From Hyphomicrobiaceae bacterium (GTDB lineage Bacteria > Pseudomonadota > Alphaproteobacteria > Rhizobiales > Hyphomicrobiaceae), in assembly GCA_021730785.1 (NCBI GenBank), contig JAKFWF010000049.1, positions 136,025 through 200,024 of the forward strand: a DNA stretch of 64,000 nucleotides, written 5' to 3'. A program made the translations under genes and the position numbers. The notes below the pieces were generated by a model, which was not told the DNA's origin, made no database searches, and saw nothing but the letters and a program-made list of their open reading frames with translations. Below are positions 1 to 64,000 of the stretch, piece after piece (position 1 is the stretch's first letter; each line of letters starts with the position of its first letter).

Positions 1-938
1 GGGAGGCGCGGATCGAGCGTCCAGGTTTCAGTGCGGCAGCCGCCTACGTCGAACCTCAGGCCGCCCCACGCCAGCAGCAACCCAGCCGTGCCGCGGCAGG
101 CCTGCGGGATGCGGATATGATCCCGGCCCAGGCGTCGGCCCCGCAGCAACCACCGCAGCAGCGCCGTCCGTCGATCGACCCGCGTCTGCAGGCGCATGTG
201 GCGCCGCCGCAGTATGCGGCGCCCGCACAGCCGGCGCGGGCGCCGCAGGCGCCGGTCCAGCCGCAAATGGCAGCGCCCGTGCATGCCGCCCCGCGTGCGG
301 CAGACCAGGCGTCCGAGTTGCAGCAGTCGATCGCCCGCATTCACGATGCCAGCCAGGCTCCTCCCCTGTCGCCGCCGGAATATCGCATCCTGTTCGAGGT
401 CCTGGCGCAGGAAATCACCGAGCGCGGATTGCTCGGCGCGCAGACCTTGACCAACATCATCGCTCGCGCCCACGAGTTAAATCTCGAGGTCCGTCGTGAC
501 GACGTGCGTTTCGTCGTGGAGGTGGTGAGCGAGCAGGACCCCTGGTTCGAGCAAGGGGCATCCGCCAGCCTGTTCTCAAGCCGGTTCCGCAACTATGTGG
601 CGGGTCGATGCCGCGATCAGGGGCTCAATCTGTCGGCCGAGGAGATCGATCTGATCGATGCTTGGTTCACAGGATCGACTGTGCAGCAGTCCGCACCAGT
701 CGCCCATCCGGCACCAGTCCAGCAGCGCCAGCCCTCGTCACGCACCGCAGCGGCACCAGCCGTATCGCCGCAGGATCGCTGGTGGAGCAACGAGGAAGCC
801 CGCGCACAGGGCGCCCAGCAGCAGGGGCCCGGCCGTGGGTCGACGCCGCAGCAAGGTAACGGCTACGGCGATCAGACGCCTGAATTCGGGACGCCCGACG
901 AGTTCCCGCGCATCGTGAAGAACCGTCTGCGCGGATAA
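1..938 (+). CDS. hypothetical Pro/Gln/Ala-rich protein; the 5' end probably lies outside the window
   Basis: The frame is open from nt 3 to the TAA at 936-938, and the ATG at 117 is only the first ATG inside the window. Low-complexity ends (PQQPPQQ, APAQPARAPQAPVQPQ, QQQGPGRGSTPQQGNG) flank a globular-looking core (EYRILFEVLAQEITERGLL...DPWFEQG). No family recognised. Confidence 0.5.
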   Translation, partial: EARIERPGFSAAAAYVEPQAAPRQQQPSRAAAGLRDADMIPAQASAPQQPPQQRRPSIDPRLQAHVAPPQYAAPAQPARAPQAPVQPQMAAPVHAAPRAADQASELQQSIARIHDASQAPPLSPPEYRILFEVLAQEITERGLLGAQTLTNIIARAHELNLEVRRDDVRFVVEVVSEQDPWFEQGASASLFSSRFRNYVAGRCRDQGLNLSAEEIDLIDAWFTGSTVQQSAPVAHPAPVQQRQPSSRTAAAPAVSPQDRWWSNEEARAQGAQQQGPGRGSTPQQGNGYGDQTPEFGTPDEFPRIVKNRLRG

Positions 939-1074
939 GCTGTGGAAATGAAATAACAATCGGGTGCGAGCTCAACCGGCTTCGCGCCCGATTTGCAGGA
1001 GCGCCGGTGCAACCGCGCCCCTCATGGCCGGCAGCGGCGCTCTGAGTGCTGCATCGCGGGGCGAGCTCAGCGCA

Positions 1075-1797
1075 TCAACGGTTCAATGTTGCGCGCGCTG
1101 GCTGCGGCTTTGACGACACGTCGATGATCACGCCGCCGCCCGGCGCCGGCCGCAAGGTGAACAGATCGCCATCGCGGGCCAGATATCGACCCGACAGCCG
1201 GCGTCCGAGCAGCGGCGGTCCGGCGCGCTCGAACACCAGTGGGTCGGGTGTGCACGCGTTGTGCGTGATCACCTCGCGCGGCGACGCTTCATGTGACTGG
1301 CCGCTGAACGTGTAGGTGACGCGGTCGGTCAGGCCGTTCTGGATCTTGAACTCGTATTTGAGCGTTTCCGGCCGCCCGAACAGCTGCACGGAGAGGTATT
1401 TCTCCTCGCCGCGAACCTTGGCGATTCCAACGCCGATCTCGGTGACATGGGGGGTCACCAGGTTGCGGCGGTGTCCGGGCGACTCTTTCCAGCCTTCGAC
1501 GGCATCGCGCGCGAGCTGGCGGGTCTCGAAACCCCGGCTATCGAGATTGAGCGAAAGGTTTTCCGTCACGATGCAATAGCGATAGCCGGCGCTGGTGGCC
1601 CGGTCAGAGTGGCGGCGCCCGTCCGCCGTGTGTGAGAACAAGTCGGACGCCGCGAGAAAGCGCGCGTAGGCGCGGGCAGCCTCGGTGAGCTTGGCGTCGA
1701 CCGTGACCGGGCTCAGCTTCTGCTCAGCCCGAAACGCGTTCGTCAGCTCGACAATTGCGATCTCGGCCTGGAGGATGTCGGGCGTCAGCACAGTCAT
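1075..1797 (-). CDS. CAP/SCP (PR-1-like, YkwD-type) domain protein with a C-terminal extension
   Basis: CAP-like blocks are present: LTNAFRAEQKLSPV, AARAYARFLAASDLFSHT, GYRYCIVTENL, AVEGWKESPGHRRNLV, THVTEIGVG. The start is uncertain (ATG at 1797 or TTG at 1845), with no clear SD sequence for either. No signal peptide is visible. Confidence 0.7.
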   Translation of the reverse strand: MTVLTPDILQAEIAIVELTNAFRAEQKLSPVTVDAKLTEAARAYARFLAASDLFSHTADGRRHSDRATSAGYRYCIVTENLSLNLDSRGFETRQLARDAVEGWKESPGHRRNLVTPHVTEIGVGIAKVRGEEKYLSVQLFGRPETLKYEFKIQNGLTDRVTYTFSGQSHEASPREVITHNACTPDPLVFERAGPPLLGRRLSGRYLARDGDLFTLRPAPGGGVIIDVSSKPQPARATLNR

Positions 1798-2087
1798 GGC
1801 GGGAACGGAGGGCTCACCGTTAACGATGTCACGCACTGTGCCCAAGATTGTGGGCGAAGCGGGGCAGCGCGCCGAGGTTTACTCTTAAGCACAGGCTGCG
1901 ACGACGCTCCACTTGATCTGGATTGGCACTGGTTGCACACGTCTGGCATCATGTCCGCTACCCGCGTGCCGTCACTGTTATACCAATCCGCCTTGCGGCG
2001 GTGCGCCCGGTGGCGTTTCTGGTGCTGCGGGCACACATGCTACGCTGGCGCAGTCGACCGTCACGATACCACAAGGAACTCCAGTTG

Positions 2088-2624
2088 ATGTATCGGATCA
2101 TCTTGCGTTGTGCGATGCTCGCCGCCGTTGCCCTGGCGTCGTTCGCGCTACCAGCGTTCGCCAACGAGTATCAGGCCGGAGCGATCAAGATCAGCCGTCC
2201 CTGGACGAGGTTGCCGCCGGCGGCCGCCAAGGTGGCAGGTGGCTATATGACGCTGACCAACACAGGGACGGTGCCTGATCGCCTGATCGGCGGCACGGTC
2301 GTCACTGCCGCTCGCTTCGAAATCCATGAGATGTCCGTCAACGACGGCGTCATGCGCATGCGTCAGTTGGATCGCGGGCTCGAAATCAAGCCTGGCGAGA
2401 CGGTGGTCTTGAAGCCCGGCGCCTTCCACGTCATGTTCCTGGACCTGTCCGCGCCGCTGGAAACGGGCAAGAAAGTGAAGGGCACGCTCGTGTTCGAAAA
2501 GAGTGGTACCGTCGAGGTCGAATACAAGGTCGAGGCGGCTGGTGCCACATCGTCCGGTCAGCATAGTCATGGCGCACCGGCTGCTGGCTCGCATTCGGGA
2601 GCAGGCAGCCATGCAAACCACTAA
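2088..2624 (+). CDS. periplasmic copper chaperone PCu(A)C (DUF461) with a His-rich C-terminal tail
   Basis: The ATG at 2088 gives the signal peptide MYRIILRCAMLAAVALASFALPAFA. Cu(I)-site residues are present (IHEMSVNDGVMRM ... FHVM). The tail is GQHSHGAPAAGSHSGAGSHANH. The longer track ORF starting at 1923 was rejected. Confidence 0.85.
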   Translation: MYRIILRCAMLAAVALASFALPAFANEYQAGAIKISRPWTRLPPAAAKVAGGYMTLTNTGTVPDRLIGGTVVTAARFEIHEMSVNDGVMRMRQLDRGLEIKPGETVVLKPGAFHVMFLDLSAPLETGKKVKGTLVFEKSGTVEVEYKVEAAGATSSGQHSHGAPAAGSHSGAGSHANH

Positions 2625-3231
2625 CCTGTTGCGGACGATCCGGCTCACCGCATGGATCGCCGTTGCGGTTTGCCTGACGGGGGCTGGCATATATTTCATC
2701 ACGGCGCGGGCGCCCGACATCCAGCGGGTGATCGGGGGCGCAGCGGGCATCGGTGGTCCGTTCCAGTTGACCGCCCACACCGGCCAGCCGGTCACCGAGC
2801 GTGATCTCGCCGGCAAGCCCTATGCGATCTTCTTCGGCTTCACGCGGTGCCCGGACGTGTGCCCGACCACGCTGCTTGACATGACGAGCCGGCTTGAAGA
2901 GCTCCAGGGCGACGCCGACAAGCTGCGCATCCTGTTCGTGTCGATCGACCCGGAGCGCGACAGTCCGGAGTTTCTTGCCGACTACATGAAGTCATTCGAC
3001 AAGCGCATCACCGCGCTGACCGGCACCACGGCACAGGTGGCCTCGATCGCCAAGGCCTACCGCGTGATCTATGAGAAAGTGCCGGGCGGCGGTCGCGATT
3101 ACACCATGAACCACACGGCAACCGTTTACCTGTTCGATGCCAAGGGCGGCTTCGTCAGTACCATCGCCTATCAGGAAAACGAGAAGAACCAGCGCGCCAA
3201 GCTGCGCCGGTTGATCAGATTGGCGGGATAG
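2611..3231 (+). CDS. SCO1/SenC family copper-binding thioredoxin-like protein
   Basis: The ATG at 2611 overlaps the PCuAC stop (2622-2624) by 14 nt. There is an N-terminal TM anchor (LTAWIAVAVCLTGAGIYFI), the CxxxC motif FTRCPDVCP and a downstream NHT His. Confidence 0.9.
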   Translation: MQTTNLLRTIRLTAWIAVAVCLTGAGIYFITARAPDIQRVIGGAAGIGGPFQLTAHTGQPVTERDLAGKPYAIFFGFTRCPDVCPTTLLDMTSRLEELQGDADKLRILFVSIDPERDSPEFLADYMKSFDKRITALTGTTAQVASIAKAYRVIYEKVPGGGRDYTMNHTATVYLFDAKGGFVSTIAYQENEKNQRAKLRRLIRLAG

Positions 3232-3249
3232 AGCCAGCGGTGCCGCGTC

Positions 3250-3540
3250 TCAGCGGGCGCTGCGTTCCTTGTCGCGCTGCCAGTAGATGAAGGCGACCGT
3301 GGTGGCGGCGGTCAGCAGGATGGTGGCGAAAATATCGCCGCGCTGGACGAATTTGATCCACACGCCGGCCCACTGCACCAACGTGCCGCGCCCGGTGAGC
3401 ATGCCGTTGGTGACCATCAGGAGGCCAATGACGCTGGCGCTCAACGCTGCCCCGCACGCGACTTGCACCAGGCGCTTGATCGCCTTCGATACCGAGAATT
3501 TGCCACCCGGCGTTACCAGCATCGTCTTCACGTCGGCCAT
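3250..3540 (-). CDS. small membrane protein of unknown function (96 aa)
   Basis: The ATG at 3540 is preceded by AGGAG with 6-nt spacing. Third-codon-position GC is high. Two hydrophobic segments are present (VACGAALSASVIGLLMV, IFATILLTAATTVAFIYW). No family recognised. Confidence 0.6.
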   Translation of the reverse strand: MADVKTMLVTPGGKFSVSKAIKRLVQVACGAALSASVIGLLMVTNGMLTGRGTLVQWAGVWIKFVQRGDIFATILLTAATTVAFIYWQRDKERSAR

Positions 3541-3612
3541 CGCGCGCTCCTGCTCGATCAAGGCTGTGGATAAGCCTATAGCTGATTCGCGCACCGGCGT
3601 TGCAGGCGTCGT

Positions 3613-5931
3613 TCAGCGCCGCCCCGGTCCGCGCCGCTTGCGAACGCCCGGCATGCGCTTCGGCCGCCACCCCTTCATCAGGCTGACGTGTCCCTTTTTC
3701 GCCTCGCTCATCATCTCGAAGCGCATGGCGCCCGCACTCGGGATCACCTCGATCAGCTTGACTTCGACCTCGTCGCCGAGCCGGAACGCGCCGCCGGTGC
3801 GGGTGCCGACCAGCGACTGCAACTCTTCCGCGTATTCGAAGAATTCCTGACCCAAGGTCGACACCGGAATGAAGCCGTTGGCGCCGGTTTCCTTCAGCCG
3901 CACGAACAGGCCGGAGCGGGTGACGCCAGCGATGCGGGCGGCAAACGTCGCGTTGATCCGGTCGGCGAGGTGGGACGCGATCAGCCGGTCGGTTGTCTCG
4001 CGCTCGGCCGCCATCGCGCGTCGCTCGGCATCCGAGATCTGCTTTGCGACATCGCGCAGGCGGGACTTTTCGACGGCCTCCATGCCGCCCTCGCCGAGTT
4101 TGCAAGCGGCCACCAGGGCCCGGTGCACGAGCAGGTCTGCATAGCGCCGGATCGGCGAGGTGAAGTGGGCGTATTTCAACAGGTTGAGTCCGAAGTGGCC
4201 ATAGTTGTCGACGGCGTATTCGGCCTGCGCCTGGGACCGCAGCACGATCTCGTTGACGAGTTCGGGCACTTCGACGCCCTTGGCATCGGCCAGCACCTTG
4301 TTGAACATGGCAGCCTTCACCGCGCCTGAGCCTGGAAAGGTGAGCTTCAGGCTGTCGAGTACGTCCTTCAGCGACTTCAGCTTCTCTTTCGAGGGCTGGT
4401 CGTGCACGCGATAGACGCATAGGCTTTTCAATTGCTCGAGCGTTTCGGCAGCGGCGACATTCGCCTGGATCATACACTCTTCGATCAGCCGGTGGGCGAC
4501 AAGGCGTTCGGGAATGAACACGCCCTTCACGCGGCCCTGGTCGTCGAGGATGATCTTGCGCTCGGGCAGATCGAGATCTAGGGGGCCGCGCCGATCACGC
4601 GCCCGGGCAAGCGCCGCATAGGCAGCCCACAACGGTTTCAGTGCAGTTTCGAGGAGTGGTGCTGCCTTGGCCGACGGCTGACCGTCGATCGCCGCCTGCG
4701 CCTCCTGGTAGCTGAGCTTGGCGGCCGACCGCATCATCGCGCGTAGGAACGTATGGCTCCGCTTCTGGCCGTTGCGGTCGAAGATGAGGCGCACGACGAG
4801 ACAGGCGCGGTCTTCCCCTTCGCGAAGGCTGCACAGATCATTCGAGATGCGCTCGGGCAGCATCGGCACCACGCGGTCGGGGAAATAGACCGAGTTGCCG
4901 CGCAATTGTGCCTCGCGGTCGAGCTTGGTGCCGGCGCGCACGAAATGCGCGACGTCGGCGATCGCCACGTGGACGATGAAGCCGCCTGCGTTGTTTGGGT
5001 CCGGATCTGGGTTCGCGTGCACGGCGTCGTCGTGATCGCGCGCGTCCACGGGATCGATCGTCAGCAGCTGCAGCTGGCGCAAGTCGACGCGTCCGTCCAT
5101 GGCCGGCGACTGCAGCGCCTCCGCTTCGATCACCACGCTCTCTGGGAAGTCGTCCGGGATGCCGTGGGCGTGGACGGCGATCAAGCTGATCTTGCGGCTG
5201 TCGGAGGGATTGCCGAGCACTTCGACGACGCGCGCCTGGGGGATCGCGTTACGGCCGCGCCGGGCGAGGTCGAAGCGGACGAGATCGCCGTCACGCGCGT
5301 CGCCCTCATCGCCCTTCTGCAGTGCCCACTCGCGCAGCTCCGAGCGATTGATCGGCTGGATCGCCCCGCCACCGCGGGTGTGTGTGCGGAAGATACCGAG
5401 CAGGCGCCGCTTCTCGCGCGGCAGCCGCTTGATGGCGATCCCGGTGTGCGCGATGTCGCCTTCGGCTGTGTCGAGGGGGGAAATGCGCGCGAGCACGCGG
5501 TCGCCGATGCCGATCGCGGGTCCGCCCTCGCCCTCGATTGTATCGGGGACGCTGAGACGCAGTTTCGGGCGCTCGGCTTCCTCGTTGTCCCACACGACCG
5601 GCTCAGCGATCAACTCGCCGTCGCCGTCGCGGGCAATGACTTCAACGGTTGCGACGGGGGGCAGGGCGCCCTTTTCACGGAACTCGCGGCGGTTGCCGGC
5701 CAGTTTCCCTTCGCGCGACAGTTCGCCGAGGATCTGCTTCAGCTTCACGCGCCCGTCACCGGTGATGCCGAACGCGCGCGCAATCTCGCGCTTACCCACC
5801 GTCTCATCGGCGCTGCGGATGAAGTCAAGGATCTGTTCAGGCGTCGGGAAGGACTGGGGGGGAGCGGGCTTGATCGATTCGTGCTGTGGTTTCGCAGCAA
5901 CGGCTTTGCCGGACTTGGAACGTTGTGCCAC
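3613..5931 (-). CDS. rnr: ribonuclease R (RNB-family 3'-5' exoribonuclease, VacB)
   Basis: It has an N-terminal winged-helix/cold-shock region, an RNB catalytic block (IDPVDARDHDDAVH ... VYFPDRVVPMLPE) and a C-terminal S1 domain plus a basic tail (GRRPKRMPGVRKRRGPGRR). The start is assigned to the GTG at 5931, preceded by GGGAG with 5-nt spacing. The track ORF extends to a TTG at 6108. Confidence 0.9.
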   Translation of the reverse strand: MAQRSKSGKAVAAKPQHESIKPAPPQSFPTPEQILDFIRSADETVGKREIARAFGITGDGRVKLKQILGELSREGKLAGNRREFREKGALPPVATVEVIARDGDGELIAEPVVWDNEEAERPKLRLSVPDTIEGEGGPAIGIGDRVLARISPLDTAEGDIAHTGIAIKRLPREKRRLLGIFRTHTRGGGAIQPINRSELREWALQKGDEGDARDGDLVRFDLARRGRNAIPQARVVEVLGNPSDSRKISLIAVHAHGIPDDFPESVVIEAEALQSPAMDGRVDLRQLQLLTIDPVDARDHDDAVHANPDPDPNNAGGFIVHVAIADVAHFVRAGTKLDREAQLRGNSVYFPDRVVPMLPERISNDLCSLREGEDRACLVVRLIFDRNGQKRSHTFLRAMMRSAAKLSYQEAQAAIDGQPSAKAAPLLETALKPLWAAYAALARARDRRGPLDLDLPERKIILDDQGRVKGVFIPERLVAHRLIEECMIQANVAAAETLEQLKSLCVYRVHDQPSKEKLKSLKDVLDSLKLTFPGSGAVKAAMFNKVLADAKGVEVPELVNEIVLRSQAQAEYAVDNYGHFGLNLLKYAHFTSPIRRYADLLVHRALVAACKLGEGGMEAVEKSRLRDVAKQISDAERRAMAAERETTDRLIASHLADRINATFAARIAGVTRSGLFVRLKETGANGFIPVSTLGQEFFEYAEELQSLVGTRTGGAFRLGDEVEVKLIEVIPSAGAMRFEMMSEAKKGHVSLMKGWRPKRMPGVRKRRGPGRR

Positions 5932-6596
5932 GATCACTCCCGGTTGTGTGCGCAGGCGCTGGTCTGCGGAATATGACCTGCCGTGACTGTGATAGCATGA
6001 CCTGCGCGCGACAGTAGCCCGAGGGTGCGCGGGACTCAAACCGATATGGTTCGTCCAGGATGCAGTGGAAGGATTGGCCTTCGTTTTCACCGTTTGGTGC
6101 CCGCCCAAATGCGATAGCGCCGTTCAAGGGGGAGGACGCGAAAAACTTCGAAGTTCAACGGGTTTGCTCTTGCGCAGTCGACACGGCGCGTCGTGCAAGC
6201 AGTTGCCCTGCCGTCGAGATCTGCTCGAGCTTGACACGAATAATGGCCTGCCGGAAAGCTCCTCCGCTTGGCTCGCGAGCGACCGGGAGACTAACAACGC
6301 GCAGGGTGGACGTGTCCTCCACGACTGGCGCGTGGCCGGGGCGCGCAGGGGTTAGGATCTGGGGTGTCGGGCCGAAAGAATTGGAGCTGAAATGGTGCTG
6401 TCCCAGTCCGACGTGATTTCGGCCACGCCCGTCGATCTCACTCTGCCTCCGGCGGGCGACACCTATGATCCAGCAGCTGATGCAAACCGATTGCCGGACG
6501 AGGCATAATCGTCCCCACGGGAATCGATTTGCCACTGCGGGACGGGTTCGGTTCGATCGATGAGCCAACCACGTCCAGGGGATAGCCACGATCTGT

Positions 6597-7265
6597 TCAC
6601 CGGGGGGCAAGGCCAAATCTTCTGGCGGCGCGAGAGGTTCTGCCCCCTGTTGCCAGCCGGATGATCTGGCGGCTGGACATGACCTTCGCCCGCCCTGCCA
6701 GCCGCATGACGGGCACCGAATGCATGCCGCCCGCACGGGGTGCTCGCAGGAGCAGGGGCTGGCGATCCCGTGCCGCGTCGATCCAGATCACAGGGCGGCC
6801 GATGTCGAGGGCGTATTGAATGATCTCGGGCGTGCCCCCGCGGCCGGCAGCGGCTTTTCCATCCCAGACGGTCACCAGGATATCGCAGCCATCGACCGTC
6901 AGCCGTCCAGCGGCTTCATAGGCGGCAGTACTGTCGGCGAGAGTGCCAGGGTGCACCGTCACCTCGCAGGCCCGCGCGAGCAGCGTCCGATAGGTCGGCG
7001 TATCGGCCTGGTCGCCAAACGTGGTCTCGTAGTCGGTCGACACGAACGGCAGGATGGCATGGAGGCTGAAGCCCATGCCAAGGGCTGCCTCTGCAAACAG
7101 TCGGTCCGAACCCTCGGCCAGCGCGGAAATGGCGATCGGCCGGGCGACCTTTGCATCCAGGCAACCCCTTCGCAGGGCGCGCAATGCCGCTCGAAGCCGC
7201 GCCTCGACGCGCGCCACACCGATATGCATCCGATTGGGCCGGTGGCCGGTGATGCCTAGTTTCAT
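6597..7265 (-). CDS. SLOG-fold (SMF/DprA-LOG, YpsA/LD-cluster-like) putative nucleotide-binding protein
   Basis: The N-terminal MKLGITGHRPNR is followed by ISALAEGSDRLFAEAAL, ILPF and CDILVTVWDGKAAAGRGGTPEIIQYALDIGRPVIWI. This is the G-x-TGHR ... GxD ... WDG..(G)GT pattern I associate with SLOG/DUF1273-type Rossmannoid proteins. Its ATG (7265-7263) overlaps the TGA of the upstream small ORF (ATGA). Confidence 0.6.
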   Translation of the reverse strand: MKLGITGHRPNRMHIGVARVEARLRAALRALRRGCLDAKVARPIAISALAEGSDRLFAEAALGMGFSLHAILPFVSTDYETTFGDQADTPTYRTLLARACEVTVHPGTLADSTAAYEAAGRLTVDGCDILVTVWDGKAAAGRGGTPEIIQYALDIGRPVIWIDAARDRQPLLLRAPRAGGMHSVPVMRLAGRAKVMSSRQIIRLATGGRTSRAARRFGLAPR

Positions 7266-7516
7266 AACACCTCGTCCGCCGCAACACTGTACGCGAATGC
7301 CGCTGGAAAATCCGCAGCCGACATTTGTTGGCACGCCGCCTCCCTCGCCAGTTCGTAGAGGCGCGCGATGTTCTTCGATTGCGCGAAACTCTGCAACCCA
7401 GCCAATTCTCCGGCCGATGCGGTAACCTTCCGGCCGGCGCTCAAGAGATCGACTTCGAGCTTGATGTCATAAAGCTGGAACGACAGCAGGGCTGCGGCAG
7501 CAGCAGACACCCGCAC
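7262..7516 (-). CDS. small helical hypothetical protein (84 aa), translationally coupled to the SLOG gene
   Basis: It has a GTG start at 7516 with no convincing SD sequence. Third-codon-position GC is about 69 percent by hand count. Its stop overlaps the SLOG start codon by 4 nt (ATGA). No family recognised. Confidence 0.35.
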   Translation of the reverse strand: MRVSAAAAALLSFQLYDIKLEVDLLSAGRKVTASAGELAGLQSFAQSKNIARLYELAREAACQQMSAADFPAAFAYSVAADEVL

Positions 7517-7538
7517 CCGCAGCAGGCGGAGCGGTAGA

Positions 7539-8177
7539 TTACCGGGGCGCCGCCGGTCTCGCCGGCATCAGCGCATCGTCGATCTCTTTGGCGCGAACGG
7601 CGGCTGGCCGTTGCGATACGCGTTGCCAGTAGCGCTCGAACGCGGGGCGGTTTTCCACACCGCCGAACTGCATGCCCCAGCCGAGGTGCGAGCCAAGGTA
7701 GACGTCGGCCGCGCTGAAACGATCGTCGATCACATAGTCCTGGCGTGACAGCAGCTCATCGAGCGTCGCCATCACGTCCGCATGGCGGCCATAGCCGGCC
7801 ATCATCTCCTTGCCGGCTGGAACCTCGAAGCCGAGCCCTTTGTTCGTTACCGCGGCCTCGAGTGGCCCTGCCGCATAGAACAGCCAGCGATAGTAGGTGC
7901 CGCGCAGCCGGTCACCAGGGGGCGGCGCTAGGCCCGCGCCCGGAAATGCGTCGGCGAGATAGGTGCAGATGGCGGCGCATTCTGTCACGACCGTATCGCC
8001 GTGACGGAGCGCGGGTACCTTGCCCATCGGATTGATCGCGAGATAGGCGGGCGCCTTCATCGTGGTCGCGTACTCGAGAAGCTCGGTGCGGTAGGGCTGG
8101 CCGACTTCTTCCAGCATCCAGCGCACGATGCGGCCGCGCGACATGGGGTGGGTGTAGAAGACGAGGTCGTCGGTCAT
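7539..8177 (-). CDS. glutathione S-transferase family protein
   Basis: GST N-domain signature (INPMGKVPALRHGDTVVTECAAICTYLAD) plus a helical C-domain. The ATG is preceded by GGAG with 8-nt spacing. Confidence 0.9.
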   Translation of the reverse strand: MTDDLVFYTHPMSRGRIVRWMLEEVGQPYRTELLEYATTMKAPAYLAINPMGKVPALRHGDTVVTECAAICTYLADAFPGAGLAPPPGDRLRGTYYRWLFYAAGPLEAAVTNKGLGFEVPAGKEMMAGYGRHADVMATLDELLSRQDYVIDDRFSAADVYLGSHLGWGMQFGGVENRPAFERYWQRVSQRPAAVRAKEIDDALMPARPAAPR

Positions 8178-8246
8178 GACAAGGCTCCGTGAGGATTGCT
8201 TGCTCCCGGGGCAGGGAAGCGCAAATGGTAACGATTGCGCTCGGCG

Positions 8247-8783
8247 TCACCGCTCCGCGATCGACTTCAGATCATCCAAGCCCTTTTCGAACTGAGCGCC
8301 GACCATCTTGTCGCAATCGATGAAGACGGTCATCAGTTTGGCCATGAACGGCTGCCGTCCGCTCATCATCCAACTGACATTGGTGCCGGTGCCGCTCGCC
8401 GCCAGCGTGAACTGCACGGTGTTATCGGCCTTCATCGGCTTCACCATTTCGAGCCGCATTACGATCCTGCCGGGCGCCACGGCGTCGATCACCGAAATGC
8501 GCCCCTCGCCGACCCGGCTGTTGCCGCGCCAAGTGTGGGCAGCCCCGGTGCCGCTCTCAGGGCCGCTGTAGGTTACCTTGATCGCCGGATCCGCCTGCAC
8601 GAACGGGTTCCAGGTGTTCATCGCTTGCAGATTGGCGATCAGCGGATAAACGCGTTCAGCCGGCGCTGCAATGTGCTTCATGCGCTGGAAGCTGAACGTA
8701 TCGGGACGGGTGGCGGCGTAGGCGAGTATCACACCGACCAGTCCGGCAACGGCCAGGACGACGAGGGTGAATGTATCGAACAT
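8247..8783 (-). CDS. SRPBCC (START/polyketide-cyclase-like) family protein with an N-terminal TM anchor
   Basis: The ATG is preceded by AAGGAG. It has the N-terminal helix FTLVVLAVAGLVGVILAY and a body typical of SRPBCC proteins (APAERVYPLIANLQAMNTWNPF ... FEKGLDDLKSIAE). Confidence 0.8.
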   Translation of the reverse strand: MFDTFTLVVLAVAGLVGVILAYAATRPDTFSFQRMKHIAAPAERVYPLIANLQAMNTWNPFVQADPAIKVTYSGPESGTGAAHTWRGNSRVGEGRISVIDAVAPGRIVMRLEMVKPMKADNTVQFTLAASGTGTNVSWMMSGRQPFMAKLMTVFIDCDKMVGAQFEKGLDDLKSIAER

Positions 8784-8829
8784 CGTAACGGCTCCTTCGC
8801 GATCAATCGACCTGCAACCATCCCGGCAT

Positions 8830-9948
8830 TCAATACAAGGTCTCGAACAGGCGGCGCTGCAGGTTCATGCGCGGCTCCAGGGAGGAAGCCAGCATGTGCT
8901 CGTGCATCGTGTGGGCACCTTCGCCGTCGACACCGAGGCCGTCCAGCGTCGCAACGAACGGGGCCGTGAAATTGCCATCGCTGCCGCCACCCGACAGAAC
9001 GCCGGCGAGGTCGATGCCGAGATCCCGGGCCAGGCCCTTGGCATGGGCGAACAAGGCGGCGCCGGCCTCGTTCATTTCGTAGGGCGGCCGGTTGAGATTG
9101 CCGGTCACCTGCACGCTGACATCGGGATTGTGGGGCTTCAGCGCACGCAAGCGGGCCACGAAGTGCTCGGCATCGGCCATGGTCTTGACCCGCATGTCGA
9201 TCGTTACCTCGCATCGGGCCGGCACCACGTTGTCGGCCGTGCCGCCCATGATCTGGCCGACGTTGAACGTTACGCCGCGGGCATAGTCCGTCATGCCCTC
9301 GATATCGATGACATGGCGGGCCATTTCCAGGATGGCGCTGCGGCCGTCCTGGTGCCGCGCGCCGGAGTGGGCGGGGCGGCCATGGGTCGTCAGAACATAC
9401 CGGGCGACGCCCTTGCGTGAGGTCACGATTTTTCCGCCGTCGCGCGCCGGCTCCGTCACCAGCACATACTTGGCGTTGCGGGCCTGCGCTTCGATCAGGG
9501 CGCGCGACGAGGGACTGCCGATCTCCTCATCCGACGTGTAGAGGAACCGCAGCGGCAACGGCGTGGTGCGCCCGCCCCGGGTGATCGCCTGGTAGGCTGC
9601 GAACGCCAGGTACGCGCCGCCCTTCATGTCGTAGATGCCGGGACCGTAGACGCGATCGCCCTCGACGCGGACGGCGAGTTCCTTGATCGTGCCGCGCGGA
9701 TGCACCGTGTCGAGATGGCACAGCACCAGGATGCCGGGTCCGTGCCCACCCCAGGGGGCCGATACCGACAGGAGGTCGCCGAGCCCGTCGCGCCCCGCAA
9801 TGCGTTCGACCTTGGCGCCCGCCTCGGTCCAGCCGCGCGCGCACAAATCCATCATGCGATTGACGCCGGCGCTGTCGGCGGTGTGGCTCTCGATCTCGAC
9901 CCAGCCGCGGATCCCCTCGATCATTTCAGCTGTGGTGGGCGCGGTCAT
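8830..9948 (-). CDS. M20 family metallopeptidase (carboxypeptidase G2 / ArgE-DapE-like)
   Basis: Metal-site blocks are present: LVLCHLDTVHP, GPGIYDMKGG, LYTSDEEIGSP and a C-terminal GEGAHTMHE. Its ATG overlaps the stop of the downstream DMT gene (ATGA). Confidence 0.85.
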   Translation of the reverse strand: MTAPTTAEMIEGIRGWVEIESHTADSAGVNRMMDLCARGWTEAGAKVERIAGRDGLGDLLSVSAPWGGHGPGILVLCHLDTVHPRGTIKELAVRVEGDRVYGPGIYDMKGGAYLAFAAYQAITRGGRTTPLPLRFLYTSDEEIGSPSSRALIEAQARNAKYVLVTEPARDGGKIVTSRKGVARYVLTTHGRPAHSGARHQDGRSAILEMARHVIDIEGMTDYARGVTFNVGQIMGGTADNVVPARCEVTIDMRVKTMADAEHFVARLRALKPHNPDVSVQVTGNLNRPPYEMNEAGAALFAHAKGLARDLGIDLAGVLSGGGSDGNFTAPFVATLDGLGVDGEGAHTMHEHMLASSLEPRMNLQRRLFETLY

Positions 9949-10901
9949 GCCTTCGTCTCCTCGGTCGTCGTTGCCGGCACCTGCCGCGCACGCTCGCGTG
10001 CACTCGCCTGATGTTGTTCGCGCACAGTAATGAAGAAAGCGGCGGCAATGATCAGCGCCGCGCCGAGCCAGGTGCTAAGCGTCGGGATCTCGCCGAACAG
10101 CCAATAGCCCCAGGACGCCATCCAAATCAGGCGCAGATAGTCGGCCGGCATGGAAACGGCGACGTCGGCGATGCGCAGTGCCTTCACATACCCGTAGTTG
10201 CCGATCGCCGCGGTGACACCCATGCCAAAGAGGCACAGCCAAACCTCGGCCGATGGCATGGTCCAGACCGATAGCGTGCCGAGGAAGGCGAGCGGCAGGA
10301 TCATCAGAGGCTGATAGAAGGTGATCGTGGTAACGCTGTCGTACTTGGCGAGCGCCTTCGACATCAGTAGCGACCCAGCCCACAGCGCACTGGAGGCGGC
10401 CGCCGCGATCGCTGCCCACGACAGCACGCCGGCCCCCGGTTTCAGCACGATCAATGCGCCGATCAGCCCGACGATGACCGCGGCCCACCGGTAGATGCCG
10501 ACCTTTTCACCAAGCCACAGGGCGGCGCCCAGCGTGACGAAGATCGCCGTGGTGAAGCTCAACGCGCCGGCGTCCGCCAGCGGCATCTGGCCGAGCGCAT
10601 AGTACCAGGTGGTGATGGAACAGACGCCGACCAGACCGCGGGCGATCTGCAGCTGCAAATTGTTGGTGCGCCATGACACCTGCCCGGGCCGGAATACGAT
10701 CGGCAAGGTCACGAGGATCGTGAAGAGCGAGCGCAGGAACACGATCTCGATGGTTGGAATATGCGGGCTCACGTAGCGCACGCCGATATGCAGGAGCGAC
10801 GACATGATGCCGGCCAGCAGCATCAGCAACACGGCGGTCACAACCGCGCTGCGGCCGAACAGCGTGCCGTCTTCCCCTGCTTTGAGTGCCGGCGTCGGCA
10901 T
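9945..10901 (-). CDS. DMT superfamily (EamA-like) transporter
   Basis: About ten hydrophobic segments arranged as two EamA-like halves. ATG start at 10901. Confidence 0.85.
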   Translation of the reverse strand: MPTPALKAGEDGTLFGRSAVVTAVLLMLLAGIMSSLLHIGVRYVSPHIPTIEIVFLRSLFTILVTLPIVFRPGQVSWRTNNLQLQIARGLVGVCSITTWYYALGQMPLADAGALSFTTAIFVTLGAALWLGEKVGIYRWAAVIVGLIGALIVLKPGAGVLSWAAIAAAASSALWAGSLLMSKALAKYDSVTTITFYQPLMILPLAFLGTLSVWTMPSAEVWLCLFGMGVTAAIGNYGYVKALRIADVAVSMPADYLRLIWMASWGYWLFGEIPTLSTWLGAALIIAAAFFITVREQHQASARERARQVPATTTEETKA

Positions 10902-11334
10902 TACGCTGGATATCCTTGTCGGTCCCGCCGCATCAAAGCCCGGAGCGCCCTGTTACGCCAGCAGCTTGGCGCGCACCAGTGCTGCACTGAACTCATGCGT
11001 CGGAGTGTCGCCCGGCAGCGGCTGAGCGCACGACGACCCACGGCCGTCGACCCGGCGCTGGCCGGGACCCAACAACGTCTGGGCCCGCCCACGCGCCGTG
11101 CCTCGACGGTCTCGGCAGTCCGGGTCATGGCACCGCTAACGCTGCGCCCTCTGCTTGCCCCCTTGCTTCCTTGGTCAGTTTCTTTGTTCGACTTGAAGCC
11201 CGGCTCGAAGCCCCGACCCGCACATCCAACACGGCGGCGCGCGCAGGGGCGGTCAAGGACGCGCACTTGCGCGCCCGGGAGGGCTTGTCCTTGAGGGCCC
11301 CGAGCACGCGGCCAGGATCGGGTGCGTCGCGGCT

Positions 11335-11427
11335 GATCGCCTCCCCACCGGCAGCAAACGTGGCCAGCCGATGCGGCCCGAGGAACACGCTCAGTCTCCC
11401 CTCCGCATACTCGTGGATCCGCACAAG
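11335..11427 (-). pseudogene. C-terminal remnant of an ISNCY/ISKra4-type DDE transposase
   Basis: The peptide LVRIHEYAEGRLSVFLGPHRLATFAAGGEAI resembles the conserved tail of ISNCY-type transposases (V.V.E..DG.L.....G..L......GE). There is no catalytic domain, no inverted repeats, and the surrounding 660 bp has no intact gene. Confidence 0.3.
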
Positions 11428-11562
11428 CGCCTTGACGAAATGCGGCAGCGAATATCTCGAGAAGAAGGAGGCGCGCGATACGGGCGCTTTCAAGCGGGCG
11501 CGCGAGGTGTCGTGTGCGGTCGATCAGTTGCGGCTGACGTGGGCGCAGCCTCTCGACCTTGC

Positions 11563-12726
11563 TCACCGCGGGTTGCGCGTGACGCCGGCCTCGCCGAGCA
11601 CCTCGTCCGTGTGCTGGCCGAGGTCGGGCGCCGGCCGGCGGACGCGGCAGGGCGTCTGCGAGAACTTCAGCGGGAAGCCGATCATGCGCACGGTGCCGTG
11701 GCCGGGATGCGGCACGTCGATCGCCATGTCCTGGGAGGCGATCTGCGGATCGGTGAACACGCCGGCCAGGTCGTGCACCGGACCGCATGGGATGCCGGCC
11801 CCATTCAGCGTCTCGATCCAGTGGGCGGCGGTGCGCTGGCGCAGCACGCCTTCGACGATGCCATTGAGCCGCTCGCGGTTGCGCACCCGCATCGGGTTCG
11901 ACGCGAAGGCCGGGTCGCGCTTCACACCGGAAAGGTCGAGCGCGTCCATCAGGCGGCCGAAGAACACGTCATCGTTGGGGGCGACCGCGATCGGCTCGTC
12001 CTTGGTTGGAAACAGGCCGTAGGGGGCTGCGATCGGGTGGTCGTTGCCGCTGCGGGCCGGCACTTCGCCGGTCGCGAAGTAGTTGGCGGCGAGATAGGCG
12101 TGTAGGCTGACCATGCCGCTGGTCATGCTGACGTCGACGCGGTTGCCGCCGCCGTGGCGCTCGCGGCCGAGGAGGGCCGCCGTCAGCCCGAGCGCGCAGT
12201 AGATGCCGGCGACAAGGTCGCTGATCGGCGGGCCGGAGCGCAGCGGCGGGTCGCCGGCACGGCCGTTGGTGCTCATGAAGCCGCTCATGGCCTGGGCGAT
12301 GAAGTCAAAGGCCGGGCGATCCTTGTAGGGGCCGTCGGCGCCAAAGCCGCTGATGCTGCCAACGACGAGGCCGGGCCGCAGGTCCTGCAAACGGGCCTCC
12401 GGATAGCCGAGCCGGTCGAGCACGCCGGGACGGAAGTTCTCGACCAGGGCGTCGGCCGATTGGATCAGCGCGTCAAGGGCGCTTTTGCCGTCAGCCGACT
12501 TGAGATCGAGGACGACGGAGCGCTTGTTGCGGTTGAAACCGGCGAAGTACCAGCTCAGCCCCTCGACCTTCGCCCCTTGCGTGCGCACGCTGTCGCCTTC
12601 GGGCGACTCGATCTTGATCACGTCGGCACCGAGATCGCCCAGGATCATGGTGCAGAATGGCCCCGACAGCACGCGCGTCAGATCGATGATGCGGAGGCCG
12701 GCGAGCGGCTGCGGCTGGGCAGTCAT
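11563..12726 (-). CDS. family III CoA-transferase (CaiB/BaiF-like)
   Basis: GLRIIDLTRVLSGPFCTMILGDLGADVIKIE near the N-terminus and a conserved Asp region (GFGADGPYKDRPAFDFIAQAMSG). The start is set at the ATG at 12726; the track ORF extends to 12903. Confidence 0.9.
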   Translation of the reverse strand: MTAQPQPLAGLRIIDLTRVLSGPFCTMILGDLGADVIKIESPEGDSVRTQGAKVEGLSWYFAGFNRNKRSVVLDLKSADGKSALDALIQSADALVENFRPGVLDRLGYPEARLQDLRPGLVVGSISGFGADGPYKDRPAFDFIAQAMSGFMSTNGRAGDPPLRSGPPISDLVAGIYCALGLTAALLGRERHGGGNRVDVSMTSGMVSLHAYLAANYFATGEVPARSGNDHPIAAPYGLFPTKDEPIAVAPNDDVFFGRLMDALDLSGVKRDPAFASNPMRVRNRERLNGIVEGVLRQRTAAHWIETLNGAGIPCGPVHDLAGVFTDPQIASQDMAIDVPHPGHGTVRMIGFPLKFSQTPCRVRRPAPDLGQHTDEVLGEAGVTRNPR

Positions 12727-13089
12727 GGGGAGTGGCTCCGGTCGGTCGAGGCGGCAGGCCTCACTATTGCATGCGCCTGTGCCCCGTGCCCCGGCAGGAT
12801 ATCGCATGATTGATGCGCTGGAACTGCGCACCGCGGGGGTGCTGTGCTTGCAGTTTCGTCCGTGCAGCGACGCCCGATGCTCGTCGCCAAAACAGTGGCA
12901 CAAGCGCCACGTCGTAAAAAATGCTCGCGACCCACATGGACTAATTGCGACTTAAGTCCGTACTATCTGCAGGTCAGCTATGCCGGAAGGGCTGGTCCCC
13001 GACTGACTAAGCACGTTCCCCGCAAGGGGCGCGTGGCAGCCGGAAAACACAAAGTGAATGAACAACACCCGTAGACCTGGAGAATTCAA

Positions 13090-13278
13090 ATGCGCGCACT
13101 CAAGATCGCACTGGCAGTTGCCTTCGCCTCGGCCAGCATGCTGACGGTTTCCGCAGTCGGCTCGATGGGCACCGCCGAAGCCGCGGCCAAGACGGCGAAG
13201 GCCGCGAAGCCCCAGCCCGGCAAGTGCGGCGTTGGCAAGTTCTACGACAAGAAGAAGAAGGACTGCGTCTCGAAGTAA
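13090..13278 (+). CDS. small secreted cationic peptide with one Cys pair (62-aa precursor)
   Basis: GGAGA lies 7 nt upstream of the ATG and third-position GC is high. The signal peptide is MRALKIALAVAFASASMLTVSAVGSMGTAEA and the mature part is AAKTAKAAKPQPGKCGVGKFYDKKKKDCVSK. Confidence 0.65.
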   Translation: MRALKIALAVAFASASMLTVSAVGSMGTAEAAAKTAKAAKPQPGKCGVGKFYDKKKKDCVSK

Positions 13279-13335
13279 CGCCAATCGATGTTTGCTGCCC
13301 TGCCGTAAGGCAAGGGCACGAAGCGTAAATCACGG

Positions 13336-13383
13336 GTAGAGCCCGGTTGCGACATCCCACGCAACGGGCTCTGCTCGTATTTG
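13336..13383 (+). terminator. putative rho-independent terminator
   Basis: The imperfect 15-16-bp GC-rich stem GTAGAGCCCGGTTGCG / CGCAACGGGCTCTGC has an 8-nt loop and is followed by TCGTATTTGG. It lies between two convergent genes. Confidence 0.4.
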
Positions 13384-13446
13384 GCGTTTGCGCACTTTGC
13401 GAGCTTCGCATCTGTTCGGTCGACCGCATTCGCACAAATGGAAGCG

Positions 13447-14604
13447 CTAAAGCTTCCCGACATGCGCCGCTTCGAACAACCGCAGGCTTGCTGCTTGGTC
13501 GAGCGGCATGGGATTGCCGCCGGCCGTCGGGTCGTTGGGCGCCATGCGGCTCATCAGATCGAACTTGCCCGCGTCGACTTTGAACGCGGCGAGCGTGTGC
13601 GGCACGCCGGTCTCGGCGCGCAGCTGCAGTATCCAGTCGAGGAACGGCGTGAAACCCGGCTTCAAGCCGAGGTAGGCACCGAGCCGATTGATCTTGTCCT
13701 CGATCGCCGGCCGGTTGAACACCAGCACATAGGGCATGAACACCGCATTCGTCATGCCGTGGTGCGTGTCGTACAGCGCGCCCACCGGATGCGACAGCGC
13801 ATGAATCGCACCCAGAGCCTTCTGGAATGCAGTCGCGCCCATGGCCGCGGCCGACATCATGTGGGCACGTGCCTCGATATCGGTGCCATCCTTAGCGACC
13901 CGCGGCAGATTTTCCTTCGCGAGCCGCAGGCCCTCTGCGGCGATGCCATCGGCGAGCGGATGATAAGTGGGCCCGAAATAGGCCTCCAGGCAATGCGCAA
14001 TCGCATCCATGCCGGTACCGACGGTGATGAAGCGGGGCATGCCGACGGTCAGTTCGGGATCGCAGATCACGACCTTCGGCATCATCAGCGGGTGGAAGAT
14101 CACCTTCTTAGTGTGCGTCGTCTCATCCGTGATGACGCCGGCGCGGCCGACCTCGGAGCCGGTGCCGGCCGTGGTGGGCACGGCGACGATGGGGAAAATG
14201 CCGGCAGGATCAGCGCGCGTCCACCAGTCGCCGACATCCTCGAAGTCCCACATAGGGCGCGATTGGCCGGCCATGAAGGCAATGACCTTGCCGGCGTCGA
14301 GCGCCGAGCCGCCGCCAAATGCCACGACGCCATCGTTCCCGCCGGCCTTGAGGGCTGCGACACCGGCTGCGATATTGGCTGCGATCGGGTTTGGTTTCAC
14401 ATCGCTGAACACGGTGGCCTTGAGGCCGGCAGCTTCGAGGACACCGAGCGCGGTCGCGGCAATCGGCAATCCGGCGACCACCGGGTCGGTCACGAACAGC
14501 GGACGCTGCATGCCGGCCCCCTTCGCCGCCGCGCCGAGTTCCGCGATCCGGCCCGCGCCGAACCTGATCGAGGTCGGATAACTCCAATTGCCGGTGAGGT
14601 TCAT
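13447..14604 (-). CDS. iron-containing (group III) alcohol dehydrogenase
   Basis: GGGSALDAGK nucleotide-binding motif and metal-site His blocks (DAIAHCLE, HALSHPVGALYDTHHG). Confidence 0.9.
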   Translation of the reverse strand: MNLTGNWSYPTSIRFGAGRIAELGAAAKGAGMQRPLFVTDPVVAGLPIAATALGVLEAAGLKATVFSDVKPNPIAANIAAGVAALKAGGNDGVVAFGGGSALDAGKVIAFMAGQSRPMWDFEDVGDWWTRADPAGIFPIVAVPTTAGTGSEVGRAGVITDETTHTKKVIFHPLMMPKVVICDPELTVGMPRFITVGTGMDAIAHCLEAYFGPTYHPLADGIAAEGLRLAKENLPRVAKDGTDIEARAHMMSAAAMGATAFQKALGAIHALSHPVGALYDTHHGMTNAVFMPYVLVFNRPAIEDKINRLGAYLGLKPGFTPFLDWILQLRAETGVPHTLAAFKVDAGKFDLMSRMAPNDPTAGGNPMPLDQAASLRLFEAAHVGKL

Positions 14605-14755
14605 CTCTGGTCATTCCCGTTGACAGGTTCGAGACGATCGAGGGCACTGCCGTCGAACACCCGCCAAGGCGTGACGCCTTGGAACCCTCTTGTAAAGCGG
14701 GTCCAGGGCCCGAGGTCCTGGTCCGGCCGAAGGCCCCTTACCGATCGCTCCGCGC

Positions 14756-15406
14756 TCAGAAATGCGCGTTGAACGCGATGCAGGTCCGCACGCCCGGGCC
14801 GCGGAAGGGGATGACCGCGTGCTCATAGTAGGAGGGAAACAGGATCATCATGCCCGGTTCCGGCGGCACGACGATTTCCGTGATCTGGTTCTGCACCGGG
14901 TTCATGTGGGCCCTAGGGCGTGGATCACTGAACATGATCGCCCCGCCGGGCTTCGCCTTCGAACCGCCGAGCTGGCCGGACGGGATCACCGGGTAGTACA
15001 CGCCGCTGATCTTGGCATCGGGATGGACATGCTGTGAGTTGCCGTCGCCTTCCCGCATGTTGATGCCCCAGCCCCACATGCGGATCTTGAGGTCCTTAGG
15101 CGGTTCGGCGCAATTGTCCTTGAAGTAGCGGTCGATGTACTCCTTCACCGCCACCCCGATCATTTCACGCAGCATCAGGATTTCCGGCTCAGGGCGGTTC
15201 ATGAGCTTACTGTCGGAGTGGAAGCCGCCGATGTTGGTCGTCTCGTCGGCGACGTTCTTGGCTTCTTTCTCGAGCTTGGTGACGAGTTCACCCAACGCTG
15301 CATTCAGCGCGTCGACTTCCTGGTACTTGCGCGTCATTAGCAGCGTTGGGAACTGGACTTCGACCTCGGAAGACTTCAGTTTCGGCTTGGACAACATACG
15401 AACCAT
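14756..15406 (-). CDS. putative 2OG-Fe(II) oxygenase family protein (TIGR02466 / 2OG-FeII_Oxy_5-like)
   Basis: MWGWGINMREGDGNSQHVHPDAKISGVYY ... FSDPR ... GMMILFPSYYEHAVIPF ... RTCIAFN. The ATG at 15406 is preceded by GAGAGGG. The track ORF extends to 15547. Confidence 0.75.
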   Translation of the reverse strand: MVRMLSKPKLKSSEVEVQFPTLLMTRKYQEVDALNAALGELVTKLEKEAKNVADETTNIGGFHSDSKLMNRPEPEILMLREMIGVAVKEYIDRYFKDNCAEPPKDLKIRMWGWGINMREGDGNSQHVHPDAKISGVYYPVIPSGQLGGSKAKPGGAIMFSDPRPRAHMNPVQNQITEIVVPPEPGMMILFPSYYEHAVIPFRGPGVRTCIAFNAHF

Positions 15407-15586
15407 GTTCAACCCTCTCGTTCCTGGCCATACTTCAGCGACCGGGAGGCTCCACACCAAGGCGTGCCGCGACGCTGCGACCCTTCGACCGGCACAATAT
15501 GAAGACCACCGCCTGAAAACAAGAGTAAGCCGAGCCCCGGCTGGCAACAGTTCAGATCGTCGAGCAACGAAAAAGTGCCCACCCCC

Positions 15587-16459
15587 ATGACCGAGCCCCG
15601 CATCCGCCCGACCCCCGACGATCCGCGTCTATCGAGGCTGGTCGCCGGCGTCGATCAGACCGGGGCTGCAATCGAAACCTCGGTCGTCACGGAGCGGCCG
15701 CTGACGCTGTTCCTCAACGCGCGCGAAATCGTGACCATGATGACGATCGGCGATCACCCCGATCTGCTGGCGGTCGGCTACCTCCTGAACCAGAACATGC
15801 TGAAGACCGACGACGAGATCACCGCGATCGAGCACGCGGAAGACATCGACACGATCGTGGTGCGCACCAAGCGCCAGACCGACTACGAGGACAAGCTCAA
15901 GAAGAAGACCCAGACCTCGGGCTGCGCCCAGGGCACCGTGTTCGGCGACCTGATGGAGGAGTTCGACCGCATCGAACTCAACCCTGACGCGCGCCTGAAA
16001 ACGTCATGGCTCTATGCGCTCACGAAGAAGATCAACACCGAGCCGAGCTTGTATCTGAAGGCCGGCGCGATCCACGGCTGCGTGCTGGCGCAAGAGGACC
16101 GCATACTGGTCTACATGGAGGACGTGGGCCGTCACAACGCCGTCGACAAGATCGCCGGCTACATGTTCCTCAACGGCATCGAGCCGCACGACAAGTTGTT
16201 CTACACCACGGGCCGGCTCACCTCCGAGATGGTGATCAAGACCGTAAAGATGCGCATCCCGATTTTGCTGTCGCGCTCGGGTTTCACCGCCTGGGGTGTC
16301 GATCTCGCCACCAAGGCCGGCCTCACTCTGGTTGGCCGCGCTCGGGGAAAGCGCTTCGTGGCGCTGGCCGGCATGAACCGCATAGTCTTCGATGCCGACT
16401 TGTCGCGCATGGAAGACGAGGGCCGCGAGCATCGCCGCAAGGGCGCTGCAGAGGACTGA
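15587..16459 (+). CDS. fdhD: formate dehydrogenase accessory sulfurtransferase FdhD
   Basis: The conserved Cys loop (TSGCAQG) and GAIHGC ... EDVGRHNAVDK ... LLSRSGFT blocks are present. The start is the ATG at 15587 or the GTG at 15575. Confidence 0.9.
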   Translation: MTEPRIRPTPDDPRLSRLVAGVDQTGAAIETSVVTERPLTLFLNAREIVTMMTIGDHPDLLAVGYLLNQNMLKTDDEITAIEHAEDIDTIVVRTKRQTDYEDKLKKKTQTSGCAQGTVFGDLMEEFDRIELNPDARLKTSWLYALTKKINTEPSLYLKAGAIHGCVLAQEDRILVYMEDVGRHNAVDKIAGYMFLNGIEPHDKLFYTTGRLTSEMVIKTVKMRIPILLSRSGFTAWGVDLATKAGLTLVGRARGKRFVALAGMNRIVFDADLSRMEDEGREHRRKGAAED

Positions 16460-16579
16460 TGTTGCAGGGCCGATCTGCACGTTTGCGCGAGACGGGCGTC
16501 AGAATTCCTGCAACATTTGGCCCAGCGAGGCAGTTCAACTGGAGCCGTCCCGCAAAAAAACGTTTCGGGAGGAAAATCC

Positions 16580-17581
16580 ATGTTCAGAACGACCACATTG
16601 GCAGCACTCGTTTCGGCAGTGGCGGCCCTTGCCGTTTTCGGCACCGACGCCGAGGCGCAGCAGCGCAAATTCACCTTCGCCTACGATCAGCCGAAGTCGA
16701 CCGGCTATGGCATCGCCGGCGACCTGTTCGATGCCAAGTTGAAGGAGCTTTCCGGCGGCCGCTTCAGCATCGACCAGTTTCCCGGCGCCCAGCTTGGCCA
16801 GGAGCCGGTTGCGTTGCTGAAGATCCGCTCGGGCGACATCGACTTCGCCATCACCTCGACGGCCAACTCTTCCACGGTTGCGCCCCAGGCCGGCGTTTTC
16901 TCGCTGCATTTCATCTTCCGCGACGAGAAGCACTTGACGACCGTGCTCGGCGATCCGGCCGTCACCGCCGCCTTCCGCGAGATGATCGCCGAGTCGGTGC
17001 AGGGCGGCCGGATCCTCGCCCTGATGACGCTCGGTTTGCGCAACATCTACAGCAAGAAGGAGGTCAAGAGCGTCGATGACTTGAAGGGCGTGAAGATCCG
17101 CGTCCAGGCGACCAAGACCGAGGACACGCATTTCCCCGCCTACGGCACGCAGACTGTGCACATGCCGTTCGGTGACGTCTATACCTCGCTGCAGACCGGC
17201 GTCGTCAATGCGGCCGAGAATGGCGTCAACGTGTATCTCGCCAACAAGCACTACGAGGTGGCGCCAGTTCTTTCGATGACCCAGCATGAGGCCAACAACA
17301 GCGTGATCTGGGTCAGCGACAAGGTCTGGAACAGCTTGAACGACCAGGAAAAGGGCTGGGTGCAGGCGGCGGCCACCTACGTCGGCCAGAACCAGCCGGC
17401 GCGCGCGCTGGCGCTCGAGACAGAGTCGGCCGAGAAGCTGAAGACGATCGGCGTCAAGGTGGTCGACGGCGTCGACAAGTCGGGCTTCATCAAGGCCGCC
17501 GAGCCGATCCAGGACAGCCTCGCCAAGGAGCTTGGACCGCACGCTGTGAAGATTCTCGGCATGGTGCGGGCGATCAAGTAG
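16580..17581 (+). CDS. TRAP transporter substrate-binding protein (DctP family)
   Basis: The ATG at 16580 is preceded by GGGAGG. It has a signal peptide (MFRTTTLAALVSAVAALAVFGTDAEA) and a DctP-like body. Cognate Q and M subunit genes follow. Confidence 0.9.
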   Translation: MFRTTTLAALVSAVAALAVFGTDAEAQQRKFTFAYDQPKSTGYGIAGDLFDAKLKELSGGRFSIDQFPGAQLGQEPVALLKIRSGDIDFAITSTANSSTVAPQAGVFSLHFIFRDEKHLTTVLGDPAVTAAFREMIAESVQGGRILALMTLGLRNIYSKKEVKSVDDLKGVKIRVQATKTEDTHFPAYGTQTVHMPFGDVYTSLQTGVVNAAENGVNVYLANKHYEVAPVLSMTQHEANNSVIWVSDKVWNSLNDQEKGWVQAAATYVGQNQPARALALETESAEKLKTIGVKVVDGVDKSGFIKAAEPIQDSLAKELGPHAVKILGMVRAIK

Positions 17582-17671
17582 CGGTGGTGCCGGCGGGCTG
17601 CGCACCTTCCTGTGCGGCCCCTGGCGTTCATTTGCCGTCCGATCAATCAGCGCTGAGCCCGGAGTTCGCCC

Positions 17672-18232
17672 GTGACCGAATGGTCCCTCGTCCTGCCTCG
17701 CCACCGGCACCTCAAGTGGCGCGGCCTCGACTGGCTGGAGGCCGCACTGATGATTGCCTGCGGCCTGTCGATCTTCTGCTTCACAGCGTCGGTGTTCTGC
17801 GATGTGGTGACCCGCACCATCGGCCGGCCATGGCTTTGGCTGCAGCTCGTCACCACCGGGTTCTTCACTTGGGGCGTCTTCATCGGCATGGCGGTTGCCG
17901 TGCGTCGCAACGACCATCTCTATCTGGTCGAGATCACCAAGCGCATGCGAGGTCCCAAGCGCACCTTCATGGAGGTATTCAACCGGGCCGTCGTGCTCGG
18001 CGTTGCGCTGTGCATGGTCTGGTTTGGCTACAAGAACGCGCTCGGCGACATGGGCAGCTTCCGGGCGCCCTCGCTGATCCCGCTCACGGTCTATACGGCA
18101 AGCGTGCCGATCTCGGGCGCGCTGATCGCGCTGTTCTGCCTCGAGCAGATGATCAACGGCTGGCAGCGGGGCTTCGAAGGGCCCGAGGATGACGAACTGG
18201 TCGTCCGCGAAGAAGAAAAGGCATCGCCATGA
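17672..18232 (+). CDS. TRAP transporter small permease (DctQ family)
   Basis: The GTG start is preceded by GGAG. It has four hydrophobic helices and its stop overlaps the dctM-like ATG (ATGA). Confidence 0.85.
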   Translation: MTEWSLVLPRHRHLKWRGLDWLEAALMIACGLSIFCFTASVFCDVVTRTIGRPWLWLQLVTTGFFTWGVFIGMAVAVRRNDHLYLVEITKRMRGPKRTFMEVFNRAVVLGVALCMVWFGYKNALGDMGSFRAPSLIPLTVYTASVPISGALIALFCLEQMINGWQRGFEGPEDDELVVREEEKASP

Positions 18233-19566
18233 GCAACGGCTTCGTCCTCTTCCTGATGGCGTTCCTGTTCCTCGGGCTCGGCTACATGGGCGTGCCGGTG
18301 GCGTTCGCCTTGATGGCCGGCGTGCTGATCGCCACCGCCCTGACACCGATCAGTCTCGAGTCGATGATCGGGCAGATGTTCCACGGCATCGATTCCGAGA
18401 CGCTGCTGGCGGTGCCGTTCTTCCTGCTGGTCGGCGAACTGATGACGTCGGCCAACGTCACGCAGCGCATGGTCGCCTTGGCGCAGACGATGGTTGGGCA
18501 CATGCGCGGCGGCCTCGCCCAGGTGGTGACGGTATTCTCGATGTTCTTTGCCGGTATCTCCGGATCGTCGACCGCCGACGTCGCGGTGCTGTCGCGGACC
18601 GTCGCGCCCGAGATGGACCGCGAAGGCTATGACCGCGCCTTCACTGCGGCGCTCATCGCCTGCGCGTCCACCATGGCCAATCTGATCCCGCCGAGCATCA
18701 TGGCCGTCGTGTATGGCGCGACCGGCAACGTCTCGATCGGCGGCTTGTTTCTCGCCGGCATCGTGCCCGGACTGCTGGTCGGCATCGGGCTGATGATCTA
18801 CTCGCACTTCTTCGGGCCGGCCGGCGTCTTGAAGCAGCGCTCGACGTTTCGCGAGTTCGGCGTGGCCTTGCGGCAATCCTCGCTGCCGCTGATGATCCCG
18901 GTGATCATCATGGGCGGCATGCTGAGCGGCTGGTTCACGCCGACCGAAGCTGGCATGATCGCCTGCATCTACATTCTGTTCATACTGATCCCGCTGCTCA
19001 ACAGCGGGCACATCAAGTATCTGCCGCGCGATTTCATCTACACCGGCATGCTGTATGCGATCCCGCTGGCCGCCGTCGCCGGTGCCTCCGCCTTCGGCTG
19101 GATGCTCGCCTACCTGCGCGGCCCCGACATCGTCGCGAGCTGGATCGCCGACGTCGCCGGCACCGATCCGCGCCTGATCATGTTCTTCCTCGTCGTGCTG
19201 TTCGTCATCGTCGGCGATTTCGTCGATGCGGTGCCGGCAATCATCATTTTCATGCCGATCATCAACAGGCTGACCGAACTGGGCAGCATCAACGGCGTGC
19301 ACATGGGCTGCGTAATCATAACCACGCTGGTGTTCGGCCTGATCACGCCGCCGTACGGCCTGTCGTTGCTGGTGGCATCGAAATTCGTCGGCGTGGCCTT
19401 CACGCGGGCGATGCGCGCGTCGCTGCCTATCTATGTCGTGTTCATCTTCACGATCGCCTTCGTCGTGCTGCTGCCCGACGTGGTGCTCTATATGCCGAAG
19501 TGGCTGCTGCCGGAGAGCGTCGGCTGCTTCAAGAACCCGAGCGGGGCTGGGTACATCTGCCCGTGA
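18229..19566 (+). CDS. TRAP transporter large permease (DctM family)
   Basis: A 445-aa polytopic protein with typical DctM N-terminal blocks (PVAFALMAGVL ... VPFFLLVGELM). Confidence 0.9.
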   Translation: MSNGFVLFLMAFLFLGLGYMGVPVAFALMAGVLIATALTPISLESMIGQMFHGIDSETLLAVPFFLLVGELMTSANVTQRMVALAQTMVGHMRGGLAQVVTVFSMFFAGISGSSTADVAVLSRTVAPEMDREGYDRAFTAALIACASTMANLIPPSIMAVVYGATGNVSIGGLFLAGIVPGLLVGIGLMIYSHFFGPAGVLKQRSTFREFGVALRQSSLPLMIPVIIMGGMLSGWFTPTEAGMIACIYILFILIPLLNSGHIKYLPRDFIYTGMLYAIPLAAVAGASAFGWMLAYLRGPDIVASWIADVAGTDPRLIMFFLVVLFVIVGDFVDAVPAIIIFMPIINRLTELGSINGVHMGCVIITTLVFGLITPPYGLSLLVASKFVGVAFTRAMRASLPIYVVFIFTIAFVVLLPDVVLYMPKWLLPESVGCFKNPSGAGYICP

Positions 19567-19571
19567 GGGTC

Positions 19572-19784
19572 TTACCTGGACGTCGCCTTGAACACGCGGC
19601 CGAGCGGCGTGATGAACGTGCTGGTGGCGAGGCAGCGCTGGTAGGGCTTGGTGCAGTCGTTCTTGTCGCTGCGCATGGTCCAACACAGCTGCTTCAGCTC
19701 AGCACAAGTCTTGGCCGATGCGGCGCTGGCGCCGATGATGACGAGCATCGTTGTGAGGGCTGTAAAGCCGAGGGTCTTGCGCAT
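19572..19784 (-). CDS. small secreted 4-Cys protein (70-aa precursor)
   Basis: The ATG at 19784 is preceded by GGAGA with 6-nt spacing and third-position GC is very high. The signal peptide is MRKTLGFTALTTMLVIIGASAASA. The mature part, KTCAELKQLCWTMRSDKNDCTKPYQRCL..., has four Cys. Confidence 0.65.
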   Translation of the reverse strand: MRKTLGFTALTTMLVIIGASAASAKTCAELKQLCWTMRSDKNDCTKPYQRCLATSTFITPLGRVFKATSR

Positions 19785-19847
19785 GGGGCGTCTCCGGTTG
19801 GCGGGCGTTACCTTAAACATACGCAGGGCGTGGCGATTGGATCGCCG

Positions 19848-20798
19848 TCAGTTCACGTGGCACACGGCATAGCCGCCTTCGCGCAGCCGTTGCGGCGGGG
19901 TCGTGGAGCGGCAAAATTCCATCACGGCTGGGCATCGCGGTGCGAAAGGACAGCCGGCTGACTTCGCGAATGGATCGGGCGAGGCTGAGCCCAGTTTCGC
20001 GTCCGGTAGCCCAAGGCCCGGTTCGGGCGACAGAACGGAGGCCAGCAGTGCCTGCGTGTAGGGGTGCTTCGGTTCAGCAAACAGGTCCGCAACCGGTGCC
20101 AGTTCGACAACGCGGCCGAGGTACATCACCGCGACCCGGCTCGCCAGATGCTCGACCACGCCGAGATTATGGCTGATGAACACATAGGTGAGGCCGAGGT
20201 CGCGGCGCAGGTCCATCAGCAGATTGAGAATTTGGCTCTGCACCGACACGTCGAGTGCCGACGTCGGCTCGTCGCAGATCACGATCTCAGGTCTGGTGAC
20301 GAGCGCGCGCGCGATCGCAACACGCTGCCGCTGGCCGCCCGACAGCTGGTTTGGATAGTTGTCGGCAAAGCGCGCCGGCAGCCCCACCTGTTCCATCACG
20401 GCAAGCGCGCGGGCGCGGCGCTCGTCCACTGTGCCCATGCCCTGCACTTCCAGTGGAAGTGCGACGATCGAAGCGATGCGCCGGCGCGGATTGAGCGACG
20501 AGTAGGGGTCCTGGAACACTGGCTGCATGCGCCGTGCAAGTTCGCGCCGCGGCATCTGCGATACGTCGACGCCGCCCATTCGCATGGTGCCCGCGGTCGG
20601 CGGCAGAATGCCCAGCATCATGCGAGCGAGCGTCGATTTCCCGCAACCGGATTCACCGACGATGCCCAGCACCTCGCCACGCTTCACGTCGAGGTCGATG
20701 CCAGCGACGGCATGCAGCGTCGCGGCCCTGGAGAACATGCCGCGCGTCACGCTGAAGCTGCGAGTGAGCCCGCGCATTTCAAGCAGCGTCTCGCTCAT
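19848..20798 (-). CDS. peptide/nickel-type ABC transporter ATP-binding protein (DppF/OppF-like)
   Basis: Walker [10 protein letters not shown], signature LSGGQRQRV, Walker [13 protein letters not shown] and a C-terminal oligopeptide-type extension. ATGA overlap with the upstream gene. Confidence 0.9.
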   Translation of the reverse strand: MSETLLEMRGLTRSFSVTRGMFSRAATLHAVAGIDLDVKRGEVLGIVGESGCGKSTLARMMLGILPPTAGTMRMGGVDVSQMPRRELARRMQPVFQDPYSSLNPRRRIASIVALPLEVQGMGTVDERRARALAVMEQVGLPARFADNYPNQLSGGQRQRVAIARALVTRPEIVICDEPTSALDVSVQSQILNLLMDLRRDLGLTYVFISHNLGVVEHLASRVAVMYLGRVVELAPVADLFAEPKHPYTQALLASVLSPEPGLGLPDAKLGSASPDPFAKSAGCPFAPRCPAVMEFCRSTTPPQRLREGGYAVCHVN

Positions 20799-21778
20799 GA
20801 CGCCGCCGCCATCGGCATGCCGCGCACGCAGGCGAACATGTGATCCGGCGCGGCCATGAACTCCGGAACGTGGCCGGCACAGCGGTTGTCGGCGTGGCTG
20901 CAGCGCGAGCGGAACGCACAGCCGTCGATGCCGCCGACGAGTGACGGCACAACTCCCGGAATGGTGCCCAAATGCTCGCCGGCCATGATGCCAGGTCGTG
21001 GCAGGCAGGCAAGCAGCCCACGTGTGTAGGGGTGCTGCGGCGACGCGAACAGCGCAGCCGCAGGCGCGCTCTCGACGATGCGGCCCGCGTACATCACGTT
21101 CACGCGGGCAGCGATGCGGGCGACGATGCCCAGATCATGCGTGATCAACAGCAGCGCAACGCCGAGTTCCTTCTGCAGCTCCGCCAGCAGCCGCAGAATC
21201 TGCGCCTGGATCGTCACGTCGAGCGCCGTCGTCGGCTCATCGGCGATCAGCAGCGCGGGCTCGCACATCAAGGCCATGGCGATCATCACGCGCTGGCGCA
21301 GGCCGCCGGACAACTGGTGCGGATAGGCCGAAAGCCGCTCGGCAGCGCGCGCGATGCCGACGCGCTCCAGCAGATAGACCGCCCGTGCGCGAGCCTCGGT
21401 GGCGCTGGATCGCTTGTGCCGCTGGTGCACCTCCATCAGCTGCGTGCCGATGGTCCAGGCTGGATTGAGCGCCGTCATCGGCTCCTGAAAAATCATCGCC
21501 ATGCGGTTGCCGCGCAGCGCGTTGAGGGCAGATGGTTTCGCCAATTGCAGATCTTCACCGGCAAGCGCAATGCGGGCAGCGCGCGGCTTGGCTCCCTTCG
21601 GCAGCAGGCCCATCAAGGCAAGTGCGGTCATCGACTTGCCGCAGCCCGACTCGCCAACGATGCACACGGTCTCCGCCGCGCGCACGTCGAAGGAGATGCC
21701 GCGCACGGCCTGCAAGGTGCCGCGCGGCGTCGCGATATCGACCTGCAGATCGCGAACGTCGAGCACTGACGGCTTCAT
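20795..21778 (-). CDS. peptide/nickel-type ABC transporter ATP-binding protein (DppD/OppD-like)
   Basis: Walker [10 protein letters not shown], signature LSGGLRQRV, Walker [17 protein letters not shown] overlaps on both sides. Confidence 0.9.
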
Positions 21779-22680
21779 GCGCGCCCCTCCGGCGCGAGGA
21801 CGTCTCGCAGGCCGTCACCGGCGAGATTGATGCCAAGCACCAGCAGGGCGAGCGCGGTGCCTGGAATGGCGATCAGCCAGAACGAGAAGAACATGAAGCT
21901 CTTGGCTTCCGCGATCATCAGCCCCCACGATGGCAGCGGCGGCTGTACGCCGAGGCCGAGGAACGACAACGCGGCCTCCAGCAGGATGGCGCTCCCGGCT
22001 TCCACGGTCGCCACCACGATCAGGTGCGGCAGCACGTTGGGCAGGATCTCGCCCACGATGACACGTGTGCGCGAGGCGCCGGCTGCTTCCGCCGCCGTCA
22101 CATAGTCGAGGGTGCGTACCTGTTGGGTCGCGCTGCGCATGACCACGGCGAAGCGATCCCATTTGAGCAGGCCAAGCGTCAGGATCACGACGATGAGCGA
22201 GCCGCCGACCACGGCGACCACGGCGAGCGCGACGAGCACCACCGGCATCGCCAGCCGCGCCGTGATGATGAAGTTGACCACCATGTCGACCCGGCCGCCG
22301 AAGTAGCCGGCCACCAGCCCGAGCGTGGTGCCGATGATGCCGGAAATGATCATCACCGCGACACCGATCAGCAGCGAGATGCGCGCGCCGTAGATCACGC
22401 GGCTGAGGTAGTCGCGGCCGAGGTTGTCGGTGCCGAGGATGTGGTTCCAACTGCCCTTGGCGTACCAGACCGGCGGCACGAGGCGCCGCGTCAGGTCCTG
22501 GTCGTAAGGGTCGTACGGGCTGAGCAGCGGGGCAGCAAACGCCATGATCGCGACGATGCCGATCAGGCTCAGCCCAATCACCAGGGCTGGCGTCGCCAGC
22601 ATGCGGGCGACGAGCGACGGGGCTGCGCGCAAGGGCTCGACCGGCGTCAATTGCATAGAGGGCGCGGTGACGTCGGTCAT
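21775..22680 (-). CDS. ABC transporter permease (DppC/OppC-like)
   Basis: The ATG at 22680 overlaps the stop of the upstream permease gene (ATGA). BPD-type transmembrane domain (LGTDNLGRDYLSRVIYGAR ... EAAGASRTRVIVGEILPNV). The 647-aa track ORF is an alternate-frame extension. Confidence 0.9.
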   Translation of the reverse strand: MTDVTAPSMQLTPVEPLRAAPSLVARMLATPALVIGLSLIGIVAIMAFAAPLLSPYDPYDQDLTRRLVPPVWYAKGSWNHILGTDNLGRDYLSRVIYGARISLLIGVAVMIISGIIGTTLGLVAGYFGGRVDMVVNFIITARLAMPVVLVALAVVAVVGGSLIVVILTLGLLKWDRFAVVMRSATQQVRTLDYVTAAEAAGASRTRVIVGEILPNVLPHLIVVATVEAGSAILLEAALSFLGLGVQPPLPSWGLMIAEAKSFMFFSFWLIAIPGTALALLVLGINLAGDGLRDVLAPEGRA

Positions 22681-23597
22681 GCTGCCACCCGCAGACGGGG
22701 ATCGAGGAAGGCGTTGAGCAGATCGGCGCACAGCGTCAGCAGCACGTAGATCAGCGACAGCAGCAGCAGGACGGCCTGGGTGACCGGGAAATCCTTGTGC
22801 GTGATCGACTGGTAGGCGAGGTAGCCCAGGCCATCGAGGGCAAAGATCGTCTCGATCACGATCGACCCGCCGAGCAGGATGCCGAGCTGCACCGCCGCCA
22901 GCGCGACGACCGGCACCAGCGCGTTGCGAAGTCCGTGCTTGAAGATCACGCTCGCAGTCGACAGCCCCTTGGCACGTGCCGTGCGGATGTAGTCGGCGCC
23001 GAGCACTTCGATCATGCCGGCCCGCACGAGGCGCATCAGCGGCGGCGTCACGAAGTAGCCGAGTGCAATCACCGGCATCACGAAATGTGCCCACGTGTCG
23101 GAGCCCGAAACGGGGAGCCACCGCAGCTGGATCGAGAAGATCATCATCAGCACGAGGGCGAAGAAGAAGTTCGGCAGCGCCTGTCCGGCGACCGCGACGG
23201 CGAGCGCGAAGCGATCGATGATACTGCCCTGGTAGACGGCGGCCAGCACACCGAGCGGGATCGCGAGTGCAAGGGCAAAGACGATGGCGAGTGCGCCGAC
23301 GATGAAGGTGGTCGGCAGCTTGGCGGCAATCAGCGCGGTGACGCTGGTTTTGAAGTATAGCGATTCGCCGAAGTCGCCGCTGGCGACCGTGCTGAGCCAG
23401 CTGAAGTATTGCACGGCCAGCGGCCGGTCGAGCCCGTAAGTCTTGCGCACCAGTTCGATGTCGGCGGCACGAGCCCCTTCGCCGGCAATGGCGAGCGCCG
23501 GATCGCCCGACAGGCGCAGGGCAGTGAACGCCACGGCCGACACGAACAGGGCGACCAGGATGGCAACCGCCAGTCGTTTCAATGCGAAAATGAGCAT
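22677..23597 (-). CDS. ABC transporter permease (DppB/OppB-like)
   Basis: MLIFALKRLAVAILVALFVS..., with the DYIRTARAKGL motif typical of DppB/OppB permeases. Confidence 0.9.
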   Translation of the reverse strand: MLIFALKRLAVAILVALFVSAVAFTALRLSGDPALAIAGEGARAADIELVRKTYGLDRPLAVQYFSWLSTVASGDFGESLYFKTSVTALIAAKLPTTFIVGALAIVFALALAIPLGVLAAVYQGSIIDRFALAVAVAGQALPNFFFALVLMMIFSIQLRWLPVSGSDTWAHFVMPVIALGYFVTPPLMRLVRAGMIEVLGADYIRTARAKGLSTASVIFKHGLRNALVPVVALAAVQLGILLGGSIVIETIFALDGLGYLAYQSITHKDFPVTQAVLLLLSLIYVLLTLCADLLNAFLDPRLRVAA

Positions 23598-23751
23598 GTG
23601 CGCGGGGTCTCGTCAGCCAACTCATGCCAGCCCTTCGGCGGCACTGACGCGATGTTCGCAGGGCCGATGCCCGGATGCAATCACAGAACAGCTTGTCCGT
23701 GACGATGGGCTCGGTCATGGTTGCCGGGCATCACTTCAGGACGAGTGAGAG

Positions 23752-23949
23752 ATGGGCGCTGATATCGTCAACCTGCGAACCGCTCGCAAGCGCAAGGTCC
23801 GTGCCGAACGTGAGGCACAGGCTGCGGAAAATCGCGCCCGGTTTGGACAGTCGAAAAGCGAGAAGCAGGCGCACCAGAAGTCCAGCGACCTGGATGCCCG
23901 CCGCCTCGACCAGGCCAAGCGGGAGGCGCGGAACGACGATGTCGACTGA
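23752..23949 (+). CDS. DUF4169-like small basic protein
   Basis: MGADIVNLRTARKRKVRAEREAQAAENRARFGQSKSEK... matches my memory of the DUF4169 N-terminal consensus (IVNLR.ARK...R..KE..A..NR..FG). Confidence 0.7.
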   Translation: MGADIVNLRTARKRKVRAEREAQAAENRARFGQSKSEKQAHQKSSDLDARRLDQAKREARNDDVD

Positions 23950-24199
23950 CGACGCGGGCCACGATGCGTCGGCTCGGGCGCGCCCCGTCAAGCGCTCGTT
24001 CTCGATCGCCGGCCACAAGACCTCGATCAGCCTTGAGGCGGCATTTTGGGAGGCGCTGCGCGAGGCTGCCGCCCGCGACAACGTCTCACTGGCGAGCCTC
24101 GTCCAGCGCATCGACCAGACGCGGGGCAGTGCCGGCCTGTCGAGTGCAGTCAGGGTCTGGCTGCTACGGGATGCGCGTCGCACTCACTTGCCGCTTTGA
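23939..24199 (+). CDS. ribbon-helix-helix (RHH_4-type) domain protein
   Basis: The ATG at 23939 overlaps the DUF4169 gene by 11 nt. KRSFSIAGHKTSISLEAAFWEALREAAARDNVSLASLVQRID is the RHH_4 pattern. Confidence 0.7.
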   Translation: MSTDDAGHDASARARPVKRSFSIAGHKTSISLEAAFWEALREAAARDNVSLASLVQRIDQTRGSAGLSSAVRVWLLRDARRTHLPL

Positions 24200-27100
24200 C
24201 GCTTGAACACGTCCTGCGTGCGCGAATTGTCGAGTTGTTGTGAGGAGGGGACTTGGCGCGGTTGCAACTCACGGCTGGTCGGCGGGCGCTGCTTGGGTCC
24301 GGCGACTGGCGGCAACGGTTCAATCGGCGTTGCGCCGGGCGTTCCGTTGGCCCCCTGCTGCGGAGCGGGCGTGAGCACCTGCGGCACACCACTTAGTGGC
24401 GCAGGCGCGATCGGACCGACGATTGCCGGCGGCGCCTGTGGCGCTGGAACCGCCGCAGGCGTGGCGGCCGGTTGGGCCGGTGCCGCCGATTGGATCGCGG
24501 CAGCAGCAGCCGCTGCCGCCCGGCGCTCCGCCTCGATTTTCGCCCGCTCCTCGTCAACGCGGCGCAGCCGTTCGAGTTCCTCGACGTCGCGTTCGATACG
24601 CCGGACGCTGAGTTCACGTACCAGCGAGTCGACCGATACGACCGGTTCCAACGCGCCAAGACTGGACAACGGGCCGACGAACACGATGGTGATCGGCGGC
24701 AGCGCCGCCAGCGTCTTGGTGCCGGGCACGGCAGGCTTGGAGCCGGGTTTTTCCAGCTGCTCTTCGAGTTTCCACTCACTGTCGATCTTCAACCTGGCCA
24801 GTTCGATCGTCGTGCGGTTGGTTGCCCGCCCTTCCGGCGTGGACAGCGTGAACGGGCGCATGGTGATCACGCCGTCGGCGATGTCGAACGCCAATTTGCG
24901 GTTGCCGAGCTCCACCCGCAATTCTGGCGCAGGATCGGCAATCAGCTCGACCACGCCCTGTTCGATCGCCTCGACCGTCACCGGCCGCCGGCCATTGACG
25001 GCGTCATCGCTCACCCGGCGCAGGATGAGCGGCGACATGCCGCCGGTTTCACCCTTGGCGACATCGATCTCGCCCTTGCCGGTCAGCGCCGCAACCAGGC
25101 TGCGCGGCGTCAGTCCGCGCCCACTCACGGTCGCCGTGACCGTGGCTTTCCCGCCCGGTGCCGATTTGCCCGCGCCAGTGCGGCCCGCCGGCAGCAGGTC
25201 GAGCCGCGCGCCGTCGACCTTCACGGTGCCGTTCAGGTTCGCACCGGCCGCGGCCTTTTCGACGAGCCAGCGCGACGTCATGCGGGTGCCCAGAAGATCG
25301 CCTTCGAGCGATACGATGTCGACCTTGCCGGGTGCGAATTCGCCGACGATGCTGCCGCGCGTCAGCACAAGTGCCGGCGTCAGATCGAGATCGGCAGCCT
25401 CGAGACGCACGCGGCCTTCGAACCGGTCCAGGATCGCGAAGTTGAACGTGGCTCCAGGCCAGATCTGGGACGAGGCATCGGGCTGTGCCGGGGCACGCGC
25501 ATCCGCCAATAGGTCGAACAGGCGTGGGATGCTGGCCTGCGAGGCAACAATGCGCCCTTCGATGCGATGGCGCTCCTGGCCCTGCACGCGCGTCACCAGC
25601 ACCTCGCCGCCGACGATGGCGCCGGCCACCTCGAGCGCCGACGGCGTGACTTTCAGTGTGCCGTCCTTCAAGGCGAGATCGACGGCGCCGTCGATGCCGA
25701 CAGCCGGCAGATTGGCGGCCGATAGGCCGAGTGCGGCAAGTGCCAGAGCAGCGTCGGCCGCCCGCACCTGCAATTCGCCTTCGGCCGATGTTATGGCGTC
25801 GCTGCCGAGCACCAGCCGCCCGGACAGCCCGGCGTCGAACGTCTCGTCTTCGAGCTTCAGGTAGCTGCTCAGCGATTGGTCCGGCTGGCCATCTGCCTTC
25901 AGCTGCAGCCTGGCGCGCGATGGACCAGCATCGACGGGGGGGGCGGGCTTTGCCGCGGCAGCACCTGTCTCTGGAGACCCAGACGTCAGGAACGCCCGAA
26001 CCTGCTGCCAATCGGGTCGTTCGATTGCGACAGTGAGCTGGAGGTTGTTCTGGCGCCAGTCGCGAACGCCACCGGCGAGCCGCACCGTGGCCGTCATGCG
26101 CCGGCCGAGCACCGCACCATCGAGCCAGATCTCCGCGGGCGAGCGCGACGACGGCTGGGCGTCCTTGGCGGCTTCCTTGTTGACCTCGCCGAAGCGCACC
26201 GTCCATGCCAGCCGGGCCAGAGCGAGTGTTTCCATGCGTTTCACGTGTGCCGCATCCGGCGTCTGTTCGAACAGTTCGACCAGTTCGCCAATGGCAGCTT
26301 TGTCGCTGACGCCGAGCGTGCCGCGCAGTCCGCCCCGCGCGCGCGCGCCGACGTTGCTGATTTCGCCTTCGGCATCGATTTCGAGGCCGTTGCCGCTGTT
26401 GAATCGCAGGCGCTGCAGGATCAGCCTGCCGTTGATCAAGGTGGCGTCGACATCGACAGCTCGCAGATCGCGATCGGCGTCGAGCAGCCGGCCGGCCCGA
26501 ATGCGCAGTGTGGCGTCCTGCTTTTGCACATCGAAAGCGAAGGGCGCCGCCTGGGCTGGATCGGCAGCCGGTGCAGGCGCCCCTCCGGTCACCTCGCGCA
26601 GCCGCGCTTTCAAATCGAGCGCGCGTGGCGACACGAGGCCAAGATCGATCTGGTCGCCCTCGATCACCACATCGAGCCGTGGCCGATCGGACCACCGGTA
26701 GGCGATGCCGCCGGTGATCACGGCGCTGCCGAGGCTGGCAAAGGCATCCTTGAACGCGATCGACTGCTGGCCGATGGCAAGCTTCGACTTGAGCGAGAAC
26801 ACCCCTTCGCTGCGGCCCTCGACGAGGGCCGCCCCGTGGCCGAACCAGGTCAGCAGCCGGGCGAGATTGGCACCCCGCAGGACGATGTCGCCATCGAAGG
26901 TATCTGCGGTCGGCAGCAGTCCCTTCAGTTGCGCCCGCGTGCCGCCCGGTAACCCCAGTTGCAAATCCGACAGCCGCACGACGCCATCGGAGCTTTCGAC
27001 CACCGCCGCCGCGCCGCCGAGCGACTCGCCACCCAGCGTCAACTGATCCGCCTTGAGCGAAGTCAGTCCCCGTCCGCGCGCCGGTGCCAGGGCGGTCAAT

Positions 27101-28155
27101 CCCGCCGCCAGACGCTGGAACGCTTCGGGTGGCTTGACGGCACCTTTGCCGCCCAGAAGCTGGTCGACGTCGATCCAGCGGGCGGTCAGCTCGGTCTGCA
27201 CGTCGATGGTGCCTTGCCAGGAAATCTTGGCGCTGCCGGCAACCAGCTGCGGTTTGCCGTCCTGTTCGAAGGCAAGTCCAAGGTCGGTGATCTGCGCAGC
27301 CTGCGTATCGGCGGTCACGGCGGCGCGCAATTCGATCGGTACCCGTGCCGGCGTGGCATCCGTCGCCGCGGCCGCGGCAACGCCGCCGATGGCGCTCGGC
27401 ATGAAGCCAAGCTGGCCAGTCAATTGGCCCTCGAGTCTGGCACGCCCCGACAAGTCGGCTAGTCGCCCATCGAACGTGTAGGTATTGGTCGTCGCCGGCA
27501 CGCTGACCTGCGCCTTCATGCGCAAGCCGCCATCGGCTTCGAAGGTGGTCGTCGATGCTTTCAGCTCATGGCGCGCGCCGGCCCAGTTGAAAACGCCCTT
27601 GAACTTGAAAGGGCCATCGAGCGCCGCGACATTGAGTTCGCCGGTGACGCCATCGACACGAACGAGCTCACGTCCGGTCGAATCATCGATCGACACCGTG
27701 CCCTCGGTGATCACCACGGACTGCAAGGCCACGTCGCTTGGAATGAACGGCAGCGCGGTCCGCGAGATCGACAAGGCTTGCCAGTTGCCGCCGCCTTCGG
27801 CATTCAGCCGCAACTTCAAGGTCGGCCGGCGCAGCTCGATTTCCCGGGCTTCGATCGCGCCGCGCAGGAGCGGGGCGGGCGACAGCCACAGCGTGAAATC
27901 ATCGGCCCGGAAAAAGGGCTCGCCGGTTTGTCCGACGACATCGGCCAAACGTACTTTCTCGAAGCGCACAAAGGGTGTCGGCAGGAGCCGCAGGTTGACG
28001 GTACCGGCCACCCGCACCTCGCGGCCGAGCACGCGCGAGGCTTCCTCCTCGAAGACGCCGCGGTAGCTCGTCCAGTCGACGAAGTGGGGCACCGCGAACA
28101 ATGCACAGAGCACTGCCACCAGGACACCACCGATCCACAGGAGAACGTTGTTCAT
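24184..28155 (-). CDS. AsmA-family outer-membrane-biogenesis protein (1323 aa) with a Pro/Ala-rich C-terminal tail
   Basis: The ATG at 28155 is preceded by GGGGAGG. It has an N-terminal TM anchor (LLWIGGVLVAVLCALFAV), a long beta-rich body, a C-terminal AsmA-like region, then a coiled segment and a PA-rich tail. Confidence 0.85.
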   Translation of the reverse strand: MNNVLLWIGGVLVAVLCALFAVPHFVDWTSYRGVFEEEASRVLGREVRVAGTVNLRLLPTPFVRFEKVRLADVVGQTGEPFFRADDFTLWLSPAPLLRGAIEAREIELRRPTLKLRLNAEGGGNWQALSISRTALPFIPSDVALQSVVITEGTVSIDDSTGRELVRVDGVTGELNVAALDGPFKFKGVFNWAGARHELKASTTTFEADGGLRMKAQVSVPATTNTYTFDGRLADLSGRARLEGQLTGQLGFMPSAIGGVAAAAATDATPARVPIELRAAVTADTQAAQITDLGLAFEQDGKPQLVAGSAKISWQGTIDVQTELTARWIDVDQLLGGKGAVKPPEAFQRLAAGLTALAPARGRGLTSLKADQLTLGGESLGGAAAVVESSDGVVRLSDLQLGLPGGTRAQLKGLLPTADTFDGDIVLRGANLARLLTWFGHGAALVEGRSEGVFSLKSKLAIGQQSIAFKDAFASLGSAVITGGIAYRWSDRPRLDVVIEGDQIDLGLVSPRALDLKARLREVTGGAPAPAADPAQAAPFAFDVQKQDATLRIRAGRLLDADRDLRAVDVDATLINGRLILQRLRFNSGNGLEIDAEGEISNVGARARGGLRGTLGVSDKAAIGELVELFEQTPDAAHVKRMETLALARLAWTVRFGEVNKEAAKDAQPSSRSPAEIWLDGAVLGRRMTATVRLAGGVRDWRQNNLQLTVAIERPDWQQVRAFLTSGSPETGAAAAKPAPPVDAGPSRARLQLKADGQPDQSLSSYLKLEDETFDAGLSGRLVLGSDAITSAEGELQVRAADAALALAALGLSAANLPAVGIDGAVDLALKDGTLKVTPSALEVAGAIVGGEVLVTRVQGQERHRIEGRIVASQASIPRLFDLLADARAPAQPDASSQIWPGATFNFAILDRFEGRVRLEAADLDLTPALVLTRGSIVGEFAPGKVDIVSLEGDLLGTRMTSRWLVEKAAAGANLNGTVKVDGARLDLLPAGRTGAGKSAPGGKATVTATVSGRGLTPRSLVAALTGKGEIDVAKGETGGMSPLILRRVSDDAVNGRRPVTVEAIEQGVVELIADPAPELRVELGNRKLAFDIADGVITMRPFTLSTPEGRATNRTTIELARLKIDSEWKLEEQLEKPGSKPAVPGTKTLAALPPITIVFVGPLSSLGALEPVVSVDSLVRELSVRRIERDVEELERLRRVDEERAKIEAERRAAAAAAAAIQSAAPAQPAATPAAVPAPQAPPAIVGPIAPAPLSGVPQVLTPAPQQGANGTPGATPIEPLPPVAGPKQRPPTSRELQPRQVPSSQQLDNSRTQDVFKRQSGK

Positions 28156-28397
28156 GTCCTCCCCGACTCTGATTTTGTGGAGTGCGCCACGCCCATCGCG
28201 GTCACCAAGCAATCTTCAGTCAGAACGGCAGCACCTAGCGTCTCCTAAAGCATGCTCCAGATCGGCGGGCAACGCCCGATCGGACGTTTCACTTGTAACA
28301 TATGATGTGAGAACGTTCACTTCGCCATGCAACACTGAGTTGTGGGTCGTGCGTGTGAGCCCGGTTGCGGCCACATAGGGAGTGCTATGCTCGCTGG

Positions 28398-30794
28398 ATG
28401 TCAGCGAATCGCCCCCAGATACGTCCCGGACCAAGTCCTGAGCCCATGCAACCCGTGGATGCCCCCGCATTGACTGCGGGCTCGATTTCGGCGCGCGCCA
28501 TGCAGCGCCCGCCCGCGCCCTATTTGACGGGCATCAATCCAGAGCAGCGCCGGGCCGTGGAAACGCTCGACGGCCCGGTGCTGGTGCTGGCGGGCGCCGG
28601 CACCGGCAAGACCCGGGTATTGACCACCCGGATCGCGCATATCCTGGCGTCGAACCGCGCGCGCCCCCACGAAATTCTCGCCGTCACCTTCACCAACAAG
28701 GCGGCGCGCGAGATGAAGGAGCGCATCGGCCATCTGATCGGCGGTGCCGTGGAGGGCATGGGCTGGCTCGGCACGTTCCACTCACTTGGTGTCAAGATCA
28801 TCCGCCGCCATGCCGAACTGGTCGGCCTCAAGAACGGCTTCACGATCCTCGATCCTGACGACCAGTTGCGCCTGATCAAGCAGGTGATCGAGGCCGCCGG
28901 CGTCGACAAGGAGCGCTGGCCGGCACGGCAGTTCGCCACCATGCTCGATGGCTGGAAGAATCGCGGCGTGATCCCGGAGAAAGTGCCCGCCGGCGAGGGC
29001 GGTTTTGCCGGCGGCAAGGGTCGCGAGCTCTATGCCGCCTACCAGAAGCGGCTGAAGGAGCTCAACGCCTGCGACTTCGGCGATCTGTTGCTCGAAGGGT
29101 TGCGGCTGTTCCTGGAGAACCCCGACGTTCTCGCTGACTACCAGTGCCGCTTCCGCTTCATCCTGGTCGATGAGTACCAGGATACCAACGTCGTCCAATA
29201 CATGTGGCTGCGGCTGCTGGCCCAGGGCTCGCCCAACATCTGCTGCGTCGGCGACGACGATCAATCAGTGTATGGCTGGCGCGGCGCCGAGGTCGACAAC
29301 ATCCTGCGATTCGACAAGGACTTTCCCGGGGCTGCCGTCATTCGCCTCGAGCGCAACTATCGCTCGACCGGACACATCCTGGCGACCGCCTCCGGGTTGA
29401 TCGCCAAGAACAAGGGGCGGCTCGGCAAGACGCTGTTCACCGATGGCGATGATGGCAACAAGGTTGCGGTCACCGGCGTTTGGGACGACGAGGAGGAAGC
29501 CCGCATCATCGCCGACGACATCGAGGCGGCGCGCAAGGGCGGCCACAAGCTCAACCAGATCGCTATTCTGGTGCGCGCCTCGTTCCAGATGCGCTCGCTG
29601 GAAGACCGCTTCGTCACGCTCGGCCTGCCCTATCGGGTGATCGGTGGCCCGCGCTTCTACGAGCGCCAGGAAATCAAGGATGCCGTCGCCTATCTCGAAA
29701 TCGTCGCCAATCCGGCCAACGACCTGAAGTTCGAGCGCATCATCAACGTGCCCAAGCGCGGCCTCGGCGATACCACGGTCAAGCGCATCCACGAGCTTGG
29801 CCGGGCGCGCGATATGCCGATGTACCAGGCTGCCCGCATGGTCGCCCAATCGGACGAACTCAGCGGCAAGACGCGCAAGTCGCTGGCCGACCTGATCGCG
29901 GCGTTCGAGCGCTGGCGGTCGCAGATCGCCACCATGAAACACACCGAACTCGCCGAACTGATCCTCGACGAGAGCGGCTATACCTACATGTGGCAGTCGG
30001 ACAAGAGCCCGCAGGCCCAGGCACGGCTGGAGAACCTGAAGGAACTGATCCGCTTCATGCACCAGTTCGAGACGCTTGGCGCCTTCCTCGAGCACGTGTC
30101 GCTGGTGATGGATGTCGATGCCGGCAACGATGGGGACCGGGCATCGCTCATGACCCTGCATGCTGCCAAGGGCTTGGAGTTCGACACGGTCTACCTGCCG
30201 GGCTGGGAAGAAGGGCTCTTCCCCCACCAGCGCTCGCTCGACGAAAGTGGTCTCGCCGGTCTCGAGGAGGAGCGCCGGCTGGCCTATGTCGGCATCACGC
30301 GAGCAAGGCGGACGTCGAAGATCTCGTTCGCGCAGAACCGGCGCAACCGGGGCCTATTCGCGGCTGCCGTGCCGTCCCGCTTCATCGACGAATTGCCCGA
30401 GGCGAACGTGGAGGTGGTGGAGGCCAAGAGCCCGTTCGGCGGTGCCTACCAGAACTTCGGCGGCAGCTACGGCGGCAATCGCGGCTATGCGCCGAGCCGC
30501 TTCGACGAAACGCCGCCGCAAGCGCCGTTCCAGTCGACCTACCAGACGCCAGGCTGGCAGCGGGCCCAGCAGCAATGGAAGAAGGAAGGTGCAAAGAAGC
30601 CGCCCACCCAGATCGAGGGCAAGCTCGTCGCTTCATCGACCACCGTGCAAACGGCGTTCGCGATCGGCGACCGCGTGTTCCACCAGAAGTTCGGCTATGG
30701 CGCGGTGACCGTGGTCGACGGCAACATGCTGACGATCGAGTTCGAGAAAGCAGGCGCCAAGCGGGTGATGGCGGACTATCTCGAAAAGCCTTGA
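28398..30794 (+). CDS. uvrD: ATP-dependent DNA helicase UvrD/PcrA family
   Basis: Helicase motifs are present: LAGAGTGKTRVLT, FILVDEYQDTN, VGDDDQSVYGWRGA, LERNYRST, TLHAAKGLEFD, LAYVGITRAR. The start is uncertain (TTG 28365, or ATG at 28398, 28446 or 28500). Confidence 0.9.
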   Translation: MSANRPQIRPGPSPEPMQPVDAPALTAGSISARAMQRPPAPYLTGINPEQRRAVETLDGPVLVLAGAGTGKTRVLTTRIAHILASNRARPHEILAVTFTNKAAREMKERIGHLIGGAVEGMGWLGTFHSLGVKIIRRHAELVGLKNGFTILDPDDQLRLIKQVIEAAGVDKERWPARQFATMLDGWKNRGVIPEKVPAGEGGFAGGKGRELYAAYQKRLKELNACDFGDLLLEGLRLFLENPDVLADYQCRFRFILVDEYQDTNVVQYMWLRLLAQGSPNICCVGDDDQSVYGWRGAEVDNILRFDKDFPGAAVIRLERNYRSTGHILATASGLIAKNKGRLGKTLFTDGDDGNKVAVTGVWDDEEEARIIADDIEAARKGGHKLNQIAILVRASFQMRSLEDRFVTLGLPYRVIGGPRFYERQEIKDAVAYLEIVANPANDLKFERIINVPKRGLGDTTVKRIHELGRARDMPMYQAARMVAQSDELSGKTRKSLADLIAAFERWRSQIATMKHTELAELILDESGYTYMWQSDKSPQAQARLENLKELIRFMHQFETLGAFLEHVSLVMDVDAGNDGDRASLMTLHAAKGLEFDTVYLPGWEEGLFPHQRSLDESGLAGLEEERRLAYVGITRARRTSKISFAQNRRNRGLFAAAVPSRFIDELPEANVEVVEAKSPFGGAYQNFGGSYGGNRGYAPSRFDETPPQAPFQSTYQTPGWQRAQQQWKKEGAKKPPTQIEGKLVASSTTVQTAFAIGDRVFHQKFGYGAVTVVDGNMLTIEFEKAGAKRVMADYLEKP

Positions 30795-30816
30795 GCGCGC
30801 GGCAAACAAGTGTGTT

Positions 30817-31263
30817 TCACGCGGCAGAGACGACCTGTTGCTCGCTTGGTGCGGCGCCACGGCTGAGCAATAGCAGATGTTCGATATGAGCGCCGAACGC
30901 CGCCCAGTTCAACGGCTTGATCAGGAATGACGTGGCGCCCGCGATCAGCGCCTGCTCGATGGCATCCCGGTCGCTCCGCCCCGTCAACACGACGATCGGG
31001 ATCTTCTTTGTCTCGGGAAAGCCTCGGACGCAGCCGATCAGGGCGCAGCCATTCAGCTTGGGCATATCCAGATCGACGATGGCGAGATCGAACTTCCTGT
31101 TCTTCAGCAGTTCGAAGGCTTGAAGCCCATCCTCCGCCTCCACCACCGTGGCGTTGAGATTGCGAATTTTGACGCTGACAGCCCGGCGGCACAGGCTGTC
31201 ATCGTCGGCAACCAGCACGTTCGGCATAGTCGTTATGGCAAGTTGCCTGGCGATACCGCTCAC
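30817..31263 (-). CDS. stand-alone response-regulator receiver (CheY-like) protein
   Basis: The GTG at 31263 is preceded by GGAGG with 5-nt spacing. Receiver residues are VLVADDD, the phospho-acceptor in LAIVDLDMP, VVLTG and IKP. There is no output domain. Confidence 0.85.
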   Translation of the reverse strand: MSGIARQLAITTMPNVLVADDDSLCRRAVSVKIRNLNATVVEAEDGLQAFELLKNRKFDLAIVDLDMPKLNGCALIGCVRGFPETKKIPIVVLTGRSDRDAIEQALIAGATSFLIKPLNWAAFGAHIEHLLLLSRGAAPSEQQVVSAA

Positions 31264-31287
31264 TTCAGCCTCCGGGTCTTCGACGCG

Positions 31288-32184
31288 TCAAAGTCGGTTT
31301 GGATTACGCTGCTGGCCGCACTCCGCCACGAGCCGCTCGAGTGATGAGCGATCGGCAAGGGGTGCGAACGACTCACGAGCCGTGCAGATCGCGTCTCGCA
31401 GGCGGGCCACTTCAAGGCCGCCAATCGCATCACGCTCGCCGCACTTCGCCTCGACATCCCGCGCGATCGCGGCCAAGTCGTGGGCGTGGATCATGGAGGC
31501 GCCGCCGGCAATCCTGTGGGCAATGCTCCTCAGGCCTGCGTTGTCGCCAACGGCGCAATCGCGTTCGAGCTGAGCATCGCATCGGCGGCACTCTTCCACA
31601 AAAATACTAAGCAATTCACCTGCCACGTCGAGATCGAAGTCCCGCACCAGGGCGCTCACCCCCTGCAACCACGCATCCACCTGGTCTGTAACCGGGTGAT
31701 GCAGGCCATGCCTGGTGGTCGGTCGGCCCCGGTGCGGCAGCCACTTGGCCATCACGGCCGCCAATTGCTGATCGGTATAAGGCTTTGCCAGGCACTCGTT
31801 CATGCCGGCCGCAAGACAGGCGGCGCGCTCGTCACGGTTGGCGTTGGCCGTGAGTGCAATGATGGGAAGCGGCGACCGTTGCTCGCAAGTCTCATACGCA
31901 CGAATGATCCGTGTTGCGGTCAGCCCGTCCATGACCGGCATCTGGCAATCCATCAGGATCGCGTCGAAACCGCCGACCTGGAACAGCTGGACCGCCTGCG
32001 CGCCGGTTTCGGCAACTTCGACCGAACACCCGAACTCGTCCAGATAGACCTGGAGGATCGCACTGTTGACCGGGTTATCCTCGGCAATGAGAACCCTGAC
32101 GTCCGCCAAACCCGGCGCAGCTAGTACTACGGCGCAGGCGGCGCTGCCAATTGCTGGTTGGTCTGTTGCCCTGCCGCTCGGCAT
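31288..32184 (-). CDS. receiver-HPt fusion phosphotransfer protein
   Basis: N-terminal REC domain (VLIAEDNPVN, ILMDCQMPVMDG, IIALTANA, AKP). C-terminal HPt-like four-helix region with the putative phospho-His in SIAHRIAGGASMIHA. Confidence 0.8.
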   Translation of the reverse strand: MPSGRATDQPAIGSAACAVVLAAPGLADVRVLIAEDNPVNSAILQVYLDEFGCSVEVAETGAQAVQLFQVGGFDAILMDCQMPVMDGLTATRIIRAYETCEQRSPLPIIALTANANRDERAACLAAGMNECLAKPYTDQQLAAVMAKWLPHRGRPTTRHGLHHPVTDQVDAWLQGVSALVRDFDLDVAGELLSIFVEECRRCDAQLERDCAVGDNAGLRSIAHRIAGGASMIHAHDLAAIARDVEAKCGERDAIGGLEVARLRDAICTARESFAPLADRSSLERLVAECGQQRNPNRL

Positions 32185-32210
32185 GGTGTCGGGTCCGGAC
32201 GCCTATCGCT

Positions 32211-32903
32211 CTATGCGTTACGATCAAGCAGAGCGCATTCCTGCAGGAATTCGCCGCGCGTTGTCTTGTCGGTCAGCATGTCGCCGTAGAATTCGGTGGT
32301 GACCATGCGGCTGGCGTGGCTCGCCCGCACGCCGCGCTGTGATTTGCACATGTGCACCGCACTGATCCGCACCGCCAGGCCGCGCGGCTTGGTGCGCTCC
32401 ATGATGAAGGCGCCGATCTGCTTGACGAGTTCTTCCTGGATCTGCAGGCGCGCCGAGAAATGGTCGACGATGCGATCATATTTCGACAACCCGATGATCT
32501 TGCCGTCCGCGGCCGGCAGCACGCCGATATAGGCTGAGCCGTAGATCGGCATCAGATGATGGGCACACGTTGAGCGCACGTCGATCGGGCCGGTCACGAT
32601 CAGCTGGTCGCTCTGGCCGACATTGTCGAACTCGGTGACGACCGGCGGTGCGTTGAACCGGCCGCGCATGATTTCTTCGACATACATCTTGGCCACCCGC
32701 GCCGGCGTGTCGCGCGTATTGTGGTCGTTGAGGTAGTCGATGCCCAGCACCTCGAACAGCTCGCCGATTTTCTGGGCGGCGGCGAACCGCATGAGCGAGC
32801 GCTCCGCCGCATTCAGCGGTGATGGCGTCGCTTCGTTGCACAGGCACGGCGGCACGGTGTCGCCAGCCACGCCCAGATGCGATTTCTTCAGTGCCATGGT
32901 CAT
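32211..32903 (-). CDS. folE: GTP cyclohydrolase I (type 1)
   Basis: DTPARVAKMY, the zinc/catalytic residues STCAHHLMP and AVHMCKSQRG, and GLSKYDRIV are present. Its ATG overlaps the TGA of the upstream PTPS-family gene (ATGA). Confidence 0.9.
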   Translation of the reverse strand: MTMALKKSHLGVAGDTVPPCLCNEATPSPLNAAERSLMRFAAAQKIGELFEVLGIDYLNDHNTRDTPARVAKMYVEEIMRGRFNAPPVVTEFDNVGQSDQLIVTGPIDVRSTCAHHLMPIYGSAYIGVLPAADGKIIGLSKYDRIVDHFSARLQIQEELVKQIGAFIMERTKPRGLAVRISAVHMCKSQRGVRASHASRMVTTEFYGDMLTDKTTRGEFLQECALLDRNA

Positions 32904-33286
32904 GATGCAATCCGAAGTCTGGAGGCGTGAATGGTGCAGCCTTCGGCACTGCCTTCGAACCCGCGGCGGACCTGCACGCGGTCGATGCCCGGCACCACCT
33001 GACTCAGTTCATTGAGCAGCCAACTGGTGACATTCTCCAGCGTCGGGACCTCGAGGCCTTCGACATCGTTCAGGTACTTGTGATCGACGCGCTTCTTGAT
33101 GCAATCGATCGCCGCCTCGACGTGATCGAGATTGTGCGACCAGCCGAATTTCGGATCCGGGGTGCCGTGCATGAAGACGCAGACGGTGAATGAATGGCCA
33201 TGCAATCCGGAAAACGGCGGCGTCTGATGCGCCGCTTCAAAAGTGAATTGTTTGAAAGTCTCGAGCATCCATGAACGGAGCAGCAC
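32900..33286 (-). CDS. 6-pyruvoyl-tetrahydropterin synthase / QueD family (COG0720) protein with a non-canonical active-site loop
   Basis: FTFEAAH ... GLHGHSF ... VDHKYLND blocks are present. The start is the GTG at 33286 (GGGAGG 4 nt upstream) or the ATG at 33268. Confidence 0.8.
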   Translation of the reverse strand: MLLRSWMLETFKQFTFEAAHQTPPFSGLHGHSFTVCVFMHGTPDPKFGWSHNLDHVEAAIDCIKKRVDHKYLNDVEGLEVPTLENVTSWLLNELSQVVPGIDRVQVRRGFEGSAEGCTIHASRLRIAS

Positions 33287-33537
33287 CCCGCCTCCCTGTA
33301 ATCTACGGGAGACGAATACAATGCCAGAAGTTAGAAACAGGATAAATTTTCTAGTTAATGATAAGTTGAAATATTCAATTCATTTATCTAAAATTCTTAA
33401 GTCGAGGGTGTGTTAGCTGTTAATTTTCTACACGCGATCAGAGTTCCGCGACTGTCGAATTTTTAGGTCGTCATTAACAGATCGCGTCTAGGATGCGCAC
33501 GCTGCTGAAGAAAAATTGAAAAGACGAGGCGATTGCC
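33287..33537. promoter_or_regulatory. AT-rich divergent control region between the PTPS-folE-REC operon and the pruR-like/kinase operon
   Basis: The sequence is strikingly AT-rich over about 33320-33420 in an otherwise high-GC window. It contains the inverted repeats TAGAAA-N10-TTTCTA (33332-33353) and TTGAA-ATA-TTCAA (33366-33378). No promoter boxes could be called with confidence. Confidence 0.4.
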
Positions 33538-34050
33538 ATGTTGACTCGCAGACATGCATGCTTGCTCGGTAGTGCTTTCATTGCCGGGCTCAACACGCAC
33601 AGTGCGCTGGCGCAAGCCATAACAGCCCCTACCGGTAAGGTAATCCTCACGATCGGTGGCCAGGTGGCAAACGGTGACAAGGGCCCGGTGGTGTTCGATC
33701 GCGACGGCCTCGAGGCGCTCGGCATGGACTCTTTCGAAACGATGACGCCCTGGTACGCCTCAAAGGTCAAATTCGAAGGCGTGTCCATGGCCAAGCTGAT
33801 GCGTGTGGTCGGCGCCAAAGGCCAGAAGCTGTCGGTTTCTGCGCTGAATGATTACACCACCGAAATCCCGATGGAAGATTTTGGCAAGTATAACGTCATT
33901 CTCGCATTGAAGCGCGATGGCCAGTACATGCCGGTGAGCGACAAAGGTCCACTGTTCATCGTCTATCCGTTCGACGCGAACCCAGAACTAAAGACTCAGA
34001 AGTACTACGGCCGTTCCGCCTGGCAGGTCGCAAGAATGGTCGTCGCTTGA
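33538..34050 (+). CDS. secreted SUOX-fold (molybdopterin-oxidoreductase-like) protein, PruR-type putative pterin-binding protein
   Basis: GAGG lies 8 nt upstream of the ATG. The signal peptide is MLTRRHACLLGSAFIAGLNTHSALA. The body (FDRDGLEALG ... TPW ... KFEGVSMAKLMRVVGAKGQKLSVSALNDYTTEIPMEDF ... ILALKRDGQYMPVSDKGPLFIVYPFD ... YYGRSAWQV) matches my memory of the small periplasmic Oxidored_molyb-like family. The mature protein has no Cys. Confidence 0.75.
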   Translation: MLTRRHACLLGSAFIAGLNTHSALAQAITAPTGKVILTIGGQVANGDKGPVVFDRDGLEALGMDSFETMTPWYASKVKFEGVSMAKLMRVVGAKGQKLSVSALNDYTTEIPMEDFGKYNVILALKRDGQYMPVSDKGPLFIVYPFDANPELKTQKYYGRSAWQVARMVVA

Positions 34051-34108
34051 ACCTCATTTTCAATCTTCCCATTTTCAGTTCGAGCGTTTTGACTGAGGCA
34101 TTAGCCGC

Positions 34109-36760
34109 ATGATCATTGCCCGCTATTTTTTAATTGGGGCGGTGGCTATCCTCGTCAGCGTTGTAGCTTATCTCAGCGTCCTGATGTCAGAGCGGGAAGC
34201 AGCGCTGACCGAAGCGTCGCGCTATAATCTGCAATGGAGTGCCAGCCAGGCCGCCATCGAGTCGTTGCGGTTGCAGACCGCGATTCATCGGTTCACCCAG
34301 ACCCCGGACTCGACCAGAGTGGACGATATCCGGCTGCGCTACGACATTCTCGTCAACCGCATGTCGCTGCTGAGCAATGGTGAATTCCTCCAGACCGTCG
34401 GCGACGATGCAAAGTCGCGAGCCGCGATCGACGAAGCGAAGTCCACGATCGCTGCCATCGCGCCCCTCGTCACTGCGGCCGAAACAGAAGGGACGGGCGC
34501 ACGAATCCTGACGGCCCTGCAACCGCTGAATGCCAAGTTCATACAATTGGCGTCGCAGGCCAACCGGCTCGGCGCCGAGCGTGTTGCCGACGAGCAGTCC
34601 GCGCTGTTTCGCCTGTACAAGTTGTTCTCGGCGCTGATCGGCGCGCTGCTGATGATCGGACTGGGCTTGATCGCCATGCTGTTCTGGCACAACAAGCAAT
34701 TGCGGGACGCCAAAAAATCCCTGGAAGCCTCCACCAGTCAGCTCCGTTCGGCGATCGAGGCGGCTGAAACCGCAAGCCGGGCCAAATCCGAATTTCTGGC
34801 GAACATGAGCCATGAAATCCGCACCCCCATGAATGGCGTGCTCGGCATGACCGACCTGCTCAAGCGATCGGCGCTGTCGGTCCGCCAGCAGCGCCTGGTG
34901 GACACGATCAGCAATTCGGCCAACACGCTGCTCAAGATCATCAATGATATCCTCGACATCTCGCGCATCGAGGCCGGCACCACCGAGCTCGACATCCACG
35001 ACGTCGACATCCGCCACTGCGTCGAAGGTGCGGTTGGCCTGTTCGCGGAACAGTTGCGCGGCAATGAAGTGGAACTGACGCTGTTCATCGCCAACGAAGT
35101 GCCAGATGTGGTGCGCAGCGACGGCGGCAGGTTGCGCCAGATCTGCGTCAACCTGCTCGGCAATGCGATCAAGTTCACGCCGCGAGGCGAGGTCGGCGTG
35201 CGCATTTCGGCGACGCCGATTGTAGATGGCGAATCGACGGTTCACTTCGAATTCCGCGACACCGGCATCGGCATGACCCCCGAGGTGATTGGCCGCATCA
35301 TGAAGCCCTTTGCGCAGGGTGATTCGTCGATCACTCGCAGGTTCGGCGGCACCGGGCTCGGATTGTCGATTTCCCAGCAGCTGGTCGCGATGATGGGCGG
35401 TAGGCTCACGATCACCAGCGAGCCGAACAAGGGCACTACGGTCTCCTTCGCATTGCCGATGAAGATTGCCAGCACCACTAAACCGGTCCGGGCTGACCAG
35501 GCACGCCTCGTTGGCCAACGCATCCTGGTGGTCGATGACCACGAGACCAACCGTGAGATCATCGCAAGTTACCTCGGGCGTGCCGGCGTCGTCGTCGATA
35601 CGGCGGCGACCGCCGACACCGCGCTCGCCATGCTGCAGCGGGAGCATGAGCGTGGCCGGTCGTATCACGTGCTGATCGCGGACCTGATCATGCCGCGTGT
35701 CAACGGCATGGAGTTGGTCAAAACCGTGCGGTCGGATGATGCGTTCGGCGACCTCAAGGTCGTCATGCTGACATCGATGAGCTGGAAGGGCGATGCCAGC
35801 CAAATGCGCAAGCTCGGCATTGCGGAGCACTTGATCAAGCCGGTCAGTCGGAATGAACTTCTGGATGCCGTTTCACGCGCCGTCTTCGTCAGCAGCATGC
35901 CGGAGCCGCTGATGGCGGGCCTGCACGGTTCGCCGCCGCTGCCCCACTACACGGGGCACGTGCTGCTGGCCGAGGACAATCCGGTCAACGTCGAAGTGGC
36001 AACAGAACATCTCAGTGGTTTTGGTTTGACCTTCGAAGTGGCCAGAAACGGCATCGAAGCCGTGGACCTGTTCAAGCGCGGACAGTTCGACCTTGTGCTG
36101 ATGGACATCCAGATGCCGGAATTGGACGGCGTCGGCGCGACCGAGCAGATCCGCACGTTCGCCAAGGAAAACGCACAGCCGCGCACGCCGATCGTGGCGG
36201 TGACCGCCAATGCCTACGAAGCCGACCGACGGCTCTGCCTGGCGGCCAACATGGATGGCTTCCTCAGCAAGCCGTTTGCCGAAAGCGCTTTCGAAGCTGT
36301 GCTCGCGCGATGGCTGCCGAAGTCTTTGGCGTCGAAACCATCGTCGCAATCGATGCGCGACGATCGCGACGACGACCTGGTCGCGCTGCCGCGGCCGGAC
36401 ATTGTGAGCCTCGACGACGAGGTCATCGCCGCGCTGAAGGCCCGGCGCCCGGCCCTCCTGGCGCGATTGATCAAGGTGTACCTCGACTTCGCCCCCTCGA
36501 CGATCAGCATCATGCGGACCGCGATCGACAATGAACACACGGAGTCGCTCGGCGCCGCAGCCCACAGCCTCAAGTCCAGTAGCGCCAACATCGGTGCGGT
36601 GCGAATCGCGGATTTCTGCCGGACGCTCGAAGTGATGGCGCGCGAGAGCAAACTCGGCGGCAGCGACGCGATCATGACAGCGCTCGAACGAGAGATAGTG
36701 CACGTGCGTGACTTGCTGACAAAGATCGAAGTGAAGGGCCTGGCAGAAGTGCGCGCCTGA
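34109..36760 (+). CDS. hybrid sensor histidine kinase (TM-periplasmic-TM, HisKA, HATPase_c, REC, REC, HPt)
   Basis: TM1 is about aa 5-25 and TM2 about aa 170-192, flanking a helical periplasmic domain of about 145 aa. H-box SEFLANMSHEIRTPMNG. N/G boxes NLLGNAIKFT, DTGIGM, GGTGLGLSIS. REC1 has its Asp in LIADLIMP and REC2 in VLMDIQMPELDG. The C-terminal HPt His lies in AAAHSLKSSSANIGA. Confidence 0.9.
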   Translation: MIIARYFLIGAVAILVSVVAYLSVLMSEREAALTEASRYNLQWSASQAAIESLRLQTAIHRFTQTPDSTRVDDIRLRYDILVNRMSLLSNGEFLQTVGDDAKSRAAIDEAKSTIAAIAPLVTAAETEGTGARILTALQPLNAKFIQLASQANRLGAERVADEQSALFRLYKLFSALIGALLMIGLGLIAMLFWHNKQLRDAKKSLEASTSQLRSAIEAAETASRAKSEFLANMSHEIRTPMNGVLGMTDLLKRSALSVRQQRLVDTISNSANTLLKIINDILDISRIEAGTTELDIHDVDIRHCVEGAVGLFAEQLRGNEVELTLFIANEVPDVVRSDGGRLRQICVNLLGNAIKFTPRGEVGVRISATPIVDGESTVHFEFRDTGIGMTPEVIGRIMKPFAQGDSSITRRFGGTGLGLSISQQLVAMMGGRLTITSEPNKGTTVSFALPMKIASTTKPVRADQARLVGQRILVVDDHETNREIIASYLGRAGVVVDTAATADTALAMLQREHERGRSYHVLIADLIMPRVNGMELVKTVRSDDAFGDLKVVMLTSMSWKGDASQMRKLGIAEHLIKPVSRNELLDAVSRAVFVSSMPEPLMAGLHGSPPLPHYTGHVLLAEDNPVNVEVATEHLSGFGLTFEVARNGIEAVDLFKRGQFDLVLMDIQMPELDGVGATEQIRTFAKENAQPRTPIVAVTANAYEADRRLCLAANMDGFLSKPFAESAFEAVLARWLPKSLASKPSSQSMRDDRDDDLVALPRPDIVSLDDEVIAALKARRPALLARLIKVYLDFAPSTISIMRTAIDNEHTESLGAAAHSLKSSSANIGAVRIADFCRTLEVMARESKLGGSDAIMTALEREIVHVRDLLTKIEVKGLAEVRA

Positions 36761-36781
36761 CGCAGCCGATCACGGCGCCTG

Positions 36782-38128
36782 TCAATTGCCTTGCTGGGCA
36801 ACGCCGGTTTCCAGCGCCAACACATGGCCGGCAAGGTAGAGCGATCCGCAGATAAGGATGCGCTTTGCCCCGCCGACAGCGCGATCGGCGCGATGCAGCG
36901 CGCTGCCGAGATCGGCCGCGGCTTCGGCTTTGAAGCCCAAGGTGCGGGCGAGGCCCGCCAATGCATCGGCCGCGAACGGCGCCTCGTGGGCGCCTGGGAT
37001 CGGCACGGCGAACAGGTGCGTCACCTGACCTTGGAACGGCTGCAGGAATCCACCGGCATCCTTCTGGCCCATCATGCCGACGATCATAACGAGCGGTTTT
37101 GGCGATCGCTCCTCGAGGTCGGCGACGGTTTGCGCCAGCGCCTGCCCGCCGGCCGGGTTGTGCCCGCCATCGAGCCAGATCTCGGCGTCGGCCGACAGCC
37201 CGCTGGTCAGGCGGCCGCCGGCCAGCCGCTGCATGCGCGCCGGCCAGACGACCTCGATCAGCCCGCGCTCGATGGCCTTGGGATCAAGACCGAACTCGTC
37301 GAGTTGCAACGCAGCGGCGATTGCGGTGCCCGCGTTCATGATCTGGTGGCGTCCGAGCAAGGCCGGCCGCGGCAGATCGAGCAGCGTGTCACCGGTCTGG
37401 AAGACCAGGCGGCCGCGCTGCTCGAAGGCGTCGTAATCCTCGCCGCACACTGTGAGCGGCGCGCCGATGCGCCGGGCGACGTCTCGGATGGCATCGAGGC
37501 CATCTGCGTCCTGCGGCGCGATGATCGCTGGCACGCCCCGCTTCAAAATGCCGGCCTTTTCGACCGCAATTTTGGCGACCGTATCACCCAGCTTATCGGC
37601 GTGATCCATGGAGACGGGCGTGATGATGGTGAGCCGCGGTTTCGCCACCACATTGGTCGTATCGGCGCGGCCGCCGAGGCCCACTTCCAATATCACCGCA
37701 TCGGCCGGCGTCTCGCTGAAGGCAAGGAACGCGGCGGCCGTGGTGATTTCGAAGAAAGTGACGGCAGCACCCGCATTCACACGTTCGACCCGCGACAGGA
37801 CCTCGACCAGTTCATGCTCGCCGATCGGCACGGCGCGGCCATCGGGACCGGCAAGCTGGATGCGCTCGTGGAACCGCACGAGGTGGGGGGATGTGTAGGC
37901 ATGCACCCGGTTGCCGGCCGCTTCGAGCATGGCCTTCAGGAATGCGGTGGTCGAGCCCTTGCCGTTGGTGCCGGCAATGTGGATGACGGGGGGCAAGGCC
38001 GTGTGCGGATTGCCGAGCTTTTCGAGCAATGCCACGATGCGATCGAGTGACAGATCGATCAGCAGCGGATGCAAGGTGCGCATGCGCGCCAGCAGTGCTT
38101 CGCTCGATTCGGGCGGAGATGTGCGCAA
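36782..38128 (-). CDS. folC: bifunctional folylpolyglutamate synthase / dihydrofolate synthase
   Basis: P-loop HIAGTNGKGST, AYTSPHLVRFHERI, and Mur-ligase middle and C-terminal domains. TTG start 7 nt after the accD stop. Confidence 0.85.
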   Translation of the reverse strand: MRTSPPESSEALLARMRTLHPLLIDLSLDRIVALLEKLGNPHTALPPVIHIAGTNGKGSTTAFLKAMLEAAGNRVHAYTSPHLVRFHERIQLAGPDGRAVPIGEHELVEVLSRVERVNAGAAVTFFEITTAAAFLAFSETPADAVILEVGLGGRADTTNVVAKPRLTIITPVSMDHADKLGDTVAKIAVEKAGILKRGVPAIIAPQDADGLDAIRDVARRIGAPLTVCGEDYDAFEQRGRLVFQTGDTLLDLPRPALLGRHQIMNAGTAIAAALQLDEFGLDPKAIERGLIEVVWPARMQRLAGGRLTSGLSADAEIWLDGGHNPAGGQALAQTVADLEERSPKPLVMIVGMMGQKDAGGFLQPFQGQVTHLFAVPIPGAHEAPFAADALAGLARTLGFKAEAAADLGSALHRADRAVGGAKRILICGSLYLAGHVLALETGVAQQGN

Positions 38129-38135
38129 AGGATCG

Positions 38136-39215
38136 TTATCCGGCCGGCTTGGACGTTGGCTTGGCGGCCGGGTCAGTTGGCTTTACCGGTGCGGCGGTTG
38201 TCATGGTCCGCGGTGACGCCGACGTGGCGGCCGGCGCCTTCGTGTCACTGCCATTGCCAACCGGCGCCTCGATCACGACGCCCTGTGCCGGCGCCGCCGC
38301 ATGGCCGTTGAGCGCGACATGCCCGTTCATGGTCTTGGGCTTGGCTGGCACTTTCACCAGCGAACTGTTGGCCGTCATCAACCGGCACAGCCGCCCGAGC
38401 GTCGCCTTCATCTTGTGGCGATGGACGACCATGTCGATCATGCCGTGCGCGAGCAGGTATTCGGCGCGCTGGAACCCATCGGGCAGCTGTTCGCGAATGG
38501 TCTGCTGGATCACGCGCGGGCCGGCGAAACAGATGAGCGCGCCGGGCTCGGCGATATGCACGTCGCCGAGCATCGCATAGGACGCGGTGACGCCGCCCGT
38601 CGTCGGATTGGTCAGCACCACGAGATAGGGCAGTCGCTCTTCGCGCAGACGCTGCACGGCGATGGTGGTGCGCGGCATCTGCATGAGCGACAGGATACCC
38701 TCCTGCATGCGTGCGCCGCCCGAGGCCGCGAACAGAATGAACGGCGTCTTCAGTTCGACCGCGCGCAGCATGCCGGCGATCACCGCCTGTCCTGCCGCCA
38801 TGCCGAGGGATCCGCCGACGAAACGCATGTCGTGGGCGGCAGCCACCACCGCCTGCTCCTCCAGGCGGCCTTCGCCGACCAGCACCGAATCCTCGAGTTC
38901 GGTCTTCGCGCGCGCTTCCTTGAGCCGCTCGGGGTAGCGCAGGCTATCGCGGAACTTGAGCGGATCGGCCGGCACGCTCGGCACGGCAACCTTCGTATAC
39001 TCGCCGTCATCGAACAGATGGGCCAGGCGCTGCTGCGCCGTCATGCGATCGTGGTGATTGGAACCCGGAAACACGTACTGGTTGTTGGCAAGGTCCTTTC
39101 CGAGCACCATCTGGCCGGACTCGGGGTCCGTGCGCCACATGTCGTCGGGCACCTCGCGCTTCGCCCCGAGGAAACCTCGAATCTTCGGACGAACGACGTT
39201 ATTGATCCAGTTCAC
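38136..39215 (-). CDS. accD: acetyl-CoA carboxylase carboxyltransferase beta subunit (Cys-less N-terminus, extended C-terminus)
   Basis: The N-terminus [12 protein letters not shown] is comparable to E. coli MSWIERIK. The carboxyltransferase core is present ([11 protein letters not shown] ... SGGARMQEG ... [17 protein letters not shown]). GTG start at 39215. Confidence 0.9.
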
Positions 39216-39338
39216 GTTCAGTCAGCTCCTCGACGCGGGCTGCGCTACCTCAGCGCCTTCATGGCGGCTAACGAAGCGCCACCGTGGCGCGCCGGCCGCC
39301 ACTATATATTTGGTCTGCGACAGGAGTTGCAGGTGGCC

Positions 39339-40166
39339 TCACATGCCGTCCCGCAATCCGCTCGCCAATGCCTGGACGATACCTAGGACGGATTGCACCG
39401 TCTTTCCAGTGGGCTGACCCGCCTTGTCCAGCGACAAGGCAATCGTGGTAACCAAGATCGAGCCGACCACGACCGCATCCGCACCCTTGGCAATAGCACG
39501 GACCTGTTCCGGCGACTTGACCCCAAACCCAACGGCGACCGGTAACTTCGTCGATTTCTTGATGCGCGCAACCTGGGCGTGCACATCGGCAGCATCCGGC
39601 GCGGCTGTTCCCGTAATGCCGGTGATCGACACATAGTAGACAAAGCCGCTGGTGTTGGCGAGCACCGCCGGCAGCCGCTTTGCGTCGGTCGTCGGCGTCG
39701 CAAGTCTGATGAAATTCAAGCCTTTGGCCACCGCCGGCAGGCACAATTCGTCGTCCATTTCCGGTGGCGCATCGACGATGATCAGGCCATCGACGCCGGC
39801 ATCCTTGGCATCGTTCAGGAATGCATCCACCGGGTACACGTAGATCGGGTTGAGGTAGCCCATCAGCACGATCGGCGTCGTTTGATCCTTGGCGCGGAAC
39901 GCCTTCACTGCAGCAATGGTCTTTTTCATGGTCTGCCCGGCCTTCAAGGCGCGCAAGCCGGCGGCCTGGATGGCGGGGCCGTCGGCCATGGGGTCGGAGA
40001 ACGGCATGCCGACCTCGATGATATCGGCACCAGCGGCAGGCAGGCCTTCCAAGATGCGGGCGAAGGTTGCGGCATCGGGATCGCCCGCCATCACGAATGT
40101 GACGAGGCCGGCACGGCGCTCGGCACGCAAGGCGGCAAATCGCTTATCGATGCGGGTGTCGGTCAT
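39339..40166 (-). CDS. trpA: tryptophan synthase alpha chain
   Basis: [48 protein letters not shown] and the C-terminal VGFGV...GADAVVVGS blocks. ATG at 40166. Confidence 0.9.
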
Positions 40167-40300
40167 TGAAGGGCGTTCGCTTCTCTCCGGGGCAGGCTCT
40201 GTGTCCATGACCGCGTGATCCCGCGGTTGCAAGGGAATTATACCCGGGAACGCCCGCAGCCGCTAGGAAATTCACGGTCTGGCGCTTGTCTGAGCGGTCC

Positions 40301-41314
40301 CTACTTGGTTGGAATGAGGTATTTTGCCGCCGCCGATGACAGCGGCCCGCCGATCACGCAAGGCAGCGCCAATTCCACCTGCCCCAGGGCACCGGCCGCG
40401 ATGCAACCGGCAGCGATCAGCGTGGTGCCGGCTTGCGCCCACCAGGCGAGGTCACGGTTGCGCTGCGGCCCTTTAACCCGCAATTCCTCGATGCTGGTGA
40501 CGGCTGCCTTGCGGATCCGCGCCGTGTCGGACACTTCCACCGCCTCGATCAGATCGCGCAGGTTGGTCGAAACCACTTTGCCGCGGATGCTGGACTGTTC
40601 CTTCAGGTGCCGCAGCAGATCGAGATCGCGCGTCGCATTGTTGGTGAGCGTCCACTTCGCCATGCCGGCGATGGTGAGCTTCTCGATGTCGTTCTCCTCG
40701 CTCGACCAAGCAAGGACCGCGATGATGCGGTCGACCGGCTCCGGCGACCGGGTGGCGAAGTAGTAGCCCCAGTTGGTATCGAGCACGACCGGCCCCTTTT
40801 CCAGCGGCGCCACCTGCAAGACCGGCAGCTTGCCCGTCAGATAGCGGTCGATCAGCACGGTGCGGGCCGGCATGCGCTCGGAGAACTTAGCAAGCAGCGC
40901 CTTCCAGTCGAGCAAACCGGAATAGGCGATCGCCCTTACGATCGCCACCTGGTCTTCCGGCGGGATCGGGAACATGCGCGCGATCAGGATCTCGGCCATC
41001 TCGGGATTGGCGCCGAGCACACCGGCGATGAAGCCAACGTGGATGCCGGCTGCATCCATGTCGCGAAACAGCCCGAGCGCACTCATGGCATGCACGACTT
41101 CGGGCAGCCGATCCGGCTCGGGATTGGTGTGATAGCGGTCGATGAACCGCAGCACATGCTCGGGCGCGGTGAAGGGCGGCTTCTTTGCCACCGCCGGCCT
41201 AGCTGTAGCCGCTGCATGGCTCTGCCTGGGCTGTGCGGCATGCACCGCCTGCGGCGCAACCAGGAACAGGCCGGCACTCATGATCAGCGCTTGGGCGATG
41301 CGGCGACGCGGCAC
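40301..41314 (-). CDS. hypothetical secreted protein with a C-terminal membrane anchor (337 aa)
   Basis: Signal peptide MPRRRIAQALIMSAGLFLVAPQAVHA and a hydrophobic C-terminus (AGTTLIAAGCIAAGALGQV...). No family recognised. It starts 13 nt downstream of the DUF2783-like gene. Confidence 0.65.
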   Translation of the reverse strand: MPRRRIAQALIMSAGLFLVAPQAVHAAQPRQSHAAATARPAVAKKPPFTAPEHVLRFIDRYHTNPEPDRLPEVVHAMSALGLFRDMDAAGIHVGFIAGVLGANPEMAEILIARMFPIPPEDQVAIVRAIAYSGLLDWKALLAKFSERMPARTVLIDRYLTGKLPVLQVAPLEKGPVVLDTNWGYYFATRSPEPVDRIIAVLAWSSEENDIEKLTIAGMAKWTLTNNATRDLDLLRHLKEQSSIRGKVVSTNLRDLIEAVEVSDTARIRKAAVTSIEELRVKGPQRNRDLAWWAQAGTTLIAAGCIAAGALGQVELALPCVIGGPLSSAAAKYLIPTK

Positions 41315-41327
41315 GGGACACCTCCAC

Positions 41328-41624
41328 TCATCGGCGGTCGTCAGAAACGCGCTCGGCCGATGGCGATTTTGTGGCTGCCCGACATGCCGTCGCGGGTGGC
41401 TTGCGCACCGCCCGGCCGGCGAGCGCCAGGGCTTGCCGCAGGATCTCGAGATCGCCGATCTGGTTGGCCAGGATCAGCACCAGTCGCGCGTTGAGGTCGG
41501 CACTCGCTTCGTCCGACAGGCCGCGGTGCGTTTCGATCAACAGGCGATAGGCCATATCGGGATCGGCGAAACGATTTACCGCCAGCTCGAGGGTCACATT
41601 CGGCAACGCGGGCGTGTCCTGCAC
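41328..41624 (-). CDS. DUF2783-like small protein
   Basis: ADPDMAYRLLIETHRGLSDEASADLNARLVLILANQIGDLEILRQALALA matches my memory of the DUF2783 core. The start is uncertain (GTG at 41624 or 41597; the track ORF extends to 41684). Confidence 0.6.
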   Translation of the reverse strand: MQDTPALPNVTLELAVNRFADPDMAYRLLIETHRGLSDEASADLNARLVLILANQIGDLEILRQALALAGRAVRKPPATACRAATKSPSAERVSDDRR

Positions 41625-41693
41625 TGATTTTTTCCCTTCGATTGACCGTTGAACCGGGCGCCACGATAGGCTAGGTGACGCCAACGTGGAACA

Positions 41694-41778
41694 GCGGGCG
41701 TGGTGGAACTGGTAGACGCGCCGGACTCAAAATCCGGTTCCGCAAGGAGTGTCGGTTCGATTCCGACCGCCCGCACCA
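41694..41778 (+). tRNA. tRNA-Leu (anticodon CAA)
   Basis: Acceptor stem GCGGGCG/CGCCCGC plus ACCA. Anticodon stem CCGGA/UCCGG with loop CUCAAAA. Long variable arm (class II). T arm GGTTCGATTCC. Confidence 0.9.
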
Positions 41779-41905
41779 CTCTCCGCCCGGCGCGATGCGG
41801 CGCACAGGCCCTGGATGTTATCCCCAGCTTGGCCCTCGGCGAACTCCCTGACGCGCGCGCGGTGTGCGATAGTCGGGCCGTGCAGCCCAATCTGGACCAT
41901 CCACC

Positions 41906-42346
41906 ATGCCCCTTCACATCGTCAAACTGTGCGTCGGCGCCGACAGCGTTGCCGATCTCGCGACGTGGCAGAAGGGGCGATTGGCCGCGCAGAAACGTGC
42001 CGGCGAGCCACGGCGGCTGTTCCATACGACGCGCATGGTGCCGAAGAGGCAGGACGAGATCGCCGGCCAAGGCTCGCTATACTGGGTGATCAAGGGCATC
42101 ATCCAGGTGCGCCAGCGCATCACAGGCTTCGACAGCGGCACCAAGGAGGATGGCACGCCTTGCTGCCTGTTGATGCTCGACGAGCAGCTCATCGAGGTGC
42201 GTCCCACCGTGCGCAAGGCGTTCCAGGGCTGGCGCTATCTGAGCGACGCCGATGCTCCGGCAGATCTCGCGGGCGGCTCGGCCAACAGCATCGCGCAATT
42301 GCCGCCCAAGATGCGCAAGGAACTCGCGGAATTGGGTCTGCTGTGA
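41906..42346 (+). CDS. DUF1489 family protein
   Basis: MPLHIVKLCVGADSVADL ... HTTRMVPKRQDEI ... GSLYWVIKG ... AFQGWRYL is the pattern I recall for DUF1489. Confidence 0.75.
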   Translation: MPLHIVKLCVGADSVADLATWQKGRLAAQKRAGEPRRLFHTTRMVPKRQDEIAGQGSLYWVIKGIIQVRQRITGFDSGTKEDGTPCCLLMLDEQLIEVRPTVRKAFQGWRYLSDADAPADLAGGSANSIAQLPPKMRKELAELGLL

Positions 42347-42367
42347 GCGGACGTTGCGAGGTGATGG

Positions 42368-43936
42368 TCATGGTGCGCGCTGCGGCATGGCCCCAGGTTC
42401 GGCCGCTGAGCGAAGCACGCCGCTGTCCTTGATCCAGGCATCGAGCGTCGCCACTTCCGGCGCGGTCATGCGCAATCCGAGCTTCGAGCGGCGCCACACG
42501 ATGTCATCGGCGGTGCGTGCCCATTCTTCGGCAATGAGATAGCGCACCTCCGCTTCGCTCAGGCTCGCACCGAACGTGACGCCGAGGTCGGTCATGCTGC
42601 GGGCGGCACCGAGCAGCCTGCGGGCGCGCGTGCCATAGGCGTCCACCAGGCGGCGCGCTTGGGTCGCTTCGAGAAACGGAAAGTCGCGCTGCAAATCAGC
42701 CGTTAGCGCGCTCTTCCCAGTGACCGCAAAATCGCCACCGGGCAGGTTCGCGCGCGCGGTCCAGCCCTTGCTGGTCATGAGCCGCCGGGCGAATTCCGGT
42801 TCGGCATGGGCTGCGATTCGGTCGAGGGCCGCTTCGGCAAGCCGCCGGTACGTCGTGATCTTGCCGCCGAAGATCGACAACAGCGGCGTGCCGCCGTCCG
42901 TAGCGTCGATCTCGAACACGTAGTCCCGGGTCGCAGCCTTCGCTTCGCTGGCGCCATCGTCATAGAGCGGCCGCACGCCGGAATAACTCCACACCACGTC
43001 GGCCGGCGTGATCGGCCGCGCGAAGTCGCGGCTGATGGCTGCACACAGGTAGTCGATTTCCTCGGCCGTCGCGTGCACCGCCGCCGGATCGCCGGCATAG
43101 TCGTGGTCAGTGGTGCCGATCAGCGTGAAGTCGTCCAGATAGGGAATGGCGAACACGATGCGGCCGTCCGCGGTCTGCAGAATATAGGCGCGGTCGTGCT
43201 CGAACAGCTTGCGCACCACGACGTGGGAGCCCTGCACGAGGCGGACCTTGGCCTTGGCGTTCGCGCCGATGCCGCGCGCCAGCACATCGCCGACCCAGGG
43301 GCCGGCGGCGTTGACGAGCGCGCGGGCACGGATCATCGATGTGCGCCCCGTCATGCTGTCGGCGACGGTCAGTTCCCATAGGCCATCGCGACGGGTGGCC
43401 GCCACCGCCTTGCTGCGCGTTGCGATTGTTGCGCCCCGCTCGCGTGCGTCCATGGCGTTGAGGGTGACGAGGCGCGCGTCATCGACGAAGCAGTCGGAAT
43501 ATTCGAACGCGGCACCGAACAGCGCGCGCCGCAGCGGAAGACCTGCCGCATCGTGATCGAGGTCGAGTACGGTCGTGCCGGGCAGTCTGTGTCGTCCGCC
43601 CAAGTGATCATAGAGGAACAGGCCGAGGCGCAGCAGCCAGGCCGGGCGCAGGCCCTGTCGATGCGGCAGCACGAAGCGCAAGGGCTTGATCACGTGCGGC
43701 GCGATGGCCCACAGCACTTCGCGCTCGACCAGCGCTTCGCGAACCAATCGAAACTCGTAATGCTCGAGGTAGCGCAGGCCGCCATGAATGAGCTTGGTCG
43801 ACCAGGACGAGGTGCCGCTGGCGAGATCGTTCATCTCGCACAGATAGACCGACAGGCCGCGCCCACTGGCGTCGCGGGCGATGCCGCAGCCGTTGATTCC
43901 GCCGCCGATAATGGCCAGATCGACGATCGGGTTCAT
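42368..43936 (-). CDS. glpD: aerobic glycerol-3-phosphate dehydrogenase
   Basis: FAD fingerprint DLAIIGGGINGCGIARDASGRG, then SSWSTKLIHGGLRYLE. The ATG is preceded by AGGAGG. Confidence 0.9.
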   Translation of the reverse strand: MNPIVDLAIIGGGINGCGIARDASGRGLSVYLCEMNDLASGTSSWSTKLIHGGLRYLEHYEFRLVREALVEREVLWAIAPHVIKPLRFVLPHRQGLRPAWLLRLGLFLYDHLGGRHRLPGTTVLDLDHDAAGLPLRRALFGAAFEYSDCFVDDARLVTLNAMDARERGATIATRSKAVAATRRDGLWELTVADSMTGRTSMIRARALVNAAGPWVGDVLARGIGANAKAKVRLVQGSHVVVRKLFEHDRAYILQTADGRIVFAIPYLDDFTLIGTTDHDYAGDPAAVHATAEEIDYLCAAISRDFARPITPADVVWSYSGVRPLYDDGASEAKAATRDYVFEIDATDGGTPLLSIFGGKITTYRRLAEAALDRIAAHAEPEFARRLMTSKGWTARANLPGGDFAVTGKSALTADLQRDFPFLEATQARRLVDAYGTRARRLLGAARSMTDLGVTFGASLSEAEVRYLIAEEWARTADDIVWRRSKLGLRMTAPEVATLDAWIKDSGVLRSAAEPGAMPQRAP

Positions 43937-44256
43937 GCGCGCCTCCTAGAGAGACCACCGCCCTGGATGGTCTCGTGCGTTGCACGGGATGATGAATGAA
44001 TCGTCTGGGTATAGGAAGCCGGGCCGCCGCGGTCCGCGTTTCGTGGTTGCGCCTTCCGACGCGTCCATTGTCTGTCGTAGTCCCACCCACTGAAGGGCAA
44101 TTCAATACGCGCTCTACCCCACACCCCAGGGTGTCATCTGCCTACCCGGCCGAAGCGGTTGTGTCCGACGCCGAGACCACGTCGGTTGCCAGCGGAGGTA
44201 AGTGGATGGGTCCGGGGTATTGGTACTCACGGTGGCGCGCATGGCCGATGGCGGGA

Positions 44257-45477
44257 TCAAATGATCGCGGCCTCCAGGAACGGCTCGCCGCGCGCGATCC
44301 GCCCGTAGCCGAACGCCGACAAATCGAGAGTGCGGAACCGGCCGTAGGTGATCAGCTCGGACAATCCGCGCCCCATGGCGGGAGCCTGCTGGAAGCCGTG
44401 GCCGGAGAAGCCGTTGACGAACATGAAATTCGCAACCTGTGTGTGGGGGCCAATAATCGCGTTCTGATCGAGCGTGTTGTAGTCGTAATGCCCGGCCCAG
44501 GCATTGATCAGCTTGACTGCCTCGAACTGCGGGATGCGCGCGGCCACCGCCGGCCACACCTTTTCCTGCCAGATGTCGTGGTCCATGGCGAAATCGTCGG
44601 GATCGACGGCCGGGTCCACTTCGGGCGGGCAGCCGGCCATGTAGTAGGCGCCGTCCGTGCGGCAGTGCACGCCGGACGGGTCGATGGTCAGGGGCAGGTC
44701 ACGGTCGAGGGGTTTTTCGGCGGCGAAGATGAAGGTGAAGCGTTTGCGCGGTTCGACCGGGATCGCGATGCCGGCCATCCTGCAGGTCGCAGCCGCGCGC
44801 GTGCCACTGGCATTGACGAGGGTGCCGCAGGCGATGACCTCTCCGCTCTGCAGGGTGACGCTGTCGACGCGGGTGCCGGCGGCGTTGAGGGTCATCGCCA
44901 CCACCTGGTTGGTGCAGTATTCGACGCCGCGTTCGCGCGCCAGCCGCTTCCACCAGTCGAACAGCGTCGCGCCGTCGAAGTAGCCCTCATCGACCAGATT
45001 GTGATTGCCGGCAATGATGTCGTCGAGCCGGTAGAACGGGTAGGCTCCCGCAATCTCGTCGCGGGTCATGTGGCGGGTGGCGGCGCCGCAGGCGGCCTGC
45101 ACTGTCTGGGCAGCCCGCAGCGCATCGGCAAAGGCCTGTGTATCGGCCAGATAGAGGTAGCCGAAGCTGTGCAGCGTGGGCCTGGGCACACGGGGATCGC
45201 CGCCCATGTGCGATTGGAAATTCTTCACGAACTGCGCGCCGTACTGGGAAATCCGCACGTTGATCTCGGTGCTGAATTGCTGGCGGATGCAGCTGTTGGT
45301 GAGCGATGTTGCGGCGAACTGATAGGTCGGGTCGCGCTCGACGACGAGGATCATCCCCGTGAAATCCGGGTTGTTCGACAGGAACCAGGCGACCGACGAT
45401 CCCAGCATCGCGCCGCCGATGATCACCACATCGTAGCTGCGCTTTTTCGGAGTGGTTTCGATCGGTGTGAGTGCCAA
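44257..45477 (-). CDS. FAD-dependent oxidoreductase (DAO family)
   Basis: The start is assigned to the TTG at 45477, preceded by GGGGAG with 8-nt spacing. FAD fingerprint YDVVIIGGAMLGSSVAWFL. The track ORF extends further, to 45735. Confidence 0.8.
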   Translation of the reverse strand: MALTPIETTPKKRSYDVVIIGGAMLGSSVAWFLSNNPDFTGMILVVERDPTYQFAATSLTNSCIRQQFSTEINVRISQYGAQFVKNFQSHMGGDPRVPRPTLHSFGYLYLADTQAFADALRAAQTVQAACGAATRHMTRDEIAGAYPFYRLDDIIAGNHNLVDEGYFDGATLFDWWKRLARERGVEYCTNQVVAMTLNAAGTRVDSVTLQSGEVIACGTLVNASGTRAAATCRMAGIAIPVEPRKRFTFIFAAEKPLDRDLPLTIDPSGVHCRTDGAYYMAGCPPEVDPAVDPDDFAMDHDIWQEKVWPAVAARIPQFEAVKLINAWAGHYDYNTLDQNAIIGPHTQVANFMFVNGFSGHGFQQAPAMGRGLSELITYGRFRTLDLSAFGYGRIARGEPFLEAAII

Positions 45478-45594
45478 GAGTGGGTCTCCCCGGTGCAGAG
45501 CAACATCGACACGGTGGCTATAATCAGTGGTAGCATCTGCCACAAGCCGCCACTGATCGGGAATTGGAAATGCGGCGCGCCATGGGAGACGATC

Positions 45595-46641
45595 GTGTCG
45601 AAAGTGCTTGGAACACTGGCCGACCTGCCGCAGGACTATCGCGATGCCATGGCGCGCGCCGGCGTCGCCCCGCTGTGGCCGCAGATGCGCAACGTACTGC
45701 CGCACCACGCGCCCGTGCCGGTGACGAAATCCCACCTCTGGGCTTACGCGGACGTTCGCCCGCTGCTGCTGCGAGCCGGCGAACTCACGCCGGTCGAGAA
45801 GGCTGAACGGCGGGTGCTGTTCCTGGCCGATCCGGGCCGGGGACAGGGCGCCATGCAGGCGACGTCAACGATCTATGTCGGGCTGCAGCTGCTGCTGCCG
45901 GGCGAAACCGCACCCGCCCACAAGCACACGCCGAGCGCCGCCCGCATCGTCGTCGAAGGGGACGGCGCCTACACCATCGTCGATGGCGACAAGCTGCCGA
46001 TGCATGCGGGCGATCTGATCCTCACCCCCGGCGGCTGCTGGCACGACCATGGCCACAGCGGCACGGCACCCGTGATCTGGCTCGACGCGCTCGACCTGCC
46101 GCTGTTCGTCTACCTCGAGGGCTCCTACGCTGTGGAAGCGCCGCTGCAAGCCCATCGCAACCGCCCCGACCCGTCCGAAGTCGAGTATCGCGCGGCCGGC
46201 CACGCACCTGTCCGCCGCCGCGACCGCGCAGCACCGGCCGCCTATCCGATGATGCGCTTTCCCTGGGCGCGCACCGAAGCGGCGCTCCGGCACGTGGCGG
46301 CGCACAACGGCGGTACGTCTGCGGAACTCGACTACATCAATCCGGAAACCGGACAGAGCTGCCTGCCGACCATGGGCTTCACGGCGATGCTGCTGCGGCC
46401 GGGTGTCGCCGTCCGCCCGCCGCTCCGTTCGGCGAGTGCTGTCTATCACGTGGTCGGCGGTCACGGCTCGACGACGATCAACGGCGCAACCCACACCTGG
46501 GGGCCGAAGGACAGCTTCTCCGCACCCGTGTTCGCTGCGATCGAGCATAAGGCGGCCGGCGACGCTCCAGCCTTTGTGATCCGCATCCACGATACGCCGC
46601 TGCAGGAGAAACTCGGCTACTACGAGGAACGTGAACGCTGA
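45595..46641 (+). CDS. gentisate 1,2-dioxygenase-like bicupin
   Basis: The GTG at 45595 is preceded by GGGAGA with 5-nt spacing. Metal motif APAHKHTPSAARIVVEGDG ... PMHAGDLILTPGGCWHDHGH. The upstream 533 aa of the track ORF is antisense to the neighbouring gene and was rejected. Confidence 0.8.
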   Translation: MSKVLGTLADLPQDYRDAMARAGVAPLWPQMRNVLPHHAPVPVTKSHLWAYADVRPLLLRAGELTPVEKAERRVLFLADPGRGQGAMQATSTIYVGLQLLLPGETAPAHKHTPSAARIVVEGDGAYTIVDGDKLPMHAGDLILTPGGCWHDHGHSGTAPVIWLDALDLPLFVYLEGSYAVEAPLQAHRNRPDPSEVEYRAAGHAPVRRRDRAAPAAYPMMRFPWARTEAALRHVAAHNGGTSAELDYINPETGQSCLPTMGFTAMLLRPGVAVRPPLRSASAVYHVVGGHGSTTINGATHTWGPKDSFSAPVFAAIEHKAAGDAPAFVIRIHDTPLQEKLGYYEERER

Positions 46642-46758
46642 TGGCGCCGATCAACATCGCAGAGCCGGCATGATCGAACGCGCGATGCTTGATCTCGACG
46701 GCGCTCTCGACCAGCATGGCGCATCCGAAGCAACAACCGGCGCGCACACGAGATTCCC

Positions 46759-49230
46759 ATGATCGAACTTCCAAGCCAGGCCAGAGTCGTGATCATCGGC
46801 GGCGGCGTGATCGGCTGTTCGGTCGCCTATCATCTGGCGAAGCTCGGCTGGCGCGATGTCGTCCTGCTGGAGCGCAAGCAGCTCACCTGCGGCACCACCT
46901 GGCATGCGGCCGGCCTCATCGCGCAATTGCGAGCGACCGCCAATATGACCAAGCTCGCCAAGTACACGCAGGAACTGTATGGCACGCTCGAAGCGGAGAC
47001 GGGGCTCGCGACCGGCTTCAAGCGCGTCGGGTCGATCTCGGTCGCGCTGACTGACGAGCGTTATGAGGAGCTGCAGCGTGGCGCCTCGATGGCACGTGCG
47101 TTCGGCGTCGAGGTCGAGACGATCTCCGTCACTGAGGCCAAGCGCCGCCACCCGCTATTGAACATCGATGGCGTGGTCGGCGCCATCTATCTGCCGAAGG
47201 ACGGTCAGGGCGATCCCGGCAACATCGCCCTCGCGCTCGCCAAGGGTGCCCGGCAGAACGGCGCCACGATCATCGAGGGCGTGAAGGTCACCGGCGTTTC
47301 GACCGCCGGCGGCCGCGTCACCGGCGTCACCACCGAACGGGGACCCCTTAAGGCGGACGTCGTCGTCAACTGCGCCGGCATGTGGGGCCGCGAGGTCGGC
47401 CGCATGGCCGGCGTGCCGCTGCCATTGCAGGCGTGCGAGCATTTCTACGTCGTCACCGAGGCCAGTCCCGACATTCCCCGCAGCTTGCCTGTCCTTCGCG
47501 TGCCGGACGAGTGCGCCTACTACAAGGAGGATGCCGGCAAGATCCTGCTCGGCGCCTTCGAACTCGGTGCCAAGCCCTGGCGTGTCGACGGCATCCCGGA
47601 CGATTTCTGCTTCGACCAGATCCCGGAAGACTTCGACCATTTCGCACCGATCCTGGAGCGGGCGACGCATCGCATGCCGATGCTGGAAAAGGTCGGCATC
47701 CATACATTCTTTAACGGTCCGGAAAGCTTCACGCACGATGTGCGCTATCTGCTGGGCGAGGCGCCGGCGCTGGCGAATTTCTACGTCGCTTGCGGCTTCA
47801 ACTCGATCGGCATCCAGTCGGCGGGAGGCGCCGGCAAGGCGCTCGCCGAATGGATCGACGGCGGCGCACCGCCGTTTGATCTGTGGGATGTCGATGTGCG
47901 CCGCACGTTTCCCTACCAGGCGACAAAGTCGTTCATCACTTCGCGGGTAAAAGAAACCCTCGGACTGCTGTATGCCGATCACTATCCCTATCGCCAGTAC
48001 GCAACGGCGCGCAATGTACGGCACACGCCGTTCTATCACCAGCTGAAGGCGCGCGGCGCCTGCTTCGGCGAAACCGCCGGTTGGGAGCGCGCGAACTGGT
48101 TTGTGCCGGAGGCCGATTTCGCGCGCGGCGTTGCGCCAGCCTACGAGTATTCCTGGAAGCGGCAGAACTGGTTTGCCCATTCTGCGGCCGAGCATCAGGC
48201 CGTGCGAACCGCCGTCGGCCTCATCGACATGAGCGCGTTTGGCAAGTTCCGCGTCGAAGGGCGCGATGCGGAGGCCGTGCTGCAACGCTTGTGCGCCAAC
48301 GACGTGGCGGTCGAACCGGGCAAAATCGTCTACACGCAGTGGCTGAACGCGCGCGGTGGCATCGAAGCCGACCTCACCGTGACGCGACTGTCGGAAACCT
48401 CTTTCATCATCGTCACGTCGGCTGCGACCACGACGCGCGATTTCGCCTGGCTTACGCGGCACTTGCCCGACGACGCAAACTGCATGGCGTTCGACGTGAC
48501 GAGTGGCGAAGCCTGTCTCGCCGTCATGGGGCCGAACGCGCGGGTGATGCTGCAGGGGCTGACGACCGCCGATCTGTCGAATGCGGCGTTTGCCTTCGGC
48601 ACGGCGAAGTCGATCGAACTTGGCATGGCAATCGTGCGCGCCCACCGGGTGACCTATGTCGGCGAACTCGGCTGGGAACTCTACATGCCGACGGAGTTCG
48701 CAACCCATGTGTTCGACACGATCCTGGCGGCCGGTGCCGCGCACGGTCTGCGCCTTGCCGGCATGCATGCGATGGACAGTCTGCGCATGGAAAAGGCCTA
48801 TCGCCACTTCGGGCACGACATCGGCGACGAGGATCATGTGCTGGAAGCCGGACTGGGCTTTGCGGTCAAGGTCGATAAACCGAAAGGACGCTTTGGCGCC
48901 TTCCTGGGGCGCGAAGCTGTACTGGCCAAGAAGCAGGCCGGTCTCGAAAAGCGCCTCGTGCAGTTCCAGCTGAAGGACGCAGGGCCGCTGCTTTATCACA
49001 ACGAAGCGATTGTGAAGAACGGCAGCATTGTCGGCTATCTGACGTCCGGCGCATACGGCCATCACCTGGGTGCTGCCATCGGCCTCGGCTATGTGCCGTG
49101 CCGTGCCGGTGCGGCGGCGGATGAGACGCTGGCAGCGCGTTACGAGATCGAAGTGGCCGGCGTCAGGGTGCCGGCCATCGCCAGCCTGAAACCGCTCTAT
49201 GATCCAACGAGCGCGCGCATCCGCGCCTGA
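46759..49230 (+). CDS. dimethylglycine/sarcosine dehydrogenase-like protein (FAD DAO domain fused to a GcvT-type folate-binding aminomethyltransferase domain)
   Basis: N-terminal VVIIGGGVIGCSVAYHLAK and TCGTTWHAAGL. The C-terminal half has GcvT-like blocks (GLIDMSAFGKFRVEGRDA ... RMEKAYRHFGHD). Confidence 0.9.
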   Translation: MIELPSQARVVIIGGGVIGCSVAYHLAKLGWRDVVLLERKQLTCGTTWHAAGLIAQLRATANMTKLAKYTQELYGTLEAETGLATGFKRVGSISVALTDERYEELQRGASMARAFGVEVETISVTEAKRRHPLLNIDGVVGAIYLPKDGQGDPGNIALALAKGARQNGATIIEGVKVTGVSTAGGRVTGVTTERGPLKADVVVNCAGMWGREVGRMAGVPLPLQACEHFYVVTEASPDIPRSLPVLRVPDECAYYKEDAGKILLGAFELGAKPWRVDGIPDDFCFDQIPEDFDHFAPILERATHRMPMLEKVGIHTFFNGPESFTHDVRYLLGEAPALANFYVACGFNSIGIQSAGGAGKALAEWIDGGAPPFDLWDVDVRRTFPYQATKSFITSRVKETLGLLYADHYPYRQYATARNVRHTPFYHQLKARGACFGETAGWERANWFVPEADFARGVAPAYEYSWKRQNWFAHSAAEHQAVRTAVGLIDMSAFGKFRVEGRDAEAVLQRLCANDVAVEPGKIVYTQWLNARGGIEADLTVTRLSETSFIIVTSAATTTRDFAWLTRHLPDDANCMAFDVTSGEACLAVMGPNARVMLQGLTTADLSNAAFAFGTAKSIELGMAIVRAHRVTYVGELGWELYMPTEFATHVFDTILAAGAAHGLRLAGMHAMDSLRMEKAYRHFGHDIGDEDHVLEAGLGFAVKVDKPKGRFGAFLGREAVLAKKQAGLEKRLVQFQLKDAGPLLYHNEAIVKNGSIVGYLTSGAYGHHLGAAIGLGYVPCRAGAAADETLAARYEIEVAGVRVPAIASLKPLYDPTSARIRA

Positions 49231-49247
49231 ACGCGTGGCCGGTTATG

Positions 49248-50459
49248 TTATCCCGGCGGTCCGATCGGCAGGAGCGAGGTCATCAGGTGCAGGTCGGTGC
49301 CCGTGTAGGGATGGGCGAGCGCCACCGCCTCGTCGAGTTCGACACCAAGGCCAGGCTCGGCCGACGGGATCACATAGCCGTCCTGCCAGACGATCGGCTT
49401 CTTCAGCAGCTGCGCCTGGAACCCGCCCCAGGTCTCGATGCTCTCCAGGATCAGAAAGTTCGGACTACAGGTGGCCAGCTGGATGTTGGCCGCCCCTTCG
49501 ATCGGGCCGCAATAGAGGTGCGGCGCGATCTCGGCATAGTGCGCTTCCGCCATGCCGGCGATCTTCTTGGCCTCCAATAACCCGCCGACGCGGCCAAGCG
49601 CCATCTGCAGAATCGAAGCCGCCTGCAATTCGAGTACGCGGCTGAACTCATACTTGGTGGTGAGCCGCTCGCCGGTCGCGATCGGGATCGTGGTCTGGCG
49701 GGCGACGCGCGCCATCTCCTCGGGCACCTCGGGCGGCGTCGGTTCCTCGAACCACAGCGGGTCGTAGGCTTCGAGCCGGCGGGCGAGGCGGATCGCGCCC
49801 GACGTGGTGAACTGGCCGTGCGTACCAAACAGCAGATCGCACCTGGTGCCGACGGCCGCGCGCAAGGTCCGGCAGAACGTTTCCGACAGCTCCATGCGTT
49901 CGAGACTCGGCTGGCGCGGATCAAAGCCGCCGTACCAGCCTGCGGGATCGAACTTCAGTCCGGTGAAGCCCTGCTTGACGTACTCGACAGCCCGCTCGGC
50001 CGCGATGTCCGGGTTGCGGTAGACGGGCGAATCGCTGTGCGCGTCTTCGCCCGGCTGGCGCGGATAGATGTAGGTGTAGGTGCGCAGCTTCTCGTGTACG
50101 CGCCCACCGAGCAGTTCATAGACCGGCTTGTTCACCGCCTTGCCGACGATATCCCACATCGCCATTTCGATGCCCGACAGCACCCCCATCAGCGAGATGT
50201 CGGGCCGGTGGGAGTAACCGCGGCCATAGACCTGGCGCCAGAGTTTCTCGATATGGAACGGATCGGCGCCCAGCACGTGGTGCTCGAACACATCCTCGAT
50301 CATGGCGACGATGGTCTTGGGTCCAAATGTGGCGGCATAGACTTCGCCGACGCCCTCGATGCCGGTATCGGTGACGAGTTTGAGGAACAGGAAATACCGC
50401 CCGCCCTGGCGCGGCGGCGGATTGCCGACGACGAAGGTTTTCAGTGCGATGATTTTCAT
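49248..50459 (-). CDS. enolase-superfamily dehydratase (mandelate racemase/muconate lactonizing family, galactonate-dehydratase-like)
   Basis: The ATG at 50459 is preceded by GAGAGGG. MKIIALKTFVV...FLFLKLVTDTGIEGVGEVY, AMWDIVGKAVNKPVYELLGG, and the metal-ligand region (FEEP). Confidence 0.85.
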   Translation of the reverse strand: MKIIALKTFVVGNPPPRQGGRYFLFLKLVTDTGIEGVGEVYAATFGPKTIVAMIEDVFEHHVLGADPFHIEKLWRQVYGRGYSHRPDISLMGVLSGIEMAMWDIVGKAVNKPVYELLGGRVHEKLRTYTYIYPRQPGEDAHSDSPVYRNPDIAAERAVEYVKQGFTGLKFDPAGWYGGFDPRQPSLERMELSETFCRTLRAAVGTRCDLLFGTHGQFTTSGAIRLARRLEAYDPLWFEEPTPPEVPEEMARVARQTTIPIATGERLTTKYEFSRVLELQAASILQMALGRVGGLLEAKKIAGMAEAHYAEIAPHLYCGPIEGAANIQLATCSPNFLILESIETWGGFQAQLLKKPIVWQDGYVIPSAEPGLGVELDEAVALAHPYTGTDLHLMTSLLPIGPPG

Positions 50460-50532
50460 GGCCAGCACCCTCTCACTTCAGAGGCCGTGGTTGTCGGCAG
50501 CTTGGCGAGGCTTGTCAAATCGGGCGCGCGGC

Positions 50533-51813
50533 TCACGCAGTGGGGAACCGGCGATCGACCGACATCGGCCGATGGCTGAGGCCGAGAGCCGTGCGCCGCG
50601 GCGGGGTGCGGGCCACCACGCGTCCCTTCGAGACGACCACGAGGCGCGTCGCCCGGAGCCTGATCGCCTCGATTTTGTCGCCAGCTTCCAACACGACGAG
50701 GCTCGCCACACACCCAGGCTCCAGGCCATAGCCCTGCAACCCCATGATCTTCGCGGGTTCGCTCGTCACCATGTCGAAGCAGCGGCGCATGTCGTCGGGG
50801 CTCGTCATCGGCGCAACGTGCAGCCCCATGAACGCCACGTCGAGCATGTCGGCGGTGCCGAGCGCATACCAGGGATCGAGCACGCAATCCTGGCCGAAGC
50901 CGACGGTGACGCCCGCGTCCAGCAACTCGCGCACGCGCGTCAGCCCGCGCCGCTTCGGGTACGTATCGTGGCGGCCCTGCAGGGTGATGTTGATCAGCGG
51001 ATTCGCAATTGCGGCGACGCCGGCTTCCGCGATCAGCGGCAGCAGCTTTGAGACATAGTAGTTGTCCATCGAGTGCATGGAGGTCAGGTGCGAGCCAGCG
51101 ACACGGCCTTGCAGTCCGTGCCGCCGGGTCTCGGCGGCGAGCGTCTCGATGTGGCGCGACAGCGGGTCGTCGGTCTCGTCGCAGTGCATGTCGACGGCGA
51201 GGCCACGGTCGGCGGCAAGCCGTACCAGCAGCTCGACCGAGCGGCGGCCTTCCTCCATCGTGCGTTCGAAATGCGGGATGCCGCCGACGATGTCAACGCC
51301 GCGGTCGAGGGCGCGGGCGAGGTTGGCCGCTGCCGTCGGAGACCTCAGGTATCCATCCTGCGGGAACGCGACCAGCTGCAAATCGAGGTAGGGGGCGACG
51401 CGCTTCTTCACGTCGAGCAGGGCATCGACCGCCAGCAGCCGGTCGTCGCAGATGTCGACGTGGCTGCGGATCGCGAGCAGGCCCATGGCGACCGCCCAGT
51501 CGCAGTAGGCGAGCGCGCGTTCGACCACGGCGTCGTGTGTCAGCTGCGGCTTAAGTTCGCCCCATAGCGCAATGCCCTCCAGCAGCGTGCCCGAGGCATT
51601 GATGCGGGGCTGCCCGTACGACAGCGTCGCGTCCATGTGGAAGTGGGCGTCGACGAACGGCGGCGCGACAAGGCAGCCGGTCGCATCGATGCGCTGGCCC
51701 GCCTCGGCATCGAGGTGCGGTGCGACCGCGGTGATCTTGGCGCCGGTGATGCCGATGTCGGCGCGGGTGCCGTCGGGAAACGTGCCGCCGGCGATGATGA
51801 GGTCGAAAGTCAT
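50533..51813 (-). CDS. amidohydrolase family protein (cytosine-deaminase-like)
   Basis: The ATG at 51813 is preceded by GGAG. Metal-binding FVDAHFHMD, plus MHCDETDD and GQDCVLDPWY blocks. Confidence 0.85.
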   Translation of the reverse strand: MTFDLIIAGGTFPDGTRADIGITGAKITAVAPHLDAEAGQRIDATGCLVAPPFVDAHFHMDATLSYGQPRINASGTLLEGIALWGELKPQLTHDAVVERALAYCDWAVAMGLLAIRSHVDICDDRLLAVDALLDVKKRVAPYLDLQLVAFPQDGYLRSPTAAANLARALDRGVDIVGGIPHFERTMEEGRRSVELLVRLAADRGLAVDMHCDETDDPLSRHIETLAAETRRHGLQGRVAGSHLTSMHSMDNYYVSKLLPLIAEAGVAAIANPLINITLQGRHDTYPKRRGLTRVRELLDAGVTVGFGQDCVLDPWYALGTADMLDVAFMGLHVAPMTSPDDMRRCFDMVTSEPAKIMGLQGYGLEPGCVASLVVLEAGDKIEAIRLRATRLVVVSKGRVVARTPPRRTALGLSHRPMSVDRRFPTA

Positions 51814-52047
51814 GGGAAGCTCCGCGGGCGGGTGTGACGGGGGGCCGAGCTGGCGTGCCAATCGTTGTTGGACATGATCCCGAGACAACCATTTCGCGCC
51901 GTGCCGTACCAGCGATTCCGGATGGGCTGCTGCACCGCCTGCGATTTCTCGACAGATCCACGCGGTGCGCACACTGTTCGCCACGGGCGCCGATCTGGTA
52001 TGCAGGACAGCGGTTTTGGCGGCATGAGCAGTGGTTGAGGATCAACG

Positions 52048-53124
52048 ATGCGTCTCTACGTTTTGCCCTGTGACGGCATCGGCCCGGAAATCACCAAGGC
52101 TGCGCTCGAGGTAACCGAGGCTGCGAGCCAGCGCTTCGCGCTCGGCTTGACCTACACCTATGATGATGTCGGCTTCGTCAGTCTCGAAAAGCACGGCACG
52201 ACGCTGCGCCCGGACATTCTCGAAACCGCCAGGACCTTCGACGGCATAATCCTCGGCACCCAGTCGCACGCCGACTATCCGGCGCCCGAGAAGGGCGGGC
52301 GCAACGTCTCGGCGGCATTCCGCGTCGGCCTCGATCTTTTCGCAAATGTGCGGCCCGCCAGGACTCGCCCGTTCCTGCCAACCAACATGCGGGCGGGGCG
52401 CACGATGGACCTCGTCATCATGCGAGAGGCGACGGAAGGGTTCTATCCCGATCGCAACATGACCAGGGGCTGGGGCGAAGTGATGCCGAGCCCCGACATG
52501 GCGTTGTCGACCCGCAAGATCACGCGGGCCTGCAGCGAGCGGATCGCCCGCAAGGCCTTCGAGCTGGCGACGCTGCGGCGCAACAAGGTCACGGCGGTGC
52601 ACAAGGTCAATAGCTTTCACATGACCGACGGGCTGTTCCTCGAGTGCGTGCGCCATGTCGCCAAGGAGTTCCCGCAGGTCGCCCTCGATGATCTGCTGAT
52701 CGACGCGTCGACCGCGCATCTCGTGAGGTCGCCCGAACGGTTTGACGTAATCGTGGCCACGAACTTCTACGGCGACATCCTGTCCGATCTCGCCAGCGAG
52801 CTTGCGGGCGGCCTTGGCCTCGCCGGCTCGATGATGGCGAGCGACACCCACTGCTGCGCCCAGGCCCAGCATGGCTCCGCACCGGACATCGCCGGCCGCA
52901 ACATCGCCAACCCGACATCCATGATGCTGTCGGTCGCCATGCTGCTCGCCTGGATGGCGACGCGGCATGGCAAGCCGGCCTTGCACAAGGCGGCGCAGGC
53001 GATCGAGACGGCGGTCGATGCGGTGCTCGCCGATCCAGCGTCGCGCACGGCTGATCTGGGCGGCACATGCAGCACCGCTGAGTTTGGCTCCCGTGTCGCG
53101 GCCGCGGTGTCAAAGCAAGCCTGA
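52048..53124 (+). CDS. isocitrate/isopropylmalate dehydrogenase family protein (tartrate/3-IPM dehydrogenase-like)
   Basis: LPCDGIGPEI, NVRP, MREATEGFY, NFYGDILSDLASELAGGLGLAGS, HGSAPDIAG. Confidence 0.85.
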   Translation: MRLYVLPCDGIGPEITKAALEVTEAASQRFALGLTYTYDDVGFVSLEKHGTTLRPDILETARTFDGIILGTQSHADYPAPEKGGRNVSAAFRVGLDLFANVRPARTRPFLPTNMRAGRTMDLVIMREATEGFYPDRNMTRGWGEVMPSPDMALSTRKITRACSERIARKAFELATLRRNKVTAVHKVNSFHMTDGLFLECVRHVAKEFPQVALDDLLIDASTAHLVRSPERFDVIVATNFYGDILSDLASELAGGLGLAGSMMASDTHCCAQAQHGSAPDIAGRNIANPTSMMLSVAMLLAWMATRHGKPALHKAAQAIETAVDAVLADPASRTADLGGTCSTAEFGSRVAAAVSKQA

Positions 53125-53281
53125 GACTGAGTGCGCGCGGTCGGTGGCTTCGGTCGCGACATCGACGGTCGGTGCCTGCAATCCTGCTCCTCGATCCGGG
53201 CGGTTGCAGTTCTGACGCCATCTGCCGCACGATTGCCACTCGCGAGAGATCGGAATTGTCCGCACGGGGGAGCGCTACGTC

Positions 53282-54946
53282 ATGGCCCACAACCAGATCA
53301 CCGGCCGCTCGGCTTTCCTCGCCCTGCTGAAGGACGAAGGCGTCACGCACCTGTTCGGCAATCCCGGCACCACCGAGCTGCCGATCATGCACGCGCTGAA
53401 GGAGCATCCCGATCTCACGTACGTCATGGCCATGCAGGAGAGCCTGGTCGTTGCCATGGCCGACGGCTTCGGACGCGCCTCGGGCAAGCTCACCGCCTGC
53501 AACGTGCACGTGGCGCCGGGCCTCGGCAACGCGATGGGCTCTCTCTACAATGCGAAGTTCACCGGCACGCCGATGATCCTGACCGCCGGCCAGCAGGAAC
53601 AGGGCCACGGCCTGACCGAGCCACTGCTGTATGATCCGCTGGTGCCGATCGCGCAGCCGCTGGTCAAATGGGCGATCGAGGTGACCCGGCTCGAAGATCT
53701 GCCGCGCATCCTGCGCCGCGCCGCCAAGGTCGCCATGACGCCGCCGACCGGGCCGGTGTTCATTTCGCTGCCCGGCGACATCCTCAACATGGAAGCCGGC
53801 ATCGACCTGGGCACCTCGACGCGCGTCGACAGCCGCGTGCGGCCCTCCGATGAAGCGCTGGCGGCCCTGGCCGATCGCATTCTGAAGGCCGAGCGGCCGC
53901 TGATCATCGCCGGCGACGAGATCGTCAAGAGTGATGCGCTGGCTGATGCGGCAGCCTTTGCCGAGATGATCGGCGCCGCCGCCATGCAGCAGACCATCAC
54001 ATACGGTTCACATTTCCTGTCCGAAAGCCCCTGCTACATGGGTTACCTCACGCGTGACCAGCCCGAGGTGCGCGCCGTGCTGGCGAAGTATGATCTGCTG
54101 GTCGTGCTCGGCGCCGATCCGCTGCGCATGTCGGTGTGGAGTGCGGTCGATCCGATGCCGGATGGCCTCGAGATGGTGCAAGTCGGCCTCGTCGACTGGG
54201 ACCTTGCCAAGAACTATCCGGCAAAGATTGCGCTGCGTGCGGACGTGAAGGAGACGCTCAAGGCGCTGATGCCTGTGTTGGCGAAGAAAGGCGGCACGGC
54301 GCTAAAGGAGCGGGCGGCGCATCGGGTGGCGGAGCTCAAGTCGCAGAACTGGACGGCAAAGCGGGCAAAGCTCGTGGCTGCGATCGAAACGCGCGCTGCG
54401 ACGAAGCCGATCGATGTCGATGTGTTGTCGCTGCGCCTCGTCGAGGCGCTGCCGAAGGATGCCATCCTGGTCAACGAGGGGCTGACCACGTCGCGCCGCA
54501 TCTGCGATCTCTACGCCTACCGCGACCGCTACAACTTCCACGGCCTAGCCTCGGGCGGCATCGGCTGGAGCTTGCCGGCGTCGGTCGGTATCGCGATGGC
54601 GCAGAAGGGCCGGCCTGTTGTTACCTATGTCGGCGACGGCAGCGCCATGTACTCGATCCAGGCGCTGTGGACGGCGGCTCACCACAAGCTGCCGATCACG
54701 ACAGTGCTGTGCAACAACGGCGGCTATCGCATCATCAAGCAGCGGCTGAAATCGTTCCACCAGAACGAGCAGTACATCGGCATGGACTTCGCCGATCCGA
54801 AAGTCGATTTCGTCAGTCTCGCAACCGCGATGGGCATGAAAGCCACCCGCATATCGGATCCAGATGCCATAAAGCCAGCATTGCAGGCAGCCATCGCGAG
54901 CGGGGCGCCGTCGCTGCTGGACGTCGTCGTCGATGGACGGGTGTGA
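53282..54946 (+). CDS. thiamine-diphosphate-dependent enzyme (benzoylformate-decarboxylase / acetolactate-synthase-like)
   Basis: N-terminal PYR domain with the catalytic Glu (LFGNPGTTELP). C-terminal ThDP motif GDGSAMYSIQALWTAAHHKLPITTVLCNNGGY. Confidence 0.85.
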   Translation: MAHNQITGRSAFLALLKDEGVTHLFGNPGTTELPIMHALKEHPDLTYVMAMQESLVVAMADGFGRASGKLTACNVHVAPGLGNAMGSLYNAKFTGTPMILTAGQQEQGHGLTEPLLYDPLVPIAQPLVKWAIEVTRLEDLPRILRRAAKVAMTPPTGPVFISLPGDILNMEAGIDLGTSTRVDSRVRPSDEALAALADRILKAERPLIIAGDEIVKSDALADAAAFAEMIGAAAMQQTITYGSHFLSESPCYMGYLTRDQPEVRAVLAKYDLLVVLGADPLRMSVWSAVDPMPDGLEMVQVGLVDWDLAKNYPAKIALRADVKETLKALMPVLAKKGGTALKERAAHRVAELKSQNWTAKRAKLVAAIETRAATKPIDVDVLSLRLVEALPKDAILVNEGLTTSRRICDLYAYRDRYNFHGLASGGIGWSLPASVGIAMAQKGRPVVTYVGDGSAMYSIQALWTAAHHKLPITTVLCNNGGYRIIKQRLKSFHQNEQYIGMDFADPKVDFVSLATAMGMKATRISDPDAIKPALQAAIASGAPSLLDVVVDGRV

Positions 54947-54981
54947 AATCACGTGAGACGCAGAATTCAAAGGGACTCCAC

Positions 54982-55860
54982 ATGACCAGCATCGTCGTCA
55001 CGGGGGGCAGCGGCAAGGCCGGCACCGCCATCATCAGGGACCTCATCGCGCACGGCCACGCCGTCATGAACGTCGACGTGGTGCCGCCGAAGGAGCCATT
55101 GTGCCACTTCTACAACGCCGATCTGACCGATATGGGCCAGGCGGTCGATGCGATCCGTCGCGCGAGCGGCACCATCGACCGCCGCCGCTCGCCGCTGGGC
55201 GATGCGAGCGCTGTCATCCACATGGCCGGCATCCCGGCGCCGAGCCTCGCGCCGGACGTAACGACGTTCCAGAACAACATGATGACCACCTACAACGTGT
55301 TCAGCGCGGCGACCCTGTTCGGCCTGCCCCGCGTGATCTGGGCGTCCAGCGAAACACTCTATGGCCTGCCGCTTACACGCTGGCAGCCGGCCGCGGCGCC
55401 GATCCTGGAAACCGATCCGCTGACGCCTGAATCCGGCTACGCGCTCGCCAAGGGCCTGTGCGAGCAGATGGCGGTCGAGATGCACCGCTGGAACCCGGGC
55501 ACCACCTTCGTCGGCATGCGGATATCGAACATCTTCGAGGCCCACGACTATGCGATGATCCCGTCGTTCTGGGAGAACCCCGATCTGCGCAAATGGAACC
55601 TGTGGAGCTGGGTCGATTCACGCGACGTTGCCCAGGCCTGCCGGCTGGCGCTCGATGCTAAAATCGGCGGCGCCGAGTGTTTCACCATCGCGGCTGCCGA
55701 CACACTCATGAAGACAACCAACCGCGAACTCCTGGCGCATTCATTCCCGACCGCCAAGCTACGCGACGGCACCGGCGACCACGACACGCTGCTGTCGATT
55801 GCCAAGGCCCGCAAGCTGTTGGGCTACGCGCCGAAGTTCACGTGGCGCACTCCCACATAG
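54982..55860 (+). CDS. NAD-dependent epimerase/dehydratase family (extended SDR) protein
   Basis: The ATG at 54982 gives IVVTGGSGKAGTAIIRDLIAHG (Rossmann motif) and a YALAK catalytic-type motif. The upstream part of the 574-aa track ORF overlaps the ThDP gene out of frame. Confidence 0.85.
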   Translation: MTSIVVTGGSGKAGTAIIRDLIAHGHAVMNVDVVPPKEPLCHFYNADLTDMGQAVDAIRRASGTIDRRRSPLGDASAVIHMAGIPAPSLAPDVTTFQNNMMTTYNVFSAATLFGLPRVIWASSETLYGLPLTRWQPAAAPILETDPLTPESGYALAKGLCEQMAVEMHRWNPGTTFVGMRISNIFEAHDYAMIPSFWENPDLRKWNLWSWVDSRDVAQACRLALDAKIGGAECFTIAAADTLMKTTNRELLAHSFPTAKLRDGTGDHDTLLSIAKARKLLGYAPKFTWRTPT

Positions 55861-55889
55861 CAGCCGGCCGCGGCGAACGGTTTGCGTTC

Positions 55890-56177
55890 TTAGGGCACAC
55901 CATCGTCCGGCTCTGCCGACAGTCGGTAGCGGCGTACACCGCCCGGCCAAGCCGCCCATGACGCTGGCACAGCCGTGATCGCGCCGCCGCCATCAGGGGG
56001 TGTTTGGTTGTCCCGAGCAAGTGCCAAAAGAAGTAGGCCCAGGATAGCCGCCGCCAAAATCATAGAGTCCCCGACCAGTTGGCTGTTCTTGATCTGGTGG
56101 GCACGCCAGCACTGATCGTCGGCTGTTTGATTACTGGCGACGACGTCATCGGTCGCTTCCGCAAAATGCGTTTTCAT
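55890..56177 (-). CDS. possible small single-pass membrane protein (95 aa)
   Basis: The ATG at 56177 is preceded by AGAGG with 6-nt spacing. One TM segment (MILAAAILGLLLLAL). Third-position GC is only about 63 percent by hand count and the C-terminal third looks non-protein-like. Confidence 0.3.
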   Translation of the reverse strand: MKTHFAEATDDVVASNQTADDQCWRAHQIKNSQLVGDSMILAAAILGLLLLALARDNQTPPDGGGAITAVPASWAAWPGGVRRYRLSAEPDDGVP

Positions 56178-56599
56178 ATCGAACCTCTTTAATGGTCGTG
56201 TGGTTGGGTCAAACGACCCCACGGATCTGACGCCGCAGCGCGGCCGATCATCCTTCGATGGCAGGACCGTCACGCGGTGCTGCCACTGCAATGTTGAACA
56301 TGGTAAACGTAGTTATTCTGCAGCGCACATCACAACTGCAGGCATTCACGGTATCGTGTGCTGCAAGGCTCGCCGCGAGGTTATCGGGCCAGGTCCCGGA
56401 TCACGCCGCAACCGCACCGGTACCACCAGCAGCAGGCAGGACAGCGCGATGTACTTGGCGAACGTGATCATTGGATCGGAGCCTCCGAATGTCGCTGACG
56501 CGAGCTGGGCCAGACCCGCACCCCGCTGGAGCAACTCCGTCCCTCCAGACCACCCACTTTGATGGTCACTGGCGACGGGCTTTCCGCACGCGGCCACCA

Positions 56600-56644
56600 G
56601 GACGAAACCAAATCAGGCGAGTTCGAGGGGACGCGTCCCCTCGA
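56600..56644 (-). terminator. putative rho-independent terminator of the MBL / sucD-like operon
   Basis: A perfect 22-nt palindrome TCGAGGGGACGCGTCCCCTCGA (56623-56644) lies 38 nt after the stop at 56682. On the minus strand it is followed by CGCCTGATTTGGTTTCG. Confidence 0.45.
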
Positions 56645-56681
56645 GCGGGTGCAGGGCGGCAGCCCTGCCGTAGCCCCACTC

Positions 56682-57635
56682 TCACCCCTGGAGTGCGGCC
56701 CACATCTCGCGGTCGCGCACGTCGGTCCAAACGACCGGATGGTCGATGCCGCGGGCTTCGTCGAAGGCGCGGGACACATTGAACGGCAGGCAGTGCTCGT
56801 AGATCGCGTAGCCACCGAACGGCTTGTCCATCACGGCCCGCGTCGCCTTGAACGTCGCCTTGAGATCGAGGTTCCGGGCGACCGACGCTTGCGCCGTGTC
56901 ATACAGCGCCGCCAGAAACGCGCGCGTGCCGGCAATGGCATCGCCAACCTTCTGCGTGCCGACCAGCGCATCGCCGCGGCCAGGCACCAGCGCCTTCGGC
57001 GCGTACGCCGCGACCCGGTCGAGCGTGCCGGGCCAGTCAGAAAAGTACGCGTCGCCACAGTAGCAGGCCGAGCGGTACTCGACGAGGTCGCCCGAGAACA
57101 TGACGCCCGAGTCGGGCACCCAGGCGATGGTGTCGCCGGCCGTGTGGCCGCGGCCGATCTGCACGATGTCGACGCGCCGCCGCCCGAGCCAAAGCGTGAT
57201 GGCGTCCTTGAACGTGAGCGTCGGCCAGGTGAGGCCCGGCGGCACACTCTCGACGCCGCGGAACAGACGGGGGAAGCGGCCGATCTCGGACGCTTTGTCC
57301 TGTTCGCCGCGCTCGACGATGAGCTTGCGGGTCGCCTCCGAGGCCAGGATCTCCGACGCGTTGAAGGCCGACGCGCCGAGTACCCTGACCGCGTGATAGT
57401 GCGACAACAGCACGTACTTGATCGGCTTGTCGGTGACCGCTCGGACGCGCGCGATCACGTCCCTGGCCATCAGCGGCGTCGCCTGGGCGTCGATCACCAT
57501 GCAACAGTCATCGCCGACGATGACGCCGGTGTTGGGATCGCCCTCCGCCGTATAGGCATAGAGCCCCTCACCGATCTTGCCGAAGGTGATCTTCTTCTCG
57601 GCCGTGTCGCCGGTCGATGCGAAGTTGGCGGCCAT
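56682..57635 (-). CDS. MBL-fold metallo-hydrolase
   Basis: The ATG at 57635 is preceded by GAGAGGA. Metal motif LLSHYHAVRVLG (HxHxxR variant), plus GHTAGD and the later FSGDLV and CYCGD blocks. Confidence 0.85.
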   Translation of the reverse strand: MAANFASTGDTAEKKITFGKIGEGLYAYTAEGDPNTGVIVGDDCCMVIDAQATPLMARDVIARVRAVTDKPIKYVLLSHYHAVRVLGASAFNASEILASEATRKLIVERGEQDKASEIGRFPRLFRGVESVPPGLTWPTLTFKDAITLWLGRRRVDIVQIGRGHTAGDTIAWVPDSGVMFSGDLVEYRSACYCGDAYFSDWPGTLDRVAAYAPKALVPGRGDALVGTQKVGDAIAGTRAFLAALYDTAQASVARNLDLKATFKATRAVMDKPFGGYAIYEHCLPFNVSRAFDEARGIDHPVVWTDVRDREMWAALQG

Positions 57636-57674
57636 GCGCGGTGTCCTCTCGTGCAAAACCGTCGATGCTTGCGC

Positions 57675-58574
57675 TCAGCGCGCGAGCACCTTTGCCAGCG
57701 TGGTGCCGAGGCTCGCCGGGCTGTCGGCGATGGCGATGCCGGCCGAGCGCATGGCTTCGAGCTTGTCCTCGGCGCCGCCCTTGCCGCCGGAGATGATGGC
57801 GCCTGCGTGCCCCATGCGGCGGCCCGGGGGCGCGGTGACGCCGGCGATGAAGCCCGCCATCGGTTTCTTGCGGCCTTTCGCGGCTTCGCGCTTGATGAAC
57901 TCGGCCGCGTCTTCCTCGGCCGCGCCGCCGATTTCGCCGATCATGATGATCGAATGCGTCTCGGGGTCGGCGAGGAACATCTCAAGCACATCGATGAATT
58001 CCGTGCCCTTGACCGGATCGCCGCCGATGCCGACCGCCGTCGACTGGCCGAGCCCCGCATCCGACGTCTGCTTCACCGCTTCGTAGGTGAGCGTGCCGGA
58101 ACGCGACACGATGCCGACGTTGCCGGCCTTGAAGATGTTGCCCGGCATGATGCCGATCTTGCACTGGTTCGGAGTGAGGACGCCCGGGCAGTTGGGTCCG
58201 ATCAGCCGCGACCAGGAGCCGGCGAGCGCGCGCTTCACGCGCACCATGTCCATCACCGGAATGCCCTCGGTGATGCAGATGATGAGCGGGATTTCGGCGT
58301 CGATCGCTTCGAGGATGGCGTCGGCGGCGAACGGCGGCGGCACATAGATCGACGAGGCGGTGGCGCCCGTCATGGCCTTGGCCTCGGCGACGCTGTCGTA
58401 GATCGGCACCATGGCGAGTTCGGGGTCGGCGACCTTGGTGCCGCCCTTGCCGGGCGTCACGCCGCCAACCAGCTGCGTGCCATAGGCCTTGGCCGCCTTC
58501 GAATGGAACAGACCCTGGCTGCCGGTGAAGCCCTGGCAGATGACTTTGGTGGTGCGGTCGACGAGAATGGCCAT
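57675..58574 (-). CDS. sucD: succinate--CoA ligase alpha-subunit paralogue with no adjacent beta subunit
   Basis: Near full-length similarity to E. coli SucD as I recall it: [40 protein letters not shown], and the phospho-His motif [18 protein letters not shown] at 58574. Confidence 0.85.
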
Positions 58575-58723
58575 GGGTCGTGGGCTCCGGGCGGGTTCGC
58601 TGGATCGTTGAGCGTGGTTTAGCAGGCGGAGCAAATAGGGCAAGTGGGGCGTTCTGCGACGGTGTGTTCCGCAGTGCCGGCCGAGCGACCGGCGCAATGG
58701 TGAGACGTGGTGGCAACGCCACC

Positions 58724-59731
58724 TTACCGTGCGTCTGCCGCCACCGCATGACATGCAACCATCCGCCCGCCGGCCGCGGCAAGCTCAGGGCGCTCGCTGC
58801 GGCACCGCTCGAAGGCCAGTGGACAGCGCGGGTGGAAGGCGCAGCCGGAGGGCGGGGAGATCGGGTTTGGAATTTCGCCCTCGACGGCCGCCCGCACGCG
58901 GCCTGTCATCTCGAGATCGGGCACCGCGTCAAGCAGGAGCCGCGTGTAGGGGTGTTGCGGGTTGCCGAACAACTCGTCCGGCGTGGCGATCTCGACCAGC
59001 CGGCCAAGGTAGAGCACGCCGATGCGGCTCGCCATGTGGCGCACGACTGCAAGGTTGTGGCTGATGAACAGGTAGGTTAGCCCCAATTGATCCTGCAGAT
59101 CGCGCATCAAATTCAGGATCTGCGCCTGCACCGACACGTCGAGTGCCGAAGTCGGCTCGTCGCACACGATGAACTCCGGATTGGCGGCGAGCGCGCGGGC
59201 AATCGCCACGCGCTGGCGCTGGCCGCCGGAGAACTCGTGCGGATACTTCACGGCATCCTCGGGCGACAGGCCGACCAGGGTCAGCAGTTCGGCCACGCGC
59301 ACCTCGATTGCCTGTTGCTCCGTCATCAGGCCGAAGGCGCGCAGCGGTTCGGCGACGACGCGGGCGACGCGCCAGCGCGGGTTCAAACTGGCGAACGGGT
59401 CCTGGAAGATCATCTGGATGCGGCGACGCAGCTGCGCACGCTGCGCTGCTGCCGCCGGATCGCTCATCGATATGCCGTCGATGCGCACGTCGCCCGCACT
59501 CGGTGCGATCAAGCCGACGATGATCTTGGCGACCGTCGACTTGCCGGAGCCCGATTCACCGACCAGCGCGAACGTCTCGCGGCGGATGATCTCGAACGAC
59601 ACATCGGCCACGGCGGTCAGCGTCTGCCGGGGCGCACCCTCGATCAGGCGGTTCAGCCACGGCTTCGATACGTCGAAGCGGCGCCACAGGTGATCGACCT
59701 CGACCAATGCCTTGACGGGGGTATCCTTCAT
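58724..59731 (-). CDS. peptide/nickel-type ABC transporter ATP-binding protein (DppF/OppF-like)
   Basis: Walker [10 protein letters not shown], signature FSGGQRQRV, Walker [17 protein letters not shown] overlap with the upstream gene. Confidence 0.9.
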
Positions 59732-60705
59732 GAAGTCACCCGCCAGCAGGCGACGTGCGAGGTGGCCGCCGGCAGCAGCGATGGCCGCTCAGCGCGGCAA
59801 CGGTCGATGGCCTCGCCACAGCGCGGATTGAACGCACAGCCCTCAGGGATTGCCGACAGCCGCGGCATGTTGCCGGGGATCAGCGTGAGCCGCCCGTCGT
59901 GGCCGGCCGCCTTCTTCGCGAGTGATGGAATGGCGCCCATCAGGCCGCGCGCATAAGGGTGTTGTGGCGCCTTCAGCACGTCGCGCACGGGTCCGATCTC
60001 GGCGATGCGGCCGGCATACATGACGGCGACGCGATCGGCGACTTCGGCAATCACGCCCATGTCGTGGGTGATCAGCATGACGGACGTGCCGCGGTTGCGG
60101 GCGAGTGCCTTGATCAGCGCGATGATCTGCGCCTGCACGGAAACATCGAGCGCGGTGGTGGGCTCGTCCGCGATGATCAACTCGGGCTCGGTGCACAGCA
60201 CGAGGGCCAGGACGACGCGCTGGCGCATGCCGCCCGACAACTCGTGCGGGTAGGCATCGATGCGGTTTTCTGGCGCGGGAATGCCGACCTCGGCCAGAAG
60301 CGCAATGGCGCGGGCGCGAGCGTCGGCTTCCGAGATGTTGGCGTGCACGCGCATGGTCTCGGTGATCTGGGCGCCGATGCGGTACACAGGGTTGAGGCTC
60401 GTCAGCGGGTCCTGGAACACCATGCCGATGCGCTTGCCCCGGATGCGGCGCAACTGGTCGATCGGCATCGTGTCGATGCGTGTGCCATCGAGGCGGATTT
60501 CGCCGCCCGTCATGTGGCCGGGCGGCTCCAGCAGCCCCATGATGGCAGCCCCCGTCACCGACTTGCCAGCCCCGCTCTCGCCGACGAGGCCGAGAATTTC
60601 GCCACGACCGATCTCGAACGACACGTCGTCGATGGCAACGAGCCGCGCCCGCCGGTTCGGGAATTCGACGCGCAGGTTGCGGACGGAAAGAAGAGGGGCG
60701 GTCAC
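59728..60705 (-). CDS. peptide/nickel-type ABC transporter ATP-binding protein (DppD/OppD-like)
   Basis: Walker A GESGAGKSV, signature LSGGMRQRV, Walker [13 protein letters not shown]. The GTG start overlaps the permease stop (GTGA). Confidence 0.9.
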   Translation of the reverse strand: MTAPLLSVRNLRVEFPNRRARLVAIDDVSFEIGRGEILGLVGESGAGKSVTGAAIMGLLEPPGHMTGGEIRLDGTRIDTMPIDQLRRIRGKRIGMVFQDPLTSLNPVYRIGAQITETMRVHANISEADARARAIALLAEVGIPAPENRIDAYPHELSGGMRQRVVLALVLCTEPELIIADEPTTALDVSVQAQIIALIKALARNRGTSVMLITHDMGVIAEVADRVAVMYAGRIAEIGPVRDVLKAPQHPYARGLMGAIPSLAKKAAGHDGRLTLIPGNMPRLSAIPEGCAFNPRCGEAIDRCRAERPSLLPAATSHVACWRVTS

Positions 60706-61664
60706 TTCAGCCTCGGATTGAGCGCATCTCGCAGCCAGTCGCCGAGCAGGTTGACGGCAAGCGCCAGGATGATCAGGGCGGCGGCGGGGAAGAACAAGAT
60801 CCAGCGCTCGCCGGAGAACAGGAACTGCTGGCCGACGCGGATGAGCGTGCCAAGCGAGGGCTGGGTTGGCGGTACGCCGACGCCGAGGAACGACAAGGTT
60901 GCCTCCTCGATCACGGCGAGCGCGAGGTTGATCGTTGCAATGACGAGGACGGGGCCGATCACGTTCGGCAGCACGTGGCTGCCCATGATGGCGCCGGACG
61001 TGCGCCCCATGACGCGGGCGGCCTGCACATATTCCTTGTTGCGTTCCACCAGCGTCGCGCCGCGCACGGTGCGGGCATATTGTGCCCAGTGCGACAGGCC
61101 GATGGCGATGATCAATACGATGACGGCCATGCGTTCATGCTGCGTCGGGTGGATCAGGCCACGGCCGACGCCGAACACCAGAAGTGCGATCAAAATCGCC
61201 GGGAACGACAGCTGCACGTCGGCGACGCGCATGATGAGGGCATCGACCCGCCCGCCGACGAAGCCCGCGATCAGGCCAAGGCTGACGCCGAGCACCATCG
61301 AGAAGCCGACGGACGCAAAGCCGACGATGAGCGAAACCCGCGTGCCGTACAGAATGGCGGACAGCAGATCGCGACCCTGGCTGTCGGTGCCGAAGACATG
61401 CGTGATGCCGGTCGAGCCGACCTCCAGGGGCTTCAGGAAGCCGTCGTCGAGCCTGACGGCGCCGGGGTCAAAGGCGTTTTGCGGTGCGATCCAGGGGGCG
61501 AGGAAGGCTGCGATGAAGATCAGGAGCGTGGTGGTGGCAGCGGCAATCGCGACCGGTGAATGCCGGAAGTTCCAGGCGAGATCGCTGTCCCAGACGGCGG
61601 CAAGACGCGATCTGAGCGTCGATTTGGCTTTGGGCGGTGGCTTGATCTGGGGGGCGTCGTTCAC
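60702..61664 (-). CDS. ABC transporter permease (DppC/OppC-like)
   Basis: The GTG at 61664 overlaps the upstream permease stop (GTGA) and is preceded by GGAGG. GTDSQGRDLLSAILYGTR and EYVQAARVMG blocks. Confidence 0.9.
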   Translation of the reverse strand: MNDAPQIKPPPKAKSTLRSRLAAVWDSDLAWNFRHSPVAIAAATTTLLIFIAAFLAPWIAPQNAFDPGAVRLDDGFLKPLEVGSTGITHVFGTDSQGRDLLSAILYGTRVSLIVGFASVGFSMVLGVSLGLIAGFVGGRVDALIMRVADVQLSFPAILIALLVFGVGRGLIHPTQHERMAVIVLIIAIGLSHWAQYARTVRGATLVERNKEYVQAARVMGRTSGAIMGSHVLPNVIGPVLVIATINLALAVIEEATLSFLGVGVPPTQPSLGTLIRVGQQFLFSGERWILFFPAAALIILALAVNLLGDWLRDALNPRLK

Positions 61665-62650
61665 TTGCCACCTCCAACGACTGCGGTGCTGGACTTCAGG
61701 CGCGGGTCGAGCAGGACGTAGGTCAGATCGACGATCAGGTTGACAACCACGAACACGACGGCAACGAACATCAGGTAGGCCGCCATGACGGGAATGTCGA
61801 CGAACTGCACTGCTTGCACGAACAGCGCACCGAGACCCGGCCATTGAAATACGCTCTCGGTGATGATGGCGAAGGCGATCACCGAGCCGAGCTGCAAGCC
61901 AGCAATCGTCACCACCGGCACCAGCGTGTTGCGCAGCGCATGGCGGAACTGGATGCGGCTTTCAGGCAAACCGCGCGCGCGGGCGAACTTCACGTAGTCG
62001 GTGCGCAGGGTTTCCAGCATCTGTGCGCGCACGAGGCGCATGATAAGGGTCAACTGGAAGAAGCCGAGCGTGAGCACTGGCATGATCAGCGATGCGCGCC
62101 CCGACGGCGTCAGCAGGCCTGTTGTCCACCAGCCGAGTTTGACCGTTTCGCCACGCCCGAACGAGGGCAGCCATTTGAGTTCGACGGCGAACAGGTAGAT
62201 GAGGCCGATGCCGATCAGGAAGGTCGGCAGGCTGACGCCGATCAGCGATATGCCCATCACGATGTGGGCGCCCCAGGAGTTGCGGCGGATCGCGGTATAG
62301 ACGCCGAGCAGCGTACCGAAGCCGGTAGCGAGCAACGCCGACAGCACGGCGAGTTCGACCGTCGCCGGCATCCGCTCGGCAATCAGTGCCGATACCTTGC
62401 GACCCTGGCGGTAGCTCATGCCGAATTCGCCGAATGCGGCATTGGCCAGGAAGCGGGCAAACTGGATCGGCACCGGATCATTGAGGCCGAGCCGTTCCGC
62501 CAGTTCCCGACGGTCCTGCTGGCTCGCCTCCTGACCCGCCATGTTGGCGACCGGATCGCCGATGAAGCGGAACATCGAGAAGGCGAGGGCTGCCACCACC
62601 ACCAGCACGAGGATCGCCTGTCCGACGCTTTTCAGGATGTAGGCGATCAT
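61661..62650 (-). CDS. ABC transporter permease (DppB/OppB-like)
   Basis: MIAYILKSVGQAILVLVVV... and the DYVKFARARGL motif. Confidence 0.9.
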   Translation of the reverse strand: MIAYILKSVGQAILVLVVVAALAFSMFRFIGDPVANMAGQEASQQDRRELAERLGLNDPVPIQFARFLANAAFGEFGMSYRQGRKVSALIAERMPATVELAVLSALLATGFGTLLGVYTAIRRNSWGAHIVMGISLIGVSLPTFLIGIGLIYLFAVELKWLPSFGRGETVKLGWWTTGLLTPSGRASLIMPVLTLGFFQLTLIMRLVRAQMLETLRTDYVKFARARGLPESRIQFRHALRNTLVPVVTIAGLQLGSVIAFAIITESVFQWPGLGALFVQAVQFVDIPVMAAYLMFVAVVFVVVNLIVDLTYVLLDPRLKSSTAVVGGGK

Positions 62651-62674
62651 GGGGGCCGGTGGCTGCGCCAGATT

Positions 62675-62815
62675 GTTGGGTTACGCGCGGAACGATCGCC
62701 TGAATGACGCCCTCGACAGTCCGGGCCGCGCTAACCCAACCTACGAGCAGACGGGAGAATAATGCGCGAACGGTAAGTTGGGTTAGACCGTCCTGCTTGC
62801 CGGTCATAACCCAAC
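62675..62815. repeat. REP-like cluster: four copies of GTTGGGTTA/TAACCCAAC forming two hairpins
   Basis: GTTGGGTTA occurs at 62675-62683 and 62777-62785, and its complement TAACCCAAC at 62732-62740 and 62807-62815. With flanking bases these give stems of about 15 bp (62675-62690 with 62726-62740; 62777-62790 with 62801-62815). The cluster sits between the substrate-binding protein (SBP) gene and the first permease gene. Confidence 0.6.
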
Positions 62816-62831
62816 GACTTGCGCCACGTGC

Positions 62832-64000
62832 CTACTTCTTCACTTTCGCGAACTTCAGCTTGGGCTGGTTCGAGATGTCGACCGGGATCTCGAGGTCCGG
62901 CTTCATCGCATAGGCCAGCGTCTGGATGTGGATCGGGATATAGATCACTTCGTCCTGCAGAGCCTTCCAGATCTGCGCGATGGTCTGGTTGCGCTTCGTC
63001 AGGTCGGTCTCCTGCGTGAGCCCGACGGTCAGCTTGTCGATCTCGGCGTTGGAGTAGCGCGTCGCATTCCAGCCGCCCTCCTTGTCGGTGCGGGTGTGGT
63101 AGAGGAACGTGAATACATAGTGGCTGTCGAACGTCGGCACGCCCCAGCCGAGCAGGAAAAAATCCGTTTCCGGCGGGTTCCGCTGGATGAGGGGGAAGTG
63201 GATCGACTTCGACTGCGACACGAGGTTCACCTTGATGCCGATCGTCGCGAGCTGGCCGACGGCGGCCTGGCAGATCGCCTCGTCATTGATGTAGCGATCG
63301 TTCGGGCAGTGCAGCGTGACGGAGAAGCCGTCGGGATAGCCCGCTTCCGCCATCAAGGTCTTGGCTTTGGCCGCGTCGGCCGCCGGGATCACGTCGAGAT
63401 CCTTGGTGTAGCCGTTGACGCCGGGCGGCGCGATGATGCCGGTCGGCAGCGACTGGCCGCGCATGGTCACCCGCTGGATCGTCGAACGGTTGATGATGAT
63501 GTTCATCGCCGCCCGCACCTTCTTCTCGGCGAACGGGTTCTTGCCCTTCACGTCCGAGGTCTTCAGCTCCTTGTCGCCGACATTCATGCCAAAGAAGATC
63601 GAGCGGTTCTCAGGCCCGACGTTGACCTGCAGTTTCGGGTCGGACGATAGCTTCTGGATATCCTGGACCGGGACGTCCTGTACGAAATCGACTTCGCCCG
63701 ACAGTAGAGCTGCGACGCGCGTCGCGTCGGCCTTGATCGGCAAATATGTGATCTCGGTGATGTCGAGCGGCACCTGCCCCTTGCCCCAGTAGGCATCGTT
63801 ACGCTTCATGACGGTCTTCACGTCCGGCTCACGACTGACGAGAATGAAGGGGCCGGTGCCGTTGGCATTGCGGACCGAGAAGTTTTCCTCCTTGGCCTTG
63901 AAGTCCTGCACCTTGCCGGCGTTGTTCTTCTCGGTCCACGCCTTGCTCATCACGAACAGGTCGTTGAGGTTCGACGGGAAAATCGGGTTCGGCCCCTTGG
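62832..64000 (-). CDS. ABC transporter substrate-binding protein, family 5 (peptide/nickel); N-terminus outside the window
   Basis: The frame stays open from the stop at 62832 to the window edge (upstream in-frame residues ...KGPNPIFPSNLNDLFVMSKAW). The body is SBP_bac_5-like (GTGPFILVSREPD ... NDAYWGKG). The permease and ATPase genes follow it. Confidence 0.85.
   Translation of the reverse strand, partial: KGPNPIFPSNLNDLFVMSKAWTEKNNAGKVQDFKAKEENFSVRNANGTGPFILVSREPDVKTVMKRNDAYWGKGQVPLDITEITYLPIKADATRVAALLSGEVDFVQDVPVQDIQKLSSDPKLQVNVGPENRSIFFGMNVGDKELKTSDVKGKNPFAEKKVRAAMNIIINRSTIQRVTMRGQSLPTGIIAPPGVNGYTKDLDVIPAADAAKAKTLMAEAGYPDGFSVTLHCPNDRYINDEAICQAAVGQLATIGIKVNLVSQSKSIHFPLIQRNPPETDFFLLGWGVPTFDSHYVFTFLYHTRTDKEGGWNATRYSNAEIDKLTVGLTQETDLTKRNQTIAQIWKALQDEVIYIPIHIQTLAYAMKPDLEIPVDISNQPKLKFAKVKK

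Follow-up and report, generated by a model that had tools for sequence, protein, structure and literature searches.

The locus examined here lies in a window of 64,000 nucleotides (the whole stretch of DNA analysed) and raises the question of whether a periplasmic pterin sensor, its partner kinase and the genes divergent from them form one system that both makes and senses a pterin. An earlier note had placed six open reading frames in this region, all of which are present where it had put them:

30817-31263, minus strand: stand-alone receiver (REC), 148 aa, GTG start, GGAGG Shine-Dalgarno (SD) sequence, last gene of the divergent operon (Pfam)
31288-32184, minus strand: REC-HPt phosphotransfer protein, 298 aa (Pfam)
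32211-32903, minus strand: FolE paralogue of the 'C-A-H-H' clade, GTP cyclohydrolase I family, 230 aa (GTP_cyclohydroI, 5.2e-45)
32900-33286, minus strand: QueD-derived COG0720 (T-fold) protein without the catalytic Cys loop (Pfam PTPS, 1.3e-19)
33287-33537, no strand: divergent intergenic region between the PTPS-like gene and pruR, 251 bp, 40.6% GC, presumed promoters both ways
33538-34050, plus strand: pruR, predicted periplasmic pterin-binding protein, 170 aa (Oxidored_molyb, E = 1.4e-6, above the Pfam cut-off)
34109-36760, plus strand: hybrid histidine kinase of PruR-DTB type, 883 aa, TM1-periplasmic sensor-TM2-HisKA-HATPase-REC1-REC2-HPt (Pfam, NCBIfam)
34109-34708, plus strand: DcpA-type sensor module, kinase residues 1-200, with W43-X7-E51 (hydropathy, motif)
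34781-35464, plus strand: HisKA (residues 225-290) and HATPase_c (338-452) core (Pfam, motif residues)
35513-36298, plus strand: two receivers, REC1 (~469-590) and REC2 (618-730) (Pfam, phospho-acceptor residues)
36467-36709, plus strand: C-terminal HPt (residues 787-867; AAHSLKSSS) (Pfam, phospho-acceptor residue)

Organization of the locus

The minus-strand operon is as tightly packed as had been described, with an ATGA overlap between the PTPS-like stop and the folE start that provides translational coupling, a 26-nt gap between folE and the REC-HPt gene, and a 24-nt gap, with GGAGG ahead of the GTG, before the stand-alone REC gene. The COG0720 gene itself begins with a GTG at 33286 preceded by a GGGAGG SD, and an alternative ATG at 33268 fits the N-termini of orthologues. 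Since the relay genes, folE and the PTPS-like gene share one transcription unit, signal synthesis and transduction capacity are probably co-regulated. The AT-rich divergent region, put at about 250 bp in the earlier note, proved to be of the length and composition listed above. A sigma-70 scan of it returned one match, no more than the shuffled expectation; its repeats were short and imperfect only, and a search for a conserved operator in the intergenic regions of syntenic loci found none, the sole shared motif being the SD of the PTPS gene. A hand count of about 50 of the 170 pruR codons ending in A/T was exactly right. Of the wider suggestion that the module is compositionally distinct, a modest drop in GC3 stood for pruR and the PTPS and REC-HPt genes (0.71-0.72, vs 0.76-0.85 in neighbours), but values for folE (0.83) and the kinase gene (0.80) were ordinary; as an argument, composition carries little weight here.

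The 170-aa protein and its pterin pocket

The 170-aa protein had been taken for a PruR-type member of the SUOX fold, and the profile comparison proposed along with that claim gave the significant Oxidored_molyb match listed above. It also matched the solved PruR structures of A. tumefaciens (PDB 7KOS, E=6.7e-55) and of Klebsiella with neopterin (PDB 7RKB, E=1.5e-51), and residues of the pterin pocket are kept (W72, N104, Y106 and W162). Together, these matches indicate a genuine PruR orthologue, beyond mere membership in the SUOX fold. The Pfam match, and the database label 'molybdopterin-dependent oxidoreductase' carried by PruR orthologues, could instead suggest a small molybdoenzyme of the periplasm (YedY/MsrP or SUOX type) with no receptor function. 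However, the profile match spans only ~85 positions, the nearest relatives are PruR structures with a truncated MoCo site that bind neopterin, and the mature protein is free of cysteine, as had been noted, its sole Cys being residue 8 within the signal peptide. We therefore consider that this explanation can practically be discounted. The signal peptide (~residues 1-25, MLTRRHACLL...ALA-QA) had been assigned to the Sec pathway; its presence was borne out, but export via Sec rather than Tat is not established because its start, MLTRRHACLL, contains a twin-arginine.

The hybrid kinase and the relay proteins

The description of an 883-aa hybrid kinase located 58 nt past pruR, whose two TM helices flank some 145 aa of periplasmic domain, agreed with the measured gap and with hydropathy, which placed hydrophobic segments at ~residues 5-27 and 170-193 on either side of the periplasmic stretch (~28-169). 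The order HisKA-HATPase-REC-REC-HPt was likewise recovered, all domain matches being highly significant (HisKA 1.7e-22; HATPase_c 3.3e-29; two receivers 3.1e-46; Hpt 8.1e-13). The top NCBIfam matches, BarA, TorS, ArcB, and LuxQ, all fell below the equivalog cut-offs by a wide margin. His235 lies in SHEIRTPMN, the N, G1, and G2 boxes are intact, and REC1 and REC2 each have the canonical acidic pocket, phospho-Asp, T/S and K. The relay components appear intact, with phospho-acceptor residues kept in the kinase, in each of the two HPt domains and in the module's four receivers, including the canonical set in the stand-alone REC. At 47.5% identity to kinase residues 618-737, the REC-HPt protein is best explained as a paralogue of the kinase's REC2-HPt tail; its gene is absent from the nearest syntenic relatives, L107 and L108. 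A 49%-identical orthologue of the stand-alone REC occupies the equal position, after folE, in L002/L107. No effector-domain regulator was found within the 64-kb window.

The sensor module of the kinase is 29-63% identical to those of 36 pruR-adjacent partners, comprising both kinases and GGDEF-EAL proteins, and W43, Q47, E51, R54, R84, and F173 are invariant across 24 sensor sequences. This homology and the defining WX7E motif identify the sensor as homologous to DcpA-type periplasmic domains, whatever the output of the partner. An AF2 model of the sensor has four long helices (pLDDT 76), and a four-helix bundle is predicted. The nearest PDB folds to the model are four-helix-bundle sensors of kinases, QseE-QseG and LytS-XylFII among them, with weak E-values (~0.01) that are not statistically significant. 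QseE-QseG and LytS-XylFII are kinase sensors under the control of accessory periplasmic proteins.

The putative pterin enzymes of the divergent operon

The module's FolE misses every NCBIfam FolE cut-off, and its catalytic residues are retained except for E111A, beside the Zn-ligand Cys. The resulting CAHH, which is CEHH in canonical FolE, occurs in 43/43 linked orthologues and 120/120 database homologues (163/163 examined), and the clade is present in multiple copies per strain on Microvirga replicons, one strain having them on three. These features mark the protein as belonging to a discrete paralogue clade, distinct from housekeeping FolE.

The earlier note had assigned the first two steps of pterin biosynthesis, as far as a 6-substituted tetrahydropterin, to this operon, and its COG0720 gene to the PTPS/QueD family. 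Family membership stood (PTPS, as listed), but identity with a canonical PTPS or QueD did not. The protein falls below all NCBIfam cut-offs, and a six-residue deletion relative to the E. coli and P. aeruginosa QueD removes the loop with the catalytic Cys, and with it the QueD signature CxxxHGH; the sequence fits no signature of PTPS-I to -IV. Because of this deletion and the lack of a signature, a path from GTP to a 6-substituted tetrahydropterin can only be hypothesized. The Cys-free 8-residue loop is common to 119/120 database homologues, the Zn-binding His triad is invariant in the clade, and the model (pLDDT 87.5) retains the QueD fold (TM 0.84-0.88). On this evidence the protein is placed in a discrete QueD-derived clade, neither canonical PTPS nor QueD. 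Its enzymatic activity is uncertain because the catalytic Cys is absent and the remnant Asp-His pair of the old triad is not invariant (D62, 29/34; H63, 27/34).

These same losses would suit a T-fold protein that is now a pterin-binding, chaperone or regulatory non-enzyme, holding dihydroneopterin triphosphate or an H4-pterin, or one with a different chemistry such as C2' epimerization of neopterin to monapterin. The latter could be favored by the preference of A. tumefaciens PruR for H4-monapterin derivatives, whose forming step is undefined there. However, H45, N46, E78, N79, R102, E109, and C111 are invariant along with the three Zn-ligand His, the fold is confidently preserved in the model, and translational coupling to folE suggests successive enzymatic steps. 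Taken jointly, these possibilities appear quite improbable.

Linkage in relatives

A gene-neighborhood survey showed that many genomes retain the linkage of pruR to folE and the COG0720 gene. A CAHH folE adjoins pruR in 26/36 pruR-centered loci (26/34 assessable), and a Cys-less COG0720 gene is a neighbor of pruR or of the partner gene in 17/17 metagenome loci whose flanks reach 3 kb or more on each side, with several gene orders represented. Where contexts were picked via FolE, blind to pruR, pruR was divergent from folE-PTPS in 2/3. Exporters (EamA, PACE, ABC) and an SDR are embedded in related cassettes. The linkage is not peculiar to the kinase version, since most partners in loci linked to folE/COG0720 are GGDEF-EAL proteins.

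This distribution bears on whether folE and the COG0720 gene are simply housekeeping folate and queuosine genes (FolE, QueD) that lie near the sensor by chance. PGAP labels the orthologues 'GTP cyclohydrolase I' and '6-carboxytetrahydropterin synthase, queuosine biosynthetic process', and folC is immediately 3' of the kinase gene. However, folC and uvrD adjoin the module in no relative, linkage of folE/COG0720 to the sensor recurs in >60 loci, and no queC, queE, or queF was seen in the Pfam-annotated neighborhoods of relatives. With the missing QueD signature, the sub-threshold, clade-specific FolE and its copies on three replicons, these observations leave chance proximity of housekeeping genes very improbable.

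A proposed cassette for pterin synthesis and sensing

The best reading of the module is a cassette for pterin synthesis and sensing that feeds a His-Asp relay, and we think it reasonably probable that the locus is a PruR-DTB member coupled with an operon that is the probable source of its signaling pterin. The FolE paralogue, to judge from its family and retained residues, would convert GTP to 7,8-dihydroneopterin triphosphate, which the Cys-less T-fold enzyme may turn into a cassette-specific pterin. 5,6,7,8-Tetrahydropterins are the direct product of PTPS/QueD-type chemistry, and therefore a fully reduced ligand could arise without a PruA-type reductase. The pterin would then reach the periplasm, conceivably through an EamA, PACE or ABC exporter of the kind found at this position in relatives; the module itself contains no exporter, reductase or output regulator. 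By analogy with PruR-DcpA of A. tumefaciens, pterin-loaded PruR would bind the sensor near its WX7E face and shift the kinase/phosphatase balance. Phosphate could then pass from His235 to the Asp of REC1 or REC2, to an HPt (the kinase's own, or via REC-HPt) and to the stand-alone receiver, in that presumed order.

Counted against the cassette reading were the Cys loss in COG0720, the module's lack of exporter, reductase and output regulator, and the CAHH folE sometimes found without pruR; likewise the missing REC-HPt in L107/L108, the non-significant sensor fold matches and the lack of a conserved operator.

The relay might instead regulate pterin production, the enzymes making an exported pterin with a role of its own (a redox or protective metabolite) rather than the PruR ligand, while PruR and the kinase adjust that output in response to the redox state of the periplasm or to another pterin, possibly of exogenous origin. 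In L112, L113 and the P0153 context, a CAHH folE accompanies an exporter and no pruR lies within 7-8 kb, and therefore the enzyme pair may have a PruR-independent role. The relay genes are also co-transcribed with the enzyme genes, and a review points out that exogenous pterins may be what some bacteria with PruR respond to (PMC13259868). However, association of the Cys-less enzyme with pruR or its partner in every assessable locus, in several gene orders, is the pattern to be expected of a single pathway's parts. As a whole this explanation seems unlikely; it and the cassette reading are not mutually exclusive, as feedback loops do both.

Comparison with known systems

The earlier note knew of no described system with this kinase architecture, but the pairing of PruR with a TorS/BaeS-like kinase that carries a DcpA-type sensor has been published as 'PruR-DTB' (Labine et al., PNAS 2024, PMC11194511; review PMC13259868). 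According to these sources, the class accounts for 23-29% of >5,500 PruR-regulator pairs (Labine et al., PNAS 2024, PMC11194511) and rests on a genome survey, with an example kinase from Ruegeria pomeroyi DSS-3 (PMC11194511; PMC13259868). As described there, PruR-DTB resembles this locus in having pruR just upstream of a two-TM gene with a ~145-aa periplasmic domain and WX7E, a cytoplasmic TorS/BaeS-like HisKA-HATPase with receivers, and response-regulator genes nearby; the present kinase differs from that description in having REC-REC-HPt, no PAS, and separate REC-HPt and REC genes. The published description, in the text that could be read, mentions no linked folE, COG0720 genes, exporters, or SDRs (PMC11194511; PMC13259868), and a literature search for an experimental study of any PruR-DTB member found none. 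The PruR-kinase pairing is thus known as a class, and no earlier description of the divergent pterin-synthesis operon appears to exist. Such unusual pterin-synthesis genes beside a PruR-kinase pair could help to identify the signal pterin.

PruR-DcpA of A. tumefaciens (Atu3496-Atu3495) has a PruR ~54-55% identical to the present one, with pocket residues alike, and a partner whose sensor module is homologous to the kinase's and carries WX7E; pterin-dependent binding of PruR to the DcpA sensor has been demonstrated (PMC11194511). The output of DcpA is GGDEF-EAL (c-di-GMP), whereas here it is a phosphorelay. In A. tumefaciens C58, folE (Atu1749) and pruA are unlinked to pruR, whose upstream neighbor is a hypothetical protein, and the ligand is thought to be a PruA-dependent H4-monapterin derivative.

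QueD, the 6-carboxy-5,6,7,8-tetrahydropterin synthase (PTPS-I), is the closest relative of the COG0720 protein in sequence (E. coli 4NTK/4NTM, P. aeruginosa 2OBA; E ~1e-25, 37-40% identity) and in structure, with the T-fold and Zn His triad in common. QueD has the loop with catalytic Cys27 that the module's protein has lost, and the latter has a relaxed Asp-His pair and new invariant residues. QueD genes also cluster with folE. Around the present clade, the neighbors are pruR, exporters, and genes for DcpA or a kinase; queC, queE, and queF are not among them. In the tetrahydrobiopterin pathway (GTP cyclohydrolase I, PTPS, sepiapterin reductase), which resembles FolE, COG0720 and SDR in relatives such as L107 and L104, the PTPS step gives a tetrahydropterin without separate ring reduction, but the PTPS-II signature CxxxxxHGH is absent here and the SDR is missing from the window's module.

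In TorT-TorS-TorR (E. coli) and LuxP-LuxQ-LuxU-LuxO (Vibrio), a periplasmic ligand-binder acts through a hybrid kinase on a His-Asp-His-Asp relay, as proposed here. TorT and LuxP have periplasmic binding-protein folds unrelated to PruR, the TorS sensor is different and larger, and the ligands are TMAO and AI-2 rather than the proposed pterin. A signal that the cell makes itself and senses via a periplasmic receptor has a precedent in LuxS with LuxPQ.

Organization of the module

The module comprises two forward-strand genes, pruR and a hybrid kinase gene, and an operon of four genes on the opposite strand. An earlier note had proposed these six genes as a pterin-sensing phosphorelay at 30817-36760; all were found where it placed them, with domain assignments far above chance.

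Genes of the module (window coordinates, strand)
30817-31263, minus: stand-alone receiver (REC) gene, preceded by a 24-nt gap with GGAGG
31288-32184, minus: REC-HPt gene, preceded by a 26-nt gap
32211-32903, minus: folE, with an ATGA overlap with the COG0720 gene
32900-33286, minus: COG0720/PTPS-family gene
251 bp, 40.6% GC: divergent intergenic region separating the minus- and plus-strand operons
33538-34050, plus: pruR, 170-aa Oxidored_molyb-like protein, domain match far above chance
34109-36760, plus: hybrid kinase, 883 aa, HisKA, HATPase_c, two receivers and HPt

When the 251-bp divergent region was searched for operators, just short imperfect repeats and one sigma-70-like match at chance level were seen, and no motif in it was conserved across seven syntenic loci. 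The module sits between uvrD (28365-30794 side) and a folC-accD-trpA block (36782-40232 side). Since neither flank accompanies it in any of 36 related loci, its chromosomal position evidently varies between lineages. Upstream of uvrD lies a gene (24184-28212, minus) for an AsmA-family protein of 1342 aa, whose long C-terminal tail is rich in Ala and Pro, and window ORFs 23731-24183 and 40301-41314 gave no Pfam match. The module had also been described as compositionally distinct, and the hand count offered for pruR, 50 of 170 codons ending in A or T, is exact. However, the difference is modest: GC3 is 0.71-0.72 in three module genes vs 0.76-0.85 in neighbours, while folE and the kinase gene are ordinary. 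Horizontal acquisition would fit the differing position of the module among relatives and the frequency of PruR systems on plasmids, but we keep it as a weak explanation of composition, GC3 being merely slightly lower in three of the six genes; no mobility genes were found within the 64-kb window. Proteins identical to the window's PruR, kinase and PTPS-like protein are encoded on short metagenome contigs (L109-L111; ERZ1758440, SRR8745628 and SRR8745617), which shows that the source organism turns up repeatedly in public metagenome data; the start of the PTPS-like gene is called further upstream there (147 aa vs 128 or 122 aa).

The periplasmic protein is a PruR orthologue

PruR proteins have a truncated SUOX fold and bind pterins, reduced ones preferentially. 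The mature protein (residues 25-169) aligned with the solved PruR structures of A. tumefaciens (7KOS, E=6.7e-55) and Klebsiella (7RKB, E=1.5e-51). In the pterin pocket of A. tumefaciens PruR, Y104 and W160 sandwich the ring, N102 provides a hydrogen bond and W70 is conserved; these residues (W70, N102, Y104, W160) correspond to W72, N104, Y106 and W162 in the window protein. By these alignments it is a bona fide PruR orthologue, in agreement with the earlier assignment, and the mature protein is indeed free of cysteine, its sole Cys (residue 8) lying inside the signal peptide and the Mo-ligating Cys being absent. A molybdoenzyme reading is effectively excluded. The N-terminus is hydrophobic and ends ALA/QA, so an export signal is present as claimed, but its assignment to the Sec pathway did not hold in full: the signal peptide (33538-33615) starts with the twin-arginine sequence MLTRRHACLL, and the route is Sec or Tat. 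Twin-arginine signals are shared by related locus L001 and ~9 of 20 PruR relatives, about half, and are absent from the others; PruR of A. tumefaciens functions with Sec signals. Tat export of folded, ligand-loaded PruR, if it occurs, would alter the model proposed below.

The kinase belongs to the PruR-DTB systems

Although no published pterin-responsive two-component system with this architecture was known to the earlier note, Labine et al. (PNAS 2024, PMC11194511) catalogued >5,500 distinct pairs of PruR and partner; 23-29% of these join the DcpA-type periplasmic domain to a TorS/BaeS-like kinase, frequently with response-regulator genes nearby. These were named "PruR-DTB systems", a description that is bioinformatic only and is repeated in a 2026 review (PMC13259868). 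Pterin-dependent physical interaction between PruR and a sensor has been shown for PruR-DcpA of A. tumefaciens only (PMC11194511), and our literature search found no experimental studies of any PruR-DTB kinase. The overall interpretation in the earlier note was thus right in substance, but the core pruR-kinase architecture already had a name.

By sequence and structural model, the window pair fits every testable defining feature of PruR-DTB systems. Their sensors have two TM segments around a periplasmic domain of ~138-150 aa, with pruR immediately upstream; here, hydropathy places TM segments at ~5-27 and ~170-193, flanking the periplasmic domain, and pruR ends 58 nt before the kinase gene. 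The WX7E motif is present (W43-SASQAAI-E51), and W43, Q47, E51, R54, R84 and F173 are invariant in an alignment of 24 partner sensors. Residues 1-200 share homology (29-63% identity) with the sensors of all partner proteins encoded beside pruR at 36 genomic loci, 7 of them kinases and 29 GGDEF-EAL proteins; a database search with these residues alone returned no match at E<=1e-5, which reflects a limit of the search tool, and the census of Labine et al. addresses the same point. The window sensor is closer to that of the GGDEF-EAL partner in related locus L003 (41% identity) than to those of some of the kinases (31%), which shows that output domains have been exchanged on a common sensor. A single-sequence AlphaFold (AF2) model of the sensor consists of four long helices (pLDDT 76), and its nearest PDB folds are four-helix-bundle kinase sensors at a weak E of ~0.01, which suggests with moderate confidence the four-helix bundle expected of a PruR-DTB sensor. 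Among these weakly scoring neighbours are QseE-QseG and LytS-XylFII, systems whose kinase is under the control of an accessory protein in the periplasm.

The cytoplasmic part carries HisKA, HATPase_c, two Response_reg domains and Hpt, the two-component module of a PruR-DTB kinase, in which receivers are frequent, so the architecture first read from the sequence (two TM segments, a ~145-aa periplasmic domain and HisKA-HATPase-REC-REC-HPt) was borne out throughout. The protein scores 419 bits against TorS and 443 bits against BarA, both under the NCBIfam equivalog cut-offs. Its core is intact (His235, N box at 348, G1 at 384, G2 at 414), and acceptor residues are canonical in all four receivers of the module (DD...T...K) and in both HPt domains. 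The separate REC-HPt protein is a paralogue of the kinase's REC2-HPt tail (47.5% identity in the receiver). In the kinase-type related locus L107 the stand-alone REC is kept (49% identity) and the REC-HPt gene is not conserved. Beyond those of the module, no receiver, kinase or output regulator was found within the 64 kb.

A distinct FolE paralogue

The FolE protein passes the Pfam threshold yet scores under all four NCBIfam FolE cut-offs (140-151 bits vs 162-202). It conserves the Zn ligands and catalytic residues (E. coli C110, H112, H113, S135/K136, Q151/E152, H179 and C181), but the residue matching E. coli E111 is Ala in 163/163 clade members, so that it reads C-A-H-H where the enzymes of E. 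coli and Thermus and every solved FolE read C-E-H-H. CAHH was found in all 43 orthologues adjoining pruR or PTPS genes and in 120/120 top database homologues; the same loci also contain four FolEs that are only weakly related, and these are CEHH. PGAP calls the CAHH orthologues 'GTP cyclohydrolase I' and omits the FolE label. Since Microvirga sp. VF16 carries CAHH folE copies, 70-72% identical, on three replicons (large plasmid records NZ_CP069355.1, NZ_CP069356.1 and NZ_CP069358.1, two matching places each), and M. arabica has two distinct members, the CAHH FolE is, judging from these copies, an accessory paralogue. On pMVF16-4 (locus L113), the folE copy is surrounded by IS5 and IS6 transposase genes and a TnpB gene.

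A Cys-less member of the COG0720 family

The published PTPS signatures are CxxxHGH (PTPS-I/QueD), CxxxxxHGH (PTPS-II), ExxHGH (PTPS-III) and FGPAQ (PTPS-IV; PMC5445326). The window COG0720 protein reads AAHQTPPFSGLHGH and matches none of them. In place of the PTPS-I/QueD signature it has PPFSGLHGH, the loop with the catalytic Cys being deleted, and it falls under the TIGR03367 cut-off (57.6 vs 89.25). Pro occupies the Cys position of PTPS-II, a nearly invariant Ser20 stands at the PTPS-III position (Glu in just 2/120 homologues) and FGPAQ is absent. The signature comparison covered PTPS-I to -IV; PTPS-V is described as 'function still unclear', and this clade may be identical with it. In a profile alignment with solved QueD, a six-residue deletion removes the 'vpeghkC' loop, including catalytic Cys27, and three residues are inserted near the C-terminus; the loop is Cys-free in 119/120 database homologues. 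The T-fold is nevertheless recognizable (Pfam PTPS, 1.3e-19), the Zn ligands H14, H23 and H25 are invariant, and the model (pLDDT 87.5) superposes on E. coli QueD with a TM of 0.84-0.88. In the former triad, Asp and His are no longer strictly conserved (29/34 and 27/34), while H45, N46, E78, N79, R102, E109 and C111 are invariant in the clade. Since the Cys loop is lost yet the Zn histidines and a new set of residues are invariant in a confidently modelled fold, this pattern indicates neofunctionalization and not decay. The PTPS/QueD-family assignment of the earlier note therefore stood for the fold and the Zn triad, but not for any of the four PTPS signatures.

RefSeq labels the Cys-less protein '6-carboxytetrahydropterin synthase, queuosine biosynthetic process' and PruR 'molybdopterin-dependent oxidoreductase' (L106 6386-6757, Aminobacter plasmid pANY103a; L112 8202-8855, a Microvirga ossetica plasmid). 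Both labels are probably wrong and propagated, and we flag the systematic misannotation of the Cys-less enzyme as QueD/queuosine and of PruR as a molybdoenzyme. A housekeeping folate/queuosine reading of folE and the COG0720 gene is effectively excluded.

Linkage to pruR and variants of the cassette

Linkage of the two enzyme genes to pruR, which a neighbourhood survey was proposed to check, recurs. CAHH folE lies within ~1 kb of pruR in 26/36 loci (26/34 of those having upstream DNA), usually divergent from it and in some loci reading in the same direction as the dcpA-type gene. Scanning metagenomes with the signature of the Cys-less clade as seed yielded 62 clade loci, and pruR and/or a DcpA-type partner was present in all 17 that have at least 3 kb on both sides. 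Where 3 kb or more was available on one side, seven loci were unlinked, and contig ends account for these: in six the PTPS gene is ~1 kb or less from the contig end, and in the seventh (L050) the contig may end before pruR. Two PTPS-II-type outgroup matches (L099 and L100, CSNKNWHGH) have folE and lack pruR. Gene order varied among PTPS-folE-(EamA)-pruR-partner, partner-pruR<>PTPS-folE and, in Microvirga, pruR-dcpA-PTPS, a variability that speaks for selection keeping the genes together. Three contexts were picked via FolE regardless of pruR: two were pruR<>folE-PTPS, and in the third folE was followed by an ABC exporter. The enzyme layer occurs with both kinase and c-di-GMP outputs. In L057 (7950-11784), a PTPS-folE-dcpA-like operon was seen with no pruR detected across the 16-kb locus, a possible PruR-independent or trans-encoded variant.

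Exporters of three unrelated families (EamA/DMT, PACE and ABC) directly adjoin the CAHH folE/Cys-less PTPS pair in relatives (L101 9321-10010; L104 8623-9600; L107 4229-5350; L112 7694-8143; L113 7693-8142; context of homologue P0153). EamA transporters are embedded in 13 related loci and PACE efflux proteins in 5, and the embedded exporters are candidates for a pterin export step. In two kinase-type relatives a short-chain dehydrogenase (SDR) gene closes the operon (L107 3254-4072, ordered SDR-EamA-kinase-pruR<>PTPS-folE-REC; L104 12878-13669), so that their FolE, PTPS-like and SDR proteins match the enzyme set of tetrahydrobiopterin-type synthesis. The window's module has no EamA, PACE or ABC exporter and no SDR, since folC abuts the kinase gene. 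An EamA-like gene at 10083-10781 was rejected as a module part, being only 29% identical and 23 kb away, and the idea that a Tat-type PruR signal compensates for the missing exporter found no pattern, as EamA-containing cassettes carry RR signals too.

A proposed pterin circuit

Homology establishes what the parts are, that their active and acceptor sites are intact and that their linkage is conserved; which ligand is bound, what reaction the enzyme catalyses, which way regulation runs and in what order phosphoryl groups move are inferred. The CAHH FolE would produce dihydroneopterin triphosphate, which the coupled Cys-less T-fold enzyme would turn into a cassette-specific pterin. A tetrahydropterin is a plausible identity for it, given that PTPS and QueD enzymes yield tetrahydro compounds, and such a product would explain reduced-ligand supply in bacteria without PruA. 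After the pterin arrives in the periplasm, PruR loaded with it would engage the WX7E sensor and modulate the kinase. From His235, phosphoryl groups would move through a receiver and an HPt domain until they reach the stand-alone receiver; the extra REC-HPt protein would act as a second branch or buffer, and the relay output would be encoded outside the window. In the main rival explanation, an exported pterin with a role of its own is under the control of the relay and does not feed it. The occurrence of CAHH folE with an exporter but without pruR favours this reading, and the two can coexist as a feedback loop.

Returning to the relay fed by its own pterin, we put forward only tentatively, and with some doubt, that the cassette forms a complete signalling circuit of its own, on an unrecognized pterin branch: the dedicated CAHH FolE and Cys-less T-fold enzyme would make a tetrahydropterin without a PruA-type reductase, the product would be exported, and PruR would read its periplasmic level or redox state, here driving a His-Asp phosphorelay. 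The EamA, PACE or ABC transporters of relatives would supply the missing export step. If so, the pterin would act as an autoinducer or periplasmic redox reporter, and the enzyme pair would identify the long-sought physiological ligand of PruR.

PruR pterin signalling is a recent discovery, and the authors pose three questions in the review text: the in vivo ligand, its route to the periplasm and the source of reduced pterins in bacteria without the PruA reductase (PMC13259868). The locus and its relatives provide a genetic handle on all three, with two co-transcribed clade-specific enzymes of determinable product, candidate exporters in sister cassettes and a phosphorelay, whose read-out lends itself better to in vitro assay than c-di-GMP turnover does. 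The main texts of both papers make no mention of folE, cyclohydrolase or pyruvoyl genes beside pruR (PMC11194511, PMC13259868), and the part that appears new here is a conserved layer of biosynthesis and export, made of two enzyme subclades not recognized before. The arrangement differs from that of A. tumefaciens C58, where folE (Atu1749) is unlinked to pruR and the gene upstream of pruR encodes a hypothetical protein. If the pterin does serve as an autoinducer or as a reporter of periplasmic redox state, the putative circuit would be comparable to LuxS/LuxPQ.
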